Origin: Clostridia bacterium
GTDB lineage: Bacteria > Bacillota > Clostridia > UMGS1883
Assembly: GCA_045651805.1 (NCBI GenBank)
Contig: JAZRTB010000090.1
Coordinates: forward strand, 13,295 to 77,294
Length of the DNA stretch: 64,000 bases
Reading direction: 5' to 3'
Part shown: piece by piece, positions 1 to 64,000 of the stretch
Position numbering within the stretch: the stretch's first letter is position 1
Layout of the letters: every line of letters starts with the position of its first letter
Notes under the pieces: generated by a model
Databases searched by the model: none
The model's input: only the letters and a program-made list of their open reading frames with translations
Told to the model about the DNA's origin: nothing
Made by a program: the position numbers and the translations under genes

Positions 1-2928
1 CAATATACCTGATCTAAAGTCTATATTTGCATAAACGCCATTAGCTATTATAGAATCTTTAATAGTTAATTCTGTTCCTGTAACTGATACGGCTGAACGG
101 CAGCCCGAAATATAACAGTTTTCAATGGTTACTGTTCCCCACGCTCGTACCGCAGACACACCATAATTTGTATCATTTACATTCATAGCAACAGTCGTAA
201 ATTCTTTTCCGACAATACCTATATTTTTCAAGATTGCACCGTCGTAAAGGTGGAATACCGCACCATTCTTTTCGCTGATAGGTGCATTTTCCATTTTTAC
301 AGTAAAGCCATTGCCATATACCACACCACTTGCACTTAATGTACTTGATGTACTTACATCATTCAACAAAACTGTATTTCCACTAAAGGATGCTGTCGTT
401 GTGTTCTTCGCATCAACTACTTCAAGATACAACACCGTCGGTGCACAGTAATCGTAGTCCTGAATTGTAACCTTAACAACGCCTGTTCCGTCAAATTCAA
501 TAGTGCCCTTTGTCCAGTCGGTTGTGTTTGCAGTAAATGTACCGCTTACGGTTGAATTTTTATCAACTTTGTCAATAGTTGCAACAACACCTGAATTATT
601 AATGATTGCGCCATCTATTGCTTTAAACAATGTACCTAAAGTTACAGGACTTCCGCCTTTTTCTTCTTCTGTATCTCCATTACCAACACGATAGAGGAAA
701 TCGCCTGTGAATTTTGTTTCAAACTTCTCTACAGAATCTGCAACTTCTCTGTCAAGAATTGTTATTCCTTCAAAAGCGTAATCTTCTCCGTTATAAACGG
801 GGATATGCTTCACACCCCAACCATAACCTGTGAAAAGCTGATTGAAGGGCAGATAAACAATCTGATTATTTTCTTTAAGAACAGTCTTGCCGTCAACAGT
901 TTCCTCACCTGCATCGGTGTGGAGGTGCTGTTTCAATGTTCCGTCAGCATTTTTCACGATATGATAACAAGTCTTTGTATCGCCTGAAATCAAGAGGAAG
1001 TTCCCAATCTTTGTCCAAGTATCGCCGCTCTTGATTTCGTCAAGACTTGAAATCTGTGTCAATCTTGAGAACTGATGATCATGAGTATATGATGCGAGGG
1101 AGTTTGCTACGAGTTCACAATACCAATAACTATTCCAATCTCCGAAGTGAACTGTACACCCTTCAGCGTGGAATTTATCAGTTTCGGGAACTGTGTAGCC
1201 GTCCTTATCGGTAGTCATATTCTTATTAGTACCGACCATCATACCTGAATAGCGATACCAATAATACTGGTAGTTACCGCAGACATCGTTATATACATCA
1301 AGCTGTGCCGCAACGTGGCAGTTAGTCATATAAACATGCCCTGCACCGCGGAACATACCCACAAGACCGCCACAGGCAACGTCATAGCTACCCCAAAGAG
1401 CGGAGATTTTGTTAGTGTTATCAATAGTGATATTTGTGAATGTAAGCTTGTATGTATTAGGATCATCTGCATTACCGCCGATACCTACAACACCGCCGTT
1501 ACCTGTGTTATATACACGGGGATTACAGTTTGTGATAGCGATATTTTCAAATGTAGAATTTACGGCATACGCTGCGATAACACCGGTAGGTGCATATTCA
1601 CCGTCGGAGGAGAAATTGTCAACTGTAAGATTCTTTACAGTACCACCGTTCACATATCCGAAAAGACCCATTGCATCATTGTAGTAATTTCCGTCGTAAT
1701 CTCCCTTGATTTCCCAGGTATTCTGATAGAAATTAGCTATTTTATGTCCGTTACCGTTAAATGTACCTTCAAAGGATCGAACTGTACTTGACGGAGCAGA
1801 AGAATTACCATTGTAATAATAACCAATAGGATAGAAGATAAGACTTTCATTTGCGTTTTCTTTATCACCAAGGTTAATATCTGCGGCAAGCGTTACAGTT
1901 TTGCCGGCGAAGCTGTCTTGTGCCTGTCCATTCATACCACCAACGATAGCACCAAATGCCGCGAGCTGGTCCGCGTTTGCGATAACGTAATCAGTTGCTC
2001 CATCTTCTGCTATGGTTGTAATGTTATTATACCAACTATAATCGAAGTTACCTTCCCACGCATTTTCAGTATCTGCAACTACTGCCACCTCGCTGAAGGT
2101 TGCCATAGCAAGGGTAAGGGTGCCTGTAAGGGCATCGTAATGGAACTGATTATGTGTTGTAAGGTTTTCAATGCTGTCAACCTGTGTCATCAGTACATTT
2201 TTGCCGTTTTCGACATGGTAAAGTGCAAGGTTACCCTTGTTCATACCTTTCATAACGACATTTTCAATTTTTACGATTACCGGGACAGTATTTTCCTTTG
2301 AAATACCGTCTATATGAACATCCACAGGGATGATGATTTCGTTTTCATTTGCTTTGATACCGCTTCCGGTATTTTCAAGTTCTTTAACAGTCAGAACAAC
2401 ATTTGTAACACCGTCTTCAATTTTTGTTCCTGTTTTTACGATTGCACTTACAGAGTCCTGACTAAGGCTCACTTCACGGGTTGTAATATTGTTTTCAGCA
2501 GTTACGGTTGCACTTGCCGAAATATTAACCGACTTTCGGGTGATTTCGTTTTCATTGCCAAGCAAAGATACAAGACTGCCCATACTATCCACAGCAAAAA
2601 CCTTTACAGCATCAGTACCATTCACACCAATAACCTCTGTTGTATGCTCAACTTTCTGACCTTGGGTAAGTCCTGTTAATTTTTCCATAGAAGCATTCTG
2701 TAGTGTACCGTCAGAACCGTAACGGGCAGTAATCACCGTCGCTTCACTTCCCGGTGCAGTAAAATTCACCTTTGCAAATACGCTTTCTTCGTTTGTTATT
2801 TTTTCAATTTTCTCATTTGCAGAATTATAAAATTCTACAGTTCCCAATTCGGCAAACGCAACAAACTGCATTGTCGAAAAAAGCATCGTTATGCAAATCA
2901 ATAATGATAAAAATTTATTAAATCTCAT
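1..2928 (-). CDS. Giant secreted surface protein, right-handed beta-helix repeat type (partial; C-terminal part runs off the window)
   Basis: Absent from the ORF track because it is edge-truncated. My own minus-strand translation starts at ATG 2928, with AGGAGG 6 nt upstream. It gives the signal peptide MRFNKFLSLLICITMLFSTMQFVAFA. I read no stop in this frame down to base 1 (it ends ...YANIDFRSGIL). Repeated GxFGxVxGGTVKNLTV-type turns are present. The + strand ORFs at 503-2679 are antisense shadows. Confidence 0.8.
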   Translation of the reverse strand, partial: MRFNKFLSLLICITMLFSTMQFVAFAELGTVEFYNSANEKIEKITNEESVFAKVNFTAPGSEATVITARYGSDGTLQNASMEKLTGLTQGQKVEHTTEVIGVNGTDAVKVFAVDSMGSLVSLLGNENEITRKSVNISASATVTAENNITTREVSLSQDSVSAIVKTGTKIEDGVTNVVLTVKELENTGSGIKANENEIIIPVDVHIDGISKENTVPVIVKIENVVMKGMNKGNLALYHVENGKNVLMTQVDSIENLTTHNQFHYDALTGTLTLAMATFSEVAVVADTENAWEGNFDYSWYNNITTIAEDGATDYVIANADQLAAFGAIVGGMNGQAQDSFAGKTVTLAADINLGDKENANESLIFYPIGYYYNGNSSAPSSTVRSFEGTFNGNGHKIANFYQNTWEIKGDYDGNYYNDAMGLFGYVNGGTVKNLTVDNFSSDGEYAPTGVIAAYAVNSTFENIAITNCNPRVYNTGNGGVVGIGGNADDPNTYKLTFTNITIDNTNKISALWGSYDVACGGLVGMFRGAGHVYMTNCHVAAQLDVYNDVCGNYQYYWYRYSGMMVGTNKNMTTDKDGYTVPETDKFHAEGCTVHFGDWNSYWYCELVANSLASYTHDHQFSRLTQISSLDEIKSGDTWTKIGNFLLISGDTKTCYHIVKNADGTLKQHLHTDAGEETVDGKTVLKENNQIVYLPFNQLFTGYGWGVKHIPVYNGEDYAFEGITILDREVADSVEKFETKFTGDFLYRVGNGDTEEEKGGSPVTLGTLFKAIDGAIINNSGVVATIDKVDKNSTVSGTFTANTTDWTKGTIEFDGTGVVKVTIQDYDYCAPTVLYLEVVDAKNTTTASFSGNTVLLNDVSTSSTLSASGVVYGNGFTVKMENAPISEKNGAVFHLYDGAILKNIGIVGKEFTTVAMNVNDTNYGVSAVRAWGTVTIENCYISGCRSAVSVTGTELTIKDSIIANGVYANIDFRSGIL

Positions 2929-2930
2929 AC

Positions 2931-3182
2931 TCAGCCTCCTTGTCTGTTATTTCTTTTAAAAAACGCGACCAGTTTTTCAAAAGCTCCCTGTTTTTTATTT
3001 TCCGTATCTTCGGTGTCTTCAGTAATTACTACACCGTTTATCGGATCATAAAAAGCACAATTACACCCGTCATAACTGTCAAAGTACGGGCACACAGGGG
3101 AGTTTTCATCTATCAGATAGCTATTCTTTCCCGTCTTGCAGTCAGGACAAATTATTCTTTTGGGGTTCTTCTTTTTTTCCAT
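2931..3182 (-). CDS. Small Cys-rich protein (hypothetical)
   Basis: This is the 2931..3215 track ORF. I prefer the internal ATG at 3182 because AAGGTGGA lies 5 nt upstream. It has CPDC...CPY...CNC cysteines. Its stop sits 2 nt before the next gene's start, and that gene's RBS lies inside this ORF's 3' end. Confidence 0.5.
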   Translation of the reverse strand: MEKKKNPKRIICPDCKTGKNSYLIDENSPVCPYFDSYDGCNCAFYDPINGVVITEDTEDTENKKQGAFEKLVAFFKRNNRQGG

Positions 3183-3753
3183 CTGTTTCCACCTTGTTTT
3201 CGCTTTTAGGTTCAAGTGGGTTTACTTCAAGCCTTCCGGGCATTCTTGATATAAATTCTTTTTTCTCACGCCTTTTCTCATGTATCCATCTACGACCAAT
3301 GGGAGCAAGAAAAACAGAGATAAAAAGTATGATGTGGCATAAAATTATCGATACAATCGAAGAAATTCCAAAATTCGAAAATCCCAGAAAGTATGTCACC
3401 AGAAAAATCCACGAGTAGACTTTTCTTAAAGTTATGCTTGAAAGAATTATTCCCGCTGTTATATATGCAATGACACTTACTGTTGCATATATAGTTACAG
3501 AACACAGATTTGCAATAAAAAATGACTTTTCATTGCTCATTATCAAATAGCATTTTCTTAATCTGAAAAAATTTCTTATTATATAAATAAACGGGAGTGC
3601 TGTCAGTGCAAAACTTCGTTGCAAACTTCCCACCGGCATAGGGCCGGTTATACAAAGCAGACATATAAATGCCGACATTACAACAGAATCCAAAAACATT
3701 TCAATTGTTCGGTCTATTATTGCCTTTTTTACTTCTTTTGTCAATTTTTGCAT
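3142..3753 (-). CDS. Multi-pass membrane protein (hypothetical), first gene of the operon ending in the 1..2928 surface protein
   Basis: 203-aa ORF with several hydrophobic helices and a charged C-terminal tail. It is co-directional with the downstream genes and overlaps them. Confidence 0.6.
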   Translation of the reverse strand: MQKLTKEVKKAIIDRTIEMFLDSVVMSAFICLLCITGPMPVGSLQRSFALTALPFIYIIRNFFRLRKCYLIMSNEKSFFIANLCSVTIYATVSVIAYITAGIILSSITLRKVYSWIFLVTYFLGFSNFGISSIVSIILCHIILFISVFLAPIGRRWIHEKRREKKEFISRMPGRLEVNPLEPKSENKVETDGKKEEPQKNNLS

Positions 3754-3775
3754 TTTAAATTTCCTTTTTAAAGTA

Positions 3776-3807
3776 TTTGCACAAGGAGCTTTTGCCCCTT
3801 GTGCAAA
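3776..3807. other. Palindrome TTTGCACAAGG-N10-CCTTGTGCAAA (hairpin; terminator or operator)
   Basis: Perfect 11-bp arms lie 22 nt upstream of the 3753 start and downstream of the 3994..6915 unit. A T-run follows only on the + strand, so the role is ambiguous. Confidence 0.4.
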
Positions 3808-3845
3808 TTTTACTAATTAGTTTGAGATTTTTCATTCTACAAGAA

Positions 3846-3974
3846 TTAGCCCAGCGGCATTTCGTTTTCGTTATATTCGCCGTCTTCGCTTTCTCCGTTT
3901 CCACCAGCTGATGTCTGAATAACATCCACAAGTTCAAACTCGAGAATTTCAATCTCAGGTTTCATGTAATCCAT
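3846..3974 (-). CDS. Small acidic peptide, 42 aa (hypothetical; below the ORF-track size cutoff)
   Basis: My own translation is MDYMKPEIEILEFELVDVIQTSAGGNGESEDGEYNENEMPLG. AAAGGAGA lies 8 nt upstream of the ATG. The ORF begins 19 nt after the stop of the 973-aa surface protein. Confidence 0.35.
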   Translation of the reverse strand: MDYMKPEIEILEFELVDVIQTSAGGNGESEDGEYNENEMPLG

Positions 3975-3993
3975 GATATATTCTCCTTTCTAA

Positions 3994-6915
3994 TTAGTGC
4001 AAATAGTTATATGCCGAAGTTGTAAACTTCGCTATTGCAGTATATACATCTCCTTTTTCGATGTTTCTCTTCAAGTATCCGTTTATACTATCTATAAGAG
4101 TACTATATACTGTTCCGTCTGCATTGTAGACAGTTATTGTTACAAGCTGTGCTGCATCTGCAACAACAAGGTTATCAACACACACACCATATGTTGTACT
4201 ATTAAACTTATAAAAATCTTTACCGTCTACTTCAAGCGTTTTTTTATGTCCATAATGATCTGTAAATGATGCTACCGCATACATATCAGAAGTGAGATTT
4301 TTGAAATAACCGGTAAGCTTAATATTGTTTTCCAATGTTACTGTTGTTCCTACATACTTACTGTCTGAAACTTTTTCATTTTTAAGATGACTTACATCTG
4401 CAGTTGCATACTTCTGATATTTTTCAGCATTGGCATTAGCAGGTTTTTCAGTATTATAGTTAAAATACGCTTGTGTTGCAGCACCATAATTAAGCATATC
4501 TACAAGAGCAGTTCTTAACTCGCTATTAGTTGTTGTTTCTATTGTACGATAAGCATATGCACTCAAACCATCAACCTTAGTATTACTTACTTGTGTTCCG
4601 TCTGTCTTGTAGATTGTTACATGGATTTCATCAGCAATCTGTTTAGCTGCAAGATTTGAATAATTCATCACATAGTAATCCACACCAGAAAGCTTTCTTG
4701 CTTCCCACTCTGCAAACTCATATCTTTTTTCATTGATTTTTCCATCAGGTAAATAATGCTCTACAACTGCGTAATAATCTTTTCCTTCGAAATATTCTTG
4801 TTTTGCAAAGAAACTAATCTGCATAGAATTTCCAAGAGTTACTGTTGCACCACTAAAATCAAACAACTTTGCAACTTCAAAATCTTTTGCTACATAATTA
4901 TAATCTGTAACTTTATAAACATTTGTATTGTTTACAATAGCTTCTGCTGCTGCCTTCTCACCTTTTGAATTATCTACCACAGCAAGCTCAAGATTTACTG
5001 TAAGGTTGGGGTTAGCTGCAAGAATTTCGGGAGTGAGATACAATGCACACTTGAAATCTTTAACGCCGCTGCAAATGTAGTCATATTTCTGACCAAGACC
5101 TACTCCGAGCATTACGGGATAACGAACACCTTTTTCGATTTTCATACCGTCAACAGGAACCTTAACCCAACCAAAATCACCATAGTAACCTGCAAGATAA
5201 CATCCGTCAGCAACGAAGCTATCGTTTTCAAGGCCATCAAATGTAAGCACAAAATCTGCATACCAGTCTGCATAGGGACTTGTCTTCATATCTTCAGCAT
5301 TCTGATCCGCAACAAACTGCATTACAAAGCTGAGGGGGAGTTCTTTATCGCCCTTTGAAGTATAGTTTTTACCATCCCATATGCCATATCCTCCCGCAGG
5401 AAGAGTCTGTGCGCCAAGGTTATTAACCGTTGCTGTAGGAGCCTTGCCGATCACTTCATTACCGTTAAGGTCAGGGATTTTTGCATAACCAAGGTCTTCC
5501 ATATCGTATGTATACCCATCAACCTTTTCAAATTCTGCATTAACTGCCTTTTCTTTAGTTTCAGCAAGACCGAGGTCAAGATTTACATTGATTCCGGGAT
5601 TTGCCGCGATTACTTCAGGAGTGAAGTATATACCACACACAAATTCTCCTACTGAACTGCAAATATCAACATAGCTATAGTCAAAGCCTACACTTGTAAT
5701 TACAGGATATGTCTTATCTTTTTCAACAGTAAAACCATCAAGAGGGATCTTAACCCAAATACCATAAGAGGGGTAATAACCTGCAAGATAACATCCATTA
5801 CCTACAAAATTATTTGAAAGTCCGTCAATCTTAATGAAGAAGTCTGTTGTGTACTCTGCATATGCATTAGCCTCTGCCTCTGCTTTGCTATCCTTTGCCA
5901 CGAACTTCATCGCAACATCAAGGTCAAACGACTCTTTAGATGATCCTTTTAATTTTCCGGTAGTAAGATCATATACATAATATGAATCTCCGAAATTCAA
6001 ATCACCGTTGCCATTTTTGTCCGTAACTGTAATTGCACCAAGATTTGACACTTCCGCTTCGGGGAGAACCTTGGGAGCAGGAGTCCAGATTCCTTCCTGT
6101 ACATTCATATTGCTTGACTCAATATCAACAAAGTTCATATTGCTGCCTGCATTAGGAGTAAGAGTGTTTCCAGTTGCAGTTACAACAACAGTCTTAGAAT
6201 CGGTGTATGAAGTGATTTTTACATACTGACCATTCATAATATTGTTTGTAAATGTAATCTCGCCTGCCGCACTTACATTTACTTCAGCGTCTGTAATTTT
6301 GTTTCCTGTTATAACAACAGATTTTGCATCACCTTTTCCACCTTCGTTATCAGAGATTGCTCTTCTCCAACCGATAAATTCAGAATCAGTAACTTTTACC
6401 GCTACATCACTGAGTGCATCACCTGCACCTTCACCGAAGATGATTGCTCTTGTATTATTTGCATAGCCGTTACCGATAAATTTACATTTTTCAACAGTCA
6501 GATTCTTCTTTGATGAAATTGCACGGAATCTACCGCTGAACTCTGATTGTGCTTTTGTCATATCAATGGTAAGATTCTTAACAGTTGCATTGTCTTCAAA
6601 TCTGAATACTGAATAATAGTTATAACCATCATTAACAACATTTGTAACTGTTATTTTATGACCATTACCGTCGATTGTTACGGGATTTTTTATTTTACCA
6701 CCGGTGTTTCTTGAATCCCATTTGTAATCAATTGTTACATCAGAAAGAAGTGTAAGGGTGTCACCGGCTTTAAGCGCCTTAAGCGCTGCTTCAAGTGTTG
6801 CATAAAAAGTATCACCAATCTTTGCAACTGCTGTTTCTTCTGCCATTGCTGTAATTCCTACGCTAAGGAGCATTGAGATTGCAACAAGCAGTGATAAAAT
6901 TTTGTTGATTTTCAT
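3994..6915 (-). CDS. Secreted surface protein with an N-terminal beta-helix region and a tandemly duplicated ~155-aa domain
   Basis: 973-aa ORF with signal peptide MKINKILSLLVAISMLLSVGITAMA. The AKIGDTFYATLEAALKA... opening is typical of beta-helix proteins. An internal duplication spans aa ~287-452 and ~495-647 (CYLAGYY...W[VI]K[IV]P[LV]DG...YLTPE[IV][IL]AANP). Confidence 0.85.
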   Translation of the reverse strand: MKINKILSLLVAISMLLSVGITAMAEETAVAKIGDTFYATLEAALKALKAGDTLTLLSDVTIDYKWDSRNTGGKIKNPVTIDGNGHKITVTNVVNDGYNYYSVFRFEDNATVKNLTIDMTKAQSEFSGRFRAISSKKNLTVEKCKFIGNGYANNTRAIIFGEGAGDALSDVAVKVTDSEFIGWRRAISDNEGGKGDAKSVVITGNKITDAEVNVSAAGEITFTNNIMNGQYVKITSYTDSKTVVVTATGNTLTPNAGSNMNFVDIESSNMNVQEGIWTPAPKVLPEAEVSNLGAITVTDKNGNGDLNFGDSYYVYDLTTGKLKGSSKESFDLDVAMKFVAKDSKAEAEANAYAEYTTDFFIKIDGLSNNFVGNGCYLAGYYPSYGIWVKIPLDGFTVEKDKTYPVITSVGFDYSYVDICSSVGEFVCGIYFTPEVIAANPGINVNLDLGLAETKEKAVNAEFEKVDGYTYDMEDLGYAKIPDLNGNEVIGKAPTATVNNLGAQTLPAGGYGIWDGKNYTSKGDKELPLSFVMQFVADQNAEDMKTSPYADWYADFVLTFDGLENDSFVADGCYLAGYYGDFGWVKVPVDGMKIEKGVRYPVMLGVGLGQKYDYICSGVKDFKCALYLTPEILAANPNLTVNLELAVVDNSKGEKAAAEAIVNNTNVYKVTDYNYVAKDFEVAKLFDFSGATVTLGNSMQISFFAKQEYFEGKDYYAVVEHYLPDGKINEKRYEFAEWEARKLSGVDYYVMNYSNLAAKQIADEIHVTIYKTDGTQVSNTKVDGLSAYAYRTIETTTNSELRTALVDMLNYGAATQAYFNYNTEKPANANAEKYQKYATADVSHLKNEKVSDSKYVGTTVTLENNIKLTGYFKNLTSDMYAVASFTDHYGHKKTLEVDGKDFYKFNSTTYGVCVDNLVVADAAQLVTITVYNADGTVYSTLIDSINGYLKRNIEKGDVYTAIAKFTTSAYNYLH

Positions 6916-7200
6916 CTTTTATATCTTCCTTTCCTAAAGATGTCTGGGGTTAACCGACCCCTTCGGGCAGAAATTGTCTTTTTAGCAGCTGATTCTGCAC
7001 GTACGCTGCTTTGCCGTTACAGGCATATCTATGTAAAACCCTTTCGGGGACTGTAGTTTAAAGACGCGGTTTTATTATTCCCGAATTTATTGTCACAAAT
7101 AATGCTTGAATCATGTGGTATGTAGAAAGCATTTTCCTAAGATGTCTGCATAATACAACGCACGTCTTTTATGAAAAACAGAAATCTGTTTTCATCACAG

Positions 7201-7461
7201 TTAATATTTCTTTGCTTTAAATTTCATTCTGCTTGCAAAAAAACCTCCCACAAGCGGAATGAGACTTACATATAGCCGTTTTTTCTCGTATTGCCAGTAT
7301 TGCCTTTTTTCATAAGAATCACTGAATAAAATCTTTCTGTATATTCTGTCATAAGCATCAACAAACGGAAAATAAACAGCTACAATAAACTTCATCATCA
7401 GCAGTACAAAAATTGCAATTATCACCAGTGCCGCTGCTATCCAAAAAAAGCCATTCTCCAT
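7201..7461 (-). CDS. Small membrane protein (hypothetical), co-transcribed with the TetR-family gene
   Basis: The track ORF is 7201..7503. Three in-frame starts exist (GTG 7503, ATG 7479, ATG 7461) because of an 18-bp tandem duplication. ATG 7461 follows GGTGGAG. There is one clear TM helix (FFWIAAALVIIAIFVLLMM). Confidence 0.55.
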   Translation of the reverse strand: MENGFFWIAAALVIIAIFVLLMMKFIVAVYFPFVDAYDRIYRKILFSDSYEKRQYWQYEKKRLYVSLIPLVGGFFASRMKFKAKKY

Positions 7462-7499
7462 ATTTGTCAACTCCACCATGTTTGTCAACTCCACCCTTT

Positions 7500-8048
7500 T
7501 CACATTACTTCCAACACATTGTGTAAAAACTTCATCTGCATTTCAGATGCTTCTCTGTCTTCCCAGATAACATAGTCAACCACTACTGAAATCAAGGTAT
7601 AAATGATTGGTGCTACTTTTTCAGGAGTGGAATCTATTATTTTCGCCAATTGAACAATGTTTTCGCCATATCCTTCCTTGAAGTCTTCGGCTTTGACTCT
7701 GATAGCATTTCCGTATTCCGGACTTGCCGCAAACTGAAACACAAGTCTTAATTCCTGTTTATATTGATCAATCTCGTCAAGAAACTCATTAAAAAACACA
7801 TCAGGCGTTTTCATTTTTTCAAAAACAAAATCAAAGATTCTTCCAACAACCTTTGTAATGCCATACTTCACAACACTTATGTAAATATCATCTTTTCCTT
7901 CAAACCAGTAATAAATGCTTCCGTATGAAATATTCATAGCTTTACACAAATCTCTTACAGAAGTATTTTCAAGACCGTTATTCACCAGATATTTAAAAGA
8001 CGGTTCCAGAAATTCTTTTTCTATATCCTTCACTATCTGTTCACGCAT
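7500..8048 (-). CDS. TetR/AcrR-family transcriptional regulator
   Basis: 182 aa. The N-terminal HTH (NTSVRDLCKAMNISYGSIYYWF) is typical of the TetR family. RBS GAAAGAGGTG. Confidence 0.85.
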   Translation of the reverse strand: MREQIVKDIEKEFLEPSFKYLVNNGLENTSVRDLCKAMNISYGSIYYWFEGKDDIYISVVKYGITKVVGRIFDFVFEKMKTPDVFFNEFLDEIDQYKQELRLVFQFAASPEYGNAIRVKAEDFKEGYGENIVQLAKIIDSTPEKVAPIIYTLISVVVDYVIWEDREASEMQMKFLHNVLEVM

Positions 8049-8120
8049 ATTTATTACGCACCTCTTTCACACGCAATATTTTCTCGAACACTTGCTATAA
8101 AATCGACTAAAAAAAATTTC

Positions 8121-8148
8121 TTACCACATAATCGAAATTATGTGGTAA
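8121..8148. repeat. Recombinase core-type site, left copy (TTACCACATAAT-CGAA-ATTATGTGGTAA)
   Basis: It has 12-bp inverted arms around an asymmetric 4-nt centre. The 26 bp at 8123-8148 are the exact reverse complement of 8382-8407. Confidence 0.8.
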
Positions 8149-8180
8149 AAAACAGTTTAACGCTATCTAAATGCTGGCTA

Positions 8181-8209
8181 ATTGTATCATCGAAGACGTT
8201 GTTTGTCAA
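8181..8209 (-). promoter_or_regulatory. Sigma-A-type promoter TTGACA-17-TACAAT inside inverton 1, currently firing toward the TetR operon
   Basis: The reverse complement of 8181-8209 is TTGACAaacaacgtcttcgatgaTACAAT, with an exact 17-nt spacer. Confidence 0.7.
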
Positions 8210-8268
8210 TAGTCTACATACAAAAAAATAGTATTTTAGGCAGAATGACAAAAAAATATATAGACAAA

Positions 8269-8303
8269 CAGACCAATGTTGTTGAAAATTTACCATTGGT
8301 CTG
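8269..8303 (-). terminator. Hairpin with T-rich tail inside inverton 1 (insulator between recombinase read-through and the promoter)
   Basis: 10-bp stem CAGACCAATG/CATTGGTCTG with a 15-nt loop. On the minus strand it is followed by TTTGTCTATATATTTTTTTG. Confidence 0.45.
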
Positions 8304-8381
8304 CTTGTGATGCGTTTTTTTCTTGAGTTGTGACAGTTTATAATGTAATTTAAACAGGATCACTCAACTATTCAATTTTTC

Positions 8382-8407
8382 TTACCACATAATTTCGATT
8401 ATGTGGT
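8382..8407. repeat. Recombinase core-type site, right copy (TTACCACATAAT-TTCG-ATTATGTGGT)
   Basis: It is inverted relative to 8121-8148, and its centre TTCG is the reverse complement of CGAA. It sits 11 bp from the recombinase stop. Confidence 0.8.
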
Positions 8408-8418
8408 TTTTTTGTTTT

Positions 8419-9258
8419 TCAGCAACATAAAAGTCCAAGTTTTTGAATTTGTGCTCTGTGAATTTCTCCCGATTCCATAGTGTAAATTCTTGTTGTATTT
8501 ATACTTGAATGTCCAAGTATATCTGCAAGCCTCACAATATCTTTTTGCATAGCGTAATAAGTTCTTGCAAAAAGGTGTCTGAGATTATGCGGAAAAACTT
8601 TTCTTTTATCAACCCCTGCTTCCTCACATAATTTTTTCATTTCATGAAAAACATTACTTCTGTCAAGAGGAGTTCCGCTCTTGGTAACAAAAATGCTTCC
8701 GCTTGAAATTTTTCTTTCCTTTATATATTGTGTTAATATTTTACAAAGCCTTTCAGGTAAAATAATAATACGCATTTTCCCCTTCAGGTTTATTCGAGCT
8801 TCCCGCTTTACAACTGCATCTACAGTTATAAACTTAAGCTCCGATATACGAATCCCCGTAGAACAGACTGTTTGCATCAGAAAATACAAACGTCTGTTAT
8901 TTTTATTTTTTGCAGTTTCGAGAAGCCTTATATACTCTTTTTTCGAAAGCTCTCTTTCTTTTCTTGCGAAAATTTGCTTTTGAATTTTCAACATTTTCGT
9001 TTTAAGATTATGTCTTCCCTTAAATGAAAAATAACTGTTCAAGGACGAAAGCACGGCGTTCACCCCGGAAGGAGAGTGCTTTTCTTCTAATTCCTTTTTG
9101 TAAATCAATACCAGCGATTTTGTCAGTTTTCGCTCTCCGCACCATTTCAGAAAAACTTCAATATCCCTGACATATTTGTCTACTGTTGCTGCTGACTTTT
9201 CTTCATCAAGAAGATACTGCTTGTAATTGTAAAGTTTGTTTTCAATAGTCCTATTCAA
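8419..9258 (-). CDS. Tyrosine site-specific recombinase (phage-integrase/Xer-like family), 279 aa
   Basis: TTG start. Catalytic motifs are STGIRISEL (Arg), HNLRHLFAR (H-x-x-R) and LGHSSINTTRIYT (His...Tyr). About 70% identical by eye to the 43902..44741 recombinase. Confidence 0.9.
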   Translation of the reverse strand: MNRTIENKLYNYKQYLLDEEKSAATVDKYVRDIEVFLKWCGERKLTKSLVLIYKKELEEKHSPSGVNAVLSSLNSYFSFKGRHNLKTKMLKIQKQIFARKERELSKKEYIRLLETAKNKNNRRLYFLMQTVCSTGIRISELKFITVDAVVKREARINLKGKMRIIILPERLCKILTQYIKERKISSGSIFVTKSGTPLDRSNVFHEMKKLCEEAGVDKRKVFPHNLRHLFARTYYAMQKDIVRLADILGHSSINTTRIYTMESGEIHRAQIQKLGLLCC

Positions 9259-9373
9259 TAATTCTCAACTCCTCGCTATTATTTTATCACCTATTTTCTT
9301 TTTTACCATATCTTGTTCTATTTTTTTGCCTGTCCTCATACTTATAAAACAGGTTTAAGTAAGGAGGAATCTT

Positions 9374-10699
9374 ATGCAGGCAGAAATTACAAAACGTGGG
9401 AACGGATTTATCATCACTCCGCAATACATAGACAGTTATTCTAAAAAGCTACCGCAAATTGCAGCAGATACAAAACCTTTAAGTTTAAACACAGTCAAAG
9501 AAGCTCTTTCAACAAGCACTCTGGCCTGCACCGCATATGCAAAAGCATCAGGAAAAAAGCTTTTTTTCAAAGTACTTTCCACGGCAGTTGCCTTTTGTTG
9601 CATATTGGTATTTTTTTGTTGTTTTTCTTTTTCAACGGGAATTTATTGCAACGGTGAAAAAATAGCTGCGGGACATAGTAAGGAGGAGTTTCTCTCCGCT
9701 TTAAAAAAAGCGCAGGCAACCGCTTTAAAATATGGAATTTCTGACCTGAAACTTAATTTTTCAACATCCCCGGTATTAAGCCTGAAAAGTGATATCTTAT
9801 CCGCAAATGCACTTCACGACAAAATTCTTGCATCATCGGGGCACTTTGTTATGGGATACGCCCTGTACTCGGACGGAGCTCTTGTTTTCAACACCGCGAC
9901 CCGTGAAACTGCACAGGAAGTTCTCAATGAATACATATCGTCCTGCTCTATGAACGGAAATGCAACCCTGTCATCAAAGGTAGAATGTAAACCTGCCCTT
10001 ATTTTTAAATCCAATCTTTCAGACAAAAAAGAGTGCCTTGCCATTCTTCAGGAAAACAAAAGCATAAATGTTGTCAGCGTAGTAAACTCCACATCGTCAA
10101 AGGTTATCCCTTTTGAAGTACAGCAGGAGCACGATTCTGCCCTTTATGTCGGAGAATCAGTTACCGTGGTCGAGGGTGTCAACGGTAATGCACAGGTATC
10201 TCTTGAAACCGTTTACGAAAATGGTACAGAGCAGTCAAGCCACGTCACATCTGAAAAAATAATTGCAAATCCTGTGGCTTCTGTAGTACGGGTAGGTACA
10301 AAATACAAAAAAGTCCTTGAAAGCGGTCTTAATTACCCTCTCAAGGGGGTTCTTTCTTCCCCTTTCGGGTCACGTTGGGGTTCTGTTCACGAGGGAATTG
10401 ACATTGCCGTAGCAGAAGGTACTCAAGTCAAAGCCGCTGAATGCGGAACAGTAAGCTATGTCAGCGAAAACGCAGGCGGTTACGGCAAGCTCGTCCGTAT
10501 CAACCACGGTTATGGGGTGGAAACCGCTTATGCTCATCTCAGTCAGATAAATGTTTCCGTAGGTCAGAATGTTTCAAAGGATACAGTTATCGCTTTAAGC
10601 GGAAATACAGGAAGGTCAACAGGTCCCCATCTCCATTTTGAAATACTGGAAAACGGCAATCCTGTTGACCCTCTGAAGCATCTCCCTAAAGCTTCTTGA
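9374..10699 (+). CDS. M23-family metallopeptidase with membrane anchor and G5-like domain
   Basis: C-terminal motifs HEGIDIA ... GYG..V.I.H ... GPHLHFE. RBS AAGGAGG. Confidence 0.85.
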   Translation: MQAEITKRGNGFIITPQYIDSYSKKLPQIAADTKPLSLNTVKEALSTSTLACTAYAKASGKKLFFKVLSTAVAFCCILVFFCCFSFSTGIYCNGEKIAAGHSKEEFLSALKKAQATALKYGISDLKLNFSTSPVLSLKSDILSANALHDKILASSGHFVMGYALYSDGALVFNTATRETAQEVLNEYISSCSMNGNATLSSKVECKPALIFKSNLSDKKECLAILQENKSINVVSVVNSTSSKVIPFEVQQEHDSALYVGESVTVVEGVNGNAQVSLETVYENGTEQSSHVTSEKIIANPVASVVRVGTKYKKVLESGLNYPLKGVLSSPFGSRWGSVHEGIDIAVAEGTQVKAAECGTVSYVSENAGGYGKLVRINHGYGVETAYAHLSQINVSVGQNVSKDTVIALSGNTGRSTGPHLHFEILENGNPVDPLKHLPKAS

Positions 10700-11258
10700 T
10701 TTTTTTGGTTTTCTTGTCAACACATACAATGACGTAACCGTCTTTGTACATACACATATCCTTGAAACGTTCAAGAGGATTTTCCTCTTCATCTTCAAGC
10801 CTGAAAGCGACTGCACTGCTGTCAGAGCTTTCTCCCGCACAATAATAACCGTATTTTCTGAAATTACGATATACACCTCTGTGACTTAATATGTAACAGA
10901 TTTCATCGCTGAACTTTGCATAGCTCTTCTCCGTTATTTTCTTAAGGCGGATATTGTTGAATTCCAGGGCAGTTTCCTCCGGCGAAAAATCGTTTTTGTC
11001 ACTTTCTCTGTATTCCCCATACATTATCTGCCGTCCGCTCTGGGTAACAAGGATTCCGTGGTGGCGAGTGGTATCAATTGCTTTTAAAAGCCGTCCTTCC
11101 ACAATATTCCCGACTTTGGCAGCTTCTTCTCCGCCTACGAGCCAGACTTTCATTCCCCCGGATATTCCCTGAATTTCAACTTCCAGGCTTCTGTCGGTTA
11201 TTTTTGCCTGTCCTTTTCCGATTTCTGCAAGGGGTGTAAGTTCAATTGTTTTTTTCAT
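10686..11258 (-). CDS. Hypothetical protein
   Basis: 190-aa ORF with no motif I recognise. It converges on the M23 gene with a 14-nt overlap. Confidence 0.5.
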   Translation of the reverse strand: MKKTIELTPLAEIGKGQAKITDRSLEVEIQGISGGMKVWLVGGEEAAKVGNIVEGRLLKAIDTTRHHGILVTQSGRQIMYGEYRESDKNDFSPEETALEFNNIRLKKITEKSYAKFSDEICYILSHRGVYRNFRKYGYYCAGESSDSSAVAFRLEDEEENPLERFKDMCMYKDGYVIVCVDKKTKKIKKL

Positions 11259-11355
11259 ATCATCATTCCTTTCAGTAAATATTATGTTTTTTTCAAAATT
11301 TTATTATTAATTTGTGAACTTTTGGTTTTTTAACAAAATTTTTCAAAATTAGATA

Positions 11356-11383
11356 TTGAATTTTATTTTTTCTGTGGTATGAT
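11356..11383 (+). promoter_or_regulatory. groESL promoter TTGAAT-16-TGgTATGAT (extended -10)
   Basis: Read directly from the sequence. No CIRCE (TTAGCACTC-N9-GAGTGCTAA) is present in 11259-11429. Confidence 0.55.
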
Positions 11384-11417
11384 ATAGTATGTTGATTAAT
11401 GTTTATTATTTATTTAG

Positions 11418-11714
<297 letters not shown>

Positions 11715-11728
11715 TTTATTAGGAGTGA

Positions 11729-13369
<1,641 letters not shown>

Positions 13370-13453
13370 GCAGCGTGACAAAGCCCCATGTCGCACCATT
13401 AGCTTGTGCGAACACAGGTTTCATGCGACCCATTCTACAAAAAAGGTAAACTT

Positions 13454-13490
13454 AAAGGGATTGAGCAATTGCTCAATCCCTTTCTGATTA
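13454..13490 (+). terminator. Rho-independent terminator of groESL
   Basis: Perfect palindrome AAAGGGATTGAGCAA/TTGCTCAATCCCTTT followed by a T-rich tail. Confidence 0.8.
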
Positions 13491-13586
13491 TTTTATCAAA
13501 TTTTCAATAAAAATATTGAATTTTGGTTTATTTTATATTATAATAACCATATATGTTTAAAGACCTTTTGAAAGGGGCATTATACA

Positions 13587-13970
13587 ATGGAAGAAAACAA
13601 AGCACCGGTTATTGTAAAAATTAATAATGCAGAATACAGAATCGTATGCGACGCGGATGAGGAATATGTACAGAGAGTTGCATACCATGTTGACAAAAAG
13701 ATGCGTGACATTATCGCAGGCGACAAACGTCTTTCAACTTCTATGGCAGCTGTACTGACGGCAGTAAACATTGCCGATGAATACAAGCAGGCACAGGAGG
13801 ACAATGAAAAGCTCCGTGCACAGCTTCTTAAGTATGCTGAAGAAGCAGGTGCAAGTAAGCTTGCTCTTGACAAAATCAATGCAGAGCTTAACCGCTTAAG
13901 AGCCGAAAACCAGGAGCTTAAGATGAAGGTTGTCAAGCTTGAAACTGAAATTGATTCAAGAAGATATTAA
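13587..13970 (+). CDS. zapA: Cell division protein ZapA
   Basis: 127 aa. V.I.G..Y.I.CD..EEY...A..VD..M plus a C-terminal coiled coil is the typical ZapA layout. Confidence 0.75.
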   Translation: MEENKAPVIVKINNAEYRIVCDADEEYVQRVAYHVDKKMRDIIAGDKRLSTSMAAVLTAVNIADEYKQAQEDNEKLRAQLLKYAEEAGASKLALDKINAELNRLRAENQELKMKVVKLETEIDSRRY

Positions 13971-14046
13971 TCAATAAAGAAAAGAAAAGGAACGGCACGC
14001 TCTTGCCCGAAACATAATCGGTTGGGACTGTGCCTTTTACATTATT

Positions 14047-16116
14047 ATGAAAAACAGAAAACCTGAACTTCTCGCTCCTGCAGGAAAATGGGATGCCCTT
14101 GTTGCCGCCGTTCAGAACGGTGCCGATGCAATATATCTGGGTGAAAAAAGCTTCAGCGCAAGAAAAAATGCATCCAATTTTACCTGGGACGAGATACAAG
14201 AAGCAGTTAAATATTGTCACATCCGCAACACCCGGGTGCACCTTGCCCTCAACACCCTTATGAGTGATGGCGAGTTAAAAGCCTTTGAAAAATCTGTTGT
14301 AAAAGCAGCTGACGCAGGTGTCGATGCTCTTATAATCCAGGACCTTGGTGCCGCAAGAATTGCTCACAGCGTATGTCCCGATATGGAGCTTCACGCAAGC
14401 ACACAGCTTACCGCCTGCAACGAATACGATGTTGAAAGACTTTCAAAACTTGGTTTTTCACGAGTTGTTCTTTCCCGCGAGCTTTCACATAAAGAAATTG
14501 AAAAAATTCACAAAAACACCGACGCGGAGCTTGAAGCATTCATTCACGGAGCGCTGTGCATATGTTTTTCAGGCAAGTGTCTTATGTCCTCATTTATCGG
14601 AGGAAGAAGCGGAAACCGTGGCGAGTGTGCACAACCATGCCGTCAGTTATACTCACACGGCAAAAACAAGGGATACTTTTTGAGTCCCCGTGACCTTTGT
14701 CTCGCAGACGAAGCAAAGGCAATGTTTGATGCAGGAATCACAAGCTTCAAAATAGAGGGCAGAATGAAAAGCCCCGAATATGTTGCTACAGTAACGAATG
14801 TCTACCGCAAATATCTCGATAGCTTCGCACCACTTGAAAGAGCCGACGAGGAAAGATTGAAAAAAATCTTTGTCCGCGGTGACGGGTTTACAAAAGCATA
14901 TTTTGCAGAGAAAAACACTCCTGAAATAATGAATTATCATTCAAGCAATGACAACCTCTCCGCTCGTGCCGATGAAGAAATTCTTAAGGAAGCTCGACAT
15001 AGCTACCGCGAGGGCGTTGAAAACAAAAAAATCCCCGTAAATGCAACACTTACGGTTAAATACACCTCCCCTGCCCGGCTTATACTGTCAGATGGTGTTC
15101 ATACCGTTTCTGCCGAAGGCGATTACGGTGAAGCTGCAAAAAACCTGCCGTTATCGGAAGAGCGTGCACAATTGCAGATTGCAAAGCTCGGCAACACGCC
15201 TTATGTGCTTGAAAGCTTCACTTATACATCAGACGAAAACATTACTGTTCCCGTTTCCGTGCTTAATTCTCTCCGCCGTGAAGCTTGCGAATTACTTACG
15301 GAAAAACGTGCAGAAATAAAGAGGAAAGATATCTTCCCGTTTTCTTATCCGAAGGAGACGAGACAAAAACATTCTTCCTCCCCGTATACTGTCGCAGAAA
15401 TTTCTTCCGCTTATCAGTTCTCTGCCTGCAAAGATGCAGACAGAGTTCTTGTCCCCATACATTTGTGGAATGATATTACTCCCGATGACAGGTGCTGTGT
15501 TCTCCTCCCTGAGGTTGCAACAGATACAGACCATATAAGTAGTTTTCTTAAAAACATCCCCACCTCTTACGGCGTATACGCCTCAAGCTACGGAATGCTT
15601 TCCTTTGCAAAAAAGCTTGGCTACAAAGCATATGCCGACTGGGGAACAAATATTTATAACAGCGTATCGGCGGATTTCTTTTCGGATATTTCCGAAAGCC
15701 TGACTCTCTCCCCTGAACTTTCCCTTACACAGATAAAAGAAATTTCTTCCACCGTCAAACTGCCTCTTGAAGCTGTTTGCTACGGATACCAGCGTGTAAT
15801 GACGTCAAGGGCGTGTCTTATCCGCGGAATCACAGGAAAATGCGACTGCAAATCGTCTGTAACTCTCCGTGACAAAACAGGGGCACAGTTCGAGATAACC
15901 GGAAATCCCGTAACGCACCTTAATTCAGTCTATAATTCCCGCCCTACTTTTATGGCGGATAAATTAAAGGATATATCAAAGTCGGGGATATCCGGAATGA
16001 GGCTCTGCTTCACTTCTGAAAGTCCGGATAAAGTTGCCTCAATAATCGGTATGTACAAAGGGAAAATACCGGCTGAAAAGCCTCCCGTATATACGCGCGG
16101 ATATTTTCTTAAATAA
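14047..16116 (+). CDS. U32-family peptidase
   Basis: 689 aa. The N-terminal KPELLAPAG...AA..GADA[IV]Y.G signature and the E.F.HGA.C cysteine motif are present. Confidence 0.85.
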   Translation: MKNRKPELLAPAGKWDALVAAVQNGADAIYLGEKSFSARKNASNFTWDEIQEAVKYCHIRNTRVHLALNTLMSDGELKAFEKSVVKAADAGVDALIIQDLGAARIAHSVCPDMELHASTQLTACNEYDVERLSKLGFSRVVLSRELSHKEIEKIHKNTDAELEAFIHGALCICFSGKCLMSSFIGGRSGNRGECAQPCRQLYSHGKNKGYFLSPRDLCLADEAKAMFDAGITSFKIEGRMKSPEYVATVTNVYRKYLDSFAPLERADEERLKKIFVRGDGFTKAYFAEKNTPEIMNYHSSNDNLSARADEEILKEARHSYREGVENKKIPVNATLTVKYTSPARLILSDGVHTVSAEGDYGEAAKNLPLSEERAQLQIAKLGNTPYVLESFTYTSDENITVPVSVLNSLRREACELLTEKRAEIKRKDIFPFSYPKETRQKHSSSPYTVAEISSAYQFSACKDADRVLVPIHLWNDITPDDRCCVLLPEVATDTDHISSFLKNIPTSYGVYASSYGMLSFAKKLGYKAYADWGTNIYNSVSADFFSDISESLTLSPELSLTQIKEISSTVKLPLEAVCYGYQRVMTSRACLIRGITGKCDCKSSVTLRDKTGAQFEITGNPVTHLNSVYNSRPTFMADKLKDISKSGISGMRLCFTSESPDKVASIIGMYKGKIPAEKPPVYTRGYFLK

Positions 16117-16229
16117 ATTTTGGTATTTTTGCAGTATTATCCAAAAAAGTGCTTGATATTTACTTAAATATGTAGTAAAATAAGTTGTAACCTAGTTTCA
16201 AAAATACATTTACGAAAGGATAGATAAAA

Positions 16230-16787
16230 ATGATTTCAGCAGGAGATTTCAGAAACGGTGTAACTTTTGAATACGATGGAGGCGTGTATCAGATAATCGA
16301 GTTCCAGCATGTTAAGCCCGGTAAAGGTGCAGCATTCGTAAGAACAAAGATTAAGAACGTTATTTCAGGTGGTGTTGTTGAAAAGACTTTCAACCCCACA
16401 GATAAAATGCCTAAGGCTCACATTGAGCGTAAGGATATGGAATATCTTTACAACGATGGCGACCTCTTCTACTTCATGGATCCCGAAACATATGAGCAGA
16501 TTCCCGTAAGGCAGGATCAGCTTGGTGATGCTCTTAAGTTTGTTAAGGAAAACATGCAGGTTAAGATTCTTTCATTCAAGGGTAACATCTTCGGTATCGA
16601 GCCTCCGAACTTCGTAGAGCTTGCTATCACAGAAACAGAGCCCGGTTTTGCAGGCAACACCGCAACAGGTGCTACAAAGCCCGCTACTCTTGAAACAGGC
16701 GCTGTTGTTCAGGTTCCCCTTTTCATCGACAACGGTGAAGTTATTAAGGTTGATACCCGTACAGGCGAATATATGGGTAGAGCATAA
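16230..16787 (+). CDS. efp: Translation elongation factor P
   Basis: 185 aa. [10 protein letters not shown]..., and the [12 protein letters not shown] loop. Confidence 0.97.
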
Positions 16788-16812
16788 TTTTTAAATTTTT
16801 CAGGAGGTTATT

Positions 16813-17214
16813 ATGAGCTATTTAACAGAAAAAATGGCGTATATCCGTGGCCTTGCAGAAGGTCTTGAGATTGACGAAACCACCAAAGAAGGAAAGCTCC
16901 TTCTCGCTATTGTAGAAGCACTTTCCGATACAGCAGATGAAATCAACGAAATTGAAGATTATCAGGATGAACTTGCTGATCTCATTGATGAGATTGATGA
17001 AGATCTTGGTGATGTTGAAGAATTCGTATACGGCGACGTTGACGATGAGGACGACGAATTCAGCGTAGAGTGCCCCGCTTGCGGCGAGCTCATCTACCTT
17101 GATGAAGAAACTCTTGCAGAATGCGAAGACAGCATCGTTTGCCCCAGTTGCAACGAAAAGATTGAAATCGAATATGACTGCGATTGTGAAAACTGCAGTT
17201 GTTGCGAGGATTAA
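16813..17214 (+). CDS. Acidic zinc-ribbon protein (hypothetical, conserved efp neighbour in clostridia)
   Basis: 133 aa, very D/E-rich, with CPACG...CPSCN plus a terminal CDCENCSCC. Confidence 0.6.
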   Translation: MSYLTEKMAYIRGLAEGLEIDETTKEGKLLLAIVEALSDTADEINEIEDYQDELADLIDEIDEDLGDVEEFVYGDVDDEDDEFSVECPACGELIYLDEETLAECEDSIVCPSCNEKIEIEYDCDCENCSCCED

Positions 17215-17233
17215 TCTTAACCGAATTAAAAGT

Positions 17234-17270
17234 CTGTCACGCCTCGGCTTTCCGGGGTGTGACAGTTTTT
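17234..17270 (+). terminator. Rho-independent terminator
   Basis: CTGTCAC...GTGACAG stem followed by TTTTT. Confidence 0.75.
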
Positions 17271-17293
17271 AAATTAAGCCATGAGGTGTTACT

Positions 17294-18157
17294 ATGGAAA
17301 ATATCACTACTATAAAAAATGATTATCTTACCGTTAAAATAAAGAGCTATGGTGCAGAACTTACAAGCATTATTGACAAGGATGGCGAAGAAAGACTTTG
17401 GCAGGCTGATGAAAAGTGGTGGAATGGTCAGGCACCCCTCCTTTTCCCCATTTGCGGATGCCTTGAGGAAAGTCGCTACCTTCATAACGGTAAGTCCTAC
17501 GATATAAGATCTCACGGTTTTGCTAAACGTTCTGATTTCACTCTTGAAAGCAGTTCGGATGACAAGGCAGTTTTTCTCCTTGTATCAAACGACGAGACAA
17601 GAAAGGTGTATCCTTTCGAGTTTGAGCTTCGCGTTACTTACACTCTTCAGGAAAATAAGCTCAACATTACATATACAGTAAATAACAAAACCGATGGCGA
17701 AATGTATTTTTCAATCGGTTCTCACGAGGCGTATATGTGCCCCGGAACGACTCCCGAATATAACATTTTCTTTGATAAGAAGGAAGTTCTTCCCAATTAT
17801 CTTCTTAACGGACCTCTCCTTAACGATGAAGTTGAGGATGCTCCCATCACAGACGGGGTTATGTCTCTTTGTGATGACGAGTTCAAAAGACTTGATACAT
17901 ACATTTTTAAAAACACACTCTCAAAGCGTGTTACTCTTAAAAAGAAAAATGCAGATAAATCAATAAGTGTGGAATTCCCCGAAACCCCCAATCTCCTTAT
18001 CTGGAAAGAGCCGGGTGCGGAATTTATGTGCATTGAGCCTTGGTGCGGTCTTCCCGACCACGACGGTGAAGTAAGAGAAATTTCCGAAAAAGACGGAATT
18101 GTTAAACTTGATAAAAACGGTGTGTTCAACAATACACATTCGATTATTATAGATTAA
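17294..18157 (+). CDS. Aldose 1-epimerase-family protein
   Basis: 287 aa. The pattern L.N..L.V.I...GAEL.S......E.LW..D...W....P.LFPI.G is typical of the family. Confidence 0.7.
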   Translation: MENITTIKNDYLTVKIKSYGAELTSIIDKDGEERLWQADEKWWNGQAPLLFPICGCLEESRYLHNGKSYDIRSHGFAKRSDFTLESSSDDKAVFLLVSNDETRKVYPFEFELRVTYTLQENKLNITYTVNNKTDGEMYFSIGSHEAYMCPGTTPEYNIFFDKKEVLPNYLLNGPLLNDEVEDAPITDGVMSLCDDEFKRLDTYIFKNTLSKRVTLKKKNADKSISVEFPETPNLLIWKEPGAEFMCIEPWCGLPDHDGEVREISEKDGIVKLDKNGVFNNTHSIIID

Positions 18158-18172
18158 AGGAAGGTATTTTTT

Positions 18173-19567
18173 ATGAAACGTACTACTATAAAACAGCTTT
18201 ACAGAAGTACCGATCTTAAAAGCGGAGATAAGGTGCGCGTTGCAGGTTGGATAAAATCAATCCGTGCAAACAATAACATCGGTTTTGTTTCCATCAACGA
18301 CGGTAGCTTTTTTGACAGTCTTCAGGTAGTTATTGAAAAGGACAAGCTTGATTGCTATGATGAAATTGCGGCTCTTAACGTAGGCAGTGCAGTTTATTTT
18401 GAGGGTAGCATCGTGCTTACTCCCGATGCAAAGCAGCCTTTTGAGCTTAATGCTGATTCAGCAGAAATTGAGGGTGCTTCTACTCCCGACTATCCCCTTC
18501 AGAAGAAGAGACATTCTAACGAGTATCTTCGTACAATCGCTCATCTTCGTCCCAGAACAAATACATTCTCTGCAGTTTTCCGCGTGAGAAGCATTCTTGC
18601 TTATGCAATTCACTCATTTTTCAATGAAAGAGGTTTCGTTTACGTTCACACCCCCATCATCACATCAAGTGACTGTGAAGGTGCAGGCGAAATGTTCCGC
18701 GTAACAACTCTTGACATGGAGAATCCTCCCCGCAATGAAGATGGCAGCATCGACTTCAGTCAGGACTTCTTCGGTAAGCCCACAAACCTTACCGTAAGCG
18801 GTCAGCTTAACGTTGAAACACACGCTATGGCTCTCGGCGGTGTTTATACATTCGGTCCTACATTCCGTGCAGAAAAGAGTAACACTCCCCGTCATGGTGC
18901 AGAATTCTGGATGGTTGAGCCTGAAATTGCTTTTGCAGACCTTAACGACGATGCAGAGCTTGCAGAGGATATGCTCAAATACATTATCAAATATGTTCTT
19001 GACAATGCCCCCGAAGAAATGGAATTCTTCAACAAGTTTATCGACAATACACTCTTTGACAGACTTAACGTAGTTCTTAACTCTGATTTCGGCAGAGTAT
19101 CTTATACAGAAGCAATTAAGCTCCTTCAGGAAAGCGGCGAGAAGTTCGACTATCCCGTAGAATGGGGTATCGGCCTTCAGACAGAGCATGAGCGTTATCT
19201 CACAGAAATGATTTTCAAACGTCCTGTGTTCGTAATGGATTATCCCAAGGAAATCAAAGCTTTCTATATGCGTCTTAACGACGACGGAAAGACTGTTGCC
19301 GCTATGGACTGTCTCGTTCCCGGCGTAGGTGAAATCATCGGCGGTAGCCAGAGAGAAGAGCGTCTTGACCTTCTTGAAGCAAGAATGGCAGAGCTTGGTC
19401 TTGACCCCAAGGATTATTGGTGGTACCTTGACCTTCGTCGTTATGGCACAGCTAAGCATGCAGGCTTCGGTCTTGGTTTTGAAAGAGCTCTTATGTATAT
19501 CACAGGTATTCAGAATATCCGTGATGCTCTCAGTTTCCCCAGAACAACAGGTTCTGCAGAATTCTAA
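18173..19567 (+). CDS. asnS: Asparagine--tRNA ligase
   Basis: 464 aa class II aa[23 protein letters not shown] and [10 protein letters not shown] motifs, with AsnRS-type length. Confidence 0.92.
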
Positions 19568-19582
19568 GAAGAAGGTTTTGTT

Positions 19583-20395
19583 ATGAAATTTTTATTTGCA
19601 GTTGCTATATTTGCCGCATTTTTATATGCATCAAAGTATCTTGGTAGTGTTATTACCACGATTATAGCTGTTGTTTTAATTGCATTTCTTCTCTGGAACA
19701 GACGTGCACTTATTCTTACACAGCTCGCTTCTCAGGCGTACTTTGTTAAAGGTGATAAGGATAGTGCATATAAGAAGTATCAGGCAGCTTATGACACGGG
19801 ACTTATGACATCCAATTGCAAAGTATCATTTGCAGCGTTCTGCCTTTACACAGAGAAGTTTGACAGATGCAGACGACTTCTTAATGAGGTTATAAATTCT
19901 TCACGTTCTCTTGATGCTGACCGTGCAAACGCACGTCACTATATGGCAATTCTCACCTGGAAAGAGGGCGACCTTGACGAAGCTATAACTCTTATGGAAG
20001 AAGTTCATAAAGACTTCCCCTCAACAGGTACATATGGTTCTCTTGGTGCTTTCTACCTTGAAAAGGCAAAAAAGAATCAGGTATTTGATGAATATCTTGA
20101 TTTTATGCTTGAGGCATACGACTACAACGAATCGGATAAAACGATTGTTGACAATCTTGGTGAGCTTTATCTTAACCTTGGAAAATATGAGGAAGCAAAA
20201 GAAGTTTACGAAAAGCTTCTTGTACAGAATCAGATTTCTCCTGTTCCCTATTACAATTTTGGTCGCGTGCTTAAAGCACTCGGCGAAACAGACAGAGCGA
20301 AAGAGGTTTTTGAAAAAGCTCTTGGTTGTACCTTCACTCGTTCTCTCATAGTCACCAAAGAAGATGTTGAGAAAGAGATTGCAAATTTAAACTAA
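19583..20395 (+). CDS. Membrane-anchored TPR-repeat protein
   Basis: 270 aa with N-terminal TM helices and TPR-like repeats (LGELYLNLGKYEEAKEVYEKLL...). Confidence 0.6.
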   Translation: MKFLFAVAIFAAFLYASKYLGSVITTIIAVVLIAFLLWNRRALILTQLASQAYFVKGDKDSAYKKYQAAYDTGLMTSNCKVSFAAFCLYTEKFDRCRRLLNEVINSSRSLDADRANARHYMAILTWKEGDLDEAITLMEEVHKDFPSTGTYGSLGAFYLEKAKKNQVFDEYLDFMLEAYDYNESDKTIVDNLGELYLNLGKYEEAKEVYEKLLVQNQISPVPYYNFGRVLKALGETDRAKEVFEKALGCTFTRSLIVTKEDVEKEIANLN

Positions 20396-20402
20396 TCAGA
20401 AA

Positions 20403-20438
20403 AGGATGTAAAAACTTAAGTTTTTACATCCTCTTTTT
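20403..20438 (+). terminator. Rho-independent terminator
   Basis: GGATGTAAAAAC-ttaa-GTTTTTACATCC followed by TCTTTTTC. Confidence 0.8.
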
Positions 20439-20499
20439 CTTGACTAAACTTTCCTTTTGTGCTATTATAAACGAGGTGGTTGTTTTGGATAATAAATTT

Positions 20500-20943
20500 A
20501 TGCAAATTGCACTCAATGAAGCAAATATTGCCGCACAGCAGGGCGAAATGCCCGTCGGTGCAGTCGTTGTAAAAGATGGTGAGGTTATCGCAACAGGGCA
20601 CAATCTTCGTAACGAACTTTCAGACCCGACTCTGCACGCAGAAATCGTTGCAATCCGTAAAGCTTGTGAAAAGCTTTCTGACTGGCGTCTTACGGACTGC
20701 GATATTTATGTCACGCTTGAGCCTTGTGTTATGTGTAGCGGTGCTATTATAAATTCCCGTCTGCGGAGCGTTTATTTCGGCGCTTATGACCCGGAATACG
20801 GCGGTGCAGGCGGCAGAATAGATTTGTTTTCCAAAGCATATTTCGGCAGTAATACCACCGTTTATGGCGGTATTATGGAGGATGAATGTACATCTATGCT
20901 GAAAGACTTCTTTGCCGAGCTTCGCAAAGATAAGAAGAAGTAA
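20500..20943 (+). CDS. tadA: tRNA adenosine(34) deaminase TadA
   Basis: HAE...PCVMC zinc motif. The track ORF starts at 20440; ATG 20500 (MQIALNEA...) or TTG 20485 is more plausible. Confidence 0.88.
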   Translation: MQIALNEANIAAQQGEMPVGAVVVKDGEVIATGHNLRNELSDPTLHAEIVAIRKACEKLSDWRLTDCDIYVTLEPCVMCSGAIINSRLRSVYFGAYDPEYGGAGGRIDLFSKAYFGSNTTVYGGIMEDECTSMLKDFFAELRKDKKK

Positions 20944-20959
20944 TAAACTAAATATTTAC

Positions 20960-21113
20960 GGAGATGTACCCAAGTGGAATCGAGCCGGAGCGCATCCGGT
21001 GGATGATACAGCGACGGCGCAGAGCTGTGTAGCAACACAGTGAAAACGAGCGTGACTTGTCGCGCGATGTTTGAACTGCTTGTTGCAAACGGACATAGGG
21101 GCGCACTCAATTT
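20960..21113 (+). other. tRNA-Ser-like fragment interrupted by a 113-nt structured insert (pseudo-tRNA or unknown ncRNA)
   Basis: GGAGATGTACCCAAGTGG (20960-20977) matches the tRNA-Ser 5' end at 14/18 positions. GGACATAGGGGCGCACTCAATTT (21091-21113) matches its D/anticodon region. There is no T-arm and no 3' acceptor. Confidence 0.4.
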
Positions 21114-21152
21114 CTTTCCTGCCTTTTACCTATCAAAAAACAAATTAAATAC

Positions 21153-21241
21153 GGAGTGGTATCGAAGTGGTCATAACGGGGCGCACTCGAAATGCGTTTG
21201 CCTTCACGGGCACGTGGGTTCGAATCCCACCCACTCCGCCA
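21153..21241 (+). tRNA. tRNA-Ser (anticodon CGA), class II with long variable arm, encoded CCA
   Basis: Acceptor pairing GGAGTGG/CCACTCC. Anticodon stem GCGCA/TGCGT with loop CTCGAAA. T-arm GTGGGTTCGAATCCCAC. Confidence 0.92.
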
Positions 21242-21245
21242 AAAA

Positions 21246-21275
21246 AACGACTTGTTTTAACAAGTCGTTTTTTTA
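21246..21275. terminator. Bidirectional terminator (tRNA-Ser and the convergent nitroreductase gene)
   Basis: AACGACTTG-ttttaa-CAAGTCGTT flanked by an A-run and a T-run. Confidence 0.8.
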
Positions 21276-21291
21276 ACGAAATAAATCTTTT

Positions 21292-22101
21292 TTACATCAA
21301 ACAGAAAGAAGCAACATACTCTGCATCGGATTCAATTTTAGGATCATTTTGTTCAAAAACAATATTCAAATTATTTTCTTTAGCAGTCAGGTCAAAGTGA
21401 CAAATGGCAATACCTACATCAATCATTTGCATATCGAGTTTCTCGGTACGAGTAAAGCCCTTACTGCGTTTCAGGTAAAAGTGAACTGCATTATCAGTCA
21501 CTACAACTCGCCAGGGTTGCTTATTTACTGCGGACGGAGCAAGTCTTACCATTTCTAACGGCTCTGACCATTTCCCTGCGTTTTCTTTAGATAAAGGCTT
21601 ATCAAATGAGCCATCAAAGAATATTTCTTCAAAAGGCAGACGTTTATCTGCTTTAACACCTTTTCTCATCATACTCTCACGCAAAGACATCTTTTTCGCA
21701 GGGTATCCAAGAGCACTTGCACAAGGCATAATTTCGCCATCACCAAGCTCCATAGCTTCTTCATAAGCAGAACGGTTCATCGTTCCGCCAAGCCAAACGG
21801 TTCCGATTCCAAGAGCCTCGGCATATAATACGAACATTTCAAAGGAATATCCAAATGCCACACTTGCATTTTCTGACCATTTGATTTTACCGCCGACAAA
21901 TAAATCCGTACCCACCGTAACAGGACAGTTAAGTCCGTATTCCTTTGCATTCATAAGTTTGAAACCAACAGGTATTTTAAAAGGATTTTCTATTTTCTGA
22001 AAAAAGCCAGTCAGTTTCTCTATATCGTTTTTATCAAGCTCTTTGCCATCATATGTCCTGACGCTTCTTCTGTTTCTAATATGTTGTGTAATATTATTCA
22101 T
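21292..22101 (-). CDS. Nitroreductase-family protein
   Basis: 269 aa. The RRSVR.Y opening and overall pattern fit the nitroreductase fold. Confidence 0.7.
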   Translation of the reverse strand: MNNITQHIRNRRSVRTYDGKELDKNDIEKLTGFFQKIENPFKIPVGFKLMNAKEYGLNCPVTVGTDLFVGGKIKWSENASVAFGYSFEMFVLYAEALGIGTVWLGGTMNRSAYEEAMELGDGEIMPCASALGYPAKKMSLRESMMRKGVKADKRLPFEEIFFDGSFDKPLSKENAGKWSEPLEMVRLAPSAVNKQPWRVVVTDNAVHFYLKRSKGFTRTEKLDMQMIDVGIAICHFDLTAKENNLNIVFEQNDPKIESDAEYVASFCLM

Positions 22102-22167
22102 AATACATTCCTCTCGTTTGAATATATTTTTTATTTCTCATACTCAACTAATATATCTATTATTGAC

Positions 22168-23298
22168 TCAAGCATTGTTTGGCGACAAATATGTAATAGG
22201 ATTTTGTGCGGACTGATTTGCCTTTAAATCAACTATAGATTTGTGCAAATAAAACTGTCCGTCTTCATCAAGATTTTTATAGTCTTCACACACAAAGTAG
22301 ACACGATTTTTTAACCTTTCGTAATCTTCATCGGTTAATATTTCACGTTGAGGAGCATCAATCTTTTCATAAATATAATGCCACTCATCAGGCTTATATA
22401 CAGCAACAATTAATCCGTTATATACACCAAAGACATATTCTATATTTCTTGATTTAATTGAATTTAACGATGCTTTCCAGTAACCTCGCACTGCATCATA
22501 CAATTCATCGTCACCCATATCACGTCGATAAAGTTTGTTAATTTTAATTACAAGTATGCCGTGTTTTATGTCTTCCATTTGCAACGGAGTCGCACCATAT
22601 AACAGTTCAAATTCTTCTACCGACAATGCTTCATGCACATGATGTCCCGAAACTTCGTTGGTTAATTTCATATCCGGAATGTAATTAAGCAAGTTTATTA
22701 ATGTTGCTTCAGAGGCAAAAGCTTCTACTTCGCTTAATCCCCAGTTAACAATTAGTCTTTTCACTGCGAATCCATCTCTTTCGATTTCTTGAATTTTATG
22801 AAGTTTAGCTTTTTCAGATTTTGGAGTTTTTCCACTTTCTATTTCATGAGAAAAGACTCTATTTCCTGTTCCTTTGCCAATGTAAAAAACCTTTTTGTTT
22901 CGCGGATCAATAAGCGCATATACATAGAATCCATTCAATGAATTAAGTGCTTTTTCAGAGAAACAGCTTATAGATTTTGTATCTATTGATGTTAACAAGG
23001 TAATAATACGTTCAATAATCTGCTTCACTTGACCAGAGCGTTGTCTTCTTTCAAAGCTACCGTTACTAAAATGGTCTTCTCTCAATAACATCGTAAGCAA
23101 TGCACAACATAAGTCGTAATCGGCAGTCGGCAAGCGCAAAAGTTCCGTATCACAATCAATCGGATGCGTAGTAGAAAAGTCATAATAATTTGTTTTTAAC
23201 GCATCGCATTTTTCTAAGATATCATAAAACAAACCAACACGCGAAACGTTATCATCATTAAGTTTTTCAAATAATGATATTTTTTCATTTATATTCAT
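22168..23298 (-). CDS. Hypothetical protein with central GIY-YIG-like nuclease motif
   Basis: 376 aa. FYVYALIDPRNKKVFYIGKGTGNRVFSHE is followed by a conserved Glu region. The ATGA overlap couples it translationally to the upstream rhodanese gene. Confidence 0.5.
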   Translation of the reverse strand: MNINEKISLFEKLNDDNVSRVGLFYDILEKCDALKTNYYDFSTTHPIDCDTELLRLPTADYDLCCALLTMLLREDHFSNGSFERRQRSGQVKQIIERIITLLTSIDTKSISCFSEKALNSLNGFYVYALIDPRNKKVFYIGKGTGNRVFSHEIESGKTPKSEKAKLHKIQEIERDGFAVKRLIVNWGLSEVEAFASEATLINLLNYIPDMKLTNEVSGHHVHEALSVEEFELLYGATPLQMEDIKHGILVIKINKLYRRDMGDDELYDAVRGYWKASLNSIKSRNIEYVFGVYNGLIVAVYKPDEWHYIYEKIDAPQREILTDEDYERLKNRVYFVCEDYKNLDEDGQFYLHKSIVDLKANQSAQNPITYLSPNNA

Positions 23299-23711
23299 TT
23301 TTCCACCTCATATGACCAATCAATAATACCGCCAAACTCTTTTACGTTTGTATAGCCGAGATTGGCAAGACTTTCTGATGCGATTTTGCTTCGCCTGCCG
23401 CTACGGCAATACACAAGAATCTGTGCATCCTTGTCAGGTAGCATTTCTTCTGCTTTATCTTCAATTTCGGTATAAGGAATCAGGATTGCCCCGGGAATAT
23501 GCCCCTCGTCAAACTCATCCTGTTCTCTTACGTCAAGGACGATATGTTTCTCCCCTGAATCCATTATTCTTTTCGCTTCTTCCTGGGTAATCTGTGTATA
23601 CATAACTTTTTCTCCCTTTTCGTTAACGCCGGATTCTCCTGCACCGCCATTATTTTTACAAGCGGTAAGCACGATGCAAACAAGCATTATTATACATAAA
23701 AATCTTTTCAT
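23295..23711 (-). CDS. Rhodanese-domain lipoprotein
   Basis: I prefer the start at 23711 (AAGGAG RBS; MKRFLCIIMLVCIVLTAC lipobox). Active-site loop CRSGRRS. Confidence 0.8.
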   Translation of the reverse strand: MKRFLCIIMLVCIVLTACKNNGGAGESGVNEKGEKVMYTQITQEEAKRIMDSGEKHIVLDVREQDEFDEGHIPGAILIPYTEIEDKAEEMLPDKDAQILVYCRSGRRSKIASESLANLGYTNVKEFGGIIDWSYEVEK

Positions 23712-23742
23712 AATCTTTCTCCTTAATCCGTAACCTGCCGCT

Positions 23743-24636
23743 TCAGTTACCCCTTTCGATTCTTTTGTCATCGCGTATAAAAGGTTTTTCTATATAATTT
23801 TCTGTGAGAAATTTGTACTTATCGGGTCTGCGGTAGGCGTTGCCGTGGACTTCCTTTTCACGATAAGCACGGATCATATCCATATCAAATTCTGCCACAA
23901 AAACGCCTTCACTGCCGTCCGCTTCAAGGATGCAGGTGTCTCTTGATCCTGAAAGCGTGGGAAGATACGCCACGCCGTCAAATGCACTTGAATGACCGTT
24001 GCAATCTTGCACAGAATCGGGATAGTTGCAGGTTGCAATTCCCATCATATTTTCATAGGCACGCCCTCTTAACTGGGACAGACGATTTATTTCCATAGGG
24101 CAGGCATTGGGCACAAGGACAATTTCTGCACCCTTAAGCATTAAAATACGGGCACTTTCAGGAAACTCACGGTCATAACAAATCATAGCGCCGATTTTTA
24201 CAATACCGTTTTTTGTATCAAGGTCTGCGGTGTAAAAATCTTCTCCCGGGGAAAGGGCACGTTCAACGCTGAAATCGCAGGTATGTATCTTGGCATAGTC
24301 TATGACTCTTTTTCCGAATCTGTCAAAGACAGCAAGACTGTTTCTCGGTAACGAATCTGTTTTTTCAAGATATGTAATACCGATTGCCATTGAAAGCTCT
24401 TCTGCAAGCTTTCCGAAAGAAGTTACAAAGGAACTCTCTCTTTCTATTGCTTCTTTTGTCCACACCTCGGACGGACGTTCATATATATTATATCCGTTTG
24501 AAAACATTTCGGGGAAAAGCGCAATATCTGCACCCATCTCTTTCGCTTTTTTACAGTATTCAATTCCCTTGTAAAGATTTTCTTCCAAAGTTTTGCATGG
24601 TGCAATCTGCAGTAATGCAACTTTTAACATACTCAT
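23743..24636 (-). CDS. Carbon-nitrogen hydrolase (nitrilase superfamily)
   Basis: 297 aa. LFPE, K, and the ICYDREFPE catalytic Cys context. Confidence 0.8.
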   Translation of the reverse strand: MSMLKVALLQIAPCKTLEENLYKGIEYCKKAKEMGADIALFPEMFSNGYNIYERPSEVWTKEAIERESSFVTSFGKLAEELSMAIGITYLEKTDSLPRNSLAVFDRFGKRVIDYAKIHTCDFSVERALSPGEDFYTADLDTKNGIVKIGAMICYDREFPESARILMLKGAEIVLVPNACPMEINRLSQLRGRAYENMMGIATCNYPDSVQDCNGHSSAFDGVAYLPTLSGSRDTCILEADGSEGVFVAEFDMDMIRAYREKEVHGNAYRRPDKYKFLTENYIEKPFIRDDKRIERGN

Positions 24637-25124
24637 AATTTCATACTCTCCAGATAAGATGTTGCTTCCTTTCGTGATTTAAATATCACAATGTTTTTAT
24701 CATTATGCTTTTCCAGAAGGTCATATATTTTCGGCAAAGTGTTTTTGGGGAAATTCACAATCCATTCCCTGAATTCTTCGTCAAATTCTTCTTCCACCCA
24801 AGGCATTTCCTCTCTTGGTTTCCCCACACGTGCTTTTGCACCGTCAAGACACACTTCAAGAGGATAATCAAGAAGAAAACATGTGTCACAATTTTCAAGG
24901 CGCACCTCTAAAGTACGCTGATAGTTTCCGTCTATAATCCAGGAATCATTATTTAATATTTCTTCTAATTTTTTGTCAAATTCATCCCTTGTCACATTGG
25001 TTTTATCGGGTTTATGCCATATCTGGTCAAGGTAATAAAGAGGCAGTCCCGTCTTATCTCTCAAACATCTTGCAAAAGTACTCTTCCCTGCCCCCGGAGA
25101 GCCTATGACAATAACTTTTTTCAT
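24633..25124 (-). CDS. P-loop NTPase, adenylate-kinase-like (topology-modulation-protein type)
   Basis: Walker A GSPGAGKST; 163 aa. Confidence 0.65.
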   Translation of the reverse strand: MKKVIVIGSPGAGKSTFARCLRDKTGLPLYYLDQIWHKPDKTNVTRDEFDKKLEEILNNDSWIIDGNYQRTLEVRLENCDTCFLLDYPLEVCLDGAKARVGKPREEMPWVEEEFDEEFREWIVNFPKNTLPKIYDLLEKHNDKNIVIFKSRKEATSYLESMKL

Positions 25125-25534
25125 ATCAATACCCCGTTACAATGGTCTACCTCGTGCTGAATAATCTGTGCAGTGAAACCTTCATAATTTTTTATACGAA
25201 CTTTAAAATCAATTGTCTGATACTGCACCTTTATTTTTCTGTATCTTTTTGTTTTTCTCGGTCCGCCGAGAAGAGAAAGGCATCCCTCTTCCGTATCATA
25301 AGGCTCTGCGGTTTTCATTATAATCGGATTGAGCATTACCACACATTCATTTCCGTCAAAGAATGCGATAATATTCTTTTTTACACCTATCATATTTGCC
25401 GCCATACCGACGCACCCCTCTTTATGAGCAAGAAGAGTGTCTTTCAAATCAATCGCAACCTGCAAATCCTCTTTGACCGCATTTTCTGATTTCTGCCCTA
25501 AAAATATAGGATCGTGCATAAGTTCTTTTATCAT
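25121..25534 (-). CDS. def: Peptide deformylase
   Basis: EGCLS and HEVDH motifs, with GVGMAANMIG-like motif 1. Confidence 0.9.
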   Translation of the reverse strand: MIKELMHDPIFLGQKSENAVKEDLQVAIDLKDTLLAHKEGCVGMAANMIGVKKNIIAFFDGNECVVMLNPIIMKTAEPYDTEEGCLSLLGGPRKTKRYRKIKVQYQTIDFKVRIKNYEGFTAQIIQHEVDHCNGVLI

Positions 25535-25539
25535 ACGTA

Positions 25540-26094
25540 TTACCTCAAATTAATTTCCTTCAACATTTTTCTGCAAACTTTCCAATCGGGATAAGCTTTC
25601 TCAAGTTTCTCATAAAATCGTGCCGAGTGATTTGCCTCAATAAAATGAGTAAACTCGTGATGCACTACATACTCAACACATTCAACAGGAGCATACATAA
25701 GATTTGTATTGAATGTTAAAATTCCCTCACGGCTTCTGCAGTTTCCCCATTGGGACACCATTCTGCGGAACTTTATTACCGGAAATTTTACGCCTTGTGC
25801 CTCATAATAAGGATAAACCTTTTCGCAAAGTTGTGTTATAACTTTTCTTATTTCCGCTTCGCCGAAATACTGTATATTTTCTGTTTGGGGGGTATTTTTA
25901 AATTTATCAATGGCACGAAAAATAAAATCTGCTCTTGACAGTATGAAGCTTTCCACCGTTTTTTGAGAAACCCATCTGTTTGCGGAAATATATACACTTC
26001 CGTCGGACTTAATGCGGAGGTTTATATTCTTAACCGCTTTATATTCAAGTTCATAAACAAGCTCACGCCCGTTTACGTTCACACTTTTTATCAT
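25540..26094 (-). CDS. YgjP-like (DUF45/M48-type) metal-dependent hydrolase
   Basis: HHEFTH zinc motif. The start is trimmed to ATG 26094 (MIKSVNVNGRE...), which overlaps the upstream stop as ATGA. Confidence 0.7.
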   Translation of the reverse strand: MIKSVNVNGRELVYELEYKAVKNINLRIKSDGSVYISANRWVSQKTVESFILSRADFIFRAIDKFKNTPQTENIQYFGEAEIRKVITQLCEKVYPYYEAQGVKFPVIKFRRMVSQWGNCRSREGILTFNTNLMYAPVECVEYVVHHEFTHFIEANHSARFYEKLEKAYPDWKVCRKMLKEINLR

Positions 26095-26711
26095 TCTTTC
26101 ACTTCTCTTCTTGAAACTGCAATAGCATACACAAAGGTTATTATAGCATACGGAATCAACAAGAGGGGACAAACTGTCGTTGCAATGGGCGGAAGGAAGA
26201 TACTTATCAGAAATAAAATTCCGAGAACAACCATTCCGCGACCCATAAAGCGATTGATTTTACGTGCCTTTTCTTTGTCAACCTTAAAGTTTCTCACTTT
26301 GTCATATTCCGGAAGGAAACTTCCTGTTACGACGAAAATTCCGCCGACAATCAAAGCCACAACCTTTCTCATATCAAGATTCCATCCAATACTGTAACCG
26401 AGTGTTGCAATATACAAAACTATTGTAATTGCGGGAATAATCCATTTTACCACTATTTCAAGCTTGTTACTTTCGCTGTACTTCTGCGAAATGTCACATA
26501 CTATGCAAGCAAACCACTGAAACGCCAGCATTATAAGCGGAATTCCGAAAACTGCAAATTTCTTTGTTGAAAAATCGTCCGGCTCACCGTTAAAATTAAA
26601 ATGGGTCGCCACCATATCAGGAAGTTTTTCCCACAAAGACAAACCTATAAGAATCGGTAAAAGGCACACAACAGATGTTATGAACAGGATTTTCCATTTT
26701 ATACGTTTCAT
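26091..26711 (-). CDS. SdpI/DUF1648-type membrane protein
   Basis: 206 aa. The N-terminal W.KLPD.V..HFN..G.PD pattern and multiple TM helices. Confidence 0.6.
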   Translation of the reverse strand: MKRIKWKILFITSVVCLLPILIGLSLWEKLPDMVATHFNFNGEPDDFSTKKFAVFGIPLIMLAFQWFACIVCDISQKYSESNKLEIVVKWIIPAITIVLYIATLGYSIGWNLDMRKVVALIVGGIFVVTGSFLPEYDKVRNFKVDKEKARKINRFMGRGMVVLGILFLISIFLPPIATTVCPLLLIPYAIITFVYAIAVSRREVKE

Positions 26712-26817
26712 TACTTATCCCCTCCTGACATATATTTTTTCTCGCAATTAAATTCTGTATTCTTAACCTTTACAAATGAAAGAAACGGGGTGCAAATTTT
26801 TTACACCCCACAATCCA

Positions 26818-27045
26818 TCAATATTTTTTCTCTCCTGAAAGAATCATCATTTTATCAAGATTTGTTTCAATCTGAGGCTTAACAACCTGTGTGTCCCAAT
26901 CCTCGGGTTTAAATTCTTCCATTGATATAGAAATTGCCTCGGGAGGGCATCCCCAGTATTTCTTGAAAATTTCGTTGATTTCGTCCACTACTTTTTTCTT
27001 GATTTCCTCATCCTTGGGATAAGCTTTGATTGCGATGTACGGCAT
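26818..27045 (-). CDS. Tautomerase-like small protein
   Basis: 75 aa beginning MP (Pro-1), with a beta-alpha-beta size typical of the 4-OT family. The call is tentative. Confidence 0.45.
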   Translation of the reverse strand: MPYIAIKAYPKDEEIKKKVVDEINEIFKKYWGCPPEAISISMEEFKPEDWDTQVVKPQIETNLDKMMILSGEKKY

Positions 27046-27066
27046 AAAAACACTCCTTCTTTATAT

Positions 27067-27546
27067 TTAATTATTCGCCATATTTTCAAGCTCTTTGCCT
27101 GTTAATCTGTATATAGTCCATTCATCCTGCGGCTTTGCACCCAATGAAAGATACAGGTCAATGCTGGGTTTATTCCAGTCAAGGCAAACCCATTCAAGTC
27201 TGCCACATTTTCTTTCAACGGTAATACGGGCAAGTTCCTTCAAAAGTGCTTTACCATAGCCTTTTCCTCTGTATTCGGGAAGAACAAACAAATCTTCAAG
27301 ATAAATTCCCGCCCTGCCGAGGAATGTGGAAAAATTGTGGAAGAAAAGTGCAAACCCGACCTCTTTCCCATCCTCTACAGCAAAGATAACCTCTGCTTTT
27401 TTCTTTTCAAAAATCCACTCCCGAAGAAGCTGTTCCGTGGCAACAACTTCATTCGACAACTTCTCATACTCCGCAAGGTTTTTTATGAAAAACAAAATTT
27501 TTTCTGCATCATTTTCCGTTGCAAAGCGAATAGAAAAATCATTCAT
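27067..27546 (-). CDS. GNAT-family N-acetyltransferase
   Basis: RGKGYGKALL acetyl-CoA motif. Confidence 0.85.
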   Translation of the reverse strand: MNDFSIRFATENDAEKILFFIKNLAEYEKLSNEVVATEQLLREWIFEKKKAEVIFAVEDGKEVGFALFFHNFSTFLGRAGIYLEDLFVLPEYRGKGYGKALLKELARITVERKCGRLEWVCLDWNKPSIDLYLSLGAKPQDEWTIYRLTGKELENMANN

Positions 27547-27667
27547 AATTTGTACTCCGTTTCAATTTCCTTTAAATCTATTTTAACATACATTATTGCA
27601 TTTAACAATAGACTTTTTCTTTTTTATATGTTATTATGTTTATAATAAATTTCAAAGGAGAGTTTTT

Positions 27668-28186
27668 ATGGAATTTACAAAGTTAATTTCAGAAAGATAT
27701 TCAGTCAGAAAATACGAAAACAAACACCTCCACAAAGACGTGATTGACAAAATTCTCAATGCCGGTCACATTGCCCCAACGGGATGCAATTTTCAGCCAC
27801 AAAGAATTCTTGTGCTTAATACTGATGAAGCAATAGCAAAGCTTAAAGACTGCACACGTTGTCATTTTGATGCCCCCTGTGCTATGCTTATATGCTACAG
27901 TAAGGACGAAACCTGGACACGCCCCTACGACGGTGCACTTTCCGCACCTGTGGATGCCGCCATAGTTACAACACACCTGATGCTTGCGGCACATAACGAG
28001 GGAGTGGGTAGTTGCTGGGTAATGCACTTTAATCCCGAAAAAATGAAAACCACTTTCAATATTCCCGAAAATATTGAACCTGTGGCACTCCTTACAATGG
28101 GGTATCCTGCAGAGGATTCTGTTCCGCATAACTTTCATTCAACCTTCAGACCCATTGAAGAAGTTGTATTTTACGACAGTTTCTAA
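27668..28186 (+). CDS. Nitroreductase-family protein
   Basis: The start is trimmed to ATG 27668 (AAAGGAGAG RBS; MEFTKLISERYSVRKY). Confidence 0.8.
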   Translation: MEFTKLISERYSVRKYENKHLHKDVIDKILNAGHIAPTGCNFQPQRILVLNTDEAIAKLKDCTRCHFDAPCAMLICYSKDETWTRPYDGALSAPVDAAIVTTHLMLAAHNEGVGSCWVMHFNPEKMKTTFNIPENIEPVALLTMGYPAEDSVPHNFHSTFRPIEEVVFYDSF

Positions 28187-28189
28187 ACA

Positions 28190-28222
28190 AAAGCGATAGT
28201 CGTGTTATACGACTATCGCTTT
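28190..28222. terminator. Bidirectional terminator
   Basis: AAAGCGATAGTCG-tgttata-CGACTATCGCTTT between convergent genes. Confidence 0.8.
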
Positions 28223-28224
28223 TG

Positions 28225-28800
28225 TTAATTATTTTCTCCTCTTATCAGATATAGTCCTACGCAAACTACAACGATGCACATACCTATGCCGCTGAGTGTA
28301 TTAAAAATTGCAATATCACTATCCGCCATATCTCCAAACGACACAAGCATCGATCGCTGCAAAGAATAAATTGAAACAACTGCATCTGCAACGGTAATGC
28401 TTTGCAGTGTTCTTACAAACGTATTCTGCTTTTTCCCTGATTTTACAAATCCGATAATGGCAAGAGTTATCTTAATAAATGCGTACAGCGCCATTGTTAT
28501 CATCACAATTTCGTGATAGCTTGTTGCCACATCCTTTTCAATTGTCATATACACAATACCGCACAAGACTACAGAAAGCACAAAGAGCATTGCTCCCGAA
28601 AATCTCATAACAAAGTTTCCATATTTTTTATTTTTGGAAGAAAACAAAATTATTGCAGAACGCATTACACTTATAATTACATAATATGCCCCTACGGCTA
28701 TAAACCACCAGGATTCAGATATTAAACCTAAAATGCAGTTATAGATTGCAAATATCAGGTTAAACACGAATTTTAGCAGAGTTTTATTATGTATATTCAT
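28225..28800 (-). CDS. Multi-pass membrane protein (hypothetical)
   Basis: 191 aa with about 6 hydrophobic helices. Confidence 0.55.
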   Translation of the reverse strand: MNIHNKTLLKFVFNLIFAIYNCILGLISESWWFIAVGAYYVIISVMRSAIILFSSKNKKYGNFVMRFSGAMLFVLSVVLCGIVYMTIEKDVATSYHEIVMITMALYAFIKITLAIIGFVKSGKKQNTFVRTLQSITVADAVVSIYSLQRSMLVSFGDMADSDIAIFNTLSGIGMCIVVVCVGLYLIRGENN

Positions 28801-29186
28801 TATTTAATACCTTTTGTTATTGGTATAAGAGAAAGCAGAAGCAATATACCGACAAGTCCGACAATCGTACCTACCACGATATTATTCCATACCATACACA
28901 AGCACATTCCCACACCGAGAATAAGTGCCCCCATTATTCCAAAAGCCCATATTGCTACCATTCTGCCATTAAATCTGATTGGTGCTTTTTTCTCCATCTT
29001 TCTCCATACCGCAATTGTAATAAGTCCGAGAATAATTCCTATTACGCCGAAAATGACACCTACATTAAAAGAATTCCATTCCGGAAGAAGTGCCATACAC
29101 ATACCGAGAGAAAACAGCACTCCTGATACTATACCAAGAATCATTGCCACAAAGCTACTTTTTTTCATAAAATTTTCTCCTTTCAT
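28800..29186 (-). CDS. Multi-pass membrane protein (hypothetical)
   Basis: 128 aa with about 4 hydrophobic helices. It is divergent from the TetR gene. Confidence 0.55.
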   Translation of the reverse strand: MKGENFMKKSSFVAMILGIVSGVLFSLGMCMALLPEWNSFNVGVIFGVIGIILGLITIAVWRKMEKKAPIRFNGRMVAIWAFGIMGALILGVGMCLCMVWNNIVVGTIVGLVGILLLLSLIPITKGIK

Positions 29187-29215
29187 TAAAACAACACTTG
29201 TTTTGTTAATACTTT

Positions 29216-29240
29216 TTCAGTATAATGAAATCATACTGAA
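29216..29240. promoter_or_regulatory. Candidate TetR operator TTCAGTAT-N9-ATACTGAA overlapping a TATAAT -10 box
   Basis: Perfect 8-bp inverted repeat in the divergent intergenic region; TATAAT at 29221-29226. Confidence 0.5.
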
Positions 29241-29288
29241 AATTCAACCATCAATTTGTAAACAACTGTCGTTTTAATGGAGAAAATT

Positions 29289-29798
29289 ATGAACACAAAA
29301 AACAATAAGCGAAAACGTTACTCTATACTCAAAATAGAAAGTGCTTTTATGGATTTACTTCAGGAAAAAAACCTTGAACGTATTTCCGTTACAGAAATAT
29401 GTGAAAAAACAGGTCTTAACAGAAGTACATTTTACGCAAACTATATTGATATTTACGACCTTGCCGATAGAATCGGAAAAAATCTTGAAAGCGAGTTTTC
29501 AAACACGTTCAAAACTATTTCCGAGCAAAACGATTTAATGGTTTTCCGTCATATTTATGAAAATCAAAAGCTGTACAAAACATATTTCAAGCTTGGTTTT
29601 CACGAAAGACACTTTTTTTCAACTAAATATGATGAAAAAAGAGCTGAAAACGACTTTGGTAACAAACATCTGAAATATCATATTGAGTTTTTCCGAAACG
29701 GATTTAATGCCATCGTAAAATTGTGGCTTGAAAATGGTTGCCAGGAAACGCCTGAAGAAATGCATGAAATTTTGCAATCAGAATACCGTGGCAGATAA
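29289..29798 (+). CDS. TetR/AcrR-family transcriptional regulator
   Basis: HTH ISVTEICEKTGLNRSTFYANY. ATG 29289 is preferred (GGAG 6 nt upstream) over 29277. Confidence 0.8.
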   Translation: MNTKNNKRKRYSILKIESAFMDLLQEKNLERISVTEICEKTGLNRSTFYANYIDIYDLADRIGKNLESEFSNTFKTISEQNDLMVFRHIYENQKLYKTYFKLGFHERHFFSTKYDEKRAENDFGNKHLKYHIEFFRNGFNAIVKLWLENGCQETPEEMHEILQSEYRGR

Positions 29799-29813
29799 GA
29801 AAGAGGTGATTTA

Positions 29814-30683
29814 ATGCTTACTTACGAATTGAATTTTCTCAAATTACTTGAAAGTATAAGAAGTGATTTTCTTAACGGCTTGTTTGAAGCAATTACGATG
29901 CTTGGCGAAGAAACGCTTCTCATTGTGCTGATGGCTGTTGTTTATTTTATGTACGACAAAAACCTTGCCAAAAGAATGTTCTTTATTACGGCAATGTCGC
30001 TGTCCCTTAACTGCATCGTTAAAAACTTCGTTAAACGCCCACGACCTTTTACACGCGGTATTTCCTGCGTGAGGGAGGGAACTGCTACGGGATATTCTTT
30101 CCCAAGCGGTCACTCCCAGACCTTTGCCACGTGGAGTAATGGTTTTTCTTTTTATCTGAAAAACAAAAAATTACTTTGGATTACTGTAATTTTATCAATT
30201 CTTGTGGGATTTTCAAGAATGTACCTCGGTGCACATTACCCAAGCGATGTAATTGCAGGTCTGTTGTTCGGTCTGATATTTGCATATTTCGGAAACAAGC
30301 TTTATGATAAAGTTCAGAATAAGCATCTTTTATATACCGCTTTTCTACTTATTCTTACGCCATTCATAATATTATTTATGATAAAGCCCGACCCGATGTT
30401 TGAAGACTTCTTCAAGCTTTTCGGAATGCAGGCAGGCTTCACCCTTGCGGTAATATTTGAAGAAAAGGTTGTTAATCTTGAAAAAAGTTCAACTAATTGG
30501 AAAAACATTCTCCGCATCGTAATATGCGTAGTTCTTGCACTTGTAATCAAAGAAGTACTTAAAGCATTGTTTGTAACGGATATTCTCCGTCTGTCGCTTT
30601 TACTTGATGCAGTGCGGTATTTTGTGCTTGTATTTTTAATACTTGGAATTTGCCCTTGGGTATTTAAAAAAATTAAAATTTGA
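29814..30683 (+). CDS. PAP2-family phosphatase (membrane)
   Basis: KxxxxxxRP, PSGH and SR.....H...D motifs (KRPRP, SFPSGHS, SRMYLGAHYPSDV). Confidence 0.85.
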   Translation: MLTYELNFLKLLESIRSDFLNGLFEAITMLGEETLLIVLMAVVYFMYDKNLAKRMFFITAMSLSLNCIVKNFVKRPRPFTRGISCVREGTATGYSFPSGHSQTFATWSNGFSFYLKNKKLLWITVILSILVGFSRMYLGAHYPSDVIAGLLFGLIFAYFGNKLYDKVQNKHLLYTAFLLILTPFIILFMIKPDPMFEDFFKLFGMQAGFTLAVIFEEKVVNLEKSSTNWKNILRIVICVVLALVIKEVLKALFVTDILRLSLLLDAVRYFVLVFLILGICPWVFKKIKI

Positions 30684-30705
30684 GGACTGTAAGCGGCACG
30701 CTTCT

Positions 30706-32034
30706 TTAATACTTATATTTCTTTCTTAAAGTAACCACAAACATTACCGATACCGCTGCGGCAAGTGCCTCTGCCACGATTACAGATACCCATATGCCGT
30801 CTATTCCCCACCAAACAGGGAAAGAAAGCACGCATATAACCTGAAAAACAACGGTTCGCATAAATGATATAACTGCCGATACGGGGCCGTTATTAAGCGC
30901 TGTAAAAAACGACGAGCCAAATATTGCAAGCCCTGAAAACAAAAATGATACAGAATATATTCTGAAGCCATTCAGCGTCATAGCATAAAGCTCTTTATCA
31001 TATCCTGCGAAAATTTTTGAAAGTGGCTCTGAAAGAAGCTCCGAAAGGCACAGCATAATCACCGATGCTACGATATTGAATGTTATAAGCTTTTTTCTTA
31101 AATTCTTCATTTCACTATGGTTCTGTGCACCGTAGTGATAGCCTACAATCGGTGCCGAACCGTTCGCAAACCCAAAAAATATACCGATAAATATAAATCC
31201 CACATACATCATTATGCTGTACGCGGCAACTCCGTCTTCCCCTGCATACTTAAGAAGCTGTACATTGTAAAGAAGACCGAGGGACGATGTTGCAACACCG
31301 TTTACAAGCTCCGACATACCATTTGAGGCAGCTTTAAGGGTTGCCTTCATATCAAAGGCTGTTCTTCCAAGGCGGAGCTTGCTTGTGTTCTTGCGGAAAA
31401 AGTACAGAAGCGGAACACCGCCGCCCACAATCTGGCTTATGGCAGTTGCCCATGCCGCACCGACAAGTCCCCATCCTGCTACCGCAACGAAAAGGGCGTC
31501 AAGCACCATATTGGCAATTCCTGCAAGTAAAGTAACGTAAAGTCCGAGTTTTGGTCTTTCAGCCGTTACAAAGAATATCTGAAATAAAAACTGCAGGTTC
31601 CATAACGGCATCGAAACAAGAAGTATATTTCCGTATTCTACCGCTTGATTGAGCATTTCCCCCGTCGCACCAAGTGCCGACATAAGGGGTCTTAACAGAA
31701 ACACACCAAGCACCGAAAACAATACTCCGACGCCAAAAGACAGATAAACGAACAGCGAAAACAGGCTGTTCGCCTTTTCACTCTTCCCTTCGCCCATGGT
31801 TTTGGCAACAAGGGCACTTCCACCTGCACCGAACATATATCCGAATGTTGCCAGGATATTAAGAACCGGAAACACGAAATTTATTGCCGCAAGTGCAGTT
31901 TTTCCTGCATAATTGCTGACAAAAAGTCCATCTACAACTCCGTAAATTGAGGTAAAAACCATCATCACCATTGCAGGAAATGTAAATCTTAAAAGCTTTT
32001 TAAATGTAAAATGATCCGATAACTGAATTTTCAT
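30706..32034 (-). CDS. MATE-family efflux transporter
   Basis: 442 aa with 12 predicted TM helices and a MATE-typical N-terminus. Confidence 0.85.
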   Translation of the reverse strand: MKIQLSDHFTFKKLLRFTFPAMVMMVFTSIYGVVDGLFVSNYAGKTALAAINFVFPVLNILATFGYMFGAGGSALVAKTMGEGKSEKANSLFSLFVYLSFGVGVLFSVLGVFLLRPLMSALGATGEMLNQAVEYGNILLVSMPLWNLQFLFQIFFVTAERPKLGLYVTLLAGIANMVLDALFVAVAGWGLVGAAWATAISQIVGGGVPLLYFFRKNTSKLRLGRTAFDMKATLKAASNGMSELVNGVATSSLGLLYNVQLLKYAGEDGVAAYSIMMYVGFIFIGIFFGFANGSAPIVGYHYGAQNHSEMKNLRKKLITFNIVASVIMLCLSELLSEPLSKIFAGYDKELYAMTLNGFRIYSVSFLFSGLAIFGSSFFTALNNGPVSAVISFMRTVVFQVICVLSFPVWWGIDGIWVSVIVAEALAAAVSVMFVVTLRKKYKY

Positions 32035-32035
32035 A

Positions 32036-33079
32036 TTAAAGAGTAATATCCTCCATAACGCCGCCTAATGCTGCCGCCATTGAGTAAAATCCGAAATCGG
32101 TGGGATGACATCCGTCAACAGTACCTTCTCCGCCGCAAAGGGAGCAAAGCTCTTTCCCTGTCAGAAGATAGACATTTTCATCCCCTGCATCAAGGGCATT
32201 TTGGAAAGTAGTACTGATAATCTGAAGCCTTTCCTCTTCCTCCGGAGTGAGGTTATACTTTGGGCGTGACATCATTATTATGGGAAGTGTTGGATGCACC
32301 GCACGAATAGCCTTGAACATCTTTTCGTGAGTATTCTTAAGATGCTCCACAGAAGGGGCATTATGGTCATAATCATAAACAAACATTGACATATCAAGAT
32401 TTTTGATATAATCAATCATTTCATCCTCTGCTTTTGCATTTCCCGAAAATCCGAGGTTTATATAATCATAATTAAACCGTCTTGAAATGACATTCTGATA
32501 TATTCTTCCGGGACGGGATGAGCATCCCCCTTGAGTGATTGATGAGCCGTAATATACAATTGGCTTATTGTTTCTGTAAGGCTTCGGTTCCTCTACAGTC
32601 GAATCATCTGAAAGTCCGATATACAGATTATTGACATCATTATAGGAAGGGAAGTTAATTGTTATATCCCTCATTTTCCTATCGGGGAAGGTAAGTATGC
32701 TTTCATAACCGCCCTTGTCCTCCATCGGGGGACGGAAAGTGCCTACGTAATTATTTCCGTCATACAAATCAAATCCCGAGCTTCCCGTAAGTGCAAAATG
32801 CGAACCCCTGTACAGCTCCCCCATTTCTGCATGAATTGCTACAAAACTGCTGTCAGTTCTGAAACGCACCCTTCCTCCTGCAGTATGTGTGTGAAGTCCG
32901 TGCACGGCAAGGCTCACAGCTTTGGCAGCATCTTCAGGCATACGGCGGTATTTGCCGTTTTCTTTAAAAACGCCGTAAATTTTGAAAGGTTCATTCTCTA
33001 TATCATAAAACTTAACATCATCACGGTCTATCTCTGTCTGTATGGCAAAGTTTTTATCAATTAATGAAATATCGGGCAT
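32036..33079 (-). CDS. SGNH/GDSL-type hydrolase
   Basis: The YYGSSITQG block (catalytic Ser) and a C-terminal D..HP block. Confidence 0.7.
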   Translation of the reverse strand: MPDISLIDKNFAIQTEIDRDDVKFYDIENEPFKIYGVFKENGKYRRMPEDAAKAVSLAVHGLHTHTAGGRVRFRTDSSFVAIHAEMGELYRGSHFALTGSSGFDLYDGNNYVGTFRPPMEDKGGYESILTFPDRKMRDITINFPSYNDVNNLYIGLSDDSTVEEPKPYRNNKPIVYYGSSITQGGCSSRPGRIYQNVISRRFNYDYINLGFSGNAKAEDEMIDYIKNLDMSMFVYDYDHNAPSVEHLKNTHEKMFKAIRAVHPTLPIIMMSRPKYNLTPEEEERLQIISTTFQNALDAGDENVYLLTGKELCSLCGGEGTVDGCHPTDFGFYSMAAALGGVMEDITL

Positions 33080-33093
33080 AGTAATTCTCCTTA

Positions 33094-33468
33094 TCAGAAT
33101 TTTCCGTCTTTAAGTGCTTCAAGCATAATTTTTGCACTGCTTACGTTTGTTGCAAGGGGGATTTTCTGTACGTCACAAAGTCTTAAAAGTGCTGACACGT
33201 CAGGCTCGTGAGGCTGTGCAGTAAGCGGGTCACGAAGGAAGATTATAAGGTCAAGTTCCCCATTTGCAAGCATTGCACCAATCTGCTGGTCACCGCCGAG
33301 GGGACCGCTTTTAAGACGGCATATATCAAGCTTTGTTTCGCCCATAATCATTGTACCTGTTGTGCCTGTTGCAAAAAGCTCATGCTCTGCAAGAACATCC
33401 TTATAAGTTTTTGCAATATCAATTATTTCCTGTTTTTTCTTATCGTGTGCTATCAAAGCAATTTTCAT
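33094..33468 (-). CDS. mgsA: Methylglyoxal synthase
   Basis: The start is trimmed to 33468 ([12 protein letters not shown]; GGAGG RBS). [11 protein letters not shown] motif. Confidence 0.9.
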
Positions 33469-33538
33469 ATGTAAAACCTCCAAACTTTATATTAATTTTA
33501 TTATATATTACAAAGAGTTAAAAAGCAACAGGAAACCA

Positions 33539-34213
33539 TTAATTTTCCTGTTGCCTTTTACCCATCCTCCGCCAATTTATAAACCCATATATGTCATTCA
33601 CTAAAAAAGCCGCAAAGCAAGCCAACACCGATACGTACTTTGTATCCTCCAGAGATGCCATCGTCCATAACACTATTAAAACAACATCATTGAATGCGTA
33701 TGCGACTGCATAGTAAGGGCTGCGTCTGAAAGTAAGATACACTGCAACAAAGCTGGTTGTTACAGAAAGCGTGCTGACAACAAGATTTGCAGTATTAAAA
33801 TACTTCAGTATAAAATAGAATACCCCTGTCAGCACTACTGCCAATGACCACATAACAAGATGGTCTGTCAGCGTGATTTTTCTTACTTCAACCTCGCTTT
33901 TATTTCCCTTATACGGATGACGAATCCACTCCACAAGTGCAATTATCGCCATAGGGAGCGTCATTCCCACATAGGTTGCTACTTCACCATAATATCTGCA
34001 GGCATACGATATGACGCCGTAAAGCAAGCTGAATAATATTATCAGCACCTGCCCGAAAGGATTTCCCTTCGCGCAGTAAATAAGAGACGTCACACCGATT
34101 AACGATGCTATTAAATTAATATAACTTCCTCTGTCAAAAAACAGAAATGACAAGGTAATAAGAAGTACCGAGCCAAGCCATATTCCTTTTTCTGTTTTTG
34201 TAAAATAATTCAT
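33539..34213 (-). CDS. pnuC: Nicotinamide riboside transporter PnuC-family
   Basis: 224 aa, 7-TM pattern, W..N....W-type C-terminus. ATGA overlap with the upstream Crp/Fnr gene. Confidence 0.75.
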   Translation of the reverse strand: MNYFTKTEKGIWLGSVLLITLSFLFFDRGSYINLIASLIGVTSLIYCAKGNPFGQVLIILFSLLYGVISYACRYYGEVATYVGMTLPMAIIALVEWIRHPYKGNKSEVEVRKITLTDHLVMWSLAVVLTGVFYFILKYFNTANLVVSTLSVTTSFVAVYLTFRRSPYYAVAYAFNDVVLIVLWTMASLEDTKYVSVLACFAAFLVNDIYGFINWRRMGKRQQEN

Positions 34214-34881
34214 AACCCTTCTCCTAACAGCCGAAACCGATTTTTCTCAAATTCAATAAGCCCCTCGCTACGCATTTTCGAAAGCTCATTTGACATAGAG
34301 CTTCTGTCAACAGACAAGTAATCTGCAAGTTGCTGGCGATTAAAAGGAATTTCAAAAATCGAGGAGTTGTTTTTTGCCGCCTCGTCAGAAAGATAAGAAA
34401 GAAGCTTCTCCCTCGTGGTGCGTTGAGCCATATGGACAAGTTTTCCAACGAGTTTACGATTTTTCTCGCTTATAACAAAAAACAGATTCTGCACTACCAT
34501 ACAATGAAATTTGCAGGTGTTGGAACATGACGTCAGCATCTTTTTTAATTCGAAAAAGATTACCATACTGTCCTCTGCCGCCACAACATCATTAATCACC
34601 GGAGTGCTTTGCTTGGCATTATATGACTCTCCAAATATTTCCCCTGCTTCAATTATGTTTATAATACTCCTATTGCCCCAGTAATCGTCACGTTGTATAT
34701 GGAGTTTTCCCGACAGGAGAACACTGACACAGTCAATGTTTTCACCCTGACGCAAAACGTATTCACCCTTATTATATGATTTAACCTCTGCCTGCAGACA
34801 ATTAAGGAGGGCTGATATATCTTCTTCGCCTATTCCGGCAAATAGCTTTGTTCTTTTTAAAGCAGAAATATATTTTTCCAT
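34210..34881 (-). CDS. Crp/Fnr-family transcriptional regulator
   Basis: cNMP-binding-like N-terminal domain and a C-terminal HTH (RQQLADYLSVDRSSMSNELSKM). Confidence 0.8.
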   Translation of the reverse strand: MEKYISALKRTKLFAGIGEEDISALLNCLQAEVKSYNKGEYVLRQGENIDCVSVLLSGKLHIQRDDYWGNRSIINIIEAGEIFGESYNAKQSTPVINDVVAAEDSMVIFFELKKMLTSCSNTCKFHCMVVQNLFFVISEKNRKLVGKLVHMAQRTTREKLLSYLSDEAAKNNSSIFEIPFNRQQLADYLSVDRSSMSNELSKMRSEGLIEFEKNRFRLLGEGL

Positions 34882-34969
34882 GAAAATTCTCCTTTCGTTG
34901 TAAAAACAACAGACTTGTTGTCTTTATTGTATTATAATGACCACAGAAAGTCAAGAGGAGGATTAATTT

Positions 34970-35662
34970 ATGATAAGAAAAATAATCAAAATTAATGAAG
35001 ATAAATGTAATGGTTGCGGTCTCTGTGCAAAGGCTTGCCACGAGGGTGCAATCGGAATCGTTGACGGTAAGGCAAAGCTTCTTCGTGAGGATTACTGCGA
35101 CGGACTGGGAGATTGTCTTCCTTCCTGTCCTACAGGCGCAATTACCTTTGAAGAACGTGAAGCACTCGCCTATGACGAGGCGGCTGTAAAAAAGGCACAG
35201 GCAGAAAAATCACCGCTTCCCTGCGGTTGTCCCGGAACAAATTCCAAGTCTATTAAAAGAGATGCTGCGACTGATACAAGCAGTGATATAAAACCCATAA
35301 GCCGCCTTTCCCAGTGGCCGGTACAAATTAAACTTGTACCCGTGAATGCACCGTATTTTGACGCAGCAAATCTTTTAGTTGCTGCTGACTGTACAGCGTA
35401 TGCTTATGCAAATTTCCACAATGATTTTATAAAGAATAAAATCACTCTTATCGGTTGTCCGAAGCTTGACAGTGTTGATTACGCCGAAAAGCTTACACAG
35501 ATAATCGCAAATAACGATATTAAAAGCGTGACAGTTGTCCGTATGGAAGTGCCTTGTTGCGGAGGAATTGAAAATGCCGTAAAAACCGCACTTATGGAAA
35601 GTGGCAAATTTATTCCGTGGAATGTGGTTACTATCAGCACAGACGGTAGAATCCCGGAATAA
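34970..35662 (+). CDS. 4Fe-4S dicluster domain protein
   Basis: CNGCGLCAKAC and CDGLGDCLPSCP cluster motifs. Confidence 0.7.
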   Translation: MIRKIIKINEDKCNGCGLCAKACHEGAIGIVDGKAKLLREDYCDGLGDCLPSCPTGAITFEEREALAYDEAAVKKAQAEKSPLPCGCPGTNSKSIKRDAATDTSSDIKPISRLSQWPVQIKLVPVNAPYFDAANLLVAADCTAYAYANFHNDFIKNKITLIGCPKLDSVDYAEKLTQIIANNDIKSVTVVRMEVPCCGGIENAVKTALMESGKFIPWNVVTISTDGRIPE

Positions 35663-35729
35663 AAGATTATTGATTTTTTTCGCAGAACGAAGTATACTAT
35701 AATAAAGTTTATATTGCGAGGTAAAGAAA

Positions 35730-35933
35730 ATGGCAGTAAGATTAAACGAAGATAAAGAAGTTGTTAAATCAATTAAAGAAGGTCTTAAGGAAAAAGGCGG
35801 ATATTGCCCTTGTAAATTAGGAAAGCTTGAAGAAAACAAATGTATGTGCGAAGAATTTAAAGCACAGATTGCAGACCCTGATTTTGAGGGATACTGTCAT
35901 TGTATGTTGTACTATAAATCCAAGGAGGCGTAA
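35730..35933 (+). CDS. Ferredoxin:thioredoxin-reductase catalytic-subunit-like small protein
   Basis: CPC...CMC...CHC cysteine pattern; 67 aa; immediately upstream of trxA. Confidence 0.6.
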   Translation: MAVRLNEDKEVVKSIKEGLKEKGGYCPCKLGKLEENKCMCEEFKAQIADPDFEGYCHCMLYYKSKEA

Positions 35934-35936
35934 ATT

Positions 35937-36245
35937 ATGTCAGTTTTAAAGATTAACAAAGATAATTTTGAAGAAGTTGTATTGAAAAGCGAAAAAGCTG
36001 TTCTCATTGACTTCTATGCAGACTGGTGCGGTCCCTGTAAGATGATAGCACCGTTCGTGGCAGAAATTGCAGAGGAAAATCCCGATGTGGTTGTAGGTAA
36101 AATCAATGTTGATGAAGAACCCGAGCTTGCGATTAAGTTCGGAGTGCAAAGTATTCCGGCATTGTTTGTAGTAAAGGACGGAAAAGTTAAGGACAGCGCA
36201 ATAGGTTTCAAACCAAAAGAGGTACTTCTTGAAATGCTGAAATAG
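35937..36245 (+). CDS. trxA: Thioredoxin
   Basis: WCGPC active site; 102 aa. Confidence 0.93.
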   Translation: MSVLKINKDNFEEVVLKSEKAVLIDFYADWCGPCKMIAPFVAEIAEENPDVVVGKINVDEEPELAIKFGVQSIPALFVVKDGKVKDSAIGFKPKEVLLEMLK

Positions 36246-36254
36246 TAAAAAAGA

Positions 36255-36279
36255 ACTCGCCAATCGGCGAGTCCTTTTT
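36255..36279. terminator. Bidirectional terminator (trxA / queH)
   Basis: ACTCGCC-aatc-GGCGAGT flanked by an A-run and a T-run. Confidence 0.75.
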
Positions 36280-36893
36280 CATTCCGCATTCTCTTTGGAG
36301 TACTTACATCCGCAGTAGCTTTGTCTGTACAGATTATAAACCTTTGAAAGCTCGCAGGAGCGTTTGTATCCCTCTTCCTTTTTAAAGTCGGAGCAAAGGT
36401 ACTTCATATCATACTTTTCGCCAAGTTCAAGTCCGATTTCATTAAGCCATTGTGCATTTTTATGGGGACTTATTGAAAGAGTTGTGGTCACATACTGAAA
36501 TCCGTTTTCCTTCGCATAAGAAACAGATTTTTCAAGGCGCAGTTTATAGCATTTATAGCACCTTGCACCGCCTTCGGGGAGTGTTTCCATACCCTTGGCA
36601 ATAGCTTCAAATTCTTCGTTATTATAGTCAGGGGTGACAATATTCATCCCGTCAAGATTCATTTCAGATACGAGCCTTCCTAATTCATCAAGTCTGAAAA
36701 CGAACTCGTTTTCAGGGGAAATATTGGGGTTATAAAAAAACAGAGTTACATCAAAAATCTCGCTTATTTTTTCAAGCACAGCACTTGAACAGGGGGCACA
36801 GCAGGCATGAAGAAGAAGTGAAGGCTTCTTTCCGTTTTCTTTGATTTTCTTTAATTCTTCATCGTATATTTTTTTGTAGTTTACTTTGTTCAT
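36279..36893 (-). CDS. queH: Epoxyqueuosine reductase QueH (DUF208)
   Basis: LLHACCAPCS motif and C-terminal CGC. The start is trimmed to ATG 36893 (AAGGTG RBS). Confidence 0.8.
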   Translation of the reverse strand: MNKVNYKKIYDEELKKIKENGKKPSLLLHACCAPCSSAVLEKISEIFDVTLFFYNPNISPENEFVFRLDELGRLVSEMNLDGMNIVTPDYNNEEFEAIAKGMETLPEGGARCYKCYKLRLEKSVSYAKENGFQYVTTTLSISPHKNAQWLNEIGLELGEKYDMKYLCSDFKKEEGYKRSCELSKVYNLYRQSYCGCKYSKENAE

Positions 36894-36897
36894 ATTA

Positions 36898-37566
36898 TCA
36901 CCTTTTATACTGACGCAAAATCTGTTTTTCTTCATCTGTTATGCGGAAGCTTTCAATCGCTTTCTGAATAGTTTTATTATGCACCCATACATGCAATTTA
37001 TTTTCTGTTATATATGAAAATGCACTTTCCCATTGTTTTGCAAGGGCAGTTGCAAAATACCACGCCTGCATCATTTTTATATAGTATTCGTCGCTTTGTA
37101 CCGATGCCACCAACGCGGGGTAAGCTTCTTCAAAAGCTTCATCGAGGAAATACACCATCAGCATTTCCATAGCAAAGCGGACTGTATAAGTATGACTTGA
37201 TTTCAGCCACTTTTCAATATAAGAAAGCAGTTTAACCGCGTTTTTCTTAAAGCATTTCGGTCTTAATCCGTCGCAGGTTGCCCAGTTATCAATGTGCGGG
37301 AGAAACTTTTCAATTTCTTCCATACATTCATCGAAATTCTTGATTTCCGCTATAAAAAATGCGTGAAGATTGTTTTCCTCATAATATTTATGGGGAAGCT
37401 TTTTTATAAAATTCTTTTGAATTTCACTGCCGTAATATTCTTTTGCAATCTTTTTCAGAACGGGTGTCCTCACCCCTATTACCTTATCGGAATTGACAGT
37501 CGGCATCAGCTTTTCGTGAAATGCTTTGTATTTTAAATCCCGATATGAGAAAAGTATGTCTTTCAT
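36898..37566 (-). CDS. DNA alkylation repair (HEAT-like repeat) protein
   Basis: The start is trimmed to ATG 37566 (MKDILFSYRDLKYKAFHEKL). The 222-aa length and pattern fit that family. The longer track ORF crosses a terminator. Confidence 0.65.
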   Translation of the reverse strand: MKDILFSYRDLKYKAFHEKLMPTVNSDKVIGVRTPVLKKIAKEYYGSEIQKNFIKKLPHKYYEENNLHAFFIAEIKNFDECMEEIEKFLPHIDNWATCDGLRPKCFKKNAVKLLSYIEKWLKSSHTYTVRFAMEMLMVYFLDEAFEEAYPALVASVQSDEYYIKMMQAWYFATALAKQWESAFSYITENKLHVWVHNKTIQKAIESFRITDEEKQILRQYKR

Positions 37567-37591
37567 AAAACCACCAATTAAAGTATAACAC

Positions 37592-37618
37592 AAAGAGGTT
37601 GCCATTGGCAACCTCTTT
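37592..37618 (-). terminator. Terminator of the feo operon
   Basis: 12-bp stem AAGAGGTTGCC.../...GGCAACCTCTT followed by a moderately T-rich tail. Confidence 0.6.
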
Positions 37619-37621
37619 TGT

Positions 37622-37783
37622 TCAATGTCTGTTATTCGGACTGCAACTCTGTTCGCAATCGGAGCATTTTCCGGGACAACCAATACACTTACGCCCCTTC
37701 TTCTTCGCTCTGTAAATATAAAGTACTGCCAGACCAACTATCAGAATCACCGCTATTGCAATTATCAAATCTACTGAAATCAT
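37622..37783 (-). CDS. FeoB-associated Cys-rich membrane protein (53 aa; missed by the ORF track)
   Basis: My own translation is MISVDLIIAIAVILIVGLAVLYIYRAKKKGRKCIGCPGKCSDCEQSCSPNNRH. The start overlaps the feoB stop as ATGA. Confidence 0.75.
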   Translation of the reverse strand: MISVDLIIAIAVILIVGLAVLYIYRAKKKGRKCIGCPGKCSDCEQSCSPNNRH

Positions 37784-39732
37784 ACTTTTTTACCTCCTTT
37801 GTCCGCTTTAACACAAAGAACTGCCATAATTGCCGCAATTACGAGAATTGCTATAAGTCCGGGGATAAAACCCGCACCAAGACTTCCCGACATAATAAGA
37901 GTACCAATCTGATATGTAAGGAAACCTATTGTAAATCCTACAGAAAGCTGAAGTCCAATACCTGCAAAAAGCCACTTTTTACTGCCAAGTTCGGCATTCA
38001 TAGCACCGATTGCCGCAAAGCAAGGGGGCGTGAAAAGATTGAACATCATATAGCTGAGTGCCGCCGCTGCTGTGAGACCCGTTGCAGAAGCAAGAGCCAC
38101 ACCACCGATTTCCTCCACATTGGCAAGAGCGTAGAGTGTGGCAACCGTTCCGACTACGTTCTCTTTAGCAATAAAGCCTGTAATCGCACTTGCCACCAAT
38201 CTCCAGGATGCAAAGCCTACAATGGGAAGCACAATCCAGTCAATGGGACCGCATATGGATGCAAGAATAGAATTGCTTCCGTCGGCAAGAGCCGGCTTAA
38301 GTGAAAGAGTGAACGAGCCGATTACAGTAATCGCCACGTTACATACGAGAATAATTGTACCTGCCTTTACTATGTACGACCATCCACGGCTGAACATGGA
38401 CTGAACCGCACGCCACAAAGACGGAATTTTATATTCGGGAAGTTCAATAATGAAGAACGACTTCTTTTTCGCACCTGTTATTTTTCTTATTAAGAGTGCA
38501 CAAAGAAGAATAATTATAATACCAACAAAATACATTGCCGTTCCTACCCATGCACTATTGGGGAAAAATGCCCCTACAAAAAGTGAAATTACAGGAAGCT
38601 TTGCACCGCAGGGCATAAATGGTGCAATCATAGCCGTTGCACGTCTCTCCCTCTCGTCACGAATTGTACGGCAAGCCATAACACCGGGAATTGCACAACC
38701 TGTACCAACCACAAAAGGAATTACAGACTTTCCCGAAAGGCCAACCTTTTTGAAAATCGGGTCAAGCACAACTGTTGCACGTGCCATATAACCGCAATCC
38801 TCAAGAAGTGCAATCATAAAGTACATAATCATTACAAGGGGCAGGAAGCTTACAACAGCGCCCACGCCGTCAACAATGGCACTTGAAACAAGAGATTTGA
38901 GGAATTCATTACTTGCCCCTGCCATCCAGCCGTCAACAACAACGCCTAATTTTTCAATCCATCCTACAAGAAGTTCCGAAAGCATCGGTCCGAGCCACGC
39001 CTGGGACACCCAGAACACAAGCCACATAACAAATGCAAAAAGCGGAATGCCAAGCCATTTATTTATAATAATTGCATCAAGCTTATCCTGTGCATTCTTC
39101 TCATTTGTGCGTACTTTTCTTTTTTCAACGGCTTTAACAATTTCGTTTACGAAATCAAAACGACGTCTGTCCGCTTCCATAGCCGCCTGCTTGTCGGAAA
39201 TATCGGTATTTCCGTCTGTGTAAGGAGCATTCTGACTGCTACCGACAGCGTTTATCGCGGCAGTCACAACCTCTTTCACGCCAACAGAGGATGAGCAAAC
39301 TGTTTTTATTACAGGACAACCGAGCTTTTCGGAAAGAAGCTTTTCATCGATTTTTGTCTTTCTCTTATCGTTAATATCCGTCTTATTAAGAGCAACCACA
39401 ACAGGTATTCCAAGTTCCATAAGCTGAGTTGTGAAAAAAAGGCTTCTGCTTAAGTTTGTGGCATCTACGATATTGATGATTGCATCAAGATGCGAATTTT
39501 TCACATAGTCGCTTGTAACACTCTCCTCCGACGTAAAGGGCGACATAGAATATGCACCCGGAAGGTCAACGGCAATCAGCGTTTCGCCATTGTACAAGCT
39601 TTTTTTAACGGGAGCCTGTATTTTATCAACAGTAACACCTGCCCAGTTACCCACCTTTTCACTACGACCGGTAAGAGCATTGTACATTGTCGTTTTACCG
39701 CTGTTGGGATTACCCGCTAATGCTATTTTCAT
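37780..39732 (-). CDS. feoB: Ferrous iron transporter FeoB
   Basis: 650 aa. N-terminal G-domain GNPNSGKTT, DLPG, and NKTD, followed by a polytopic membrane domain. Confidence 0.95.
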   Translation of the reverse strand: MKIALAGNPNSGKTTMYNALTGRSEKVGNWAGVTVDKIQAPVKKSLYNGETLIAVDLPGAYSMSPFTSEESVTSDYVKNSHLDAIINIVDATNLSRSLFFTTQLMELGIPVVVALNKTDINDKRKTKIDEKLLSEKLGCPVIKTVCSSSVGVKEVVTAAINAVGSSQNAPYTDGNTDISDKQAAMEADRRRFDFVNEIVKAVEKRKVRTNEKNAQDKLDAIIINKWLGIPLFAFVMWLVFWVSQAWLGPMLSELLVGWIEKLGVVVDGWMAGASNEFLKSLVSSAIVDGVGAVVSFLPLVMIMYFMIALLEDCGYMARATVVLDPIFKKVGLSGKSVIPFVVGTGCAIPGVMACRTIRDERERRATAMIAPFMPCGAKLPVISLFVGAFFPNSAWVGTAMYFVGIIIILLCALLIRKITGAKKKSFFIIELPEYKIPSLWRAVQSMFSRGWSYIVKAGTIILVCNVAITVIGSFTLSLKPALADGSNSILASICGPIDWIVLPIVGFASWRLVASAITGFIAKENVVGTVATLYALANVEEIGGVALASATGLTAAAALSYMMFNLFTPPCFAAIGAMNAELGSKKWLFAGIGLQLSVGFTIGFLTYQIGTLIMSGSLGAGFIPGLIAILVIAAIMAVLCVKADKGGKKV

Positions 39733-39748
39733 AGGGATTCCTCCTTTC

Positions 39749-39766
39749 GGTTAGCCAGAGCTAACC
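39749..39766. promoter_or_regulatory. Palindrome GGTTAGC-caga-GCTAACC (copy 3) between feoA and feoB
   Basis: 7-4-7 perfect inverted repeat, related to the copies at 40046-40061 and 40081-40096. Confidence 0.5.
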
Positions 39767-39808
39767 AAATTCCAAAACTAACCGGCAGACATGGTCTGCC
39801 GAAAAAAA

Positions 39809-40024
39809 TTACATAACAACAATTGCATCTGCAAGCTGATTGTCAATACTGTAACGGCCATCCTTTATAGAAACGATGGAACCCGCCTTGAGATGACTTA
39901 TAACAGTAATCGGCTCACCGCTGTAGCACCCTAAAGAGAAAAGGAATGCATCCAGCTCCTCATCATTTGTTGTAATCCTCTGCACGATATATTCTTTTCC
40001 CTCTTCTGCAGATTTTAAAGTCAT
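39809..40024 (-). CDS. feoA: FeoA-family protein
   Basis: 71 aa SH3-like FeoA pattern, directly upstream of feoB. Confidence 0.85.
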   Translation of the reverse strand: MTLKSAEEGKEYIVQRITTNDEELDAFLFSLGCYSGEPITVISHLKAGSIVSIKDGRYSIDNQLADAIVVM

Positions 40025-40045
40025 AACATCACCTTATTTCCGTCA

Positions 40046-40096
40046 GTTAGCACAGGCTAACCGATGTTCTTAAAAAATGAATTAGCCACCGCTAAC
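40046..40096. promoter_or_regulatory. Two palindromes GTTAGC-acag-GCTAAC (40046-40061) and ATTAGC-cacc-GCTAAC (40081-40096) in the feoA leader
   Basis: Both lie between the feoA promoter -10 box and the feoA start. Confidence 0.5.
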
Positions 40097-40103
40097 CGTA
40101 ACT

Positions 40104-40132
40104 ATTTTAGCACGGTATTTTCCTGTTGTCAA
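40104..40132 (-). promoter_or_regulatory. feoAB promoter TTGACA-17-TAAAAT
   Basis: The reverse complement reads TTGACAacaggaaaataccgtgcTAAAAT. Confidence 0.65.
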
Positions 40133-40220
40133 TACTTTTTTGGAATTTTTTCACAAGCGATTTTTGAACAATTTGGGGACTGTCCCCTTTTTGTACAGAA
40201 TGACCGAAAGAGTTCAGAAC

Positions 40221-40256
40221 ATAAAAAATACGGAGTGTCCATTCGGACACTCCGTA
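40221..40256 (-). terminator. Rho-independent terminator of the 1136-aa surface-protein gene
   Basis: TACGGAGTGTCC-gaat-GGACACTCCGTA followed by TTTTTTAT on the minus strand. Confidence 0.85.
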
Positions 40257-40273
40257 TAAAACTAACTATTCAA

Positions 40274-43200
40274 TTAGTCGTGAAGGTCTGTGTTAGCAAG
40301 AGCAAGAGGTGTGATACCGTCTGCTGCTACTACAAAGAGCTTAATCTGGTCATAAGCGTCTGTTTTGTTGGGATGTGTATATCCTGAAAGATCCTTTACA
40401 AAACCTATTGCTGCATCATAGCGGCTACCTGTATCTTTTGTTACTGCGAAGTCAATAACTTCTGCAGTTACAAGCTTTTCGTCAAGGTATCTTGCAACGA
40501 TAAGCTTTTCTGTACCTGTTGCACCTGAAATTGCAGCACCATTGAGGCAATTTTCTGTACCGAGAGAAAGTTCACGGATTGCAACGGGAGCAAGCTTTCT
40601 TGTAAATGTCTTAGATTCAGAGTAACCATTCTTTGCAGCAGTAATTGTAACTTCTGCCTCTGTGGGGCTTGTTACGTTAATAGCTGTTACTGTACTGTCA
40701 CCAACTTTATATGTGAGTGCGGGGCTGTCTTCCATAACCTTGTAACCTGCGGGATTGTTTGCGAGGTCGCTTTCATCCTTATCGATTGTAGTACCGTCAG
40801 TCCATGTAAGGCTGATAGTCTTAGACTGGAGAGTTCCGTTTGAAAGAACAGGGTGAAGATGCTCTGCCGCATAAAGAACAAGTGCTGCATTAAGCGCTGC
40901 ATTTACTTCGATAACGTTATCATCATCATAATCCTTGACTGAAAGATTATCTGCATATAAAACGCCTGTGCCACTGTGTTCGTAGAGAATATGTCTTACT
41001 GAACCGCCTGTTCTTTTCGTAACTATTGCTGCATTCAGAACAGGGATTTCATTGATAATGATTCCGTCGATTGATACCTGATAGGTTTCTGAAAGTACGT
41101 TGTAATCTATAAGAAGGTGTGTCCATTCGCCCTTCTTTGCCTTAACGCTTTCAGGCATATCGTACCAAACCACAACATCGCCTTTAACGTTATACTCATA
41201 GCCGTTAACCACAGGATTTGTTGTTGAAAGACCAACCTTGCCTGTGTTATAGTTAACGTTAATTATTATACCACGTGCACCTGCAGAAGTTGTTACTACA
41301 AAACGCGGAGAACCTGTAGAACTGCTATCATATTTGAAATCTGTTTCAATTACAAATCTTTCTTTACGACTACCGTCGCCGTATTCTGTATGTGCAATAG
41401 TTGCTTTAGTTCCAACAGCACTGTCAAGCTTAAGTACGTTTCCGTGTGCAACATCTTCATCTGCAACGATTTCATATTTTGCCCCTTCAGGAAGAGTGTA
41501 GTCAGTGAAATCATAAGCATAGTGAAGTGCTGTAGCTATTGAAGTTACATCACTAATTACCACGGGGAACACAACTGTATCACTTGCACTGCCTGCTGTG
41601 ATTGTAGCTGTCATATTAACAGTAACATTTTCGCCATAAGGTGCAAGCTTTGCTACTGTACCATCGTTTGAAATGTAAGCTGTGTTGCTTGATGCCCAGT
41701 TAACTGCAGCACCATATGTAGCAGGATCGTAGTCAGCATAACCGTTGTCAAGGTCAAGCACAGCACCAATTGCTGAAGCTTCACCGATGTTTGACTTTTC
41801 AATAAGCTCCTTATAGAAAGCTACCTTGTCTGCACCAGAAAGTGTGGAAATAACAGAATTAAGAGACTGTGTTGTATATACGTTTATATCATCCACATAA
41901 ATTGTTGCGCCTGATGAACGGTCAGCAAGATAGAATGAAAGGCTTGTAATGCTGTCAAGGCTTGCAAGACCGATACCAACAGTGCTTGTTCCAATCTGGT
42001 TTCCGTTCAAATAATGCTTAGCTGTTTTATTTGCAACATCTATAACAATCTTGAAGTTTGCATAGTTTGCACTGTTTGTATCGTAAGCTATTTTATCAGT
42101 ATTGTTTACGCCATGCCAACCATTTCCTGCAGAGCCACCATTATATGAGTTATTTCTTCTTATCTCACCACCGTAGTTAATGAACTCGGCTATTTCAGCT
42201 CCATTAACCTTGAAACCGTAGTTTGTAACATTGCCGGTACCGGCAGTACTATGATTCTCTGTTCTGAGCTTGAATTCCATTATAAGCTCTTCTGCGTTTG
42301 TAAGAGAAGGCAATGTTTTGAAATTATATGTTGCATATGTCTTCATACTACCACTGTATGTGAAAGAACCAACCTTATTGCCTGCCTCTGTCACTACAGT
42401 ACCGGAACCACCGCTTTCAATGGTGAAGTCACTAACCGAGCCAACTTTATCAAAGTCAACAGTCTCACTCTGACCTGTGATTGCAAGAGGAAGAATTGTT
42501 ACATTGTATGATTTTGAAACGCTTTCCTCGCCAACCTGAAGTGTACCTGTGATTGTAGCTGTTGCTACATCAAGAACAGGACGCTTAACTGTACCGTCAG
42601 CAGCAATAGCGGGATTTGTTGATGTCCAGCTAAGGGTTACGTCAGCGGGAAGGTTCTCTGCTGTGAACTTAAGGTTTGTTGTAAGTGCACTAAGGCTTCC
42701 GCCGTTTGCAACATAAGCTTCATCAAGAAGTGATGAGTAGCTAGCAAGCTTCTCTGCAGGTGTTGCAGATGCAAGTGCTTCTTCATCAGAAACTTCCTGA
42801 TATACAACGAAGTCATCTACATCAAATGTAGCCGTACAATTATCTGTTGCGTTAGTGAAGTAGAAGGATGTGATTTTAACATAACCACCCTCGGGAATTC
42901 CGTCTGCACCTGCAAAATCTACAAGTGTTTTAGCTGAGAGGGCACCTGTTGCAAGTGTCCATATCTGACCTGTCTGGGGGTCATACTTAAAGTCGATATC
43001 CTTACCTGCTGTGAAGTAGCTGCTTGAAAATCCGCTTGTAGAATTAACTCTTGCAAAAGAAGAAGAAGAGAACGCCTTATAGCTTGTTCCGTCAGCGTTA
43101 TATACACCACCGTTAAGTCTGATGTCCGCACCATATGAAGCAAGGTCTGTGAAATTGTCAACATCAAACTTAATGCTTACAGGCTTGGTGTAATCAATAG

Positions 43201-43684
43201 TTGAAGGCATTGAGTATGTGATGTTGGTACGTCCCTGACTTGTTTCGCCTACATGAGTAGCACCGATAACAACATTGAACTTACCGTCAACGATTGAAGA
43301 AGGAGTGTTTGTGCCCCTCACTTGTATTGTCCAACCGGTTGCCTCTTTAGAGAAATCGTTAGCGTGAAGCACATTAGTTGTTTTTGCCTTTACAGTAACA
43401 TTAACTGCTTCTCCTCCGTTGATTGTGAGTGTTACAGTTGCATCGTCAAAAATGGGACGAGTAACAACACCTGTGTTTGAAATAATAGCTTCGTTAGAAG
43501 ACATTATCTCATCATTTTCGCCAAGCACGAGATTGCTTGTAACGAACTTTGCAGGCTGACCGTTAGCGATATCTTCAAAAGTTACCGCCAATGCGGGAGC
43601 CTCAGTTTCCTCTGCCATTACAGTGAATGCGCACATAGAAAGTGCCATAATCATTGCAAGACAGAGTGCCATGAGTTTTTTCAT
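40274..43684 (-). CDS. Giant secreted surface protein, paralogue L (1136 aa)
   Basis: Signal peptide MKKLMALCLAMIMALSMCAFTVMA. The first ~100 aa are nearly identical to the 44912 gene. Small Ig-like modules repeat (L.F....LP..V.LSW.S.N..I..DGTV.RP). The C-terminal ~75-aa module is shared with the paralogues. Confidence 0.9.
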   Translation of the reverse strand: MKKLMALCLAMIMALSMCAFTVMAEETEAPALAVTFEDIANGQPAKFVTSNLVLGENDEIMSSNEAIISNTGVVTRPIFDDATVTLTINGGEAVNVTVKAKTTNVLHANDFSKEATGWTIQVRGTNTPSSIVDGKFNVVIGATHVGETSQGRTNITYSMPSTIDYTKPVSIKFDVDNFTDLASYGADIRLNGGVYNADGTSYKAFSSSSFARVNSTSGFSSSYFTAGKDIDFKYDPQTGQIWTLATGALSAKTLVDFAGADGIPEGGYVKITSFYFTNATDNCTATFDVDDFVVYQEVSDEEALASATPAEKLASYSSLLDEAYVANGGSLSALTTNLKFTAENLPADVTLSWTSTNPAIAADGTVKRPVLDVATATITGTLQVGEESVSKSYNVTILPLAITGQSETVDFDKVGSVSDFTIESGGSGTVVTEAGNKVGSFTYSGSMKTYATYNFKTLPSLTNAEELIMEFKLRTENHSTAGTGNVTNYGFKVNGAEIAEFINYGGEIRRNNSYNGGSAGNGWHGVNNTDKIAYDTNSANYANFKIVIDVANKTAKHYLNGNQIGTSTVGIGLASLDSITSLSFYLADRSSGATIYVDDINVYTTQSLNSVISTLSGADKVAFYKELIEKSNIGEASAIGAVLDLDNGYADYDPATYGAAVNWASSNTAYISNDGTVAKLAPYGENVTVNMTATITAGSASDTVVFPVVISDVTSIATALHYAYDFTDYTLPEGAKYEIVADEDVAHGNVLKLDSAVGTKATIAHTEYGDGSRKERFVIETDFKYDSSSTGSPRFVVTTSAGARGIIINVNYNTGKVGLSTTNPVVNGYEYNVKGDVVVWYDMPESVKAKKGEWTHLLIDYNVLSETYQVSIDGIIINEIPVLNAAIVTKRTGGSVRHILYEHSGTGVLYADNLSVKDYDDDNVIEVNAALNAALVLYAAEHLHPVLSNGTLQSKTISLTWTDGTTIDKDESDLANNPAGYKVMEDSPALTYKVGDSTVTAINVTSPTEAEVTITAAKNGYSESKTFTRKLAPVAIRELSLGTENCLNGAAISGATGTEKLIVARYLDEKLVTAEVIDFAVTKDTGSRYDAAIGFVKDLSGYTHPNKTDAYDQIKLFVVAADGITPLALANTDLHD

Positions 43685-43763
43685 AGTGTTTTCCTCCTAA
43701 ATAAAAATTTTTTATAGTTAAATTAAATTAAATTTTCAAAGTACAGTGCGTAAAAATGTCTGT

Positions 43764-43795
43764 TTTACCACATAATTTGCATTATGTGGTAGAGA
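43764..43795. repeat. Recombinase core-type site A (TTTACCACATAAT-TTGC-ATTATGTGGTAGAGA)
   Basis: 32 bp, the exact reverse complement of 44795-44826. It lies in the 5' leader of paralogue L. Confidence 0.85.
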
Positions 43796-43822
43796 CAAGT
43801 CCACCTATAATTACACATGAAT

Positions 43823-43851
43823 AGTATAACTCTGTTTTCTAAATTTGTCAA
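43823..43851 (-). promoter_or_regulatory. Sigma-A-type promoter TTGACA-17-TATACT inside inverton 2, currently firing into paralogue L
   Basis: The reverse complement reads TTGACAaatttagaaaacagagtTATACT. Its -10 box lies ~30 bp from site A. Confidence 0.7.
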
Positions 43852-43901
43852 TACAAAAAGGGAAATATTTTTTACAAAAATGTTAAATTGCGGAACTTTT
43901 T

Positions 43902-44741
43902 TCAGCATTGCAGAAGTCCCAGCATCTGAAGCTGTTTTCGGTGCTCCGCACCTGATTCAATAGTATATATTCTTGTTGTGTTTATGCTTGTGTGTCCAAG
44001 CAAATCAGCAAGACGCACAATATCTTTTTGCAGCGAATAAAAAGTCCTTGCAAAAAGATGCCTGAAATTATGCGGAAAAACCTTTTTCTTTGATACCCCC
44101 GCATTTTCGCACAAAGTTTTGAGCATTTTCCAAATATTTGACCTGTCAAGGGGATTCCCGCTTTTTGTTACAAAAACACTGCCTTTTACAAGTTTTTCTT
44201 CCTTTATATATTGTACAAGCATTTTGCACAACTGTTCGGGAAGAATGACAACGCGCATTTTTCCTTTGCATCGTATTATTGCCTGCCGTGCTTTTACTGC
44301 CCCTACTGTAATATATTTAAGTTCAGATACTCTAATACCTGTTGAACAAATTGTCTGCATCAAAAGCCATAATTTTTTATTTCCGCTTTCAAGAGCTGCT
44401 GAAAGAAGTTTGTTATATTCTTCTTTTGTCAGTTCTTTTTCTTTGTCGGAAAAGATTTGTTTTTGTATTTTCAGCGTTTTAACCCGACAATCATTCCACC
44501 CCATAAATTCTAAAAAACAGTTAATTGATGAAATCATAGAATTAACGCTTCGGGGAGCATAGTTTTGCGAAATATGATTTTTGTAATCAACAACAGTTTC
44601 TTTTGTAACTTTTCTTTTTTTCAACCATTCAAAAAAAGAAAGAACATCTCTTGAGTATTTTTCAATAGTAACAGTTGATTTTTCCTCCGCGTAAAGATAA
44701 CTGCGAAAATTTGTAATCAATTGTAAAGTTATTTCCGGCAT
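43902..44741 (-). CDS. Tyrosine site-specific recombinase, 279 aa, encoded inside the invertible cassette
   Basis: STGIRVSEL, HNFRHLFAR and LGHTSINTTRIYT motifs. The start is trimmed to ATG 44741 (MPEITLQL; GAGAGGAA RBS), giving the same 279-aa length as the 8419..9258 paralogue. The 316-aa track ORF would read through site B. Confidence 0.9.
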   Translation of the reverse strand: MPEITLQLITNFRSYLYAEEKSTVTIEKYSRDVLSFFEWLKKRKVTKETVVDYKNHISQNYAPRSVNSMISSINCFLEFMGWNDCRVKTLKIQKQIFSDKEKELTKEEYNKLLSAALESGNKKLWLLMQTICSTGIRVSELKYITVGAVKARQAIIRCKGKMRVVILPEQLCKMLVQYIKEEKLVKGSVFVTKSGNPLDRSNIWKMLKTLCENAGVSKKKVFPHNFRHLFARTFYSLQKDIVRLADLLGHTSINTTRIYTIESGAEHRKQLQMLGLLQC

Positions 44742-44794
44742 AGAACACATTCCTCTCGTTTTCTTTTTATTATAACCCAAACCATCTGACAAAT

Positions 44795-44826
44795 TCTCTA
44801 CCACATAATGCAAATTATGTGGTAAA
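44795..44826. repeat. Recombinase core-type site B (inverted copy of site A; centre GCAA)
   Basis: TCTCTACCACATAATGCAAATTATGTGGTAAA, in the 5' leader of paralogue R. Confidence 0.85.
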
Positions 44827-44911
44827 CGGAGTTTTTTCCTATTATAATACATAAAATCGAAATTTAATTAAATTAATTATATAACAAAATATTTTTAAGG
44901 AGGAAAACACT

Positions 44912-47383
44912 ATGAAAAAACTCATGGCGCTCTGTCTTGCTATGTTAATGGCACTTTCAATGGTATCATTTTCAGTAATGGCAGAGGAAACTGAGGCTCA
45001 CGCAGTGGCGGTAACTTTTGAAGATATCGCTAACGGTCAGCCTGCAAAGTTCGTTACAGGCAATCTCGTGCTTGGCGAAAATGATGAAATAAAGTCTTCT
45101 AACGAAGCTATTATTTCAAACACAGGTGTTGTTACACGTCCCCTTTTTGAGGATGCAACAGTAGCAATCTCAATTAACGGAGGAGAAGCTGTTGAAGTTA
45201 CTGTAAAGTCACAGATAGTAGATGTGAAATACTATAATGATTTTACTACAGACGATGCAGGAACAGGAACTTCAACAAGAACATTCCCTTCTTATGAGGG
45301 TTTCTCTGTATCAACAGCAGCAGGAACAGAAACAACTATCCAGGATGGCGTGGTTAAGGTGGATATCAAAGCCGACTACGAAAAAGGTGTAAAAGACCAC
45401 AGAACAAATTTCTACACCAAAATTCCAAGTTTTAGCTCATCAAAGCCTGTAGTAATTCAATTTGATGTTGATAACATAGCAAACATCAAGGGGTCTTCCG
45501 CAGAAATAAGACCAACAATTTATGCTTATCCTACAAATGGCGGATCGCGAGTTCACTTGGGCACAATTCAGTTTGCAAAACTTACAGCAACAGGATTTGG
45601 TTCATCAGGATTTTGTTCGGGCGATAGTATCCCCGTCAGCAAATCAGTGGAAATTCGTTATATCCCGACAACCGGTGAAATATGGCTTAACGGAAAGAAG
45701 TGCTCTAAAAACCTTTTAACCTTGAAAGAAGGCGACTATGAATACGTACAATTAACAGGGTTAACTATTTGTTGTGCCGGAAGTGATTGTTTCGCCCAGT
45801 TCGATATGGACAATTACGTAGTATATCAAGAAGATTCCAAAGATGAAGCGATCTTAAAAGTTACTCCGGAACAACGAAAGGAATATTTGGAAACTTTCCT
45901 TACCCCTGAAGTTTTTGCAAACGGTCAGAGCCTTGCATCCGTTTCTTCAAACCTGACATTCTCAACAGGTCTTGATATGGAAGCCCTTGGTGCAAGCCTT
46001 GTATGGACAACAAGCGATCCTTCTGTAATTGAAGCTAACGGCACAATTCATCCTAAACAGAATACTTCTGTTAACGCAGTTGTGCAGGGAACTCTTACTT
46101 TCGGTGAAGAAACAATAACAACCAAACCTTTTAACATCAAGCTTGCTCCTGCCGGAACAGTTGAATGTACAGCAGCAAAATTCAACTGGGACTTCGAAGA
46201 TGTAGAAGTTGGTGCTACCTCTTCCACAACAACTCAGAATTGCTATTCGGGCGGTAAAAAAGGCATTTATTTCAGCGGAGGAAGCCATGAATTTTTCAAT
46301 GATTCCGAAAGAGGTATGATGCTTAAATCCACAAACCCCAATATAATCCAATTTTCTGCAGGGCAGCGTGGTCCCGGATATAACAAGAGATATGTGTTTG
46401 GATTTGATTACAAATTTGAACTCAATGACAATGCAACATGGAGTACTTTTTCTACCTATATGCGAGGTAACGGTAGCCAGCAAGTCGGTCTTTCCTATAC
46501 GAATGCCGATTTAACTGTTGGCGATAAGACGACTGCTTACGGTAACGCTACTGCTGATAAGGTAGATGCATTATTTGTTCACAAAGTCCCCTGCTATGCT
46601 GAAATAACCAGACCCGGTGTTTGGCATCATATAGACATAGACTTTAATTCCACAAAGAATGTTTACACAATCTACGTTGATGACAACAAGATAAATGAAA
46701 TTCCGGGAAGTTCAGCTAATGGTGTGGGTTATGTTGCTTATTGGATGCACACCCAGCTTGGTAATATGAAAACCTTCTATATGGACAACATGTATGTTAA
46801 TGAATACACTGATTCAAATGTTGTAAAGGCGGATGCTGCACTCAGAAGAGCAGTATATGATGCAGCTGCTCGTGAATCAGGTCAGAATGGTTTGACCGGT
46901 CCTTACAGAACAATCAACAGAAAAGACCTCTCTTCAGTTATAACAAGCACAACCATTCCTACTCCTCAGACGGATTCTAACGGTGCAACTCTTACTTGGA
47001 AGGTTAATGGCGAGCCTCATACTGAAACTACTTATACCGCACCATCATCACCCCAAACAGTTACATTTGAGGTAACTGCTACTTCTGGTGACGTGAGCTA
47101 CTCACAAACTTTCACAAACAGATTTGCTCCTGTTGAAATTGCTGACTATACTTTAGACGAAAGAAACGTTAAAACAGTTACAATAGAAGGCGATTACGAA
47201 GGAAAAAGACTTGTGATAGCAAAATATTCTGCTAATGACGGACGTCTTCTGCTTGTAAAATCAATTGATATTACAAGCAGTGTAGTTGAAGTCGCTGACG
47301 AAAATATTAACGATGTTGGTTGTATAATTAAGTATTTTATATACGACAAAGGATTGTTAGTTCCCTATGCTTTTGGAAGATAA
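44912..47383 (+). CDS. Giant secreted surface protein, paralogue R (823 aa)
   Basis: Signal peptide MKKLMALCLAMLMALSMVSFSVMA. The 5' ~300 nt are ~90% identical to paralogue L on the opposite strand. The RBS context AGGAGGAAAACACT-ATG is identical. Confidence 0.9.
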   Translation: MKKLMALCLAMLMALSMVSFSVMAEETEAHAVAVTFEDIANGQPAKFVTGNLVLGENDEIKSSNEAIISNTGVVTRPLFEDATVAISINGGEAVEVTVKSQIVDVKYYNDFTTDDAGTGTSTRTFPSYEGFSVSTAAGTETTIQDGVVKVDIKADYEKGVKDHRTNFYTKIPSFSSSKPVVIQFDVDNIANIKGSSAEIRPTIYAYPTNGGSRVHLGTIQFAKLTATGFGSSGFCSGDSIPVSKSVEIRYIPTTGEIWLNGKKCSKNLLTLKEGDYEYVQLTGLTICCAGSDCFAQFDMDNYVVYQEDSKDEAILKVTPEQRKEYLETFLTPEVFANGQSLASVSSNLTFSTGLDMEALGASLVWTTSDPSVIEANGTIHPKQNTSVNAVVQGTLTFGEETITTKPFNIKLAPAGTVECTAAKFNWDFEDVEVGATSSTTTQNCYSGGKKGIYFSGGSHEFFNDSERGMMLKSTNPNIIQFSAGQRGPGYNKRYVFGFDYKFELNDNATWSTFSTYMRGNGSQQVGLSYTNADLTVGDKTTAYGNATADKVDALFVHKVPCYAEITRPGVWHHIDIDFNSTKNVYTIYVDDNKINEIPGSSANGVGYVAYWMHTQLGNMKTFYMDNMYVNEYTDSNVVKADAALRRAVYDAAARESGQNGLTGPYRTINRKDLSSVITSTTIPTPQTDSNGATLTWKVNGEPHTETTYTAPSSPQTVTFEVTATSGDVSYSQTFTNRFAPVEIADYTLDERNVKTVTIEGDYEGKRLVIAKYSANDGRLLLVKSIDITSSVVEVADENINDVGCIIKYFIYDKGLLVPYAFGR

Positions 47384-47423
47384 GCATACATCTGATAACG
47401 GATAACATAATTTTATAAGATAA

Positions 47424-47458
47424 AAAGTGCTTTGCTTTTATGGCAAAGCACTTTTTAT
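47424..47458 (+). terminator. Rho-independent terminator of paralogue R
   Basis: AAAGTGCTTTGC-ttttatg-GCAAAGCACTTT followed by TT. Confidence 0.85.
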
Positions 47459-47469
47459 TGTATTTCAGT

Positions 47470-47690
47470 TAACATCGGGTGATTCGTGAATCGCCCCTAC
47501 GGTTGTACCATTTAAATTCCCAGTCGTAGGGAACGGCCTATGTGTCGCTGTGCTGTGTTATAGGTTTTGTACAACCCTTCCGTCACGCTACGCGTGCCAC
47601 CTTCCCTTACTCAGGGAAGGCTTGCTGTCAAAAAAACATCGAAGGTTAAGTATTACGGGCTGTCGGAGACGCCAGCCCCTACGGAATTGT
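47470..47690. repeat. GC-rich hairpin-dense intergenic element (REP/MITE-like)
   Basis: GGGTGATTCgTGAATCGCCC hairpin (47477-47496). CCCTACG...CGTAGGG (47495-47531). CCTTCCCT-tactc-AGGGAAGG (47600-47620). A second CCCCTACGG at 47677-47685. It is much more GC-rich than its flanks. Confidence 0.45.
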
Positions 47691-47700
47691 GTTTTTATAC

Positions 47701-47737
47701 CACAAAAATGCGGAGTGCCCGATTGGTCACTCCGCAT
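47701..47737 (-). terminator. Rho-independent terminator of paralogue 3
   Basis: ATGCGGAGTG...CACTCCGCAT stem followed by TTTTGTG on the minus strand. Confidence 0.85.
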
Positions 47738-47753
47738 CATATTGTCAGTTAAA

Positions 47754-50700
47754 TCAGCCGTTTAAGTCGGCATTTTTAAATGTTATGGGTGAAATGCCTT
47801 TATCGCCTATAACGAATACCTTAAGTGCATCTACATCTGCATTTTTCGCAGGTGCAACAAAGCCTGCAAGCTTAAGAATACCTGTTTCAGCACTATAGTT
47901 TTCATTGTCTTTAAGGCTGATAATATTTGTGGAAACAAGCTTCTTGCCGTTATACTGTGCGATTACAACCTTATCTGTTTCAGCATTTACGCCTTCAAGC
48001 CATACACCGTTAAGAGCAGCTGTGCTTGCTGCAAGTCCGCGGATAGACGCAGGAGCAACTCTTCTTCTGAAGGTCTTTGTCTCTGTGATGCCGTCCTTTG
48101 TTGCAGTTACTGTAACTTCAACAACCTGCGGATAATCAACATTAACTGCTGTTGCATCCACGCCGTTAATCTTCCATGAGATTTCGGGACCGTCTGTTAC
48201 ATAAGTGTATGTAGAAACGTTAGAAGGCTTGATTGAGCCATTCTCTTCAACATCTCTGTTAAACGCATCGGCTGCTATATTCCAGCTTCTGCCGATTGTC
48301 ATTGAAGGAAGCTCGCAGTTTGTAAGAACGGGTTTGATATAGCTTGAACCGAAGTCGATAAGTGCCGCATTAAGTGCCGCATTTACTTCTGATTCGGTGC
48401 TGTTTGTGAACTTACGGATAGAAACGTTATCCACCCAAAGTTCGCCCTTGTTACTACATTCAAGTGAGATACCTCTTACAGAGCCACCACCGTTTTTAGT
48501 AGTTTTCATATTAGCCTGAAGCATGGGAAGCTCGGTATAAAGCTTGCCGTCAATATAGAGAACGAATGTCTGTGAAAGTGCATTGAAATCAACTGTTACG
48601 TTAATCCACTCGCCCTCTTTTTCCAAAAGCTCGGAATCCATCTGGAGGTAAACAGTTTTTGCGCTGTTAGCCTTAAGCTTTGATCCATCGGCTTCTGCTT
48701 CGGGAAGTGTTGTGGTAACGGCTACCTTATTTGTTACGAAGTTAAACATAACAGAAACACCGTTGTAAGCCGCAATAGTCTTTATCACGATACCGCCGCT
48801 GGAAGCATCGTTTCCGTTAACGTACTTGACATCTGCAGAAACAACCGCTCTGCCCTTCCAGTCGCCATAGCTGATAATACCGATATTATCAGATGATGTG
48901 TGTTTGCCGACTTCGGCAGTTGAAAGGTAAAGAACCTTACCGTGTGACGCATCTTCGTCGTCAACATAAGTTGCCTTACCTGCAGAAACAGTTGTGTCAG
49001 AGAAGTCTGACGAAGAAAGAAGCTGTGTTCCGTCGGGTGCTGTCATTGTGAAAGCTACCGTGTCGCTTGCCGCACCTGCGGAGATTGTCGCAGTCATTGT
49101 AACTTCATCTTTGGTAAGGAATGATGCTGATTTAACAACTTCACCGTCATTTGAAATGTATTCGGGTGCAGATGATTCCCACGCGATGCTTACGCCTATG
49201 GCGTCAAGGTCGTAATCCGCATATCCGTTATCAAGGTCAAGCACGTCGCCAATAGCACTAACCGTACCGATTGAAGATTTTTCAACAAAGCCCTTGAAAA
49301 GTGCTACCTTTTCTTCTGCAGGAAGTGTAGCGATAGCATCATCAAGAGTGTTTTCTGCGTAAAGCGTGATATTATCAATATCAAATGCACCGCTTGCAGA
49401 TCTCCAGTCAACGTAAAGGTTAGCAGATGTAATATTTTCCAAATCAACCGAAGGACAAGTTGCGGTTGATATTGTTTTACCATCTATAATATAGCTTACA
49501 ACTTTTGTTAAATTATCAATTTTAATCTGAAGATTAACAAATTCAGAGGGCGGTTTAATATAACCGGTAGTAGAACCACCATACCAAGCCTGTCCTGTTG
49601 CCCAGTCCTGACCATGAAGCATAGTTGAACGGTTTATAAATTCAGCTACCTCTGTGTTGTTAATACGAAGACCTACATTGATAACATTTGCCATGGGTGT
49701 TGAAGTCTTATAATCAAAGGACATTATGTAGTAGCGTCCACTTCCTAAAGAAGGAGCATTATCGAAGGAATAAGTAATTACCTTCGATGTTCCATTTGAA
49801 AGAGAACTTGAAACTCGTGCGTAGCTATTGCCGTTGTCAACAACATTCACTACACTTGCTTCGCTGCTTGAAACATTCCAACCGGGTTCCGCAATAGCCG
49901 CACCGTCTGAAAGATCATAGCTGTCGAAATCAACAGTTTCACTTCTGCCGGAAAGCGAGAGAGGAAGAACTGTTACATCGTATGTTTTTACCATATCTTC
50001 CGCACCGTCAACTGAAAGTGTGCCTGTGATTTGTGCTGTCTTTTCATTTTCAAGGTCACGCTTTATTGTACCGTCTTCTGCGATAACATCAGCATCTGAA
50101 GTTTCCCATGAAATGCTTATACCTGCAGGAAGTTCTTCATCGGCTGTGAATTTAAGGTTGTTTCCAACGCCTTTAAAGCTACTGCCATCGGTTACATATT
50201 CCTCTGAAAGGAGATATGAATAATTTGCAAGCATTTCTTCGGGAGTTGCTGTAAGAAGTGCTTCTTCAGCAGGAATTTCTTCATACACGACGAAGCTATC
50301 GATTGCGAAATTACCTGTACATCCGCCACCTGCATTAGTGAACATAATTGCTGTCATTACTGTGCTTGCAACTTCATCAGATGTGTGACCTTCACTCATA
50401 TAGAAGCTTGAATCTGTGCTGTCAAAAAGATTCTTCGCACATTTTACACCGTTGCCCCAGAATTCGCCTGTCTGGGGATTGTACTTGATTTCCACATTAG
50501 CTTTTCTGCTGGCACCCATCCAGTTGTTACCAAATCCGGCATTACCGGGATACATTCTTGCAACTGTTGCAGTATCATAATAACCAATTCTTGTACCTTC
50601 TGCATCATATCTGTTACCTGAAATACGGATATCAATACCTGATGAAGTAACTTCTGTGATGTTAACAAGGTCAAAACGGATTACAACAATCTTATCACCT

Positions 50701-51158
50701 GAAGCCTGGGGAAGAGTCTTTCTGATGTGTGTTCTTGCCACAGCTGTAGGTCCGATAATTATGTTGAAAACACCGTTTTCAAATACTGAAGGTTCATTAC
50801 CTTCAGGAGCGCTGAAACTCCAGCCGTCATATTCATCCGCTGAAAAATCCTCCGCAACTTTAATATCGGCAGTCTTTGCCTTTACAACTACATCGAAGGG
50901 GACACCGCCATCGATTGTAAGAGTAACTGTTGCATCCTCATAAATGGGGCGTGTTACGTCACCGTCAAGAGCGATAACCGCCTCGTTTGAAGATGTGATT
51001 GTGTGACTGCCGAGATCAAGGTCTTCTGTCACAAACATTGAGGGCTGACCGTTTGCAATTTCAGCAAAGTCAACCGCTGTTTCTTCTGCCATTACTGAAA
51101 ATGATACCATTGAAAGCGCCATTAACAACGAAAGGCAGAGTGCCATAATTTTTTTCAT
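47754..51158 (-). CDS. Giant secreted surface protein, paralogue 3 (1134 aa)
   Basis: Signal peptide MKKIMALCLSLLMALSMVSFSVMA. It is collinear with paralogue L over its whole length at a lower identity. Confidence 0.9.
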   Translation of the reverse strand: MKKIMALCLSLLMALSMVSFSVMAEETAVDFAEIANGQPSMFVTEDLDLGSHTITSSNEAVIALDGDVTRPIYEDATVTLTIDGGVPFDVVVKAKTADIKVAEDFSADEYDGWSFSAPEGNEPSVFENGVFNIIIGPTAVARTHIRKTLPQASGDKIVVIRFDLVNITEVTSSGIDIRISGNRYDAEGTRIGYYDTATVARMYPGNAGFGNNWMGASRKANVEIKYNPQTGEFWGNGVKCAKNLFDSTDSSFYMSEGHTSDEVASTVMTAIMFTNAGGGCTGNFAIDSFVVYEEIPAEEALLTATPEEMLANYSYLLSEEYVTDGSSFKGVGNNLKFTADEELPAGISISWETSDADVIAEDGTIKRDLENEKTAQITGTLSVDGAEDMVKTYDVTVLPLSLSGRSETVDFDSYDLSDGAAIAEPGWNVSSSEASVVNVVDNGNSYARVSSSLSNGTSKVITYSFDNAPSLGSGRYYIMSFDYKTSTPMANVINVGLRINNTEVAEFINRSTMLHGQDWATGQAWYGGSTTGYIKPPSEFVNLQIKIDNLTKVVSYIIDGKTISTATCPSVDLENITSANLYVDWRSASGAFDIDNITLYAENTLDDAIATLPAEEKVALFKGFVEKSSIGTVSAIGDVLDLDNGYADYDLDAIGVSIAWESSAPEYISNDGEVVKSASFLTKDEVTMTATISAGAASDTVAFTMTAPDGTQLLSSSDFSDTTVSAGKATYVDDEDASHGKVLYLSTAEVGKHTSSDNIGIISYGDWKGRAVVSADVKYVNGNDASSGGIVIKTIAAYNGVSVMFNFVTNKVAVTTTLPEAEADGSKLKANSAKTVYLQMDSELLEKEGEWINVTVDFNALSQTFVLYIDGKLYTELPMLQANMKTTKNGGGSVRGISLECSNKGELWVDNVSIRKFTNSTESEVNAALNAALIDFGSSYIKPVLTNCELPSMTIGRSWNIAADAFNRDVEENGSIKPSNVSTYTYVTDGPEISWKINGVDATAVNVDYPQVVEVTVTATKDGITETKTFRRRVAPASIRGLAASTAALNGVWLEGVNAETDKVVIAQYNGKKLVSTNIISLKDNENYSAETGILKLAGFVAPAKNADVDALKVFVIGDKGISPITFKNADLNG

Positions 51159-51220
51159 AACATTTTCCTCCTTATATATATTAAATTTAATTTTACCATA
51201 GCATAAAGAATGCTACTTTG

Positions 51221-51249
51221 AGTTTACCTTTTTTTCGCAACTTTGTCAA
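51221..51249 (-). promoter_or_regulatory. Promoter TTGACA-17-TAAACT of paralogue 3 (fixed, not IR-bounded)
   Basis: The reverse complement reads TTGACAaagttgcgaaaaaaaggTAAACT. It is followed by a degenerate TTACCA-type hairpin at 51193-51216. Confidence 0.6.
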
Positions 51250-51435
51250 TTCAAATTTGTCCGCATTGTTTGTATTTTTGTTCGCACAAATAAATTCCTG
51301 TAACATTTAAACAAATTTTAATCAATTATATTATACAATTTAATTTTACATCACTTTTTTATTTATTTCCTTGAAATTATTGTTGTCATCACATAAAAAC
51401 AAGAATATTTTGTTATTTTATTAATGCAATTCATA

Positions 51436-51469
51436 TAATCAAAAGACAGACGCTTCTTGCGTCTGTCTT
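51436..51469 (-). terminator. Terminator of the four-gene SLH/secreted-protein operon
   Basis: AAAGACAGACGC-ttctt-GCGTCTGTCTTT followed by a T-containing tail. Confidence 0.7.
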
Positions 51470-51479
51470 TCATAGTTAT

Positions 51480-54269
51480 TTACTTAAGCACAACAAGAAT
51501 ATCGTTAAGATGGTTTCTCTGACGCCATCCGTAAATCATTATGCTTCCGTCGCCAATGTCGATATTACCTGCCTTATCAACACTGCCTATTGTGGGAAGC
51601 TTAGTTCTGTCGCCCTTTGTAACCTCACCTGTTCTTGTATCAAATATTGTTACATAGGATGAAGATGTGATTGTTTCAACAAAGTATTCACCGTTTGCAT
51701 AAATACCAAGTGTGCCGTCTGTACCTGAAATGGGATAACCGATTACACGACCCCATGTTGTGTTAGCATAATCTGCTGCTGAATAAGGACCGAAGCCTTT
51801 ACGAACCTGTTCTTCAGAACGAAGGGGACTCATTACAAGCATAGCCTTCGATACTTCCTGCTTTTCGTTGTCAAACTGGATGACGAACACGTCACCGGGC
51901 TTTATACCTGAATAAGTATTGAAACCGGGCTTAATGTTACCTTCTGCATCTTTACCATCGCTATTATTGAATTCCTCTATAGCTGCTGCAAACACACCGG
52001 GGAAATGCTCACGGAATGTCCAGACGTTGTTCTTCCAGTAGCCTGTTACCTGCTCTCTTTCTTCGCCGAATTCGTCAATAACTGTCTTTGAGCTGATAAC
52101 GGTGAAGGGCTTGTCGTCAAAGCTTGTCGTTGTGGTAGCACAAACCATTGCACCTACTGCCCAGTTCTGGTCAGCATCGTAAAGAGCACCTGTAAGAGAT
52201 ACAAGCTGGAACTTGCTGTAAGGAATAACCTTTACCTTTGTTTCATCGGTTGTTACAATACTGCCGGGAGTTTCAATAAGGAATATCTTTGAGTTTTTGT
52301 CAAGAATATATCCTGAAGTACCGAGGTTTTTGCTTGAATAACCGGAGTATGTTGAAAAGCTTCCTGTATAAAGCTTATGGAACTTTGTTTCGTCAAATCC
52401 GTTGGGAGCTTCAGCCTCTGTTATAGTAGTATTGTCATATTCAAGCTGTGTGAATTCACCCTTTGAATTGATTTTGATTCTGATAAGCTGAGGAACGAAT
52501 GCACCTGATGTATTGTAGAGGTCCGCGCTGTTAACAACTGCATCACCGTCATTCTCGTGAACACCTGCAGAGTCAATAACTGTGAAATTCTTTGCCGCCT
52601 TAACGGTTACTGCATCGCCCTGCTCGTTAACGATTTTTACAGCCTTCTTTGTACCGCCAAGTTTATCTGTTGAATCACTGCCTACTGCAAGAAGGTATGC
52701 ATATTCCGCACGGTTCTGTGTGCCGAGGAAGAATGCCGCCTCACCTGCTACGTTTACATATACATCGTATTTAGCACCTGTTTCGGGGGCTTTAAGGCTT
52801 GAAGATGCATCATTCATCTTTTCCATATAGAATGAGCCTACACGGTATGTGCTCTCACCTGTTGTAACGAACATTGAGCCGTCTTCTTCAGTAGTGATAC
52901 TGTCAACAACCATACTTGTCTTTACATTTGACACATGAATGATAAGCTTTGTGAAATCCTTTGACTGATATACAGAAAGAAGGCTTTCATACTTTATGTC
53001 TGCAAGAGGAATTTCCTTACCTTCTGCATCGTAAACGTGGAATACTTCATATTCATTGTAAAGGATAGGTTCGTCGTAGCTGCTATAGAAAGCACCTGTA
53101 ACGGTATCAACTGTCTTTACAAGATAATCATAGAATACGTCCGCAATAATTGTTTCGTAAACCTTGTCGCCGTTGGCATCAATAAGCTTAAGTGTACCTT
53201 CAGGAATCTTAAGTGTTTCGCCTACAAAATTGGTGTAAGCGGCACCGTTATAGATAAAGTCTGCATATACGCTGATTTTAGCATCTGTTTCTTTACCGCT
53301 TTTGTTCTTATAAACGATGTTTGACTTTGTGAACTTGGAAGAATCCTTAACAAGGTCATAAGCGTTAATTACAAGTACATCGTTCCTTGCTTCATCGGCA
53401 TAAGCGTGAAGCAACACCTTCGGTTCTGTATCACGGTAGTATGCAACAACATTCATACCGATAAGGTCTGTAAACTTTTCCTGAATGCCTGTCATAAGCA
53501 CGCCGTTTACAATAGCATTGCCCTTACCTGCCATACTTTTTCCGGAAAGAGCTGTCTGACCGTTGTCAGTCATAACGCCCTTTACGGGGTAAATGTTATG
53601 ATAAACGCTGAGGAGGTTACGGTCTTCACTTGTTGTGTAAGTTGCATATTCCTCACTTACCGCGTTCATTTCGGGGATTTTTGCTTCAAGTGCCGCATCA
53701 ATAAGCATTACCGCATCGTAAAGAGTAAGGTCACGGTCATAGTTTGAAGCACCGCCACGGAGAAGACCAAGGTCTATTGCCTTTTTAAGGTAACCCTGAT
53801 AGTAACCACCGCTTACCTCTGCAAGGTCTTTATAACCAAGACCCGATACAAGCACCTTTATTGCCTGTGCATAAGTAACCTTGTTGTCGGGCTTGAATTC
53901 AAAAGCGCTTACACCAACCATAAGTCCCATCTTCTTGAGTGCAACTATTGCATTGGCATTTGTTGTAAGTTCTTTTACGTCAACATATGTGTTTTCGCTG
54001 AATGTTGCAGGATAGAAGTGATTACCCATCACCTTTTCCATAATTCCTGCAAATTCACTTCTTGAGATTGTATCTTCTGCTTTTTTATCAAATTCAGGGA
54101 AAACGCCAAGGTCAAGAAGCATTTCACGCTTGCTTTCAAAGGAGGCAAGCTCTGACTCTGAATAAAGAGGTGCCACAGGGGCTTCTTCTGCAGAGCCAAT
54201 CATTGTACCCATCTGGGTAAACAGCAACACAAGTACTGTTATGATTGCGATTAATCGTTTATTACGCAT
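51480..54269 (-). CDS. S-layer-homology (SLH) domain surface protein, 929 aa
   Basis: Signal peptide, then N-terminal SLH-like repeats (..ISRSEFAGIMEKV..; YVDV....NAIVALKKMGLMVG...FKPDNKVTYAQAIKVLV). Confidence 0.8.
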   Translation of the reverse strand: MRNKRLIAIITVLVLLFTQMGTMIGSAEEAPVAPLYSESELASFESKREMLLDLGVFPEFDKKAEDTISRSEFAGIMEKVMGNHFYPATFSENTYVDVKELTTNANAIVALKKMGLMVGVSAFEFKPDNKVTYAQAIKVLVSGLGYKDLAEVSGGYYQGYLKKAIDLGLLRGGASNYDRDLTLYDAVMLIDAALEAKIPEMNAVSEEYATYTTSEDRNLLSVYHNIYPVKGVMTDNGQTALSGKSMAGKGNAIVNGVLMTGIQEKFTDLIGMNVVAYYRDTEPKVLLHAYADEARNDVLVINAYDLVKDSSKFTKSNIVYKNKSGKETDAKISVYADFIYNGAAYTNFVGETLKIPEGTLKLIDANGDKVYETIIADVFYDYLVKTVDTVTGAFYSSYDEPILYNEYEVFHVYDAEGKEIPLADIKYESLLSVYQSKDFTKLIIHVSNVKTSMVVDSITTEEDGSMFVTTGESTYRVGSFYMEKMNDASSSLKAPETGAKYDVYVNVAGEAAFFLGTQNRAEYAYLLAVGSDSTDKLGGTKKAVKIVNEQGDAVTVKAAKNFTVIDSAGVHENDGDAVVNSADLYNTSGAFVPQLIRIKINSKGEFTQLEYDNTTITEAEAPNGFDETKFHKLYTGSFSTYSGYSSKNLGTSGYILDKNSKIFLIETPGSIVTTDETKVKVIPYSKFQLVSLTGALYDADQNWAVGAMVCATTTTSFDDKPFTVISSKTVIDEFGEEREQVTGYWKNNVWTFREHFPGVFAAAIEEFNNSDGKDAEGNIKPGFNTYSGIKPGDVFVIQFDNEKQEVSKAMLVMSPLRSEEQVRKGFGPYSAADYANTTWGRVIGYPISGTDGTLGIYANGEYFVETITSSSYVTIFDTRTGEVTKGDRTKLPTIGSVDKAGNIDIGDGSIMIYGWRQRNHLNDILVVLK

Positions 54270-54293
54270 ATTATCACCCTTGCCTTTCCTTTC

Positions 54294-56069
54294 TTATTTA
54301 ATAACTATACCGTAGATGATTTTCGCCGCCTGAGCTCTTGTAAGAGTTCCGAGGGGGCTGAATGAGCCATCTGCAAAGCCGTTAATGATGCCTGAACTTT
54401 CAAGAGTTGCAACAGCTTCAACTGCATAACCAGCTACGCTGTCTGCATCAGAGAAGCTGAGTGTGTCTGACTTTGAAACAGACTTTTTCATTACGTTACA
54501 AAGTCTGTAAGCCATAACTGAAGCATCCTGACGTGTAAGAGTTGCAGTAGGTTTGAATGTACCGTCAGCGTAGCCTGTTACGATACCTCTTGAAACAGCA
54601 CTTGCAATATAAGCACTTGACCATCTGCCTGCCTCAACGTCGCCAAACTGTGCAACAAGGTCATTATTCAGGTAACCGCCTGTTACGATAAGCATTTTTA
54701 CGAACTGCTCACGTGTTACAAGCTGATCGGGCTTAAATGTGCCATCCTCAAAGCCTTCAATAATTCCCATTTCAGCAAGTGTCTGTACTGAATCGTATGC
54801 CCAATGGTCTTTTTCCACATCGCTGAACTTCTGGGGAATTTCTTCCTTGGGAAGATTTTCTTCAATTATATCTTTGTCAATTGAAATTTCGTCTTTCTCA
54901 TTCTGTGAAGGTCTGCCGCCGAGGCCACCGCCACCGGTGCCGCCTGATGAGCCTGAATTTTCCTTCTTTTCTTCTTCAAGGAATTCGACACATTCGTCAT
55001 AAGCTTTAACTACATCGCTTGCAACCTTGAAGTTTCTTTCAACAAAGCCCTTGTTTACCTTTGTAACAGTATATTCTTCACAAGCTTCGTCGTAAGCATC
55101 CATATCAAGACCGAGGATTTCGCCGTATGTGTCAAGCACACCGCTTACGCCTTCATTGTCACGGCTGTTAAGTGCCACGATACCCATACTCTGCTTAAAC
55201 ACCTTTCTTGTGTCGAGCATTGAACGGGGAACGTATGTGCTGTTATCTTTTCCTTCCTCAATTATATTAAGGAAAATCTGTGCAACAGCTTCCTTATCAG
55301 CTGTGTAATCTTCATCAGCAATGTTTATACCGAGGATATCTGCATTTCCTTCAAGGAGTTCAACAAGCTCATCGGGAGTTTCTGCCGCATACATATCACG
55401 GAAAATGCTGATTGCAGAGAATGTATCCTGAATCTTGTACATCTCACCTGCGCTGTAGCCTTCGGGATAGTCATCAGTTTTGATTGTTTCAAAGAGGTTA
55501 TTGATAACGTCCTTGTTATCTTCATAATCACCTGCAACGTCAACACCGATAAGAAGCTCCTTCTCACGGATGAGAGGTTCTACAGTATCAGCTGTTGCAT
55601 TGTTGAATGCGGGAATTGTAACTGTGTTGATTGAATTTACATTTTCAAAGTAGATAAGTTCTGAGTCCTTTGAAACTGCCTTCTTGTAACCACCGCCTGA
55701 TGCAGATACCATATAGTATCCCGCATCAAGGTCTGCAAGGTTGAAGGAAACGCTGAATTTACCTTCAAGGTCTGCAGTTACATTCTTGATTTTTTTAATA
55801 TTAGTTACGTTAAGAGGAAACTGGGGTTCGGGATTAAGACGGTTTTCAACGTCTGCCATACCTGAAATAGTTTCCACGGGGGCGTAAACAACAACTGATA
55901 CGTTCTGTCCGTAAAGGGCAGGTGTAACACCTGTTATTGTAATTTTTTCATTATCATAGTCAATTAAGGGAGTAATCTCAAAGGATACTGTTTCCGCAGA
56001 TGCTGAAACAATATTCAGAGAAAACGCAAACATAAGACAAATGATAAGACTTAATATACGTTTTTTCAT
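54294..56069 (-). CDS. SLH-domain surface protein, 591 aa (three C-terminal SLH repeats)
   Basis: FSDVEKDHWAYDSVQTLAEMGIIEGFEDGTFKP..., FGDVEAGRWSSAYIASAVSRGIVTGYADGTFKP..., FSDADSVAGYAVEAVATLESSGIINGFADGSFSP.... A Gly-rich linker SGSSGGTGGGGLGG is also present. Confidence 0.88.
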   Translation of the reverse strand: MKKRILSLIICLMFAFSLNIVSASAETVSFEITPLIDYDNEKITITGVTPALYGQNVSVVVYAPVETISGMADVENRLNPEPQFPLNVTNIKKIKNVTADLEGKFSVSFNLADLDAGYYMVSASGGGYKKAVSKDSELIYFENVNSINTVTIPAFNNATADTVEPLIREKELLIGVDVAGDYEDNKDVINNLFETIKTDDYPEGYSAGEMYKIQDTFSAISIFRDMYAAETPDELVELLEGNADILGINIADEDYTADKEAVAQIFLNIIEEGKDNSTYVPRSMLDTRKVFKQSMGIVALNSRDNEGVSGVLDTYGEILGLDMDAYDEACEEYTVTKVNKGFVERNFKVASDVVKAYDECVEFLEEEKKENSGSSGGTGGGGLGGRPSQNEKDEISIDKDIIEENLPKEEIPQKFSDVEKDHWAYDSVQTLAEMGIIEGFEDGTFKPDQLVTREQFVKMLIVTGGYLNNDLVAQFGDVEAGRWSSAYIASAVSRGIVTGYADGTFKPTATLTRQDASVMAYRLCNVMKKSVSKSDTLSFSDADSVAGYAVEAVATLESSGIINGFADGSFSPLGTLTRAQAAKIIYGIVIK

Positions 56070-56075
56070 TATTAC

Positions 56076-58997
56076 TTATCTCCTTTCTTCTGCTGTGGGA
56101 GGAGTTTTCTTCTTATCCACAACAGGAACCCTGTATTCTTCGGGAACATATACATCAACTGATTTGATGTATGCCTCTGTACTAACACCGCTTAACTTGA
56201 AGTCAACACCCAGTGCGTACATATTACCGAGGTTAATATCATCGAAATGAAGCGTTTTTGTCACGAACTGACCTGAATTCTTTCTTTCGATGAAAACCTC
56301 ACGTTCAGTAAGCTTGCCGTAGCCGCCTACATTATTATCCCATGTGTTATACTGCATTTTTATGGGAGTTGTTCCCTCGTCAAGGTAGGTAATTGTAATA
56401 TCTGCCGCAACATTGTCGCCTTCAACCACTTCACGCTTAACATTTACATTCATCTGGCAGTTACGGGGAATTCTGAATCCCTGAATTTCACCGTTTTCGT
56501 CCTTATCAGCGATGATATAATGGTCGTAACCATTGTAACCAAATGTATCACAAGTTTCTGAAATATCGTACTGACCACCGTCAAGGGGTGTGCCGAACAC
56601 TATATCAGAAACGTCCATCCATGCAATTTCAACATGTGACAGGTCGTCTGACTGATGACCGATAATAATCTTTGTATCATCCATTGAGAACTGGGGATGA
56701 ATATGACCGGGGTTATCTGTAAGAGGGAATCTTCCGAGGAAGTAATCCTTACCTGTATATGTATCTATGAGATAAACGTCTGACCATCCACGGCCGTACT
56801 GGGAGTCACCCACAAGCCAACGGTCAGTAGTATTAGAAAGCATCGCATGGTTGATACCGCTGGTGCCGCCGCCGTTCTTTCTTGTGTACTCATACTGTAC
56901 AGGAATATACTTTTTATCAGTTCCGTCGGGACGAACCATTACGGCACCTGCTTCACCGATACCACGCTTAACACCGTCCATTGCACCAACGTTTTTAACT
57001 GCCATTATCCACTCACCATTGTTACTCCAGGCTTCGTGAACAAGTGATTCACCGCTCCAATACATATCACCGAGAAGGTCGTTATCCCAGCGGTATGCCT
57101 TCTGGGGAATTGCATTGTAATACTCGTCTGTATCCATATCAACTGCCCACACACGGTCATACTGCGGTGTTCCGTTTGGATGATCCCACTCGTGGGCGAA
57201 GAATGCAAGATTGTCGTAAACGGGGTTTATACAAACGTGGTTAGGATAGTACCAGTTCGAAATGAAGCCCCACCAATGGTCAATATCCCACACCTTTTCG
57301 TCAACCTTATAAATCGGAATACGGCTGTAATAGTTGGGGTCAAAGTCACCCTTTGTATCACGCCACTCGTAACTGATACGGGTTTCAGCATTGTTAACCT
57401 GCATCATACCTGGCTGACGGGTCTGCCATTCGGGAATACGACCCATAATTTCATAAGTAAACTCGTCTGTTTTGATATCAACGCCATCAAGGGGAACCTT
57501 GACAATGTTCCAGTCCTTATCTGTGTACCAAAGGTTATTTTTCGGAGTAATCATAAAGAGGTAATCCTTAAGAACTTTACCCACGAATTTTGCCTTTTGT
57601 GTTTCAAGTTCAAGCAGATAAAGGTTCATGCTTGAATCACGGAATGCAATGTATCGGTTATCGATACTCATACAGTTCTGTGTGTAATACTCCTTAAGAG
57701 CACTATTACCGAAAAAGTCGATTTCGTGATATTCACGGCGTGAATCTTCATTTATAAGAGTACGTACTTCAAGAGTGAATACGTTTTCAAGGAGCCAGTT
57801 ATTAAGCGCCTTGTCGTTTGCATTAAGAAGTGTTGACTCTGTGTAAACACCTGCGTCGAAAAGCTTACCAAATGCACTCTCCCCTGTGTTGAGGTTTGAC
57901 ATTGAGAATATGTTCATTGCAAGTACAACGAAGTTATCCACATTGCCGTCCTTTTCAGGCTGGAAGATCATAGCACCTGAATTTATAAGTCCATACTGAA
58001 GGCCAAGCTCGATAGCTTTTTCTTCAAGATTCGGGTCGCTCACTCCAAGAAGACGGAGATATGCGGCAACCATTTCCTTCTGCTTTATATTCTCCCCTGC
58101 ACCAAGAGTATTTCCGTCACGCTTTATAAGACCAAGCTTTTCAGCGTATGCTATGTAGGGTGCTGCCTCCGCACTCACATCGGTGAACTTTGTCTTGCGG
58201 TTTTCCTTAAGAGCAGTTTCACCAAGTGCGTAAGACTTAATCATCTGTACATAGAATTCTTCACGAGTGAGTTTTTTGTCAAGCTTCGGGTCAAAGGTTT
58301 CCCCTTCGCCGTAGCCGTCAAACATACCCAGGTAGTTAAGTGATTCAGCCTTCTTCTGGTTGAATACCCCGAAATCTTCGTCCGCACCTGCAGTCTTTGA
58401 AAGGTTACGAACCTCTATACGTGAGAATGTGTTGTACGCGTTTGATACAAGACGGAAGTCTGTACCGTAGTCAAGTGACTTGTCAAAGCAAGCATCGTCA
58501 ACATAAAGTGTTACTCTGTGCCAACCGCCTGCTGTTTTCTGACTGTTTTCGTCAAGACCAAGCTTGAGGATGGATGCCCTTGCAACCTCACCCTTAACTT
58601 TGGTTGTATATTCTACGTGGAAGTAACCGCCTCCGCCGTAGTCCCAGTAGTCGATTATAAACGCGAACACGCTGTCACTTTTATCGGCAAAGCCGTCTTC
58701 AAATGTAAAGTAGAACTTGTTTTCAACATACACCTGTCTGCCGGGGATGCCGTTAAATTCAACCTGTTCACTGTAAAGCTCATCATATCTGCCGGCAGTC
58801 TGTCCGTCAATGAAGCTGAGCTTATTTGTCTGCGGAATTGGCGAGAATATAACAGATGCGTTATTTGGATCTGTGGGATCAACTTTTACATACATTTCCT
58901 GTGTTGTTGTGTAATATTCTGCCGCATTTGCACATACTGCAAACACCGCCACACAAAGAAGCATACACATTATTATACCAAACAGTTTTTTGCGCAT
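56076..58997 (-). CDS. Large secreted protein with SLH-like modules and a C-terminal repeat-rich (possibly propeller-like) region, 973 aa
   Basis: Signal peptide MRKKLFGIIMCMLLCVAVFAVCANA. SLH-like LNYLGMFDGYGEGETFDPKLDKKLTREEF and FTDVSAEAAPYIAYAEKLGLI. The remainder is unassigned. Confidence 0.6.
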   Translation of the reverse strand: MRKKLFGIIMCMLLCVAVFAVCANAAEYYTTTQEMYVKVDPTDPNNASVIFSPIPQTNKLSFIDGQTAGRYDELYSEQVEFNGIPGRQVYVENKFYFTFEDGFADKSDSVFAFIIDYWDYGGGGYFHVEYTTKVKGEVARASILKLGLDENSQKTAGGWHRVTLYVDDACFDKSLDYGTDFRLVSNAYNTFSRIEVRNLSKTAGADEDFGVFNQKKAESLNYLGMFDGYGEGETFDPKLDKKLTREEFYVQMIKSYALGETALKENRKTKFTDVSAEAAPYIAYAEKLGLIKRDGNTLGAGENIKQKEMVAAYLRLLGVSDPNLEEKAIELGLQYGLINSGAMIFQPEKDGNVDNFVVLAMNIFSMSNLNTGESAFGKLFDAGVYTESTLLNANDKALNNWLLENVFTLEVRTLINEDSRREYHEIDFFGNSALKEYYTQNCMSIDNRYIAFRDSSMNLYLLELETQKAKFVGKVLKDYLFMITPKNNLWYTDKDWNIVKVPLDGVDIKTDEFTYEIMGRIPEWQTRQPGMMQVNNAETRISYEWRDTKGDFDPNYYSRIPIYKVDEKVWDIDHWWGFISNWYYPNHVCINPVYDNLAFFAHEWDHPNGTPQYDRVWAVDMDTDEYYNAIPQKAYRWDNDLLGDMYWSGESLVHEAWSNNGEWIMAVKNVGAMDGVKRGIGEAGAVMVRPDGTDKKYIPVQYEYTRKNGGGTSGINHAMLSNTTDRWLVGDSQYGRGWSDVYLIDTYTGKDYFLGRFPLTDNPGHIHPQFSMDDTKIIIGHQSDDLSHVEIAWMDVSDIVFGTPLDGGQYDISETCDTFGYNGYDHYIIADKDENGEIQGFRIPRNCQMNVNVKREVVEGDNVAADITITYLDEGTTPIKMQYNTWDNNVGGYGKLTEREVFIERKNSGQFVTKTLHFDDINLGNMYALGVDFKLSGVSTEAYIKSVDVYVPEEYRVPVVDKKKTPPTAEERR

Positions 58998-59029
58998 AAT
59001 TTAACCTCCTTTTCAGATTTTACTTTTAA

Positions 59030-60619
59030 TTACTGAGGGATATATGCACGAACGGAATGAACGTAAAATTCACTGCCGCTTGCTGTACCGATTGTAAAGT
59101 CAGCACTTGAAATCTGGCTTGCAGCCATAGAGTTTGCAAAGGAAGCATCGTCAAGCTCAAATCTTGCTCTCTGCCACTTGCCGGATTCGGTAACGGGAAC
59201 AACTATCGGTTCGTTTCCGTCATAGCTGTGTGTAAATACGATTTCTTCATCGGGGTTTTCTGTGTAGTATTCAACTTCAACATTAACAGTTGATGAATTT
59301 GCAACTGCAGTTGTTGTTACGTCACATTCAAGGTTATTTCCTGAAGTTACCTTAACTGCACCCTTATTATCAAGCTGAACCTTTTCAATACCGTCAGCCT
59401 TGTCGTTAAACTGAACACCATTGTTTATGTAAGCACCCTCTACTTTACCTGTTGCTTCCTTCATAAGCGCATTGTACTGGCTTGTGGGAAGAACTGAAAG
59501 ACTGTAAATCTTAAGTCCTTTACCGCCTGATGCGAAAATTCTGAGTTTACAGTAGCTGTTACCGCTTGAAGGTGAAGGCTCACCAAAGTTACAGTTAGTT
59601 ACACGGTAAGAAATTGTTTTCCACTGCTTTGTATTTCCGAGTGTGCCGGCTGACGCACCTGTATAAAGACCGTCTGCTGCACTTCCCACACGGCAGTAGT
59701 CCATGATAATAGACTTATTGCTGTAACCCATATCATCATCATAATATGTCATAATGAATGTAAGGTCGGGCTGATTTGCAAGCTCTGCCGCATACTCGGG
59801 AGTAAACTTAAAGGGCATTCTTGTTACGATGTCACGTCCGCCGTAACCGTCTTTGCTGGGGTTAACTGTCTGTCTGCAAGGAAGACCATCTGCCTCACCG
59901 GCAGCTGTAAAGCCGTAATAAGATGTACTCTTTTCATTACAGAAAAGCAGTCCGCCACTTTCGATAATGTTATCGCCATCAAAAATTACTGTGGGGATAT
60001 TCTTTGTCATAAGGTCAATAGCGATTGCCTGTGCTGATTCAACACCTTCATCGTCAACAGCCTTAACGGAGTAGTTTGACTCCACGCCTCTCTCCTGGTT
60101 TGTTACTGTGAAGCTGTTGTCACTTGTGTTACCGAGAAGTATACCCATATTGTAAACATTGTAAGATTCTACACCGTTGTAGTCGTCGTCAGCGTCGTTC
60201 CATGTAAGGTCAACAGTTGTAAGAGTCTGCGCGGGTGATGAAAGCTCTGTTGAGGGAACGGGGGCGCTGTTTTCAAGAGGTGTACGGATTTCATCCCCGT
60301 CCCATACATAGTATGAGAGAGTTGAAGTAGCACTCATATCCTCAATATCAACTACAATCATTTCTGATTCGCCGACACCGATAGAAACGGCACCGCTTGC
60401 ATTTATAGCTGTAATCTTATCGTTTTCGTCAGTATATACTGCGATAACGTTTACCGATGCCTCATCTGATGTGTTGTTTGTTGCAAGCACCGTAACATGG
60501 TCTGTTGCATATGCCTCAAGTCTTTCAAGCAAGACCTTTTCTGCGGCAAAAGCAGACAGCGACATCATTGACACAGTCATAGCAATTACCAACAATACTG
60601 CTCCTAATTTTTTGAACAT
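59030..60619 (-). CDS. Secreted protein with a fibronectin-type-III-like domain, 529 aa
   Basis: Signal peptide MFKKLGAVLLVIAMTVSMMSLSAFA. The FN3-like stretch is PSTELSSPAQTLTTVDLTWNDADDDYNGVESYNVY...SVKAVDDEGVES. Confidence 0.7.
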   Translation of the reverse strand: MFKKLGAVLLVIAMTVSMMSLSAFAAEKVLLERLEAYATDHVTVLATNNTSDEASVNVIAVYTDENDKITAINASGAVSIGVGESEMIVVDIEDMSATSTLSYYVWDGDEIRTPLENSAPVPSTELSSPAQTLTTVDLTWNDADDDYNGVESYNVYNMGILLGNTSDNSFTVTNQERGVESNYSVKAVDDEGVESAQAIAIDLMTKNIPTVIFDGDNIIESGGLLFCNEKSTSYYGFTAAGEADGLPCRQTVNPSKDGYGGRDIVTRMPFKFTPEYAAELANQPDLTFIMTYYDDDMGYSNKSIIMDYCRVGSAADGLYTGASAGTLGNTKQWKTISYRVTNCNFGEPSPSSGNSYCKLRIFASGGKGLKIYSLSVLPTSQYNALMKEATGKVEGAYINNGVQFNDKADGIEKVQLDNKGAVKVTSGNNLECDVTTTAVANSSTVNVEVEYYTENPDEEIVFTHSYDGNEPIVVPVTESGKWQRARFELDDASFANSMAASQISSADFTIGTASGSEFYVHSVRAYIPQ

Positions 60620-60806
60620 AAAAATTCCTCCTTATATATGTAAATAAATAAAATTAATATCTAGTTTAATAATACAACAATTCCGTCTATCAATCAATGT
60701 ACTATATTGGCTTTTTCCCGAAATTATTATACTATATTGACATTTTATACTTCTCCACCCTTTAAGCTATAGTAATAATAACATATTTACCTCCATATAA
60801 CAATAC

Positions 60807-60839
60807 GTTTTTGGACATATTTTATATGTTTTTGGACAT
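60807..60839. promoter_or_regulatory. Direct repeat GTTTTTGGACAT x2 with 21-bp period upstream of the SLH operon
   Basis: Copies at 60807-60818 and 60828-60839. A second pair, TACTATATTG, lies at 60700-60709 and 60730-60739. Confidence 0.35.
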
Positions 60840-61044
60840 TTTTCACGCAATTTTGGTTGTTGTACACTAATTATAACATATTTTTAAGAGAAAACAAATG
60901 CAAAAACGCATTTCTGATATGTAATTTTTGTCTTTTGCGGTAAATTTTATACAAAAAAGAAGCGTGCCGCTTCACTCATTTCGCTCCCCGACCGAGTCAG
61001 ATAATTCAAAATCCAATTACAAGAAAATCATACATTTTTCTGCA

Positions 61045-61084
61045 CAAAAAAAGTTTTACCACACAGAAATCTGTGTGGTAAAAC
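61045..61084 (-). terminator. Rho-independent terminator of the ABC-transporter genes (stem GTTTTACCACACAG/CTGTGTGGTAAAAC)
   Basis: 14-bp stem and 4-nt loop, immediately followed by TTTTTTTG on the minus strand. It sits 15 nt after the SBP stop. Confidence 0.8.
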
Positions 61085-61098
61085 ATAAAAGCAATTAT

Positions 61099-62760
61099 TT
61101 ATCTAGCATTGAATCTGTCAAATGCAGCCTGCTTCATAGCGATCATCTTGTCAAGACCCATATCCTTAAGAGTCTTTACAAAGTCGTCAAATTCTGAAAT
61201 CGGTCTCTTGCCCTTAACAAACTTGATATATTCTTCACCAACATATGTGCTGATGTTTGTGTAAAGAGTTGAGTATTCTTTAGCCTCATCCTCTGATACA
61301 CCTGTGTTGGGAACATAGTGGTCGAATGCATCAGTATCACACCATGTCTTCCAAGCTTCTGCCTGAATAGGACGGTTTGCATACTGTTCAAGATATCTAA
61401 CGTCCTGACGGTATCCTGTGTTACCACCGCCGCCACCTGCCTGTGAGTACTTAACGAATGCTTCCTGCATTGTAAGATTGGGGTTGTTTGTAACTTCTTC
61501 TGTGTACTGAGGATATTCCTTCACACCGTCGCCATCTTTGTCAACCATTTCGTATGAAACGCCTTCGATACCGAAGTTGTAAAGCATATGACCCTTTTCT
61601 GTGTAAGCGTAGTTAAGCCACTTAGCTGCAAGTTCAGCACTCTTACACTTTGTAGAGATTGATGTGTTGGGTGAGAATCTTGCAGAAGCCTGACCGAACT
61701 GAGACTTGCTTCCGTCAAGTGTGGGGTAAGGAGCACCGATGAATACTGCATCCTTGTTAGGATCGCTTGCTTCCTTAGCCTCAACGTTTGACATAAGAGT
61801 ACCGATACCACCGCCAAGAGCATTCCATGTAGCACCTGACTTACCTGTAAGAAGGTTCTGTGTTACAGTTGTTGTTGTATCGAATTCTCTGTCGAAGAGA
61901 CCTTCCTTATACCACTTGTGCATTGTTTCAAGATACTTCTTGTAACCCTGCTCTGCAGGAGCGTACTTAACTGTACCATTGTCATGGAAGAAGTCCTTGT
62001 TTACGCCGTAAGCACCTGAAATGAAACCGTTGTGGAATCCCTGGTCAGACATTGAAAGAGGAGCAGTTGCGCCCTTCTTTTCTTTGAATGCCTTAAGCAT
62101 TGTGTACCAGTCGTCAACTGTCTTGGGAACGTCAAGTCCGAGGTCATCAAGCCAGTCTTTTCTTACGATAGGACCTGCTGTTGTGTTAAGGCTACGTTCG
62201 GGAGCAACGATACCGAATGCAAAGTAGTAACCGTTATCTGTCTTTGCTTCCTTACCAACTGTGTCGTGGAACTCATCCAAAAGTGCCTTGAAATCGGGAG
62301 CCCATGCATCAAGAATGCTGTTACCCTCTACGTTAAGAGCGTGGATAACGCCATCATCGATAGCTGCCTGTGCACCACCTGTGTAGCTGTTGAAGTTGTA
62401 ACCAAGAATATCTGTAAGGTTACCACTTGAGAGCATAAGGTTGAACTTTTCAGTTGCGTTTGTGAGAGAAGGATGTATGTATTCAATCTTTATACCTGTC
62501 TGCTTCTCAAGTTCCTTCGCAAAGGGAAGGTCACCGTAGTTCTTGGGAGCTGACTTCTGAACAGCAGCTGTTGTCTGTCTCCAGTATGTGAGCACTACAT
62601 CTTCTGCACCCTTGATGGGGTAAGTTGAGCCGTAATCTGACTTTTTAGTGTTGTAGCCGACTTTGTCATTTTTCTTACAGCCTGTAAACACGCTGAGAGC
62701 AAGAATCAAAGCCAATGCAAGCACTAAAATGCTTTTCAAAGTTTTGAAGTTTTTCTTCAT
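61099..62760 (-). CDS. ABC transporter extracellular solute-binding lipoprotein (large, ~550-aa sugar/oligosaccharide type)
   Basis: Lipobox LSVFTGC. The size and context match the two permeases upstream. Confidence 0.85.
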   Translation of the reverse strand: MKKNFKTLKSILVLALALILALSVFTGCKKNDKVGYNTKKSDYGSTYPIKGAEDVVLTYWRQTTAAVQKSAPKNYGDLPFAKELEKQTGIKIEYIHPSLTNATEKFNLMLSSGNLTDILGYNFNSYTGGAQAAIDDGVIHALNVEGNSILDAWAPDFKALLDEFHDTVGKEAKTDNGYYFAFGIVAPERSLNTTAGPIVRKDWLDDLGLDVPKTVDDWYTMLKAFKEKKGATAPLSMSDQGFHNGFISGAYGVNKDFFHDNGTVKYAPAEQGYKKYLETMHKWYKEGLFDREFDTTTTVTQNLLTGKSGATWNALGGGIGTLMSNVEAKEASDPNKDAVFIGAPYPTLDGSKSQFGQASARFSPNTSISTKCKSAELAAKWLNYAYTEKGHMLYNFGIEGVSYEMVDKDGDGVKEYPQYTEEVTNNPNLTMQEAFVKYSQAGGGGGNTGYRQDVRYLEQYANRPIQAEAWKTWCDTDAFDHYVPNTGVSEDEAKEYSTLYTNISTYVGEEYIKFVKGKRPISEFDDFVKTLKDMGLDKMIAMKQAAFDRFNAR

Positions 62761-62789
62761 TTTTCCTTTCTTCCTTTCTTGTTTTTTTG

Positions 62790-63674
62790 TTATCCTTTAA
62801 CTGCGCCGATCATTACGCCCTTTGCAAAGTATTTCTGCAAGAAGGGATATACGCAAAGAATCGGAACAGCGGAAACCACGATAATTGCATACTTCAGCGT
62901 TTCGCTGGCAGCAGCAGTTTCTTCACCAAGACCGATATCACCGGTCAGAGCAGTTGTATCATTCTTAATAATTGTCTCTCTGAGGAAAAGTGTAAGGGGG
63001 TACTTAGACTTATCTTCAATATAGATTGATGCACCGAACCAAGAGTTCCAGTGACCAACGAGATAATAAAGGAAAATAACCGCCAATGTTGCTTTTGCAA
63101 GAGGTATCATAAGCTGGAAAAGAATTCTGAAGTGACCTGCACCGTCAATTCTTGCAGCTTCATACAAGCTCTCAGGGATTGCATTGAATGCAGTTCTGAG
63201 CACGATCATGTTATATGTACCAATAGCACCGGGAAGAATAAGAGCCCAGTATGTATTGTAAAGTCCGAGAGACTGAACAACCAGGTATGAGGGGATGAGA
63301 CCACCACCAAAGTACATTGTTACAAGAATAAGCTTCATAATAACTTTTCTGCCGACAGCTTCCTTTCTTGTAAGGAAGTACGCAGCAAACATCGTCATAA
63401 TCATGTTAACTACGATAGAAACCACACAAATATAAATTGTATTACCGTAACAAGTGAAAAGCTGACCATCTTCAAAAATAAGATTGTACGCCGCAACAGT
63501 AGGTCTGAGCGGAGCAAGAAGAATACCGGTATGAGCAAGAAGGTCATTACCGTTACTGAAGGAAGCCATAACTACGTGAACGATAGGGTAAAGTGTTACT
63601 ATAACAAGGAGTGAAAGAAAGATTGTATTACAAACCTGGAAAATCTTTACTCCCATAGAATCTTTAATTTTCAT
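62790..63674 (-). CDS. Carbohydrate ABC transporter permease
   Basis: EAARIDGAGHFRILFQLMIPLAKATL (EAA loop); 6 TM helices. Confidence 0.9.
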   Translation of the reverse strand: MKIKDSMGVKIFQVCNTIFLSLLVIVTLYPIVHVVMASFSNGNDLLAHTGILLAPLRPTVAAYNLIFEDGQLFTCYGNTIYICVVSIVVNMIMTMFAAYFLTRKEAVGRKVIMKLILVTMYFGGGLIPSYLVVQSLGLYNTYWALILPGAIGTYNMIVLRTAFNAIPESLYEAARIDGAGHFRILFQLMIPLAKATLAVIFLYYLVGHWNSWFGASIYIEDKSKYPLTLFLRETIIKNDTTALTGDIGLGEETAAASETLKYAIIVVSAVPILCVYPFLQKYFAKGVMIGAVKG

Positions 63675-63692
63675 CTCTGTCTTCCTCCTTTC

Positions 63693-64000
63693 TTAGAACA
63701 TTGATGTGCCGCTTACCTTATCACAAATCTTATTGGTAATAATAAGAAGTGCGATGTTGATTACTGAGTTGAACATACCAACCGCTGTACTGAGACCGAA
63801 GTTAGCATCAATAAGACCTACTCTGTAAGTATATGTTGAAATAACGTCGGCAACTTCATAGATACCGGGGTTGTAAAGAAGAAGGATCTTCTCGTAACCT
63901 ACGGAAAGCATTGCACCCATCTTCATAATGAAGAGGATAACAATTGTAGGAATGATACCCGGGATTGTGATATGGATAAGCTGCTTGAACTTACCTGCAC
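63693..64000 (-). CDS. Sugar ABC transporter permease (partial; N-terminal part off the window)
   Basis: The frame stays open upstream of the track's Met to base 64000 (...GKFKQLIHITIPGIIPTIVILFIMKMGAMLS...). Confidence 0.8.
   Translation of the reverse strand, partial: AGKFKQLIHITIPGIIPTIVILFIMKMGAMLSVGYEKILLLYNPGIYEVADVISTYTYRVGLIDANFGLSTAVGMFNSVINIALLIITNKICDKVSGTSMF

What the first reader, a model, noticed from the sequence alone, without database searches (positions are those of the whole stretch)
8109..8420. Second inverton with the same site arms: a 233-bp promoter-bearing segment between a paralogous recombinase and a TetR-family regulator operon
Seen directly: TTACCACATAAT-CGAA-ATTATGTGGTAA (8121-8148) and TTACCACATAAT-TTCG-ATTATGTGGT (8382-8407) are inverted copies, 26 bp identical with reverse-complementary centres. 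The right copy lies 11 bp from the stop of a 279-aa tyrosine recombinase that is ~70% identical to the one at 43902-44741. The bracketed segment has no credible ORF. It does contain an exact TTGACA-17-TACAAT promoter (8209 to 8181, minus strand) that now points at the TetR-family gene (7500-8048) and a small membrane-protein gene. Upstream of the promoter is a hairpin with a T-rich tail (8303 to 8269) that could insulate it from recombinase read-through. Inference: this is a phase-variable (ON/OFF) promoter for a transcriptional regulator, that is, a potential regulon-level phase switch sitting next to a 973-aa surface-protein gene. In the flipped state the promoter would face the 3' end of the recombinase gene (antisense) and would meet the hairpin plus U7GU5 at the right site.
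Basis: partly seen in the sequence, partly recalled or inferred. Interest (0 to 1): 0.75.

Follow-up and report, generated by a model that had tools for sequence, protein, structure and literature searches.

The report
Invertible promoter switch before TetR operon
A 233-bp promoter-carrying DNA segment, bracketed by two lox/dif-like sites beside its own Xer-type recombinase, is a real flip-flop switch: close relatives carry it in the opposite orientation, and it belongs to a large, little-described family of such switches in gut Clostridia.

Summary
Two sites (8121-8148 and 8382-8407) have identical palindromic arms and reverse-complementary 4-nt centres. They bracket 233 bp that carry a near-consensus extended -10 promoter and a terminator-like hairpin, 11 bp from the stop of a Xer-like tyrosine recombinase.

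The strongest evidence is comparative. In syntenic loci from other metagenomes (recombinase 81-88% identical), the flanks are collinear but the inner segment is exactly inverted, with breakpoints at the sites.

A metagenome scan found at least 120 loci with the same arms. Every inverted pair has reverse-complementary centres, and at least 43 different centres occur. In all 78 loci with an adjacent recombinase gene, its 3' end faces the switch. The inner segment repeatedly contains a hairpin terminator followed by a promoter that fires outward.

A TetR gene heading an operon with a small membrane protein and large secreted proteins is the commonest target. The TetR therefore looks like part of a surface-protein module, and a role as a global regulator is untested.

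One caveat was missed. The target-side site plus U8 forms a terminator-like hairpin between the promoter and the TetR gene, in both orientations.

Verdict: a real switch and a new member of a known kind, probably the "group 139" Clostridia invertons. The two recombinases are 59% identical, not 70%.

The parts
8121..8148 (.). Target-side (distal) recombination site: 12-nt palindromic arms around the asymmetric centre CGAA. Read as 11-6-11 it is TTACCACATAA-TCGAAA-TTATGTGGTAA.
   Evidence: The inner arm ends CATAA/TTATG match the core of dif sites (my own knowledge of the E. coli dif sequence).
8382..8409 (.). Recombinase-proximal recombination site. It has the same arms as site A, and its centre TTCG is the reverse complement of the site A centre.
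   Evidence: It lies 11 bp from the recombinase stop codon.
8149..8381 (.). Invertible segment of 233 bp between the sites (start-to-start spacing 261 bp).
   Evidence: It is inverted relative to the flanks in L007, L008 and L133. BLAST gives plus/plus for 8123-8407 but plus/minus for both flanks. Identity is 64% as found and 86% after flipping in silico. The inner segment is 90% identical when reversed.
8181..8209 (-). Sigma-70-type promoter TTGACA-17-TACAAT with a TG extended -10. It fires outward through site A towards the TetR gene in this orientation.
   Evidence: 11 of 12, the best in the region. The hexamers are conserved in L007 and L133 while the spacer varies. An equivalent promoter lies 24-46 nt from the segment end in 15 diverse family members.
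8264..8308 (.). Internal hairpin flanked by an A-run and a T-run: a bidirectional terminator-like insulator upstream of the promoter.
   Evidence: (I14). It is conserved in the family, and 7 of 9 predicted pairs show compensatory changes.
8109..8153 (-). Site A read as RNA on the minus strand: a 17-bp hairpin followed by U8. This terminator-like element lies between the promoter and the TetR gene.
   Evidence: terminator scan; -20.3 kcal/mol, z = -5.6. The T-run is conserved in the closest relatives L007, L032, L059 and L022 but not in the wider family.
8384..8420 (+). Site B read as RNA on the plus strand: a 10-bp hairpin followed by U7GU5. It would stop transcripts running antisense into the recombinase gene when the promoter is flipped.
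   Evidence: An A-run on the outer flank of the recombinase-proximal site is present in most of 68 non-redundant family loci.
8419..9258 (-). Xer-like tyrosine recombinase of 279 aa, the presumed invertase.
   Evidence: Pfam Phage_integrase 5.7e-29 plus the SAM-like N-terminal domain. It scores below the NCBIfam cut-offs for XerA, XerC and XerD. The closest solved structures are XerA 5HXY and 4A8E and XerD 1A0P; the HxxR and GH...Y motifs are aligned.
7500..8048 (-). TetR-family regulator of 182 aa, the first gene downstream of the switch.
   Evidence: Pfam TetR_N 29.3 bits against a cut-off of 24. Homologues occupy the same position in L007, L008, L032, L022, L048, L070, L079, L096, L099 and L065.
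7201..7503 (-). Small single-pass membrane protein. Its start overlaps the TetR stop codon by 4 nt.
   Evidence: Counterparts occur in L007, L048, L096 and L134.
3994..6915 (-). 973-aa secreted protein with a signal peptide. It is the probable structural cargo of the operon.
   Evidence: It has no Pfam family. Large secreted proteins follow the TetR gene in L007, L048, L065, L079, L096 and L099.
43765..43792 (.). Sister site of the second locus: same arms, different centre (TTGC).
44798..44825 (.). Sister site of the second locus (centre GCAA). Together with 43765-43792 it brackets the paralogous recombinase gene.

Best explanation
This is a site-specific invertible promoter (an inverton).

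Inferred mechanism: the adjacent Xer-like tyrosine recombinase binds as a homo-tetramer to two dif/lox-like core sites. Each site has palindromic 11-12-nt arms and an asymmetric central region. The recombinase exchanges strands within the central regions. Because the two centres are reverse complements, the outcome is inversion of the 233-bp segment.

The segment is a compact cassette: an A-run, hairpin and T-run terminator, followed about 60 nt later by a strong extended -10 promoter that fires outward about 30 nt from the segment end.

In the orientation found in the window (ON), the promoter reads through site A into an operon of a TetR gene, a small membrane protein gene and, probably, the 973-aa secreted protein gene. 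The internal terminator shields the operon from read-through out of the recombinase gene.

In the flipped orientation (OFF, as seen in relatives), the promoter faces the 3' end of the recombinase gene, and its transcripts meet the site B hairpin plus U-run. Read-through from the recombinase gene is then stopped by the internal terminator and again by the site A hairpin plus U8.

The different central sequence at the second locus of the window (TTGC/GCAA against CGAA/TTCG) should keep the two switches from recombining with each other.

Shown here: the anatomy, the inversion between relatives, and the conservation of the design across the family. Inferred: which recombinase acts, where it cleaves, and the transcriptional consequences.
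For: Site anatomy and excess over chance.

Exact inversion between orthologous loci with conserved flanks: window against L007 and L008; L133. A second family locus also occurs in both orientations, with the inner half-arms travelling with the segment (L040 against L120 and L084).

Family census: at least 120 metagenome loci carry the same arms. Every inverted pair has reverse-complementary centres, spaced 169-379 bp apart, with at least 43 non-palindromic centre classes.

In 78 of 78 loci with an adjacent recombinase homologue, the 3' end of the gene faces the proximal site.

A promoter scoring at least 10 of 12 points towards the recombinase in 36 loci and away from it in 14.

The terminator-promoter cassette is conserved, and the hairpin shows compensatory changes.

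A conserved A-run lies outside the proximal site.

The recombinase has an intact tyrosine-recombinase fold and motifs and is closest to XerA, XerD and XerH.

Three independent ortholog contigs end inside or at the sites. This is what assemblers do when a sample holds both orientations.

A published survey found flipping in culture for a Clostridia inverton group of matching dimensions that is linked to a tyrosine recombinase (PMC11892184).
Against: No read-level data from one population were available, so flipping within this strain is inferred from differences between strains and metagenomes.

Most same-locus comparisons in the family show the same orientation (96 pairs against 4).

Between the promoter and the TetR gene lies a 16-17-bp hairpin followed by U8. 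It forms in either orientation (and inspection of the flanks). If it terminates efficiently, the ON state would be weak, or would need antitermination.

No transcription data exist. A weak promoter downstream of 8121 cannot be excluded: the scan found none, but a conserved leader box of unknown role exists.
Confidence: 0.85

Rival explanations
1. The segment does invert, but it does not switch the TetR operon ON and OFF through its promoter. The site A hairpin plus U8 would terminate essentially all transcripts from the invertible promoter. TetR would then be expressed from an unrecognised promoter in 8049-8120. The inversion would serve another purpose, for example antisense or orientational control of the recombinase gene, as with fimE.
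For: The site A hairpin has 17 bp plus U8 and folds at -20.3 kcal/mol. It forms in both orientations, and it is conserved in the closest relatives. A leader box, TTATAGCAAGTGTTC, is conserved downstream of it.
Against: No promoter-like site was found on the minus strand between 8049 and 8120. In most family members the distal site has no T-run, and the outward promoter is the only evident driver of the downstream genes. The conserved U-run after the recombinase-proximal site argues that antisense transcription into the recombinase gene is prevented, not exploited. L059 has the same T-run, and there the next gene encodes a secreted protein about 300 nt downstream.
Confidence: 0.12
2. The two palindromes are not recombination sites. 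They would be ordinary hairpin terminators or repetitive palindromic elements, and the recombinase next door would be an unrelated integrase of a genomic island.
For: Both sites score as terminator-like. The whole cassette is absent from related genomes L129 and L130, so it behaves as an accessory island.
Against: The inner segment is precisely inverted between orthologues, with breakpoints at the sites. More than 40 independent pairs always have reverse-complementary centres. A recombinase homologue sits in a fixed position and orientation in 78 of 78 loci. In L040 against L120, the mismatches in the inner half-arms move with the segment.
Confidence: 0.02
3. The switch is terminator-based, like C. 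difficile cwpV. A fixed promoter would lie outside the segment, and inversion would create or destroy a terminator.
For: There are strong hairpins inside the segment and at its edges.
Against: The near-consensus promoter lies inside the segment and is conserved at a fixed distance from its end across the family. The internal hairpin has an A-run on one side and a T-run on the other, so it is bidirectional. The site A hairpin plus U8 forms in both orientations.
Confidence: 0.03

Closest known systems
E. coli fimS switch (FimB/FimE tyrosine recombinases)
   Same: A short invertible segment (314 bp in fimS, 233-261 bp here) carries a sigma-70 promoter. The tyrosine recombinase gene lies immediately upstream and is co-directional with the target operon. 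In the OFF state the promoter faces the recombinase gene.
   Different: fimS has 9-bp inverted repeats with flanking half-sites and needs IHF and Lrp. Here the sites are full lox/dif-like palindromes with an asymmetric centre, a single recombinase gene is adjacent, and a terminator is built into the segment. The statements about fimS rest on my own knowledge.
Clostridioides difficile RecV switches (cmrRST, flgB, cwpV)
   Same: These are tyrosine-recombinase-driven inversions in Clostridia. cmrRST is a precedent for phase variation of a regulatory system (bioRxiv 10.1101/690230 / PMC6837544, listed). cwpV links inversion to a surface protein (PMC2784873).
   Different: In C. difficile one distant recombinase, RecV, serves many switches with dissimilar imperfect repeats, and cwpV works through an orientation-dependent terminator. 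Here each switch has its own adjacent recombinase, the arms are shared, and the centres are locus-specific. The promoter lies inside the segment.
Clostridia 'inverton group 139' / 'invertase group 35' of the hCom2 survey (PMC11892184)
   Same: That group holds 33 invertons, 32 of them in Clostridia, across 17 strains. Nearly all have an adjacent tyrosine recombinase. The example coordinates give 26-nt repeats spaced 231 bp apart. Flipping was observed over culture passages.
   Different: The repeat motif of group 139 is shown only in figures that I could not read, so identity with this family is probable but unverified. That paper does not describe the site anatomy, the variable centres, the terminator-promoter cassette or TetR-headed targets, to judge from a text search that found 0 occurrences of 'TetR'.
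Cre/loxP and FLP/FRT inversion, including heterospecific lox spacer variants
   Same: Palindromic arms flank an asymmetric central region that sets directionality, so inverted sites give inversion. Sites with different central sequences do not recombine with each other. This is the logic proposed for the CGAA and TTGC loci in this window.
   Different: lox and FRT are 13-8-13, whereas these sites are 11-6-11 (or 12-4-12). The natural roles of Cre and FLP are plasmid or phage maintenance, not gene switching. These statements rest on my own knowledge.
Xer/dif single-recombinase systems (XerA, XerH/difH, XerS)
   Same: The recombinase is closest in sequence to XerA, XerD and XerH. The site has the 11-6-11 layout, and its inner arm ends CATAA/TTATG match dif.
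   Different: dif is a single site per replicon used to resolve chromosome dimers. Here there are four sites in 64 kb, arranged as inverted pairs around promoters. The NCBIfam scores are far below the Xer equivalog cut-offs.
Bacteroides capsular-polysaccharide promoter invertons with UpxY/UpxZ
   Same: An invertible promoter drives a surface-structure operon whose first genes encode regulators.
   Different: The phylum, the recombinase (the serine recombinase Mpi), the repeats and the regulator family all differ. Any cross-locus role for the TetR here is speculation. These statements rest on my own knowledge.

Membership tests
Promoter inverton (site-specific invertible promoter) | Two recombination sites in inverted orientation flank a short intergenic segment. 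| tested here: met
   the arms are identical, the centres are reverse complements, and the chance expectation is 0.61 matches against 7 observed.
Promoter inverton (site-specific invertible promoter) | A site-specific recombinase gene is associated with the sites. | tested here: met
   The tyrosine recombinase gene ends 11 bp from site B. The same arrangement holds in 78 of 78 family loci.
Promoter inverton (site-specific invertible promoter) | A promoter lies inside the segment and faces a gene in one orientation only. | tested here: met
   An 11-of-12 extended -10 promoter points at the TetR gene. It is conserved in position across the family.
Promoter inverton (site-specific invertible promoter) | Both orientations occur in nature. 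| tested here: met
   The window is opposite to L007, L008 and L133. This compares related populations, not reads within one clone.
Promoter inverton (site-specific invertible promoter) | Expression of the downstream genes depends on orientation. | not testable with these tools
   This needs RNA-seq or reporters in orientation-locked clones. The terminator-like site A hairpin makes it a real open question.
Xer/dif chromosome-dimer resolution system | The recombinase reaches the XerC, XerD or XerA equivalog score. | tested here: not met
   Scores against cut-offs: XerA 134.6 against 220, XerD 122.8 against 329.6, XerC 111.1 against 335.
Xer/dif chromosome-dimer resolution system | There is a single dif site per replicon. 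| tested here: not met
   Four sites lie within 64 kb, as two inverted pairs.
Xer/dif chromosome-dimer resolution system | The site has an 11-6-11 layout with CATAA/TTATG inner arm ends. | tested here: met
   TTACCACATAA-TCGAAA-TTATGTGGTAA. The comparison with dif rests on my own knowledge.
Clostridia inverton group 139 (PMC11892184) | Repeat length of about 26 nt, span of about 230-260 bp, an adjacent tyrosine recombinase, and a Clostridia host. | tested here: met
   The dimensions come from the example coordinates quoted. The relatives found here are Clostridia or Eubacteriales genomes assembled from metagenomes, and human gut contigs.
Clostridia inverton group 139 (PMC11892184) | The repeat sequence motif of the group. 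| not testable with these tools
   The motif is given only as figures. The strings ACCACATAAT and ATTATGTGGT are absent from the held supplements and occur only in unrelated papers.
cwpV-type terminator switch | The promoter lies outside the segment, and a terminator forms in one orientation only. | tested here: not met
   The promoter lies inside the segment. The site A hairpin plus U8 forms with either inner flank, and the internal hairpin is bidirectional.
TetR family of transcriptional regulators | An N-terminal TetR-type helix-turn-helix domain. | tested here: met
   PF00440 scores 29.3 bits against a cut-off of 24, E = 7.5e-07, at residues 23-57. No named NCBIfam equivalog is reached.

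The most novel reading that the evidence does not exclude
The locus would be one copy of a portable, self-contained switch cassette derived from Xer/dif. The cassette consists of the recombinase gene, a dif-like site, a terminator, a promoter and a second dif-like site. Its 4-nt central 'barcodes' would make many copies mutually orthogonal within a genome.

A dedicated TetR subfamily encoded as the first gene of the switched operons would act in trans on the other variable surface-protein loci, for example locus 2 of this window. That would impose a hierarchy or mutual exclusion, analogous to UpxZ in Bacteroides.

The hairpin plus U8 at the target-side site would be a conditional attenuator that adds a third, 'primed' state.
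Probability: 0.15. Interest if true: 0.7.

Novelty: new member of a known kind. Interest (0 to 1): 0.5.

Why it matters
Phase variation in gut Clostridia is far less understood than in Bacteroides or E. coli.

This locus gives a clean, sequence-defined example with all parts identifiable: the recombinase, lox/dif-like sites, a built-in terminator and a consensus promoter.

It anchors a family of at least 120 metagenomic loci that share the same arms but carry locus-specific centres.

That makes three things directly testable:
1. How many independent switches coexist in one genome without cross-talk.
2. What a TetR regulator does at the head of phase-variable surface-protein operons.
3. Whether these compact cassettes could serve as orthogonal genetic switches for engineering Clostridia.

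For genome annotation, the family explains contig breaks and apparent strain differences at these loci.

Tried and rejected
Exact-sequence look-ups of the window's TetR and recombinase, and of P0001, found no encoding contig. The orthologues were reached through P0002-P0006 instead.

The genome-collection scan with the recombinase returned only 6 loci, none orthologous.

The literature search for the arm sequence returned only unrelated papers. A further search for Clostridia invertons was swamped because 'dif' matches words such as 'different'.

Rfam found no RNA family in 6700-9500, so there is no c-di-GMP riboswitch of the kind found next to the C. difficile switches.

The conserved leader box TTATAGCAAGTGTTC was tested as a possible TetR operator repeated elsewhere. 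It has no other credible copy in the window.

I considered whether outward-read site loops are selected to be stable tetraloops, since locus 1 gives UUCG and locus 2 gives GCAA. I rejected the idea: by my tally of the spacer classes listed, only about 3 of 33 centre classes in the family give UNCG or GNRA loops.

The isolated half-site-like matches at 7110 and 49723 are within chance expectation.

I looked for a second promoter between site A and the TetR gene. None was found by the scan or by eye.

The cwpV-like orientation-dependent terminator model was examined and rejected (see the rival explanations).
Full report
**1. Observation**

- Site A, 8121-8148: TTACCACATAAT-CGAA-ATTATGTGGTAA.
- Site B, 8382-8407: TTACCACATAAT-TTCG-ATTATGTGGT.

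Both were read directly. The repeat finder reports them as a 30-nt inverted repeat, 97% complementary, with 225 nt between the arms. Each site is itself a palindrome apart from its 4-nt centre, and the two centres are reverse complements.

The 12-nt arm with up to 1 mismatch occurs 7 times in the window against 0.61 expected, and 0 of 100 shuffles reach 7. All 7 copies lie in four sites: the two above, plus 43765-43792 (centre TTGC) and 44798-44825 (centre GCAA).

- The promoter TTGACA-17-TACAAT with a TG extended -10, on the minus strand at 8209->8181, is the best match in 6800-9500.
- The internal hairpin at 8264-8308 folds at -22.3 kcal/mol on the minus strand and -17.4 kcal/mol on the plus strand.
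- The recombinase ORF is 8419-9258 on the minus strand. The TetR ORF is 7500-8048, a 100-aa membrane protein ORF is 7201-7503, and a 973-aa secreted protein ORF is 3994-6915, all on the minus strand.

Two corrections are needed. The paralogous recombinases are 59% identical, not about 70%. It folds at -20.3 kcal/mol and lies between the promoter and the TetR gene.

**2. Proteins**

The 279-aa protein has the Phage_integrase catalytic domain (5.7e-29) and a SAM-like N-terminal domain. It resembles XerA, XerD and XerC but scores far below their curated cut-offs. Its closest solved structures are XerA (5HXY, 4A8E), XerD (1A0P) and XerH (5JJV), and the HxxR and GH...Y motifs are aligned.

The 182-aa protein passes the Pfam TetR_N threshold (29.3 bits against 24) but reaches no named equivalog. 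The 973-aa protein has a signal peptide and no Pfam family.

Read as 11-6-11, the site is TTACCACATAA-TCGAAA-TTATGTGGTAA. It shares the CATAA/TTATG inner arm ends of dif (my own knowledge). The system therefore looks like a Xer/dif derivative used for inversion.

**3. Direct evidence of inversion at this locus**

P0002 is a recombinase 88% identical to the window's. It led to two metagenome contigs, L007 and L008, with the same gene order: groEL, groES, an ORF, the M23 peptidase gene, the recombinase gene, a gap, the TetR gene, the small membrane protein gene and a large secreted protein gene.

The intergenic region aligns collinearly in both flanks and both sites, but the inner segment does not. 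After flipping 8133-8397 in silico, identity rises from 64% to 86%.

BLAST shows the same thing. Window 8123-8407 matches L007 plus/plus at 92%, while both flanks match plus/minus. The inner segment is 90% identical when reversed and 54% when not.

L133 (recombinase 81% identical) also carries the flipped orientation. So the window has the promoter facing the TetR gene (ON), and three relatives have it facing the recombinase gene (OFF).

The promoter hexamers and the TG are conserved in these relatives, while the promoter spacer has diverged.

Three ortholog contigs end at the switch:
- L131 ends inside the proximal site centre.
- L132 ends at the last base of the proximal site.
- L133 ends at the edge of the distal site.

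This is the pattern expected when a sample holds both orientations. It is suggestive, not proof.

**4. The family**

- Every locus with two exact sites in inverted configuration has reverse-complementary centres, spaced 169-379 bp apart. At least 43 centre classes occur, and none is palindromic.
- Allowing up to 3 mismatches finds the partner site for most single-site loci.
- In all 78 loci with an adjacent recombinase homologue (43-88% identical), the 3' end of the gene faces the proximal site at a distance of 2-170 bp.
- Among loci with a promoter scoring at least 10 of 12 in the inner segment, 36 point at the recombinase and 14 point away. These counts are not de-replicated.
- A second locus occurs in both orientations with 100% identity when reversed (L040 against L120). 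There the mismatches in the inner half-arms travel with the segment, as expected for crossover in the centre.

Fifteen diverse members align into one design:
- an A-run;
- a hairpin (AGACCAAT...ATTGGTCT);
- a T-run;
- about 60 nt further on, ATTGACA-N14-TGnTATAAT, ending 24-46 nt from the segment end.

Seven of the 9 predicted hairpin pairs show compensatory changes. The outer flank of the recombinase-proximal site is an A-run in most of 68 non-redundant loci. On the opposite strand the site is therefore a hairpin followed by a U-run, placed to stop transcripts that leave a flipped promoter towards the recombinase gene.

**5. Targets**

Of 44 first downstream genes, 10 have a TetR_N domain, making it the commonest family. 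Four of these loci were added deliberately, so the unbiased count is about 6 of 40. The rest are mostly secreted or surface proteins (DUF7601, Flg_new, fn3, PA14, SpaA, collagen, VWA), with a few signalling proteins.

In the TetR-headed loci, the TetR gene is followed by a small membrane protein and one to three large secreted proteins. The TetR therefore looks like a component of a phase-variable surface-protein module. A role as a global regulator is possible but untested.

**6. The unresolved point**

In the window and its closest relatives (L007, L032, L059, L022), the target-side site is followed by T7-T8. With either inner flank, the RNA can form a 16-17-bp stem directly followed by the U-run. 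The ON-state transcript must therefore read through a terminator-like element.

My preferred reading is that this element is leaky, and that together with the internal terminator it makes the OFF state tight. The alternative, that the promoter does not drive TetR at all, gets about 12%.

No promoter was found downstream of the site. A conserved leader box exists, has no other copy in the window, and has no assigned function. Rfam finds no RNA family here.

**7. Relation to what is known**

Functionally this is a fimS-type promoter inverton with Cre/lox-like site logic and a Xer-like enzyme.

Phase variation of regulators by inversion has a precedent in C. difficile cmrRST, and terminator-based switching has one in cwpV (papers listed). 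The cwpV model does not fit here.

A survey of a defined gut community reported a Clostridia-wide 'inverton group 139'. It holds 33 invertons in 17 strains, with 26-nt repeats spaced 231 bp apart, linked to a tyrosine 'invertase group 35', and it flips during passaging (PMC11892184). The dimensions and host range fit this family, but I could not read its motif. The arm sequence occurs in no relevant held paper or supplement.

I therefore rate the locus a new member of a known kind. The family-level anatomy appears not to have been written down: dif-like palindromic sites with locus-specific centres, the built-in terminator-promoter cassette, and TetR-headed targets.

**8. Scores**

| Claim | Confidence |
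|---|---|
| The locus is a genuine invertible promoter switch | 0.85 |
| It gates the TetR operon | about 0.7 |
| It is a regulon-level switch | about 0.15-0.2 |

Interest is 0.5. The finding is solid and well-formed, and it opens a sizeable family, but it is conceptually within known phase-variation mechanisms.

Noticed in passing
L134:3088-3200 (Logan SRR14307643): This is a natural deletion variant of the same locus. It has one hybrid site: the proximal outer flank, a TTCG centre and the distal outer flank. The invertible segment and the TetR gene are missing, and the small membrane protein gene follows directly. Because each site is palindromic, the two sites are also direct repeats of each other (D1). 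That could allow such a deletion.
   Followed up: partly
L131, L132, L133 (contig ends): Three independent contigs carrying orthologous recombinases end inside or exactly at the recombination sites. This is consistent with assembly breaks caused by mixed orientations in the sample.
   Followed up: partly
window 1-9300; L129:6542-6687; L130:4150-4445: Two genomes whose GroEL falls in the same 90% cluster lack the whole cassette (recombinase, switch, TetR, secreted proteins). In them the M23 peptidase gene directly follows an AMP-binding enzyme gene. The switch therefore travels with its cargo as an accessory island. The AMP-binding gene is not in the window.
   Followed up: partly
window 43765-44825: At the second locus the paralogous recombinase gene lies inside the 1-kb invertible segment. 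A promoter, TTGACA-17-TATACT (43851->43823, minus strand), now faces the 1136-aa secreted protein gene. After a flip it would face the 823-aa gene at 44912. That would make a two-way toggle, not an ON/OFF switch.
   Followed up: partly
window 8133-8136 / 8394-8397 against 43777-43780 / 44810-44813: The two loci share identical arms but differ in the centre: CGAA/TTCG against TTGC/GCAA. As 6-nt centres these are TCGAAA and TGCAAA. This heterology should prevent recombination between the loci, which would otherwise invert about 35 kb. Across the family at least 43 centre classes exist and none is palindromic.
   Followed up: partly
L096, L080, L083, L100, L115: Some family loci carry three sites. 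In L096, for example, two direct TCTG sites lie 43 bp apart alongside one inverted partner. This could give more than two states, or could be the scar of a duplication.
   Followed up: no
window 8086-8100 (minus strand); L007, L032 leaders: A conserved box, TTATAGCAAGTGTTC, lies between the target-side site and the TetR start codon in the window and L007, and with two substitutions (TTATAGCAACCGTTC) in L032. It could be an operator or a leader element. It has no second copy in the window.
   Followed up: partly
window 6916-7010 (minus strand): The roughly 95-nt leader directly upstream of the 973-aa gene is about 80% identical to the corresponding region of L007, although the coding sequence downstream is not alignable at the DNA level. 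It has no Rfam match.
   Followed up: no
window 1-2946 (minus strand): Another large secreted protein of at least 982 aa, with the signal peptide MRFNKFLSLLICITMLFSTMQFVA, runs off the left end of the window. The region is a cluster of variable secreted-protein genes.
   Followed up: no

Follow-up and report, generated by a model that had tools for sequence, protein, structure and literature searches.

Two putative promoter-inversion switches with shared dif-like sites and switch-specific centres in a Clostridia genome, and predicted site-built terminators at one of them

Two promoter-carrying segments, each bracketed by an inverted pair of dif-like recombination sites, appear to act as promoter-inversion switches in the 64,000-nucleotide stretch of a gut Clostridia bacterium genome analysed here (GenBank assembly GCA_045651805.1, contig JAZRTB010000090.1; hereafter the window). 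At a probability of roughly 0.6, we propose that these sites invert two promoter cassettes, that their centres restrict the choice of partner, that sites of the locus-1 type additionally have terminators built upon them, and that the sites of locus 2 are passive in transcription. Two paralogous Xer-like recombinases would each flip one cassette. At locus 1, a strong promoter would thus face either a TetR operon or, when turned round, the 3′ terminus of the recombinase gene, and at locus 2 a 1-kb cassette with its own recombinase would toggle a promoter between two paralogous surface-protein genes. The asymmetric central four nucleotides would set the polarity of each site and thereby lead to inversion, not deletion, and, since strand exchange requires matching central regions, each site would most likely recombine with no site other than its partner.

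The two promoter segments are bracketed by four near-identical sites, ACCACATAAT-N4-ATTATGTGGT, arranged as two inverted pairs:

8121 to 8148, site 1 (locus 1, far site, on the TetR side): TTACCACATAAT CGAA ATTATGTGGTAA, 0 mismatches
8382 to 8409, site 2 (locus 1, near site): TTACCACATAAT TTCG ATTATGTGGTTT, 2 mismatches; recombinase stop codon 9 bp away
43765 to 43792, site A (locus 2): TTACCACATAAT TTGC ATTATGTGGTAG, 1 mismatch
44798 to 44825, site B (locus 2): CTACCACATAAT GCAA ATTATGTGGTAA, 1 mismatch

A pattern search for TTACCACATAAT-N4-ATTATGTGGTAA, allowing up to 3 mismatches, found these four matches and none elsewhere in the window, whereas 100 dinucleotide shuffles of the window gave 0 matches; no additional half-sites were found in the window either. 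The reading of the four as recombinase core sites with common arms and asymmetric centres, as originally predicted, is supported. The arms had also been described as identical over 12 bp; what is common to 8/8 half-sites is the 10-bp arm ACCACATAAT, but the full 12 bp occur in only 5/8, the outer arm of 8382-8409 reading GGTTT and the locus-2 inner arms TAG/CTA. The inverted repeats are longer than had been described: the one at locus 1 spans 30 nt, and the one at locus 2 is perfect over 32 nt. When read outward, the sites present the loops that had been claimed, UUCG at both sites of locus 1 and GCAA at both sites of locus 2. The tails GAAA+U8 (8120-8109, minus strand), AACAGACA+U5 and ACGGAG+U6 are likewise as described, but the sequence after the stem end at 8407, given as U7GU5, is U6GU5, and U7 is obtained only by counting the closing T at 8407.

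The candidate enzymes acting on these sites are encoded next to the near site of locus 1 and inside the locus-2 segment:

8419 to 9258, minus strand: Xer-like tyrosine recombinase 1, 279 aa
43902 to 44741, minus strand: second Xer-like tyrosine recombinase (recombinase 2), 279 aa when counted from the second ATG, with 59% identity to recombinase 1

Both proteins match PF00589 (5.7e-29 and 2.5e-28) and also contain a SAM-like N-domain; GIRxSEL, HNxRHxFA and LGHxSxxTTxIY are motifs that do not vary between the two and that align to XerA 5hxy. By these sequence features, both are assigned to the tyrosine recombinases of the Phage_integrase fold. Their best-scoring models are XerA, XerD and XerC; NCBIfam XerA (cut-off 220) gives 134.6 and 156.7 bits, and NCBIfam XerD (cut-off 329.6) gives 122.8 and 141.2 bits. 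Scores far below all curated cut-offs, together with four sites in two inverted pairs, indicate that the loci are not a Xer/dif system proper. The dif site of E. coli, GGTGCGCATAA-TGTATA-TTATGTTAAAT, has a length of 28 bp and a centre of 6 bp (PMC3025954). The sites of the window can be aligned to it as TTACCACATAA-TCGAAA-TTATGTGGTAA, and are on this alignment dif-like core sites of 11+6+11 bp for two Xer-like tyrosine recombinases. The crossover region would, by homology, comprise 6 bp, T-NNNN-A, asymmetric in its middle four bases only.

At locus 1 the surroundings of the sites are organised as follows:

3994 to 6915: secreted protein, 973 aa, downstream of the TetR gene and the 100-aa membrane protein
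7201 to 7503: membrane protein, 100 aa, downstream of the TetR gene
7500 to 8048, minus strand: TetR-family regulator, first gene downstream of site 1
8149 to 8381: invertible segment, 233 bp, in opposite orientation in the 88%-identical relatives L100/L101
8181 to 8209, minus strand: predicted promoter, TTGACA-17-TGnTACAAT, 11/12 match, predicted start at about 8174
8250 to 8321: internal stem-loop upstream of the promoter, stem 8269-8278 with 8294-8303, A7 at 8250-8256 and T7 at 8315-8321

The predicted promoter is now directed through site 1 at the TetR gene, the orientation that we call ON, and no alternative or fixed promoter with at least 9/12 matches was found between site 1 and the TetR start. 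The internal stem-loop at 8250-8321 looks like a bidirectional terminator-like element, and 37 aligned relatives keep it as AGACCGG...CCGGTCT together with its A/T tracts. On the other side of recombinase 1 follow genes for an M23/G5 peptidase, a 190-aa protein, GroES and GroEL (9374-13369), a gene order that is syntenic in L100-L104. In most W1-type loci (for instance L011, L014 and L019), a conserved palindrome TTGTAAyGAnCATTACAA is located 15-35 nt past the far-site T-tract, before the TetR start codon, and is probably the TetR operator; it is missing upstream of the divergent TetR gene of the window (8049-8120).

Locus 2 is built differently, with the recombinase gene inside the segment:

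40274 to 43684, minus strand: secreted aBig_2 protein, 1136 aa, currently fed by the predicted locus-2 promoter
43793 to 44797: invertible segment, 1005 bp, which contains the gene of recombinase 2 and a promoter directed outward; W2-type relatives are L056 and L084-L089
43823 to 43851, minus strand: predicted promoter, TTGACA-17-TATACT, 11/12 match, reading through site A into 40274-43684
44912 to 47383, plus strand: 823-aa paralogue with signal peptide and 5′ UTR as in 40274-43684, predicted to be fed after inversion

The 5′ UTRs and N-terminal coding sequences of the aBig_2 pair form a 373-nt inverted repeat (43344-43716 and 44880-45252) that is 86% complementary. A third paralogue, at 47754-51158 on the minus strand, has an identical signal peptide and is without a recombinase site. 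A search for known RNA families at both loci found none.

Comparison with relatives places both loci in a larger family of switches. Species-representative genomes scanned with both recombinases yielded 99 loci, of which 80 were kept, all in gut Clostridia MAGs and at 58-74% identity; a protein search gave more than 7,900 recombinase homologues at E<=1e-60, and a metagenome scan with recombinase 2 a single useful locus, L081. Nearly every locus of the family follows the locus-1 plan, in which the recombinase stop codon is followed by an A-rich tract, the near site, the cassette, the far site, a T-tract and TetR, the latter being the conserved downstream gene across the family. The family cassette is about 260 bp long and contains a promoter TTGACA-17/18-TATAAT, whose -35 element begins 61-63 nt from one site; the locus-1 promoter of the window recurs at equal site distance in more than 60 relatives. 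The locus-2 plan is found in six loci, namely the window's own (W2), L056, L084, L086, L087 and L088, with L085 and L089 as partial contigs of such switches. Both orientations occur naturally. L076 and L077 hold one segment in opposite orientations, contigs encoding the identical recombinase P0062 hold 5 segments one way and 2 the other, and in the syntenic L100/L101 the locus-1 segment is flipped with respect to the window. With inverted repeats, an internal promoter, a recombinase gene 9 bp off or inside, and both orientations among relatives, both loci have, at the sequence level, the properties of invertible-promoter switches.

Many contigs of the family break off precisely at a core site, and others, of about 1.0-1.1 kb, reach from one site to the other and no further (L001, L020, L074, L096, L097, L099 and L104; L085), ends which assemblers give when both orientations co-occur in a sample. 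In L007, L008, L011, L019 and about 25 further loci there is a third core site, identical in its centre, at 33 bp from the near or far site. Since this 33-bp module sits at different ends in L007 and L008, such switches would have more than two states. A tandem arrangement is found in L036 (2129-4170), where a recombinase gene, a switch with centre CAGC, a second recombinase gene, a switch with centre TGAA and TetR follow one another, and where the first switch would drive the second recombinase. In the 81%-identical relative L102 (3099-3122) the cassette is gone and a single site (TTCG) fuses the near and far outer flanks; this junction reads as a deletion scar, which the direct-repeat nature of palindromic arms would allow.

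Neither recombinase, nor the TetR protein, had a match in exact-protein look-ups. Among public sequencing runs the best contained at most 7% of the sampled words of the window, and a query with L044 found one metatranscriptome with 8% of the words. No description of the switch family, nor of its site sequence in this context, was found in the literature, and the supplementary text searched for an inverton catalogue contained no match. The family is large, and in gut Clostridia apparently undescribed.

Throughout 68 related switches, with 15 centre types, those partner sites that could be paired carry an identical centre; an identical centre was also the criterion by which sites were paired, and no mixed-centre locus was noticed in the raw listing. 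Third sites, where present, carry the centre of their switch too, and centres differ between switch types. Centres shared by partners in 68 switches would change only in step, which fits homology-dependent strand exchange. GCAA is found in 5/6 W2-type loci counted, the window's locus 2 among the five. The pairing of CGAA with GCAA recurs in MAG CAYLPQ01 and also in metagenome assembly ERZ27317359, on two contigs that possibly are not from one genome, while in MAG JAZQVQ01 both L018 and L019 have the centre CGAA. Among multi-switch genomes, 4/5 have differing centres, no more than random pairing gives. CGAA and GCAA differ at 2 positions. Because GroES and GroEL are located between the two loci of the window, a deletion joining these loci would be costly. 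By analogy with other tyrosine recombinases, the difference between the 4-base centres probably prevents recombination across the two switches, a plausible reading that the original prediction had already put forward.

The second proposed layer of control lies in transcription through the sites. In switches of the locus-1 type, a fixed T-tract just beyond each site would turn the site hairpin into a terminator. The two elements in the window are:

8109 to 8153, minus strand: outward hairpin and U-tract at the far site; 17 pairs (8153-8116), loop UUCG, U-tract 8116/8115-8109
8384 to 8419, plus strand: outward hairpin and tail at the near site; 10 pairs, loop UUCG, -10.4 kcal/mol, followed by U6GU5

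Both were scored terminator-like in the outward direction by a consensus scan (17 pairs with U8, and 10 pairs with U6GU5, respectively). The site stems have just 3 G-C pairs, which satisfies the scan rule of at least 3 and fails the rule of at least 4 used for the terminator of Clostridioides difficile cwpV (PMC2784873). The T runs are not a chance feature of the locus: among the AT-rich positions of the window, 0.07% have at least 8 T within 6 nt and 0.4% have at least 7 T within 2 nt.

Palindromic arms give hairpins automatically, and it could be argued that the folds are the RNA image of the DNA sites, that the T runs belong to AT-rich intergenic DNA, and that promoter direction alone does the switching. 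The inward strands of the sites indeed fold nearly as stably as the outward strands, the loop identity varies among relatives, and L059, L061 and L076/L077 have four identical arms yet no adjacent T-tract; the behaviour of locus 2, described below, points the same way. We nevertheless regard such a by-product as unlikely, because T-tracts lie outside 52/61 far and 59/61 near sites of locus-1-type loci, against 8/122 inner-flank controls, because the U8 run of the window has so rare a background, and because the far-site stem follows the orientation of the promoter. The hairpin abutting the far T-tract has a family median of -16.1 kcal/mol in the OFF configuration and 0 in ON; it is stronger by at least 5 kcal/mol in OFF in 42/61 loci and in ON in 2, in a comparison of phylogenetically related MAG loci for which in-silico inversion supplied half of the ON/OFF states. 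For observed states only, no ON relative lies below -10.6 kcal/mol, whereas 11/30 OFF loci reach -16 or less (Mann-Whitney p=1.7e-5). In addition, the extended stem covaries in the OFF configuration only. The 16-bp OFF stem has 87.5% of its alignment cells paired and 9 pairs with double-sided changes, values that 0/500 shuffles reach and that slid controls fall far below. For the ON stem, double-sided changes show no excess over shuffles (297/500 and 110/500), but its covariation score and percentage paired are modestly raised, with 9 and 13 of 500 shuffles, respectively, attaining them.

This orientation dependence at the far site stems from two arm types. ACC-type arms are found as near outer and promoter-proximal inner arms, and GCA-type arms, with an AAGGCA/TGCCTT extension, as far outer and promoter-distal inner arms. 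The far-site stem would accordingly extend through its G+C-rich flanks to the T-tract only when the promoter-distal cassette end lies adjacent, that is in OFF, where the resulting terminator would double-lock the TetR operon. In the ON state of most of the family, arms and flanks would mismatch and transcripts would read through. At the near site, the hairpin and T-tract would halt the flipped promoter before an antisense run into the recombinase gene, and the conserved internal bidirectional element suggests that the cassette is insulated by terminators. The idea of terminators at locus 1 is thus upheld, as a prediction, by the family-wide outside T-tracts and the covarying extended stem. We would give even odds to the complete version of this scheme, in which one inversion turns the promoter, breaks the TetR-side terminator and weakens the recombinase-side one, the internal terminator adds a further barrier, and the clade of the window has an attenuated ON state.

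The same pairing could act in DNA and not in RNA: extended palindromes and A/T tracts might aid recombination by bending, cruciform extrusion or accessory-protein binding, and might bias the direction of switching as FimB/FimE do. OFF gives two long palindromes (A/A and B/B arm types) and ON two hybrids, as this explanation would have it, and covariation counts do not separate DNA from RNA pairing. The strand asymmetry that could do so, an excess of G.U over A.C, is not clear, and T-rich flanks confound it. Such a role at the DNA level nonetheless seems improbable to us. The G+C-rich extension at the far site ends exactly at 7-9 T on the transcribed strand, which is the signature of an intrinsic terminator, and the cassette has a further classical bidirectional terminator-like element. 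Moreover, Xer-type tyrosine recombinases contact arms of about 11 bp, not of 16-18 bp.

Returning to site-built terminators, the window itself is atypical at locus 1, where one arm sequence occurs four times and where UUUUUU and UUUCUU, the two inner flanks, both pair with the outer flank AAGAAA. Owing to these identical arms and pairing flanks, its far-site terminator is predicted in ON as well as in OFF, at -17.7 kcal/mol in the present orientation and -18.9 kcal/mol after in-silico inversion. A cwpV-type terminator, formed in one orientation, is therefore predicted for 42/61 loci of the family and not for the window. There, and in its closest relatives, the purine-rich outer flank would pair by G.U with the U-rich leader to give a terminator in ON too. 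The doubt that the original prediction had expressed about the ON/OFF logic of locus 1 was well placed, since the ON hairpin of the window (-17.7 kcal/mol with U8) exceeds that of all 31 relatives observed ON. An ON-state terminator at locus 1 sits oddly with a working switch. The output of the window in ON is probably attenuated, and the base of the far-site stem, all A-U or G.U, may make the terminator leaky. The 88%-identical L100 remains partly orientation-dependent (-16.0 kcal/mol with a 2-nt gap in ON against -22.5 kcal/mol in OFF), and differs from the window by a compensatory change, UUUCUU/AAGAAA versus UUUCCU/AGGAAA, which argues for selection on the OFF stem in the clade of the window too.

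A U-tract hairpin had been claimed for every outward-directed transcript, and this does not extend to locus 2. Neither locus-2 site scored terminator-like in the outward direction in the consensus scan, and the T runs there are only modest evidence against the background, as 11% of AT-rich positions have at least 5 T within 10 nt, and 4% have at least 6 T within 8 nt. The locus-2 folds do gain outer stems of 4-5 bp that reach the U5/U6 runs in both orientations, but in W2-type relatives the outer flanks are not kept as U-tracts, nor is the outer-stem pairing kept in L084, L086 and L056. The toggle requires read-through on both sides of locus 2, and we read its sites as passive 5′-UTR hairpins with no convincing terminator. 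The UUUUUUCCU run after site B was also considered as an anti-Shine-Dalgarno sequence, and it showed no pairing with the ribosome-binding site in minimum free energy folds.

These results bear on the fullest form of the original prediction, according to which all four sites are leaky attenuators or 5′ stabilisers aided by classically stable UUCG and GNRA tetraloops. Their outward loops and the outer stems of locus 2 are in its favour, yet we judge it very unlikely. The loops are closed by U-A and not by C-G at all four sites, so that there is no cUUCGg bonus and UUCG and CGAA have equal model energy. Loops also vary among relatives, with UUCG in 41, UUCA in 8 and 13 others (AUCG, UCAG and UCAA among them), while W2-type loci have GCAA in 5, the window's locus 2 included, and UCAA in 1 (L056); in these sequences the tetraloop class is not conserved. 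Since the orientation of a centre cannot change without its partner, the predominance of UUCG may reflect inheritance and not selection. A role as 5′ stabilising hairpin is unlikely as well, because the hairpin begins about 24-27 nt from the predicted start site, too far for a 5′-end protector in Bacillus mRNA decay, and attenuation at locus 2 would run counter to the read-through that its toggle needs on both sides.

Passive sites at locus 2 and site-built terminators at locus 1 would together describe a switch family that is compact, occurs widely among uncultured Clostridia and is assembled from a dif-like site, a consensus promoter and three predicted terminators. Phase-variable surface proteins and regulators shape the escape of gut bacteria from phages and host immunity, and mechanistic knowledge of such switches comes almost entirely from E. 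coli, Bacteroides and C. difficile. If the proposed scheme holds, a single inversion would couple promoter direction with conditional termination and so give a tight OFF state, and identical protein-binding arms would be reusable at several loci, the 4-nt centre alone separating them. Both the promoter-terminator flip and the centre logic could serve as orthogonal genetic parts.

Among known systems, Xer/dif has the same 28-bp site with an 11+6+11 layout and inner arms CATAA/TTATGT, and its recombinases XerA, XerD and XerC are the best matches to those of the window. It differs from the loci described here, which have four site copies in inverted pairs and dedicated recombinases, and which are predicted to invert promoters and not to resolve chromosome dimers. 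The loxP and FRT spacer variants lox511, lox2272 and F3/F5 likewise combine identical arms with differing central spacers, which is the logic on which the original prediction drew; they are engineered and their incompatibility was measured, whereas the sites here are natural, have only 4 asymmetric nucleotides and would be incompatible by analogy. Locus 2 resembles Salmonella Hin/hix in its invertible segment of about 1 kb with its own recombinase and an outward promoter at one end. Hin, however, belongs to the serine invertases, depends on Fis and an enhancer, and drives one operon, while locus 2 has a tyrosine recombinase and would toggle two paralogous surface-protein genes. E. coli fimS (FimB/FimE) shares with locus 1 a short invertible promoter cassette that adjoins its tyrosine recombinase gene, and the recombinase transcript of fimS is, according to the account cited in PMC2784873, affected by an orientation-dependent terminator in the switch. 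The fimS element has 9-bp inverted repeats, depends on IHF and Lrp, and has a Rho-dependent terminator, in contrast to core sites of 24-32-bp palindromes with predicted intrinsic-type terminators here. The closest parallel for termination is C. difficile cwpV, in which inversion by RecV makes or breaks an intrinsic terminator at the junction of repeat and invertible DNA that forms in OFF only (PMC2784873). At the level of the family, an orientation-dependent stem and poly-U terminator flipped by a tyrosine recombinase is predicted here as well. The cwpV promoter, however, is not part of the invertible DNA, and switching there works through the terminator alone, whereas in the present switches the promoter is inside, terminators are predicted at both ends and in the middle, the core site itself forms the stem, and hardly any orientation dependence is left in the window.

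Follow-up and report, generated by a model that had tools for sequence, protein, structure and literature searches.

To our knowledge, phase variation by promoter inversion has been examined extensively in Bacteroides, E. coli and C. difficile, and barely at all in the uncultured Oscillospiraceae and the other Clostridia that dominate the human gut. In the Hin/hix system of Salmonella, an invertible segment of ~1 kb carries the recombinase gene and, near one end, an outward promoter, and the two flip together (see also PMC9368917). The sap locus of Campylobacter fetus is said, after work by Dworkin and Blaser in 1996-97, to hold a single promoter on an invertible segment between opposed paralogues with conserved 5' regions. 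Inversion of a short regulatory segment by tyrosine recombinases, with surface structures under its control, is known for fimS of E. coli, the target of FimB and FimE (see PMC9993118), and for RecV of C. difficile (see PMC7446863 and PMC5386303). The Vpma locus of Mycoplasma agalactiae encodes Xer1, a Xer-like tyrosine recombinase that moves a single promoter among paralogous surface-protein genes by way of short sites in their 5' leaders, according to the account of the locus in PMC2268961. In Ureaplasma parvum, an inversion at short inverted repeats alternates the expression of two neighbouring genes, UU172 and UU171 (PMC3047005). Gut Clostridia, including the Oscillospiraceae member Intestinimonas, carry invertons with read-supported flipping, which were found with PhaseFinder-type methods and classed as inverton group 139 and invertase group 35 (PMC11892184). 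In the examples drawn from that study, the repeats are of ~26 bp (14 bp were called in one of two examples) and lie ~205-230 bp apart, beside a tyrosine recombinase gene.

Here we analyze a 64-kb stretch of DNA from an uncultured gut Clostridia bacterium, hereafter the window, in which the segment 43764-44826 is likely to be a promoter cassette that undergoes site-specific inversion, encodes an invertase of its own and toggles two paralogous genes. The positions of its parts are collected in the table below. As in invertons, a pair of inverted repeats brackets a short segment: the repeat search recovered two arms of 32 nt that are 100% complementary and 999 nt apart, as originally predicted. 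Each arm contains a core of the form TACCACATAAT-N4-ATTATGTGGTA, with TTGC as the centre in one arm and GCAA in the other. This pattern has four matches in the window, two per switch for the two switches found there, against 0.00 expected from shuffled sequences. The asymmetric 4-nt centre of the original prediction was recovered as well, but the arms of the core are 11 bp long and not 12 bp, the symmetry breaking down at the 12th position (T in one arm, C in the other). In the leader RNA the core forms a hairpin, which in the present orientation of the left side is extended by GUCU/AGAC and followed by AUUUUU; such a structure might attenuate transcription.

The sole long ORF between the repeats encodes a tyrosine recombinase. 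Its start is the ATG following a GAGAGGAA ribosome-binding site, which gives a protein of 279 aa, while the mechanically called ORF extends to 44852 (316 aa), across the right repeat. Pfam recovers only Phage_integrase (PF00589, 2.4e-28) and an N-terminal SAM-like domain (PF02899, 1.3e-07, residues 9-80), with no serine recombinase (resolvase) domain. Residues R137, K159/K161, H224, R227, H250 and Y259 align to the catalytic residues of XerA (5HXY, 4A8E) and XerD (1A0P), and the protein combines the R-K-H-R-H/W-Y set of the tyrosine recombinase superfamily in its C-terminal domain with the N-terminal SAM-like core-binding domain. Its matches to the NCBIfam Xer-type models stay below the equivalog cut-offs (XerA, 156.7 bits against 220; XerD, 141.2 against 329.6); judged by these scores, the enzyme is Xer-like and not an orthologue of XerC, XerD or XerA. 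Exact-protein look-ups with the 279-aa form, the 316-aa form and P0001 returned no contig, and a genome scan with the recombinase returned 7 loci only. The recombinase of the window's own species is present in one assembly only. The cognate recombinase gene expected near an inverton lies in this case inside the segment, and a paralogue is found 35 kb away beside the second switch.

The other element of the interior is a near-consensus promoter, TTGACA-17-TATACT, the top-scoring site across 43300-45300. As judged by consensus match and conservation, it is predicted to fire outward across the left repeat to a gene. Its -10 hexamer ends 27 nt inside this repeat. Across six aligned cassette-type loci, the -35 sequence TTGACAA does not change, and the -10 hexamer shows a single substitution, in L137 (TATAAT). 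The AT-rich block TTAAnAnTTTTGTnAAAA upstream of the -35 occupies invariant alignment columns (T19-A36) and may act as an UP element or bind a regulator. Promoter scoring found no + strand site of at least 9/12 between the recombinase start and the ATG at 44912; the + strand site TTTACA-16-TATATT at 44185-44212 has a chance-level score and is antisense within the recombinase gene. A TATAAT element ~25 nt upstream of the recombinase ATG, without a good -35, is likely a weak promoter of the recombinase gene itself: GGTTATAAT is kept at this position in L003, L137 and L139, and GCTATAAT in L138.

The promoter faces a gene for a giant secreted protein of 1136 aa with a signal peptide and aBig_2 Ig-like domains, which is predicted to be ON in this assembly. 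The divergent paralogue beyond the right repeat encodes 823 aa and is predicted to be OFF; its product is 69% identical to that of an 817-aa gene in the same position in L002. Both genes start in the identical context AGGAGGAAAACACTATG. Over the first 300 coding nt the two are 90.3% identical, and the homology ends at ~nt 330. Together with part of the leaders, these 5' ends make up a long inverted repeat of 373 nt that is 86% complementary. For the corresponding repeat in L002 and L001, identity between the arms reaches 99% and 95%, respectively, which points to their concerted evolution. The leaders are geometrically equivalent, with a length of ~130 nt for the 1136-aa gene and, after inversion, ~137 nt for the 823-aa gene. 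An Rfam search of the leaders found no known RNA family.

The original prediction had described an interior with nothing but a recombinase gene and one near-consensus outward promoter, no comparable promoter between the recombinase start and the right repeat, and two genes alike in ATG context and over their first ~300 nt. ORF, Pfam and promoter analyses agree with this description. The further claim of a mutually exclusive switch between two antigens does not hold as a closed system. A third paralogue (1134 aa), whose signal peptide and leader are related to those of the other two, has no core site within 3 mismatches and has a fixed promoter (TTGACA-17-TAAACT) homologous to that of the cassette. 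Both promoters start with TTGACAAA, and the fixed one sits downstream of the terminator of an SLH-domain gene. Two proteins of 973 aa are also encoded in the window and are unrelated to each other.

Table. Positions of the cassette, its flanking genes and the second switch in the window.
Feature	Position	Strand	Description
Left (promoter-proximal) inverted repeat	43764..43795		core TACCACATAAT-TTGC-ATTATGTGGTA at 43766-43791; repeat and pattern search
Right (recombinase-5'-proximal) inverted repeat	44795..44826		core with centre GCAA at 44799-44824; repeat and pattern search
Outward sigma-70-type promoter, predicted	43823..43851	-	TTGACA-17-TATACT; 11/12 consensus; now faces 1136-aa gene
Conserved AT-rich block	43869..43886	-	TTAAnAnTTTTGTnAAAA, upstream of -35
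Tyrosine recombinase gene	43902..44741	-	Xer-like, 279 aa, inside invertible segment; PF00589, PF02899
TATAAT -10 element	44769..44774	-	upstream of recombinase ATG; read from sequence
1136-aa secreted giant protein gene	40274..43684	-	signal peptide, aBig_2 Ig-like domains; faces promoter
823-aa divergent paralogue	44912..47383	+	no promoter facing it in present orientation
Long inverted repeat, left arm	43344..43716		part of 5' leader and ~first 110 codons of 1136-aa gene
Long inverted repeat, right arm	44880..45252		part of 5' leader and ~first 110 codons of 823-aa gene
Third paralogue, 1134 aa	47754..51158	-	related signal peptide and leader; without core site
Fixed promoter of third paralogue	51221..51249	-	TTGACA-17-TAAACT; homologous to cassette promoter
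Second, conventional switch on same core	8122..8408		cores 8122-8147 (centre CGAA) and 8383-8408 (TTCG), 235 bp apart
Promoter of second switch	8209->8181	-	TTGACA-17-TACAAT; faces TetR-family gene at 7500-8048
Paralogous tyrosine recombinase gene	8419..9258	-	279 aa, 59% identical to cassette recombinase

The second switch in the window uses the same core in a conventional layout. Its promoter faces a TetR-family gene, and the paralogous recombinase gene lies outside the repeats, with its stop codon 10 nt beyond the right core. We considered the orthologues of this switch with the same CGAA centre (L066, L079 and L093) for a comparison of orientation and set them aside as too divergent.

The core TACCACATAAT-N4-ATTATGTGGTA was found in at least 120 metagenome contigs, largely from human-gut assemblies. 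Among the matches listed, the centres are reverse-complementary within the pair in all 81 of the 81 two-core contigs; these matches contain 34 distinct centres across two-core loci, none of them palindromic. In ~70 of the 81 listed two-core loci, a recombinase homologue of 43-66% identity has its 3' end ~3-170 nt (mostly <100) from a core. All the listed matches are switches with the recombinase outside, and none is a cassette-type locus; the promoter-proximal junction pattern ATAGGT-N11-CTACCACATAAT-N4-ATTATGTGG likewise had 0 matches in the metagenome scan. Sister sites with the same core clearly occur in both orientations. In contigs L031 and L107, the flanks and cores are identical, and the interior of one is the exact reverse complement of the other. 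Identical flanks with exactly inverted interiors are also seen in L022 versus L097 and L130, in L056 versus L111, and in L026, L031 and L083 versus L050, L070 and L107. This indicates that sites of this core class invert in nature.

The cassette layout does not extend beyond a small clade, with recombinase identities of 74-100%. Both cores surround the recombinase gene in L001, L002, L012, L014/L015 and L137; in L138 the core on the 5' side is present and the contig then ends. The setting varies among relatives, with the cassette between divergent paralogues in some and beside a single gene in others. In L137 and L138 it abuts the 3' end of a co-oriented gene, without a divergent paralogue and without the long repeat, which suggests a plain ON/OFF switch there and is a further departure from the mutually exclusive scheme. 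The centre in L001 is altered in both copies, to TTGA/TCAA, a pair that we read as a compensatory change.

We looked for the cassette itself in opposite states and found no contig pair of the same species that differs in this way; L014 and L015 are in the same state. Of two orthologues with 75% identity, L1_1167 is found on the promoter-distal side of the cassette in L001, and L2_1170 on its promoter side in L002; between-species comparisons of orientation such as this are confounded by other rearrangements and by the fast divergence of the giant genes. The cassette is also inverted in L001 with respect to the window, relative to feoAB. We rejected this as proof, since the giant genes are 43-54% identical and the neighbours are rearranged. 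A suggestive trace comes from the Logan contig L003, whose interior is identical to that of the MAG L002 at 1021 of 1021 positions. L003 begins with a 31-mer, CATT+core+A, that joins the right outer flank to the recombinase-5' end and is absent from L002, as might be expected of a flipped junction; a strain with its left flank converted to the right one could also explain it. At only 26 nt, the repeat in L002 would not interrupt a k=31 graph. The Logan contigs L011, L013 and L016, which end at repeats, were discarded, because repeats of at least 30 nt break a k=31 graph regardless of flipping. L139, a SPAdes contig at 3x coverage, covers the interior only and is uninformative on orientation.

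The proposed mechanism is as follows. The 279-aa recombinase would bind the 11-bp arms of both cores, and strand exchange would take place across the asymmetric centre, TTGC in one site and GCAA in the other. As the centres are complementary and the sites inverted, the 999-bp interior would be inverted rather than excised. The only strong interior promoter would fire outward through the core near which it lies. In the assembled state, the gene for the 1136-aa secreted protein would be transcribed through its leader of ~130 nt; in the inverted state, transcription would instead reach the divergent 823-aa gene, whose leader of ~137 nt would have the same ribosome-binding context. Along with the promoter, the recombinase gene would flip too, and its own promoter appears to be weak (-10 only). 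Both recombinases of the window presumably read the same arms, and the differing centres (TTGC and CGAA) would keep the two switches from cross-recombining. The original prediction of a single-promoter toggle is upheld in its components by the catalytic set, the core family seen in both orientations, the co-varying centres, the promoter in six relatives and the equivalent leaders; flipping in this organism, the identity of the acting recombinase, the positions of cleavage and the effect on transcription are what we infer from them.

Other readings of the locus have to be weighed against an active toggle. The cassette could be a former inverton that no longer flips, so that the promoter always drives the 1136-aa gene and the 823-aa gene is silent or uses a weak promoter of its own. 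No cassette-type species has yielded a contig in the opposite state, and the window and L002, which are of different species, share one state, in which the long gene is ON and its 823/817-aa counterpart OFF. A promoter that faces a giant gene in every cassette contig examined is equally what a fixed arrangement would give, and a TGGTAA-17-TATAAT element is present directly outside the right repeat; however, the relatives do not conserve its -10. Loss of flipping is nevertheless unlikely in our view, given the intact recombinase ORF, with its catalytic residues preserved, and the flipped-type junction k-mer in L003. The perfect 32-bp repeat, the centres matched in every cassette relative and the compensatory change in L001 would not be expected without selection for recombination. 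Switching could also proceed, in the manner of C. fetus sap, mainly by RecA-type homologous recombination between the inverted 5' ends of the genes, with the core sites and the recombinase secondary. Inversion across these long arms would equally move the promoter between gene bodies, and their identity here and in the two relatives indicates ongoing exchange or gene conversion. In the same vein, the right gene of L015 turns into left-gene sequence 167 nt outside the core. At 86% identity, however, the arms are a poor substrate for homologous recombination in the window, and the cassette exists in L137 and L138, where the paralogue and the long repeat are missing. Such a route also leaves the conserved dedicated recombinase and the perfect, centre-matched cores around the promoter unexplained, and we regard it as quite unlikely as the main one, although it is compatible with exchange at the core sites.

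At ~1.06 kb, with inverted repeats at its ends and one ORF, the cassette also resembles an insertion sequence, one whose outward promoter activates its neighbour by chance; the varied contexts (between divergent paralogues or at the 3' end of another gene) and the extra cargo of the copy in L011, a HEPN/nucleotidyltransferase pair, agree with mobility. Each of the terminal repeats is, however, a complete two-arm core, as in the promoter-only invertons that lie beside paralogous recombinases, and the enzyme is a Xer-like tyrosine recombinase and not a transposase. The 64-kb window contains one copy, and no direct repeat of the kind left by target-site duplication flanks its ends. In every fully resolved context, moreover (the L138 contig ends earlier), the promoter-proximal flank consists of the leader of a gene for a giant secreted protein of the aBig_2 type. 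We therefore rejected the insertion sequence as a highly improbable reading and retain the invertible cassette as the preferred one.

We tentatively propose, as a possibility rather than the probable course of events, that this cassette is a portable, self-contained two-way toggle derived from an ordinary Clostridia inverton whose distal site, once downstream of the recombinase gene, came to lie on its upstream side. With the distal site there, the enzyme moves together with the promoter and a second gene adjoins the far end; by this one change, an ON/OFF switch would have become a symmetric either/or choice between two giant secreted proteins, with the locus-specific 4-nt centres as addresses that let several switches coexist in a genome and not cross-recombine. 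If the toggle is real, one inversion would swap two large secreted or surface proteins instead of silencing one, which bears on phage and immune evasion. A cassette of ~1 kb with a gene inside may escape inverton searches tuned to short intergenic segments. The invariant 11-bp arms with a locus-specific 4-nt centre matched within the pair amount to a design principle, by which many switches can use related recombinases without scrambling the chromosome and which could serve to build orthogonal inversion switches.

The recombinase and its sites probably belong to the common Clostridia inverton type described as inverton group 139 and invertase group 35, to which they are likened by geometry: in the examples drawn from PMC11892184, the spacing matches that of the second switch and of metagenome relatives such as L006, with ~205 bp between its cores. 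The recombinase of those examples is encoded outside the repeats and described as free of regulation by the inverton, and one downstream gene set is turned ON or OFF; in the cassette, the distal core is on the upstream side of the recombinase gene, and a unit of ~1 kb carries the enzyme and has a gene at both ends. The fimS and RecV recombinases, too, are encoded outside the switch, RecV far away and acting on many sites; they turn one operon ON or OFF, and their repeats are short or imperfect, without the two-arm palindromic core of the cassette. Hin is alike in that the recombinase is carried inside the invertible segment with the promoter. It is, however, a serine recombinase dependent on Fis and an enhancer, whereas the cassette enzyme is a tyrosine recombinase. 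The Hin promoter drives fljBA one way and nothing the other way, the other flagellin being controlled indirectly through the FljA repressor, while the cassette has a structural paralogue at each end. In Vpma/Xer1 of Mycoplasma, with which we group the similar Vsp system of M. bovis and Vsa system of M. pulmonis, the recombinase is encoded next to the locus, each paralogue has its own site and nested inversions shuffle several genes. The cassette is not such a shufflon: it has two sites only, which bracket promoter and recombinase, and the third paralogue lacks a site and is served by a fixed promoter. In the Ureaplasma system, one repeat lies in a coding region and inversion gives chimeric genes, the recombinase is encoded elsewhere and the genes are those of small lipoproteins. 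The sap system of C. fetus is RecA-dependent, with conserved 5' regions of ~600 bp, no dedicated site-specific recombinase and a segment of ~6 kb or more. The original prediction had found no described family for a self-contained cassette of this kind. Its elements do have precedents, in Vpma/Xer1, UU172/UU171, C. fetus sap and Hin; the combination of a tyrosine recombinase inside the segment with a single promoter between paralogues appears to be undescribed.

The cassette is a real feature with the anatomy first described for it. The perfect 32-bp inverted repeats that the original prediction had placed at its ends were recovered by a repeat search of the window and enclose, as claimed, one 279-aa recombinase gene and one near-consensus promoter. 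Both repeat copies hold the quasi-palindrome TACCACATAAT-N4-ATTATGTGGTA: the predicted two arms around a 4-nt centre stand, except that the symmetric arms measure 11 bp rather than 12 bp. This core pattern occurs four times in the 64-kb window, where shuffled sequence gives an expectation of 0.00. The promoter lies within the segment, 27 nt from the left repeat, and points to the start codon of the 1136-aa gene. From the recombinase start to the ATG at 44912, the same promoter scan turned up no plus-strand match of comparable quality, in agreement with the claim that no such promoter faces the 823-aa paralogue in the present orientation. Each flanking gene starts in the context AGGAGGAAAACACTATG, and over the first 300 nt of coding sequence the pair is 90.3% identical, confirming the identical start context and about 90% identity first described; the likeness stops at about nt 330. 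Their 5' ends were recovered in the repeat search as a 373-nt inverted repeat of 86% complementarity.

Coordinates of the cassette, its surroundings and the second switch (window coordinates unless a relative is named)
Feature	Coordinates	Strand	Details
Cassette repeats, left / right	43764-43795 / 44795-44826		32 nt, 100% complementary, 999 nt between arms; centres TTGC / GCAA
Cassette promoter	43851 to 43823	-	TTGACA-17-TATACT; 11/12, top promoter match in 43300-45300
Cassette recombinase gene	43902-44741	-	279 aa; sole gene between repeats
Core hairpin	43745-43800	-	RNA, present orientation
1136-aa gene	40274-43684	-	promoter-facing
823-aa gene	44912-47383	+	divergent paralogue
Homogenised arms, window	43344-43716 / 44880-45252		
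Homogenised arms, L002	7506-7878 / 9021-9393		
Homogenised arms, L001	7663-7879 / 9027-9243		
Third giant aBig_2 paralogue	47754-51158		1134 aa; related signal peptide, part of leader shared
Fixed promoter of third paralogue	51249 to 51221		TTGACA-17-TAAACT; starts TTGACAAA as cassette promoter does
Large genes adjoining switch locus	51480-60619	-	929, 591, 973 and 529 aa
Second-switch cores, left / right	8122-8147 / 8383-8408		centres CGAA / TTCG; 235 bp apart; arms as cassette core
Second-switch promoter	8209 to 8181		TTGACA-17-TACAAT with TG extension; fires across left core to TetR-family gene 7500-8048
Second recombinase	8419-9258		279 aa; 59% identical to cassette recombinase

The mechanical ORF of the cassette recombinase reaches an upstream ATG at 44852 (316 aa), crossing the right repeat. 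Pfam assigns the protein a Phage_integrase domain (2.4e-28) and an N-terminal SAM-like domain, and a Pfam membership test did not place it among serine invertases of the Hin type. Its nearest NCBIfam models are XerA, XerD and XerC, matched well under their equivalog cut-offs, and alignment to the solved XerA and XerD structures shows that the catalytic residues R137, K159/161, H224, R227, H250 and Y259 are kept. The gene has a conserved -10 element without a good -35, which suggests that expression is probably low. Homologues are very numerous: at least 8000 at E <= 1e-20, counting all scored candidates.

A metagenome scan with the pattern CCACATAAT-N4-ATTATGTGG matched at least 120 contigs (L017-L136), many from human-gut assemblies. 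Among the matches listed, 81 loci carry two or more cores, and in all 81 the centres are reverse-complementary within the pair; across the listed loci the 11-bp arms are nearly invariant and 34 different centres occur, none of them palindromic. Tyrosine recombinases require homology in the crossover region, and invariant arms with a pair-matched, locus-specific centre fit this requirement; such centres would also keep different switches of one genome from recombining together. About 70 of the listed loci have a recombinase homologue (43-66% identical) with its 3' end ~3-170 nt, mostly <100 nt, from the first core. Core spacing among the matches listed is ~110-400 bp, with one exception of ~1.05 kb (L073), and none of these loci has the recombinase inside the core pair. 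Contigs L031 and L107, from different samples, are identical through both cores and have interiors that are exact reverse complements. Opposite interiors within near-identical flanks recur in L022 versus L097 and L130, in L056 versus L111, and in L026, L031 and L083 versus L050, L070 and L107. Sites of this core class therefore invert in nature, and the class is a genuine natural inversion substrate. In several conventional switches (L064, L093, L105, L108, L114, L124 and L129) the cores number three: the third is a further direct copy with an unchanged centre, at a distance of 9-89 nt from one of the paired cores. It would give such a switch a choice of two invertible segments, or permit a small deletion.

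The second switch in the window follows the conventional inverton plan: its recombinase gene is outside the core pair, with the stop codon 10 nt past the right core. The cassette departs from this plan only in the place of its distal core, which is upstream of the recombinase gene and not directly downstream. Downstream of the TetR-family gene of the second switch are genes for a small putative hydrophobic protein and a 973-aa secreted protein (3994-6915). Kinship of the latter with the equally long product of 56076-58997 was rejected: the two are unrelated. The left core of the second switch, together with a T-run, was flagged as terminator-like on the transcribed strand.

A recombinase inside the repeats was found only in the closest relatives (74-100% recombinase identity). 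These are the window, a Clostridia MAG (SGB_3154; L001/L004), an uncultured Oscillospiraceae MAG (L002/L005), L012, L014/L015, the repeat-bounded contigs L003, L011 and L013, and L137; L138, with only the recombinase-5' core on its contig, probably belongs here. Across six cassette loci the -35 hexamer is invariant and the -10 hexamer is off at one position in one locus; an AT-rich block upstream and the stretch from the -10 to the core are also conserved. Both copies in L001 have the centre TTGA/TCAA, a compensatory shift. Divergent giant genes lie at both sides of the cassette in the window, L001, L002 and L014/L015. In L137 (2180-3600) and L138 (560-760) the neighbour of the distal core is the 3' end, with terminator, of a co-oriented gene; in this setting flipping would yield simple ON/OFF control, not a toggle. 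The L011 cassette measures 2.0 kb, against 1.2 kb for the otherwise-identical L012 and L013 cassettes; at 96-840 L011 carries a toxin-antitoxin-like HEPN/nucleotidyltransferase pair between distal core and recombinase gene.

We consider it likely that the recombinase inverts the cassette at its cores, which would re-point the single strong promoter to the other gene; the comparative evidence supports this proposed function well. Both states would have leaders of almost the same length (~131 and ~137 nt) and an identical ribosome-binding context, and switching is likely unbiased, since the flanks outside the repeats nearly mirror each other. A switch frozen in one state is an unlikely alternative reading of the locus. 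The window's species is represented by one assembly, and L014 and L015, contigs of one relative, share the same cassette state. Between species, cassette direction relative to feoAB is opposite in L001 and the window, and the orthologues L1_1167 and L2_1170 (75% identity) are promoter-distal in L001 and promoter-proximal in L002; amid other rearrangements, these differences are no more than suggestive of flipping. Most informative is the Logan contig L003 (SRR14307658), which has a 1021-nt interior identical to that of MAG L002 and ends in the unflipped right junction. It starts with a 31-mer (CATT+core+A) joining the right outer flank of L002 to the recombinase-5' interior end: this is the flipped right junction, absent from L002. 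The 26-nt repeat of L002 is below k-1 = 30 for Logan assembly, which uses k = 31, so a population uniformly in the L002 orientation would not be expected to interrupt the graph at this point. The junction is suggestive of a flipped cassette, with the chances about evenly balanced; alternatively, it may come from a strain in which conversion has replaced the left flank by right-flank sequence.

Within a genome, the two divergent genes match each other over part of the leader and roughly 110 initial codons: they are 86% identical there in the window, 95% in L001 and 99% in L002. These homogenised 5' ends differ from genome to genome. Such likeness within and unlikeness between genomes is concerted evolution and indicates gene conversion across the locus. 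The homogenised ends could allow inversion by homologous recombination. That this route, known from C. fetus sap, accounts for most of the switching by way of the 373-bp repeats at the gene ends is quite doubtful; it would be compatible with recombinase-mediated inversion. An insertion-sequence-like mobile element, as which a recombinase gene between inverted repeats might also be read, is highly improbable. Within one species, L015 (2601-2631) departs from L014 (2060-2100): 167 nt outside the core its right-gene coding sequence becomes left-gene sequence, either by gene conversion between the paralogues or because the assembly was joined across the repeat. The promoter-side gene of L014 is interrupted by an in-frame stop near codon 64.

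One reservation about the present orientation is that the core itself may attenuate transcription. In this orientation, its RNA hairpin is lengthened by GUCU/AGAC interior-flank pairing and followed by AUUUUU (fold z-score -3.5, mostly owing to the palindrome), possibly forming an orientation-specific attenuator. The C. difficile cwpV switch is of the terminator type and attenuates transcription.

The proteins of both flanking genes have signal peptides and aBig_2 Ig-like domains, no anchor motif was recognised in them, and SLH-domain proteins are encoded beside them (Pfam). Given the signal peptides, domains and neighbours, they may reasonably be regarded as secreted or surface-located. The closed two-antigen switch of the original prediction did not hold: the third paralogue has its own fixed promoter and, in the pattern search of the window, no core site, making the system 'one constitutive plus two alternating'. 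The row of large genes adjoining the locus, encoding secreted or SLH-domain proteins, looks like a cell-envelope gene neighbourhood.

In the open-access literature subset, our searches met no account of a promoter cassette that bears a tyrosine recombinase and lies between two divergent paralogues. Of most interest are the matching of centres across the whole family and the route by which one step would turn an ON/OFF switch into an either/or switch. The cassette would work like the invertible promoters fimS, Bacteroides capsule and C. difficile RecV. It resembles Salmonella Hin in carrying its recombinase aboard a ~1-kb invertible segment, though the Hin enzyme belongs to the serine recombinases. 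One promoter would serve alternative paralogous surface-protein genes, a feature shared with C. fetus sap, Mycoplasma Vpma/Xer1 (PMC2268961) and Ureaplasma UU172/UU171 (PMC3047005). The nearest likeness is to Clostridia invertons whose flipping was read-supported in a gut defined-community survey (PMC11892184), such as the Clostridium sp. D5 example with 26-bp repeats 205 bp apart. That group is linked statistically to the tyrosine 'invertase group 35', in strains including Clostridium sp. D5 and Intestinimonas (PMC11892184). Compared by geometry alone, the second switch and the metagenome loci agree with these invertons, and the recombinase and sites of the cassette probably belong with them.
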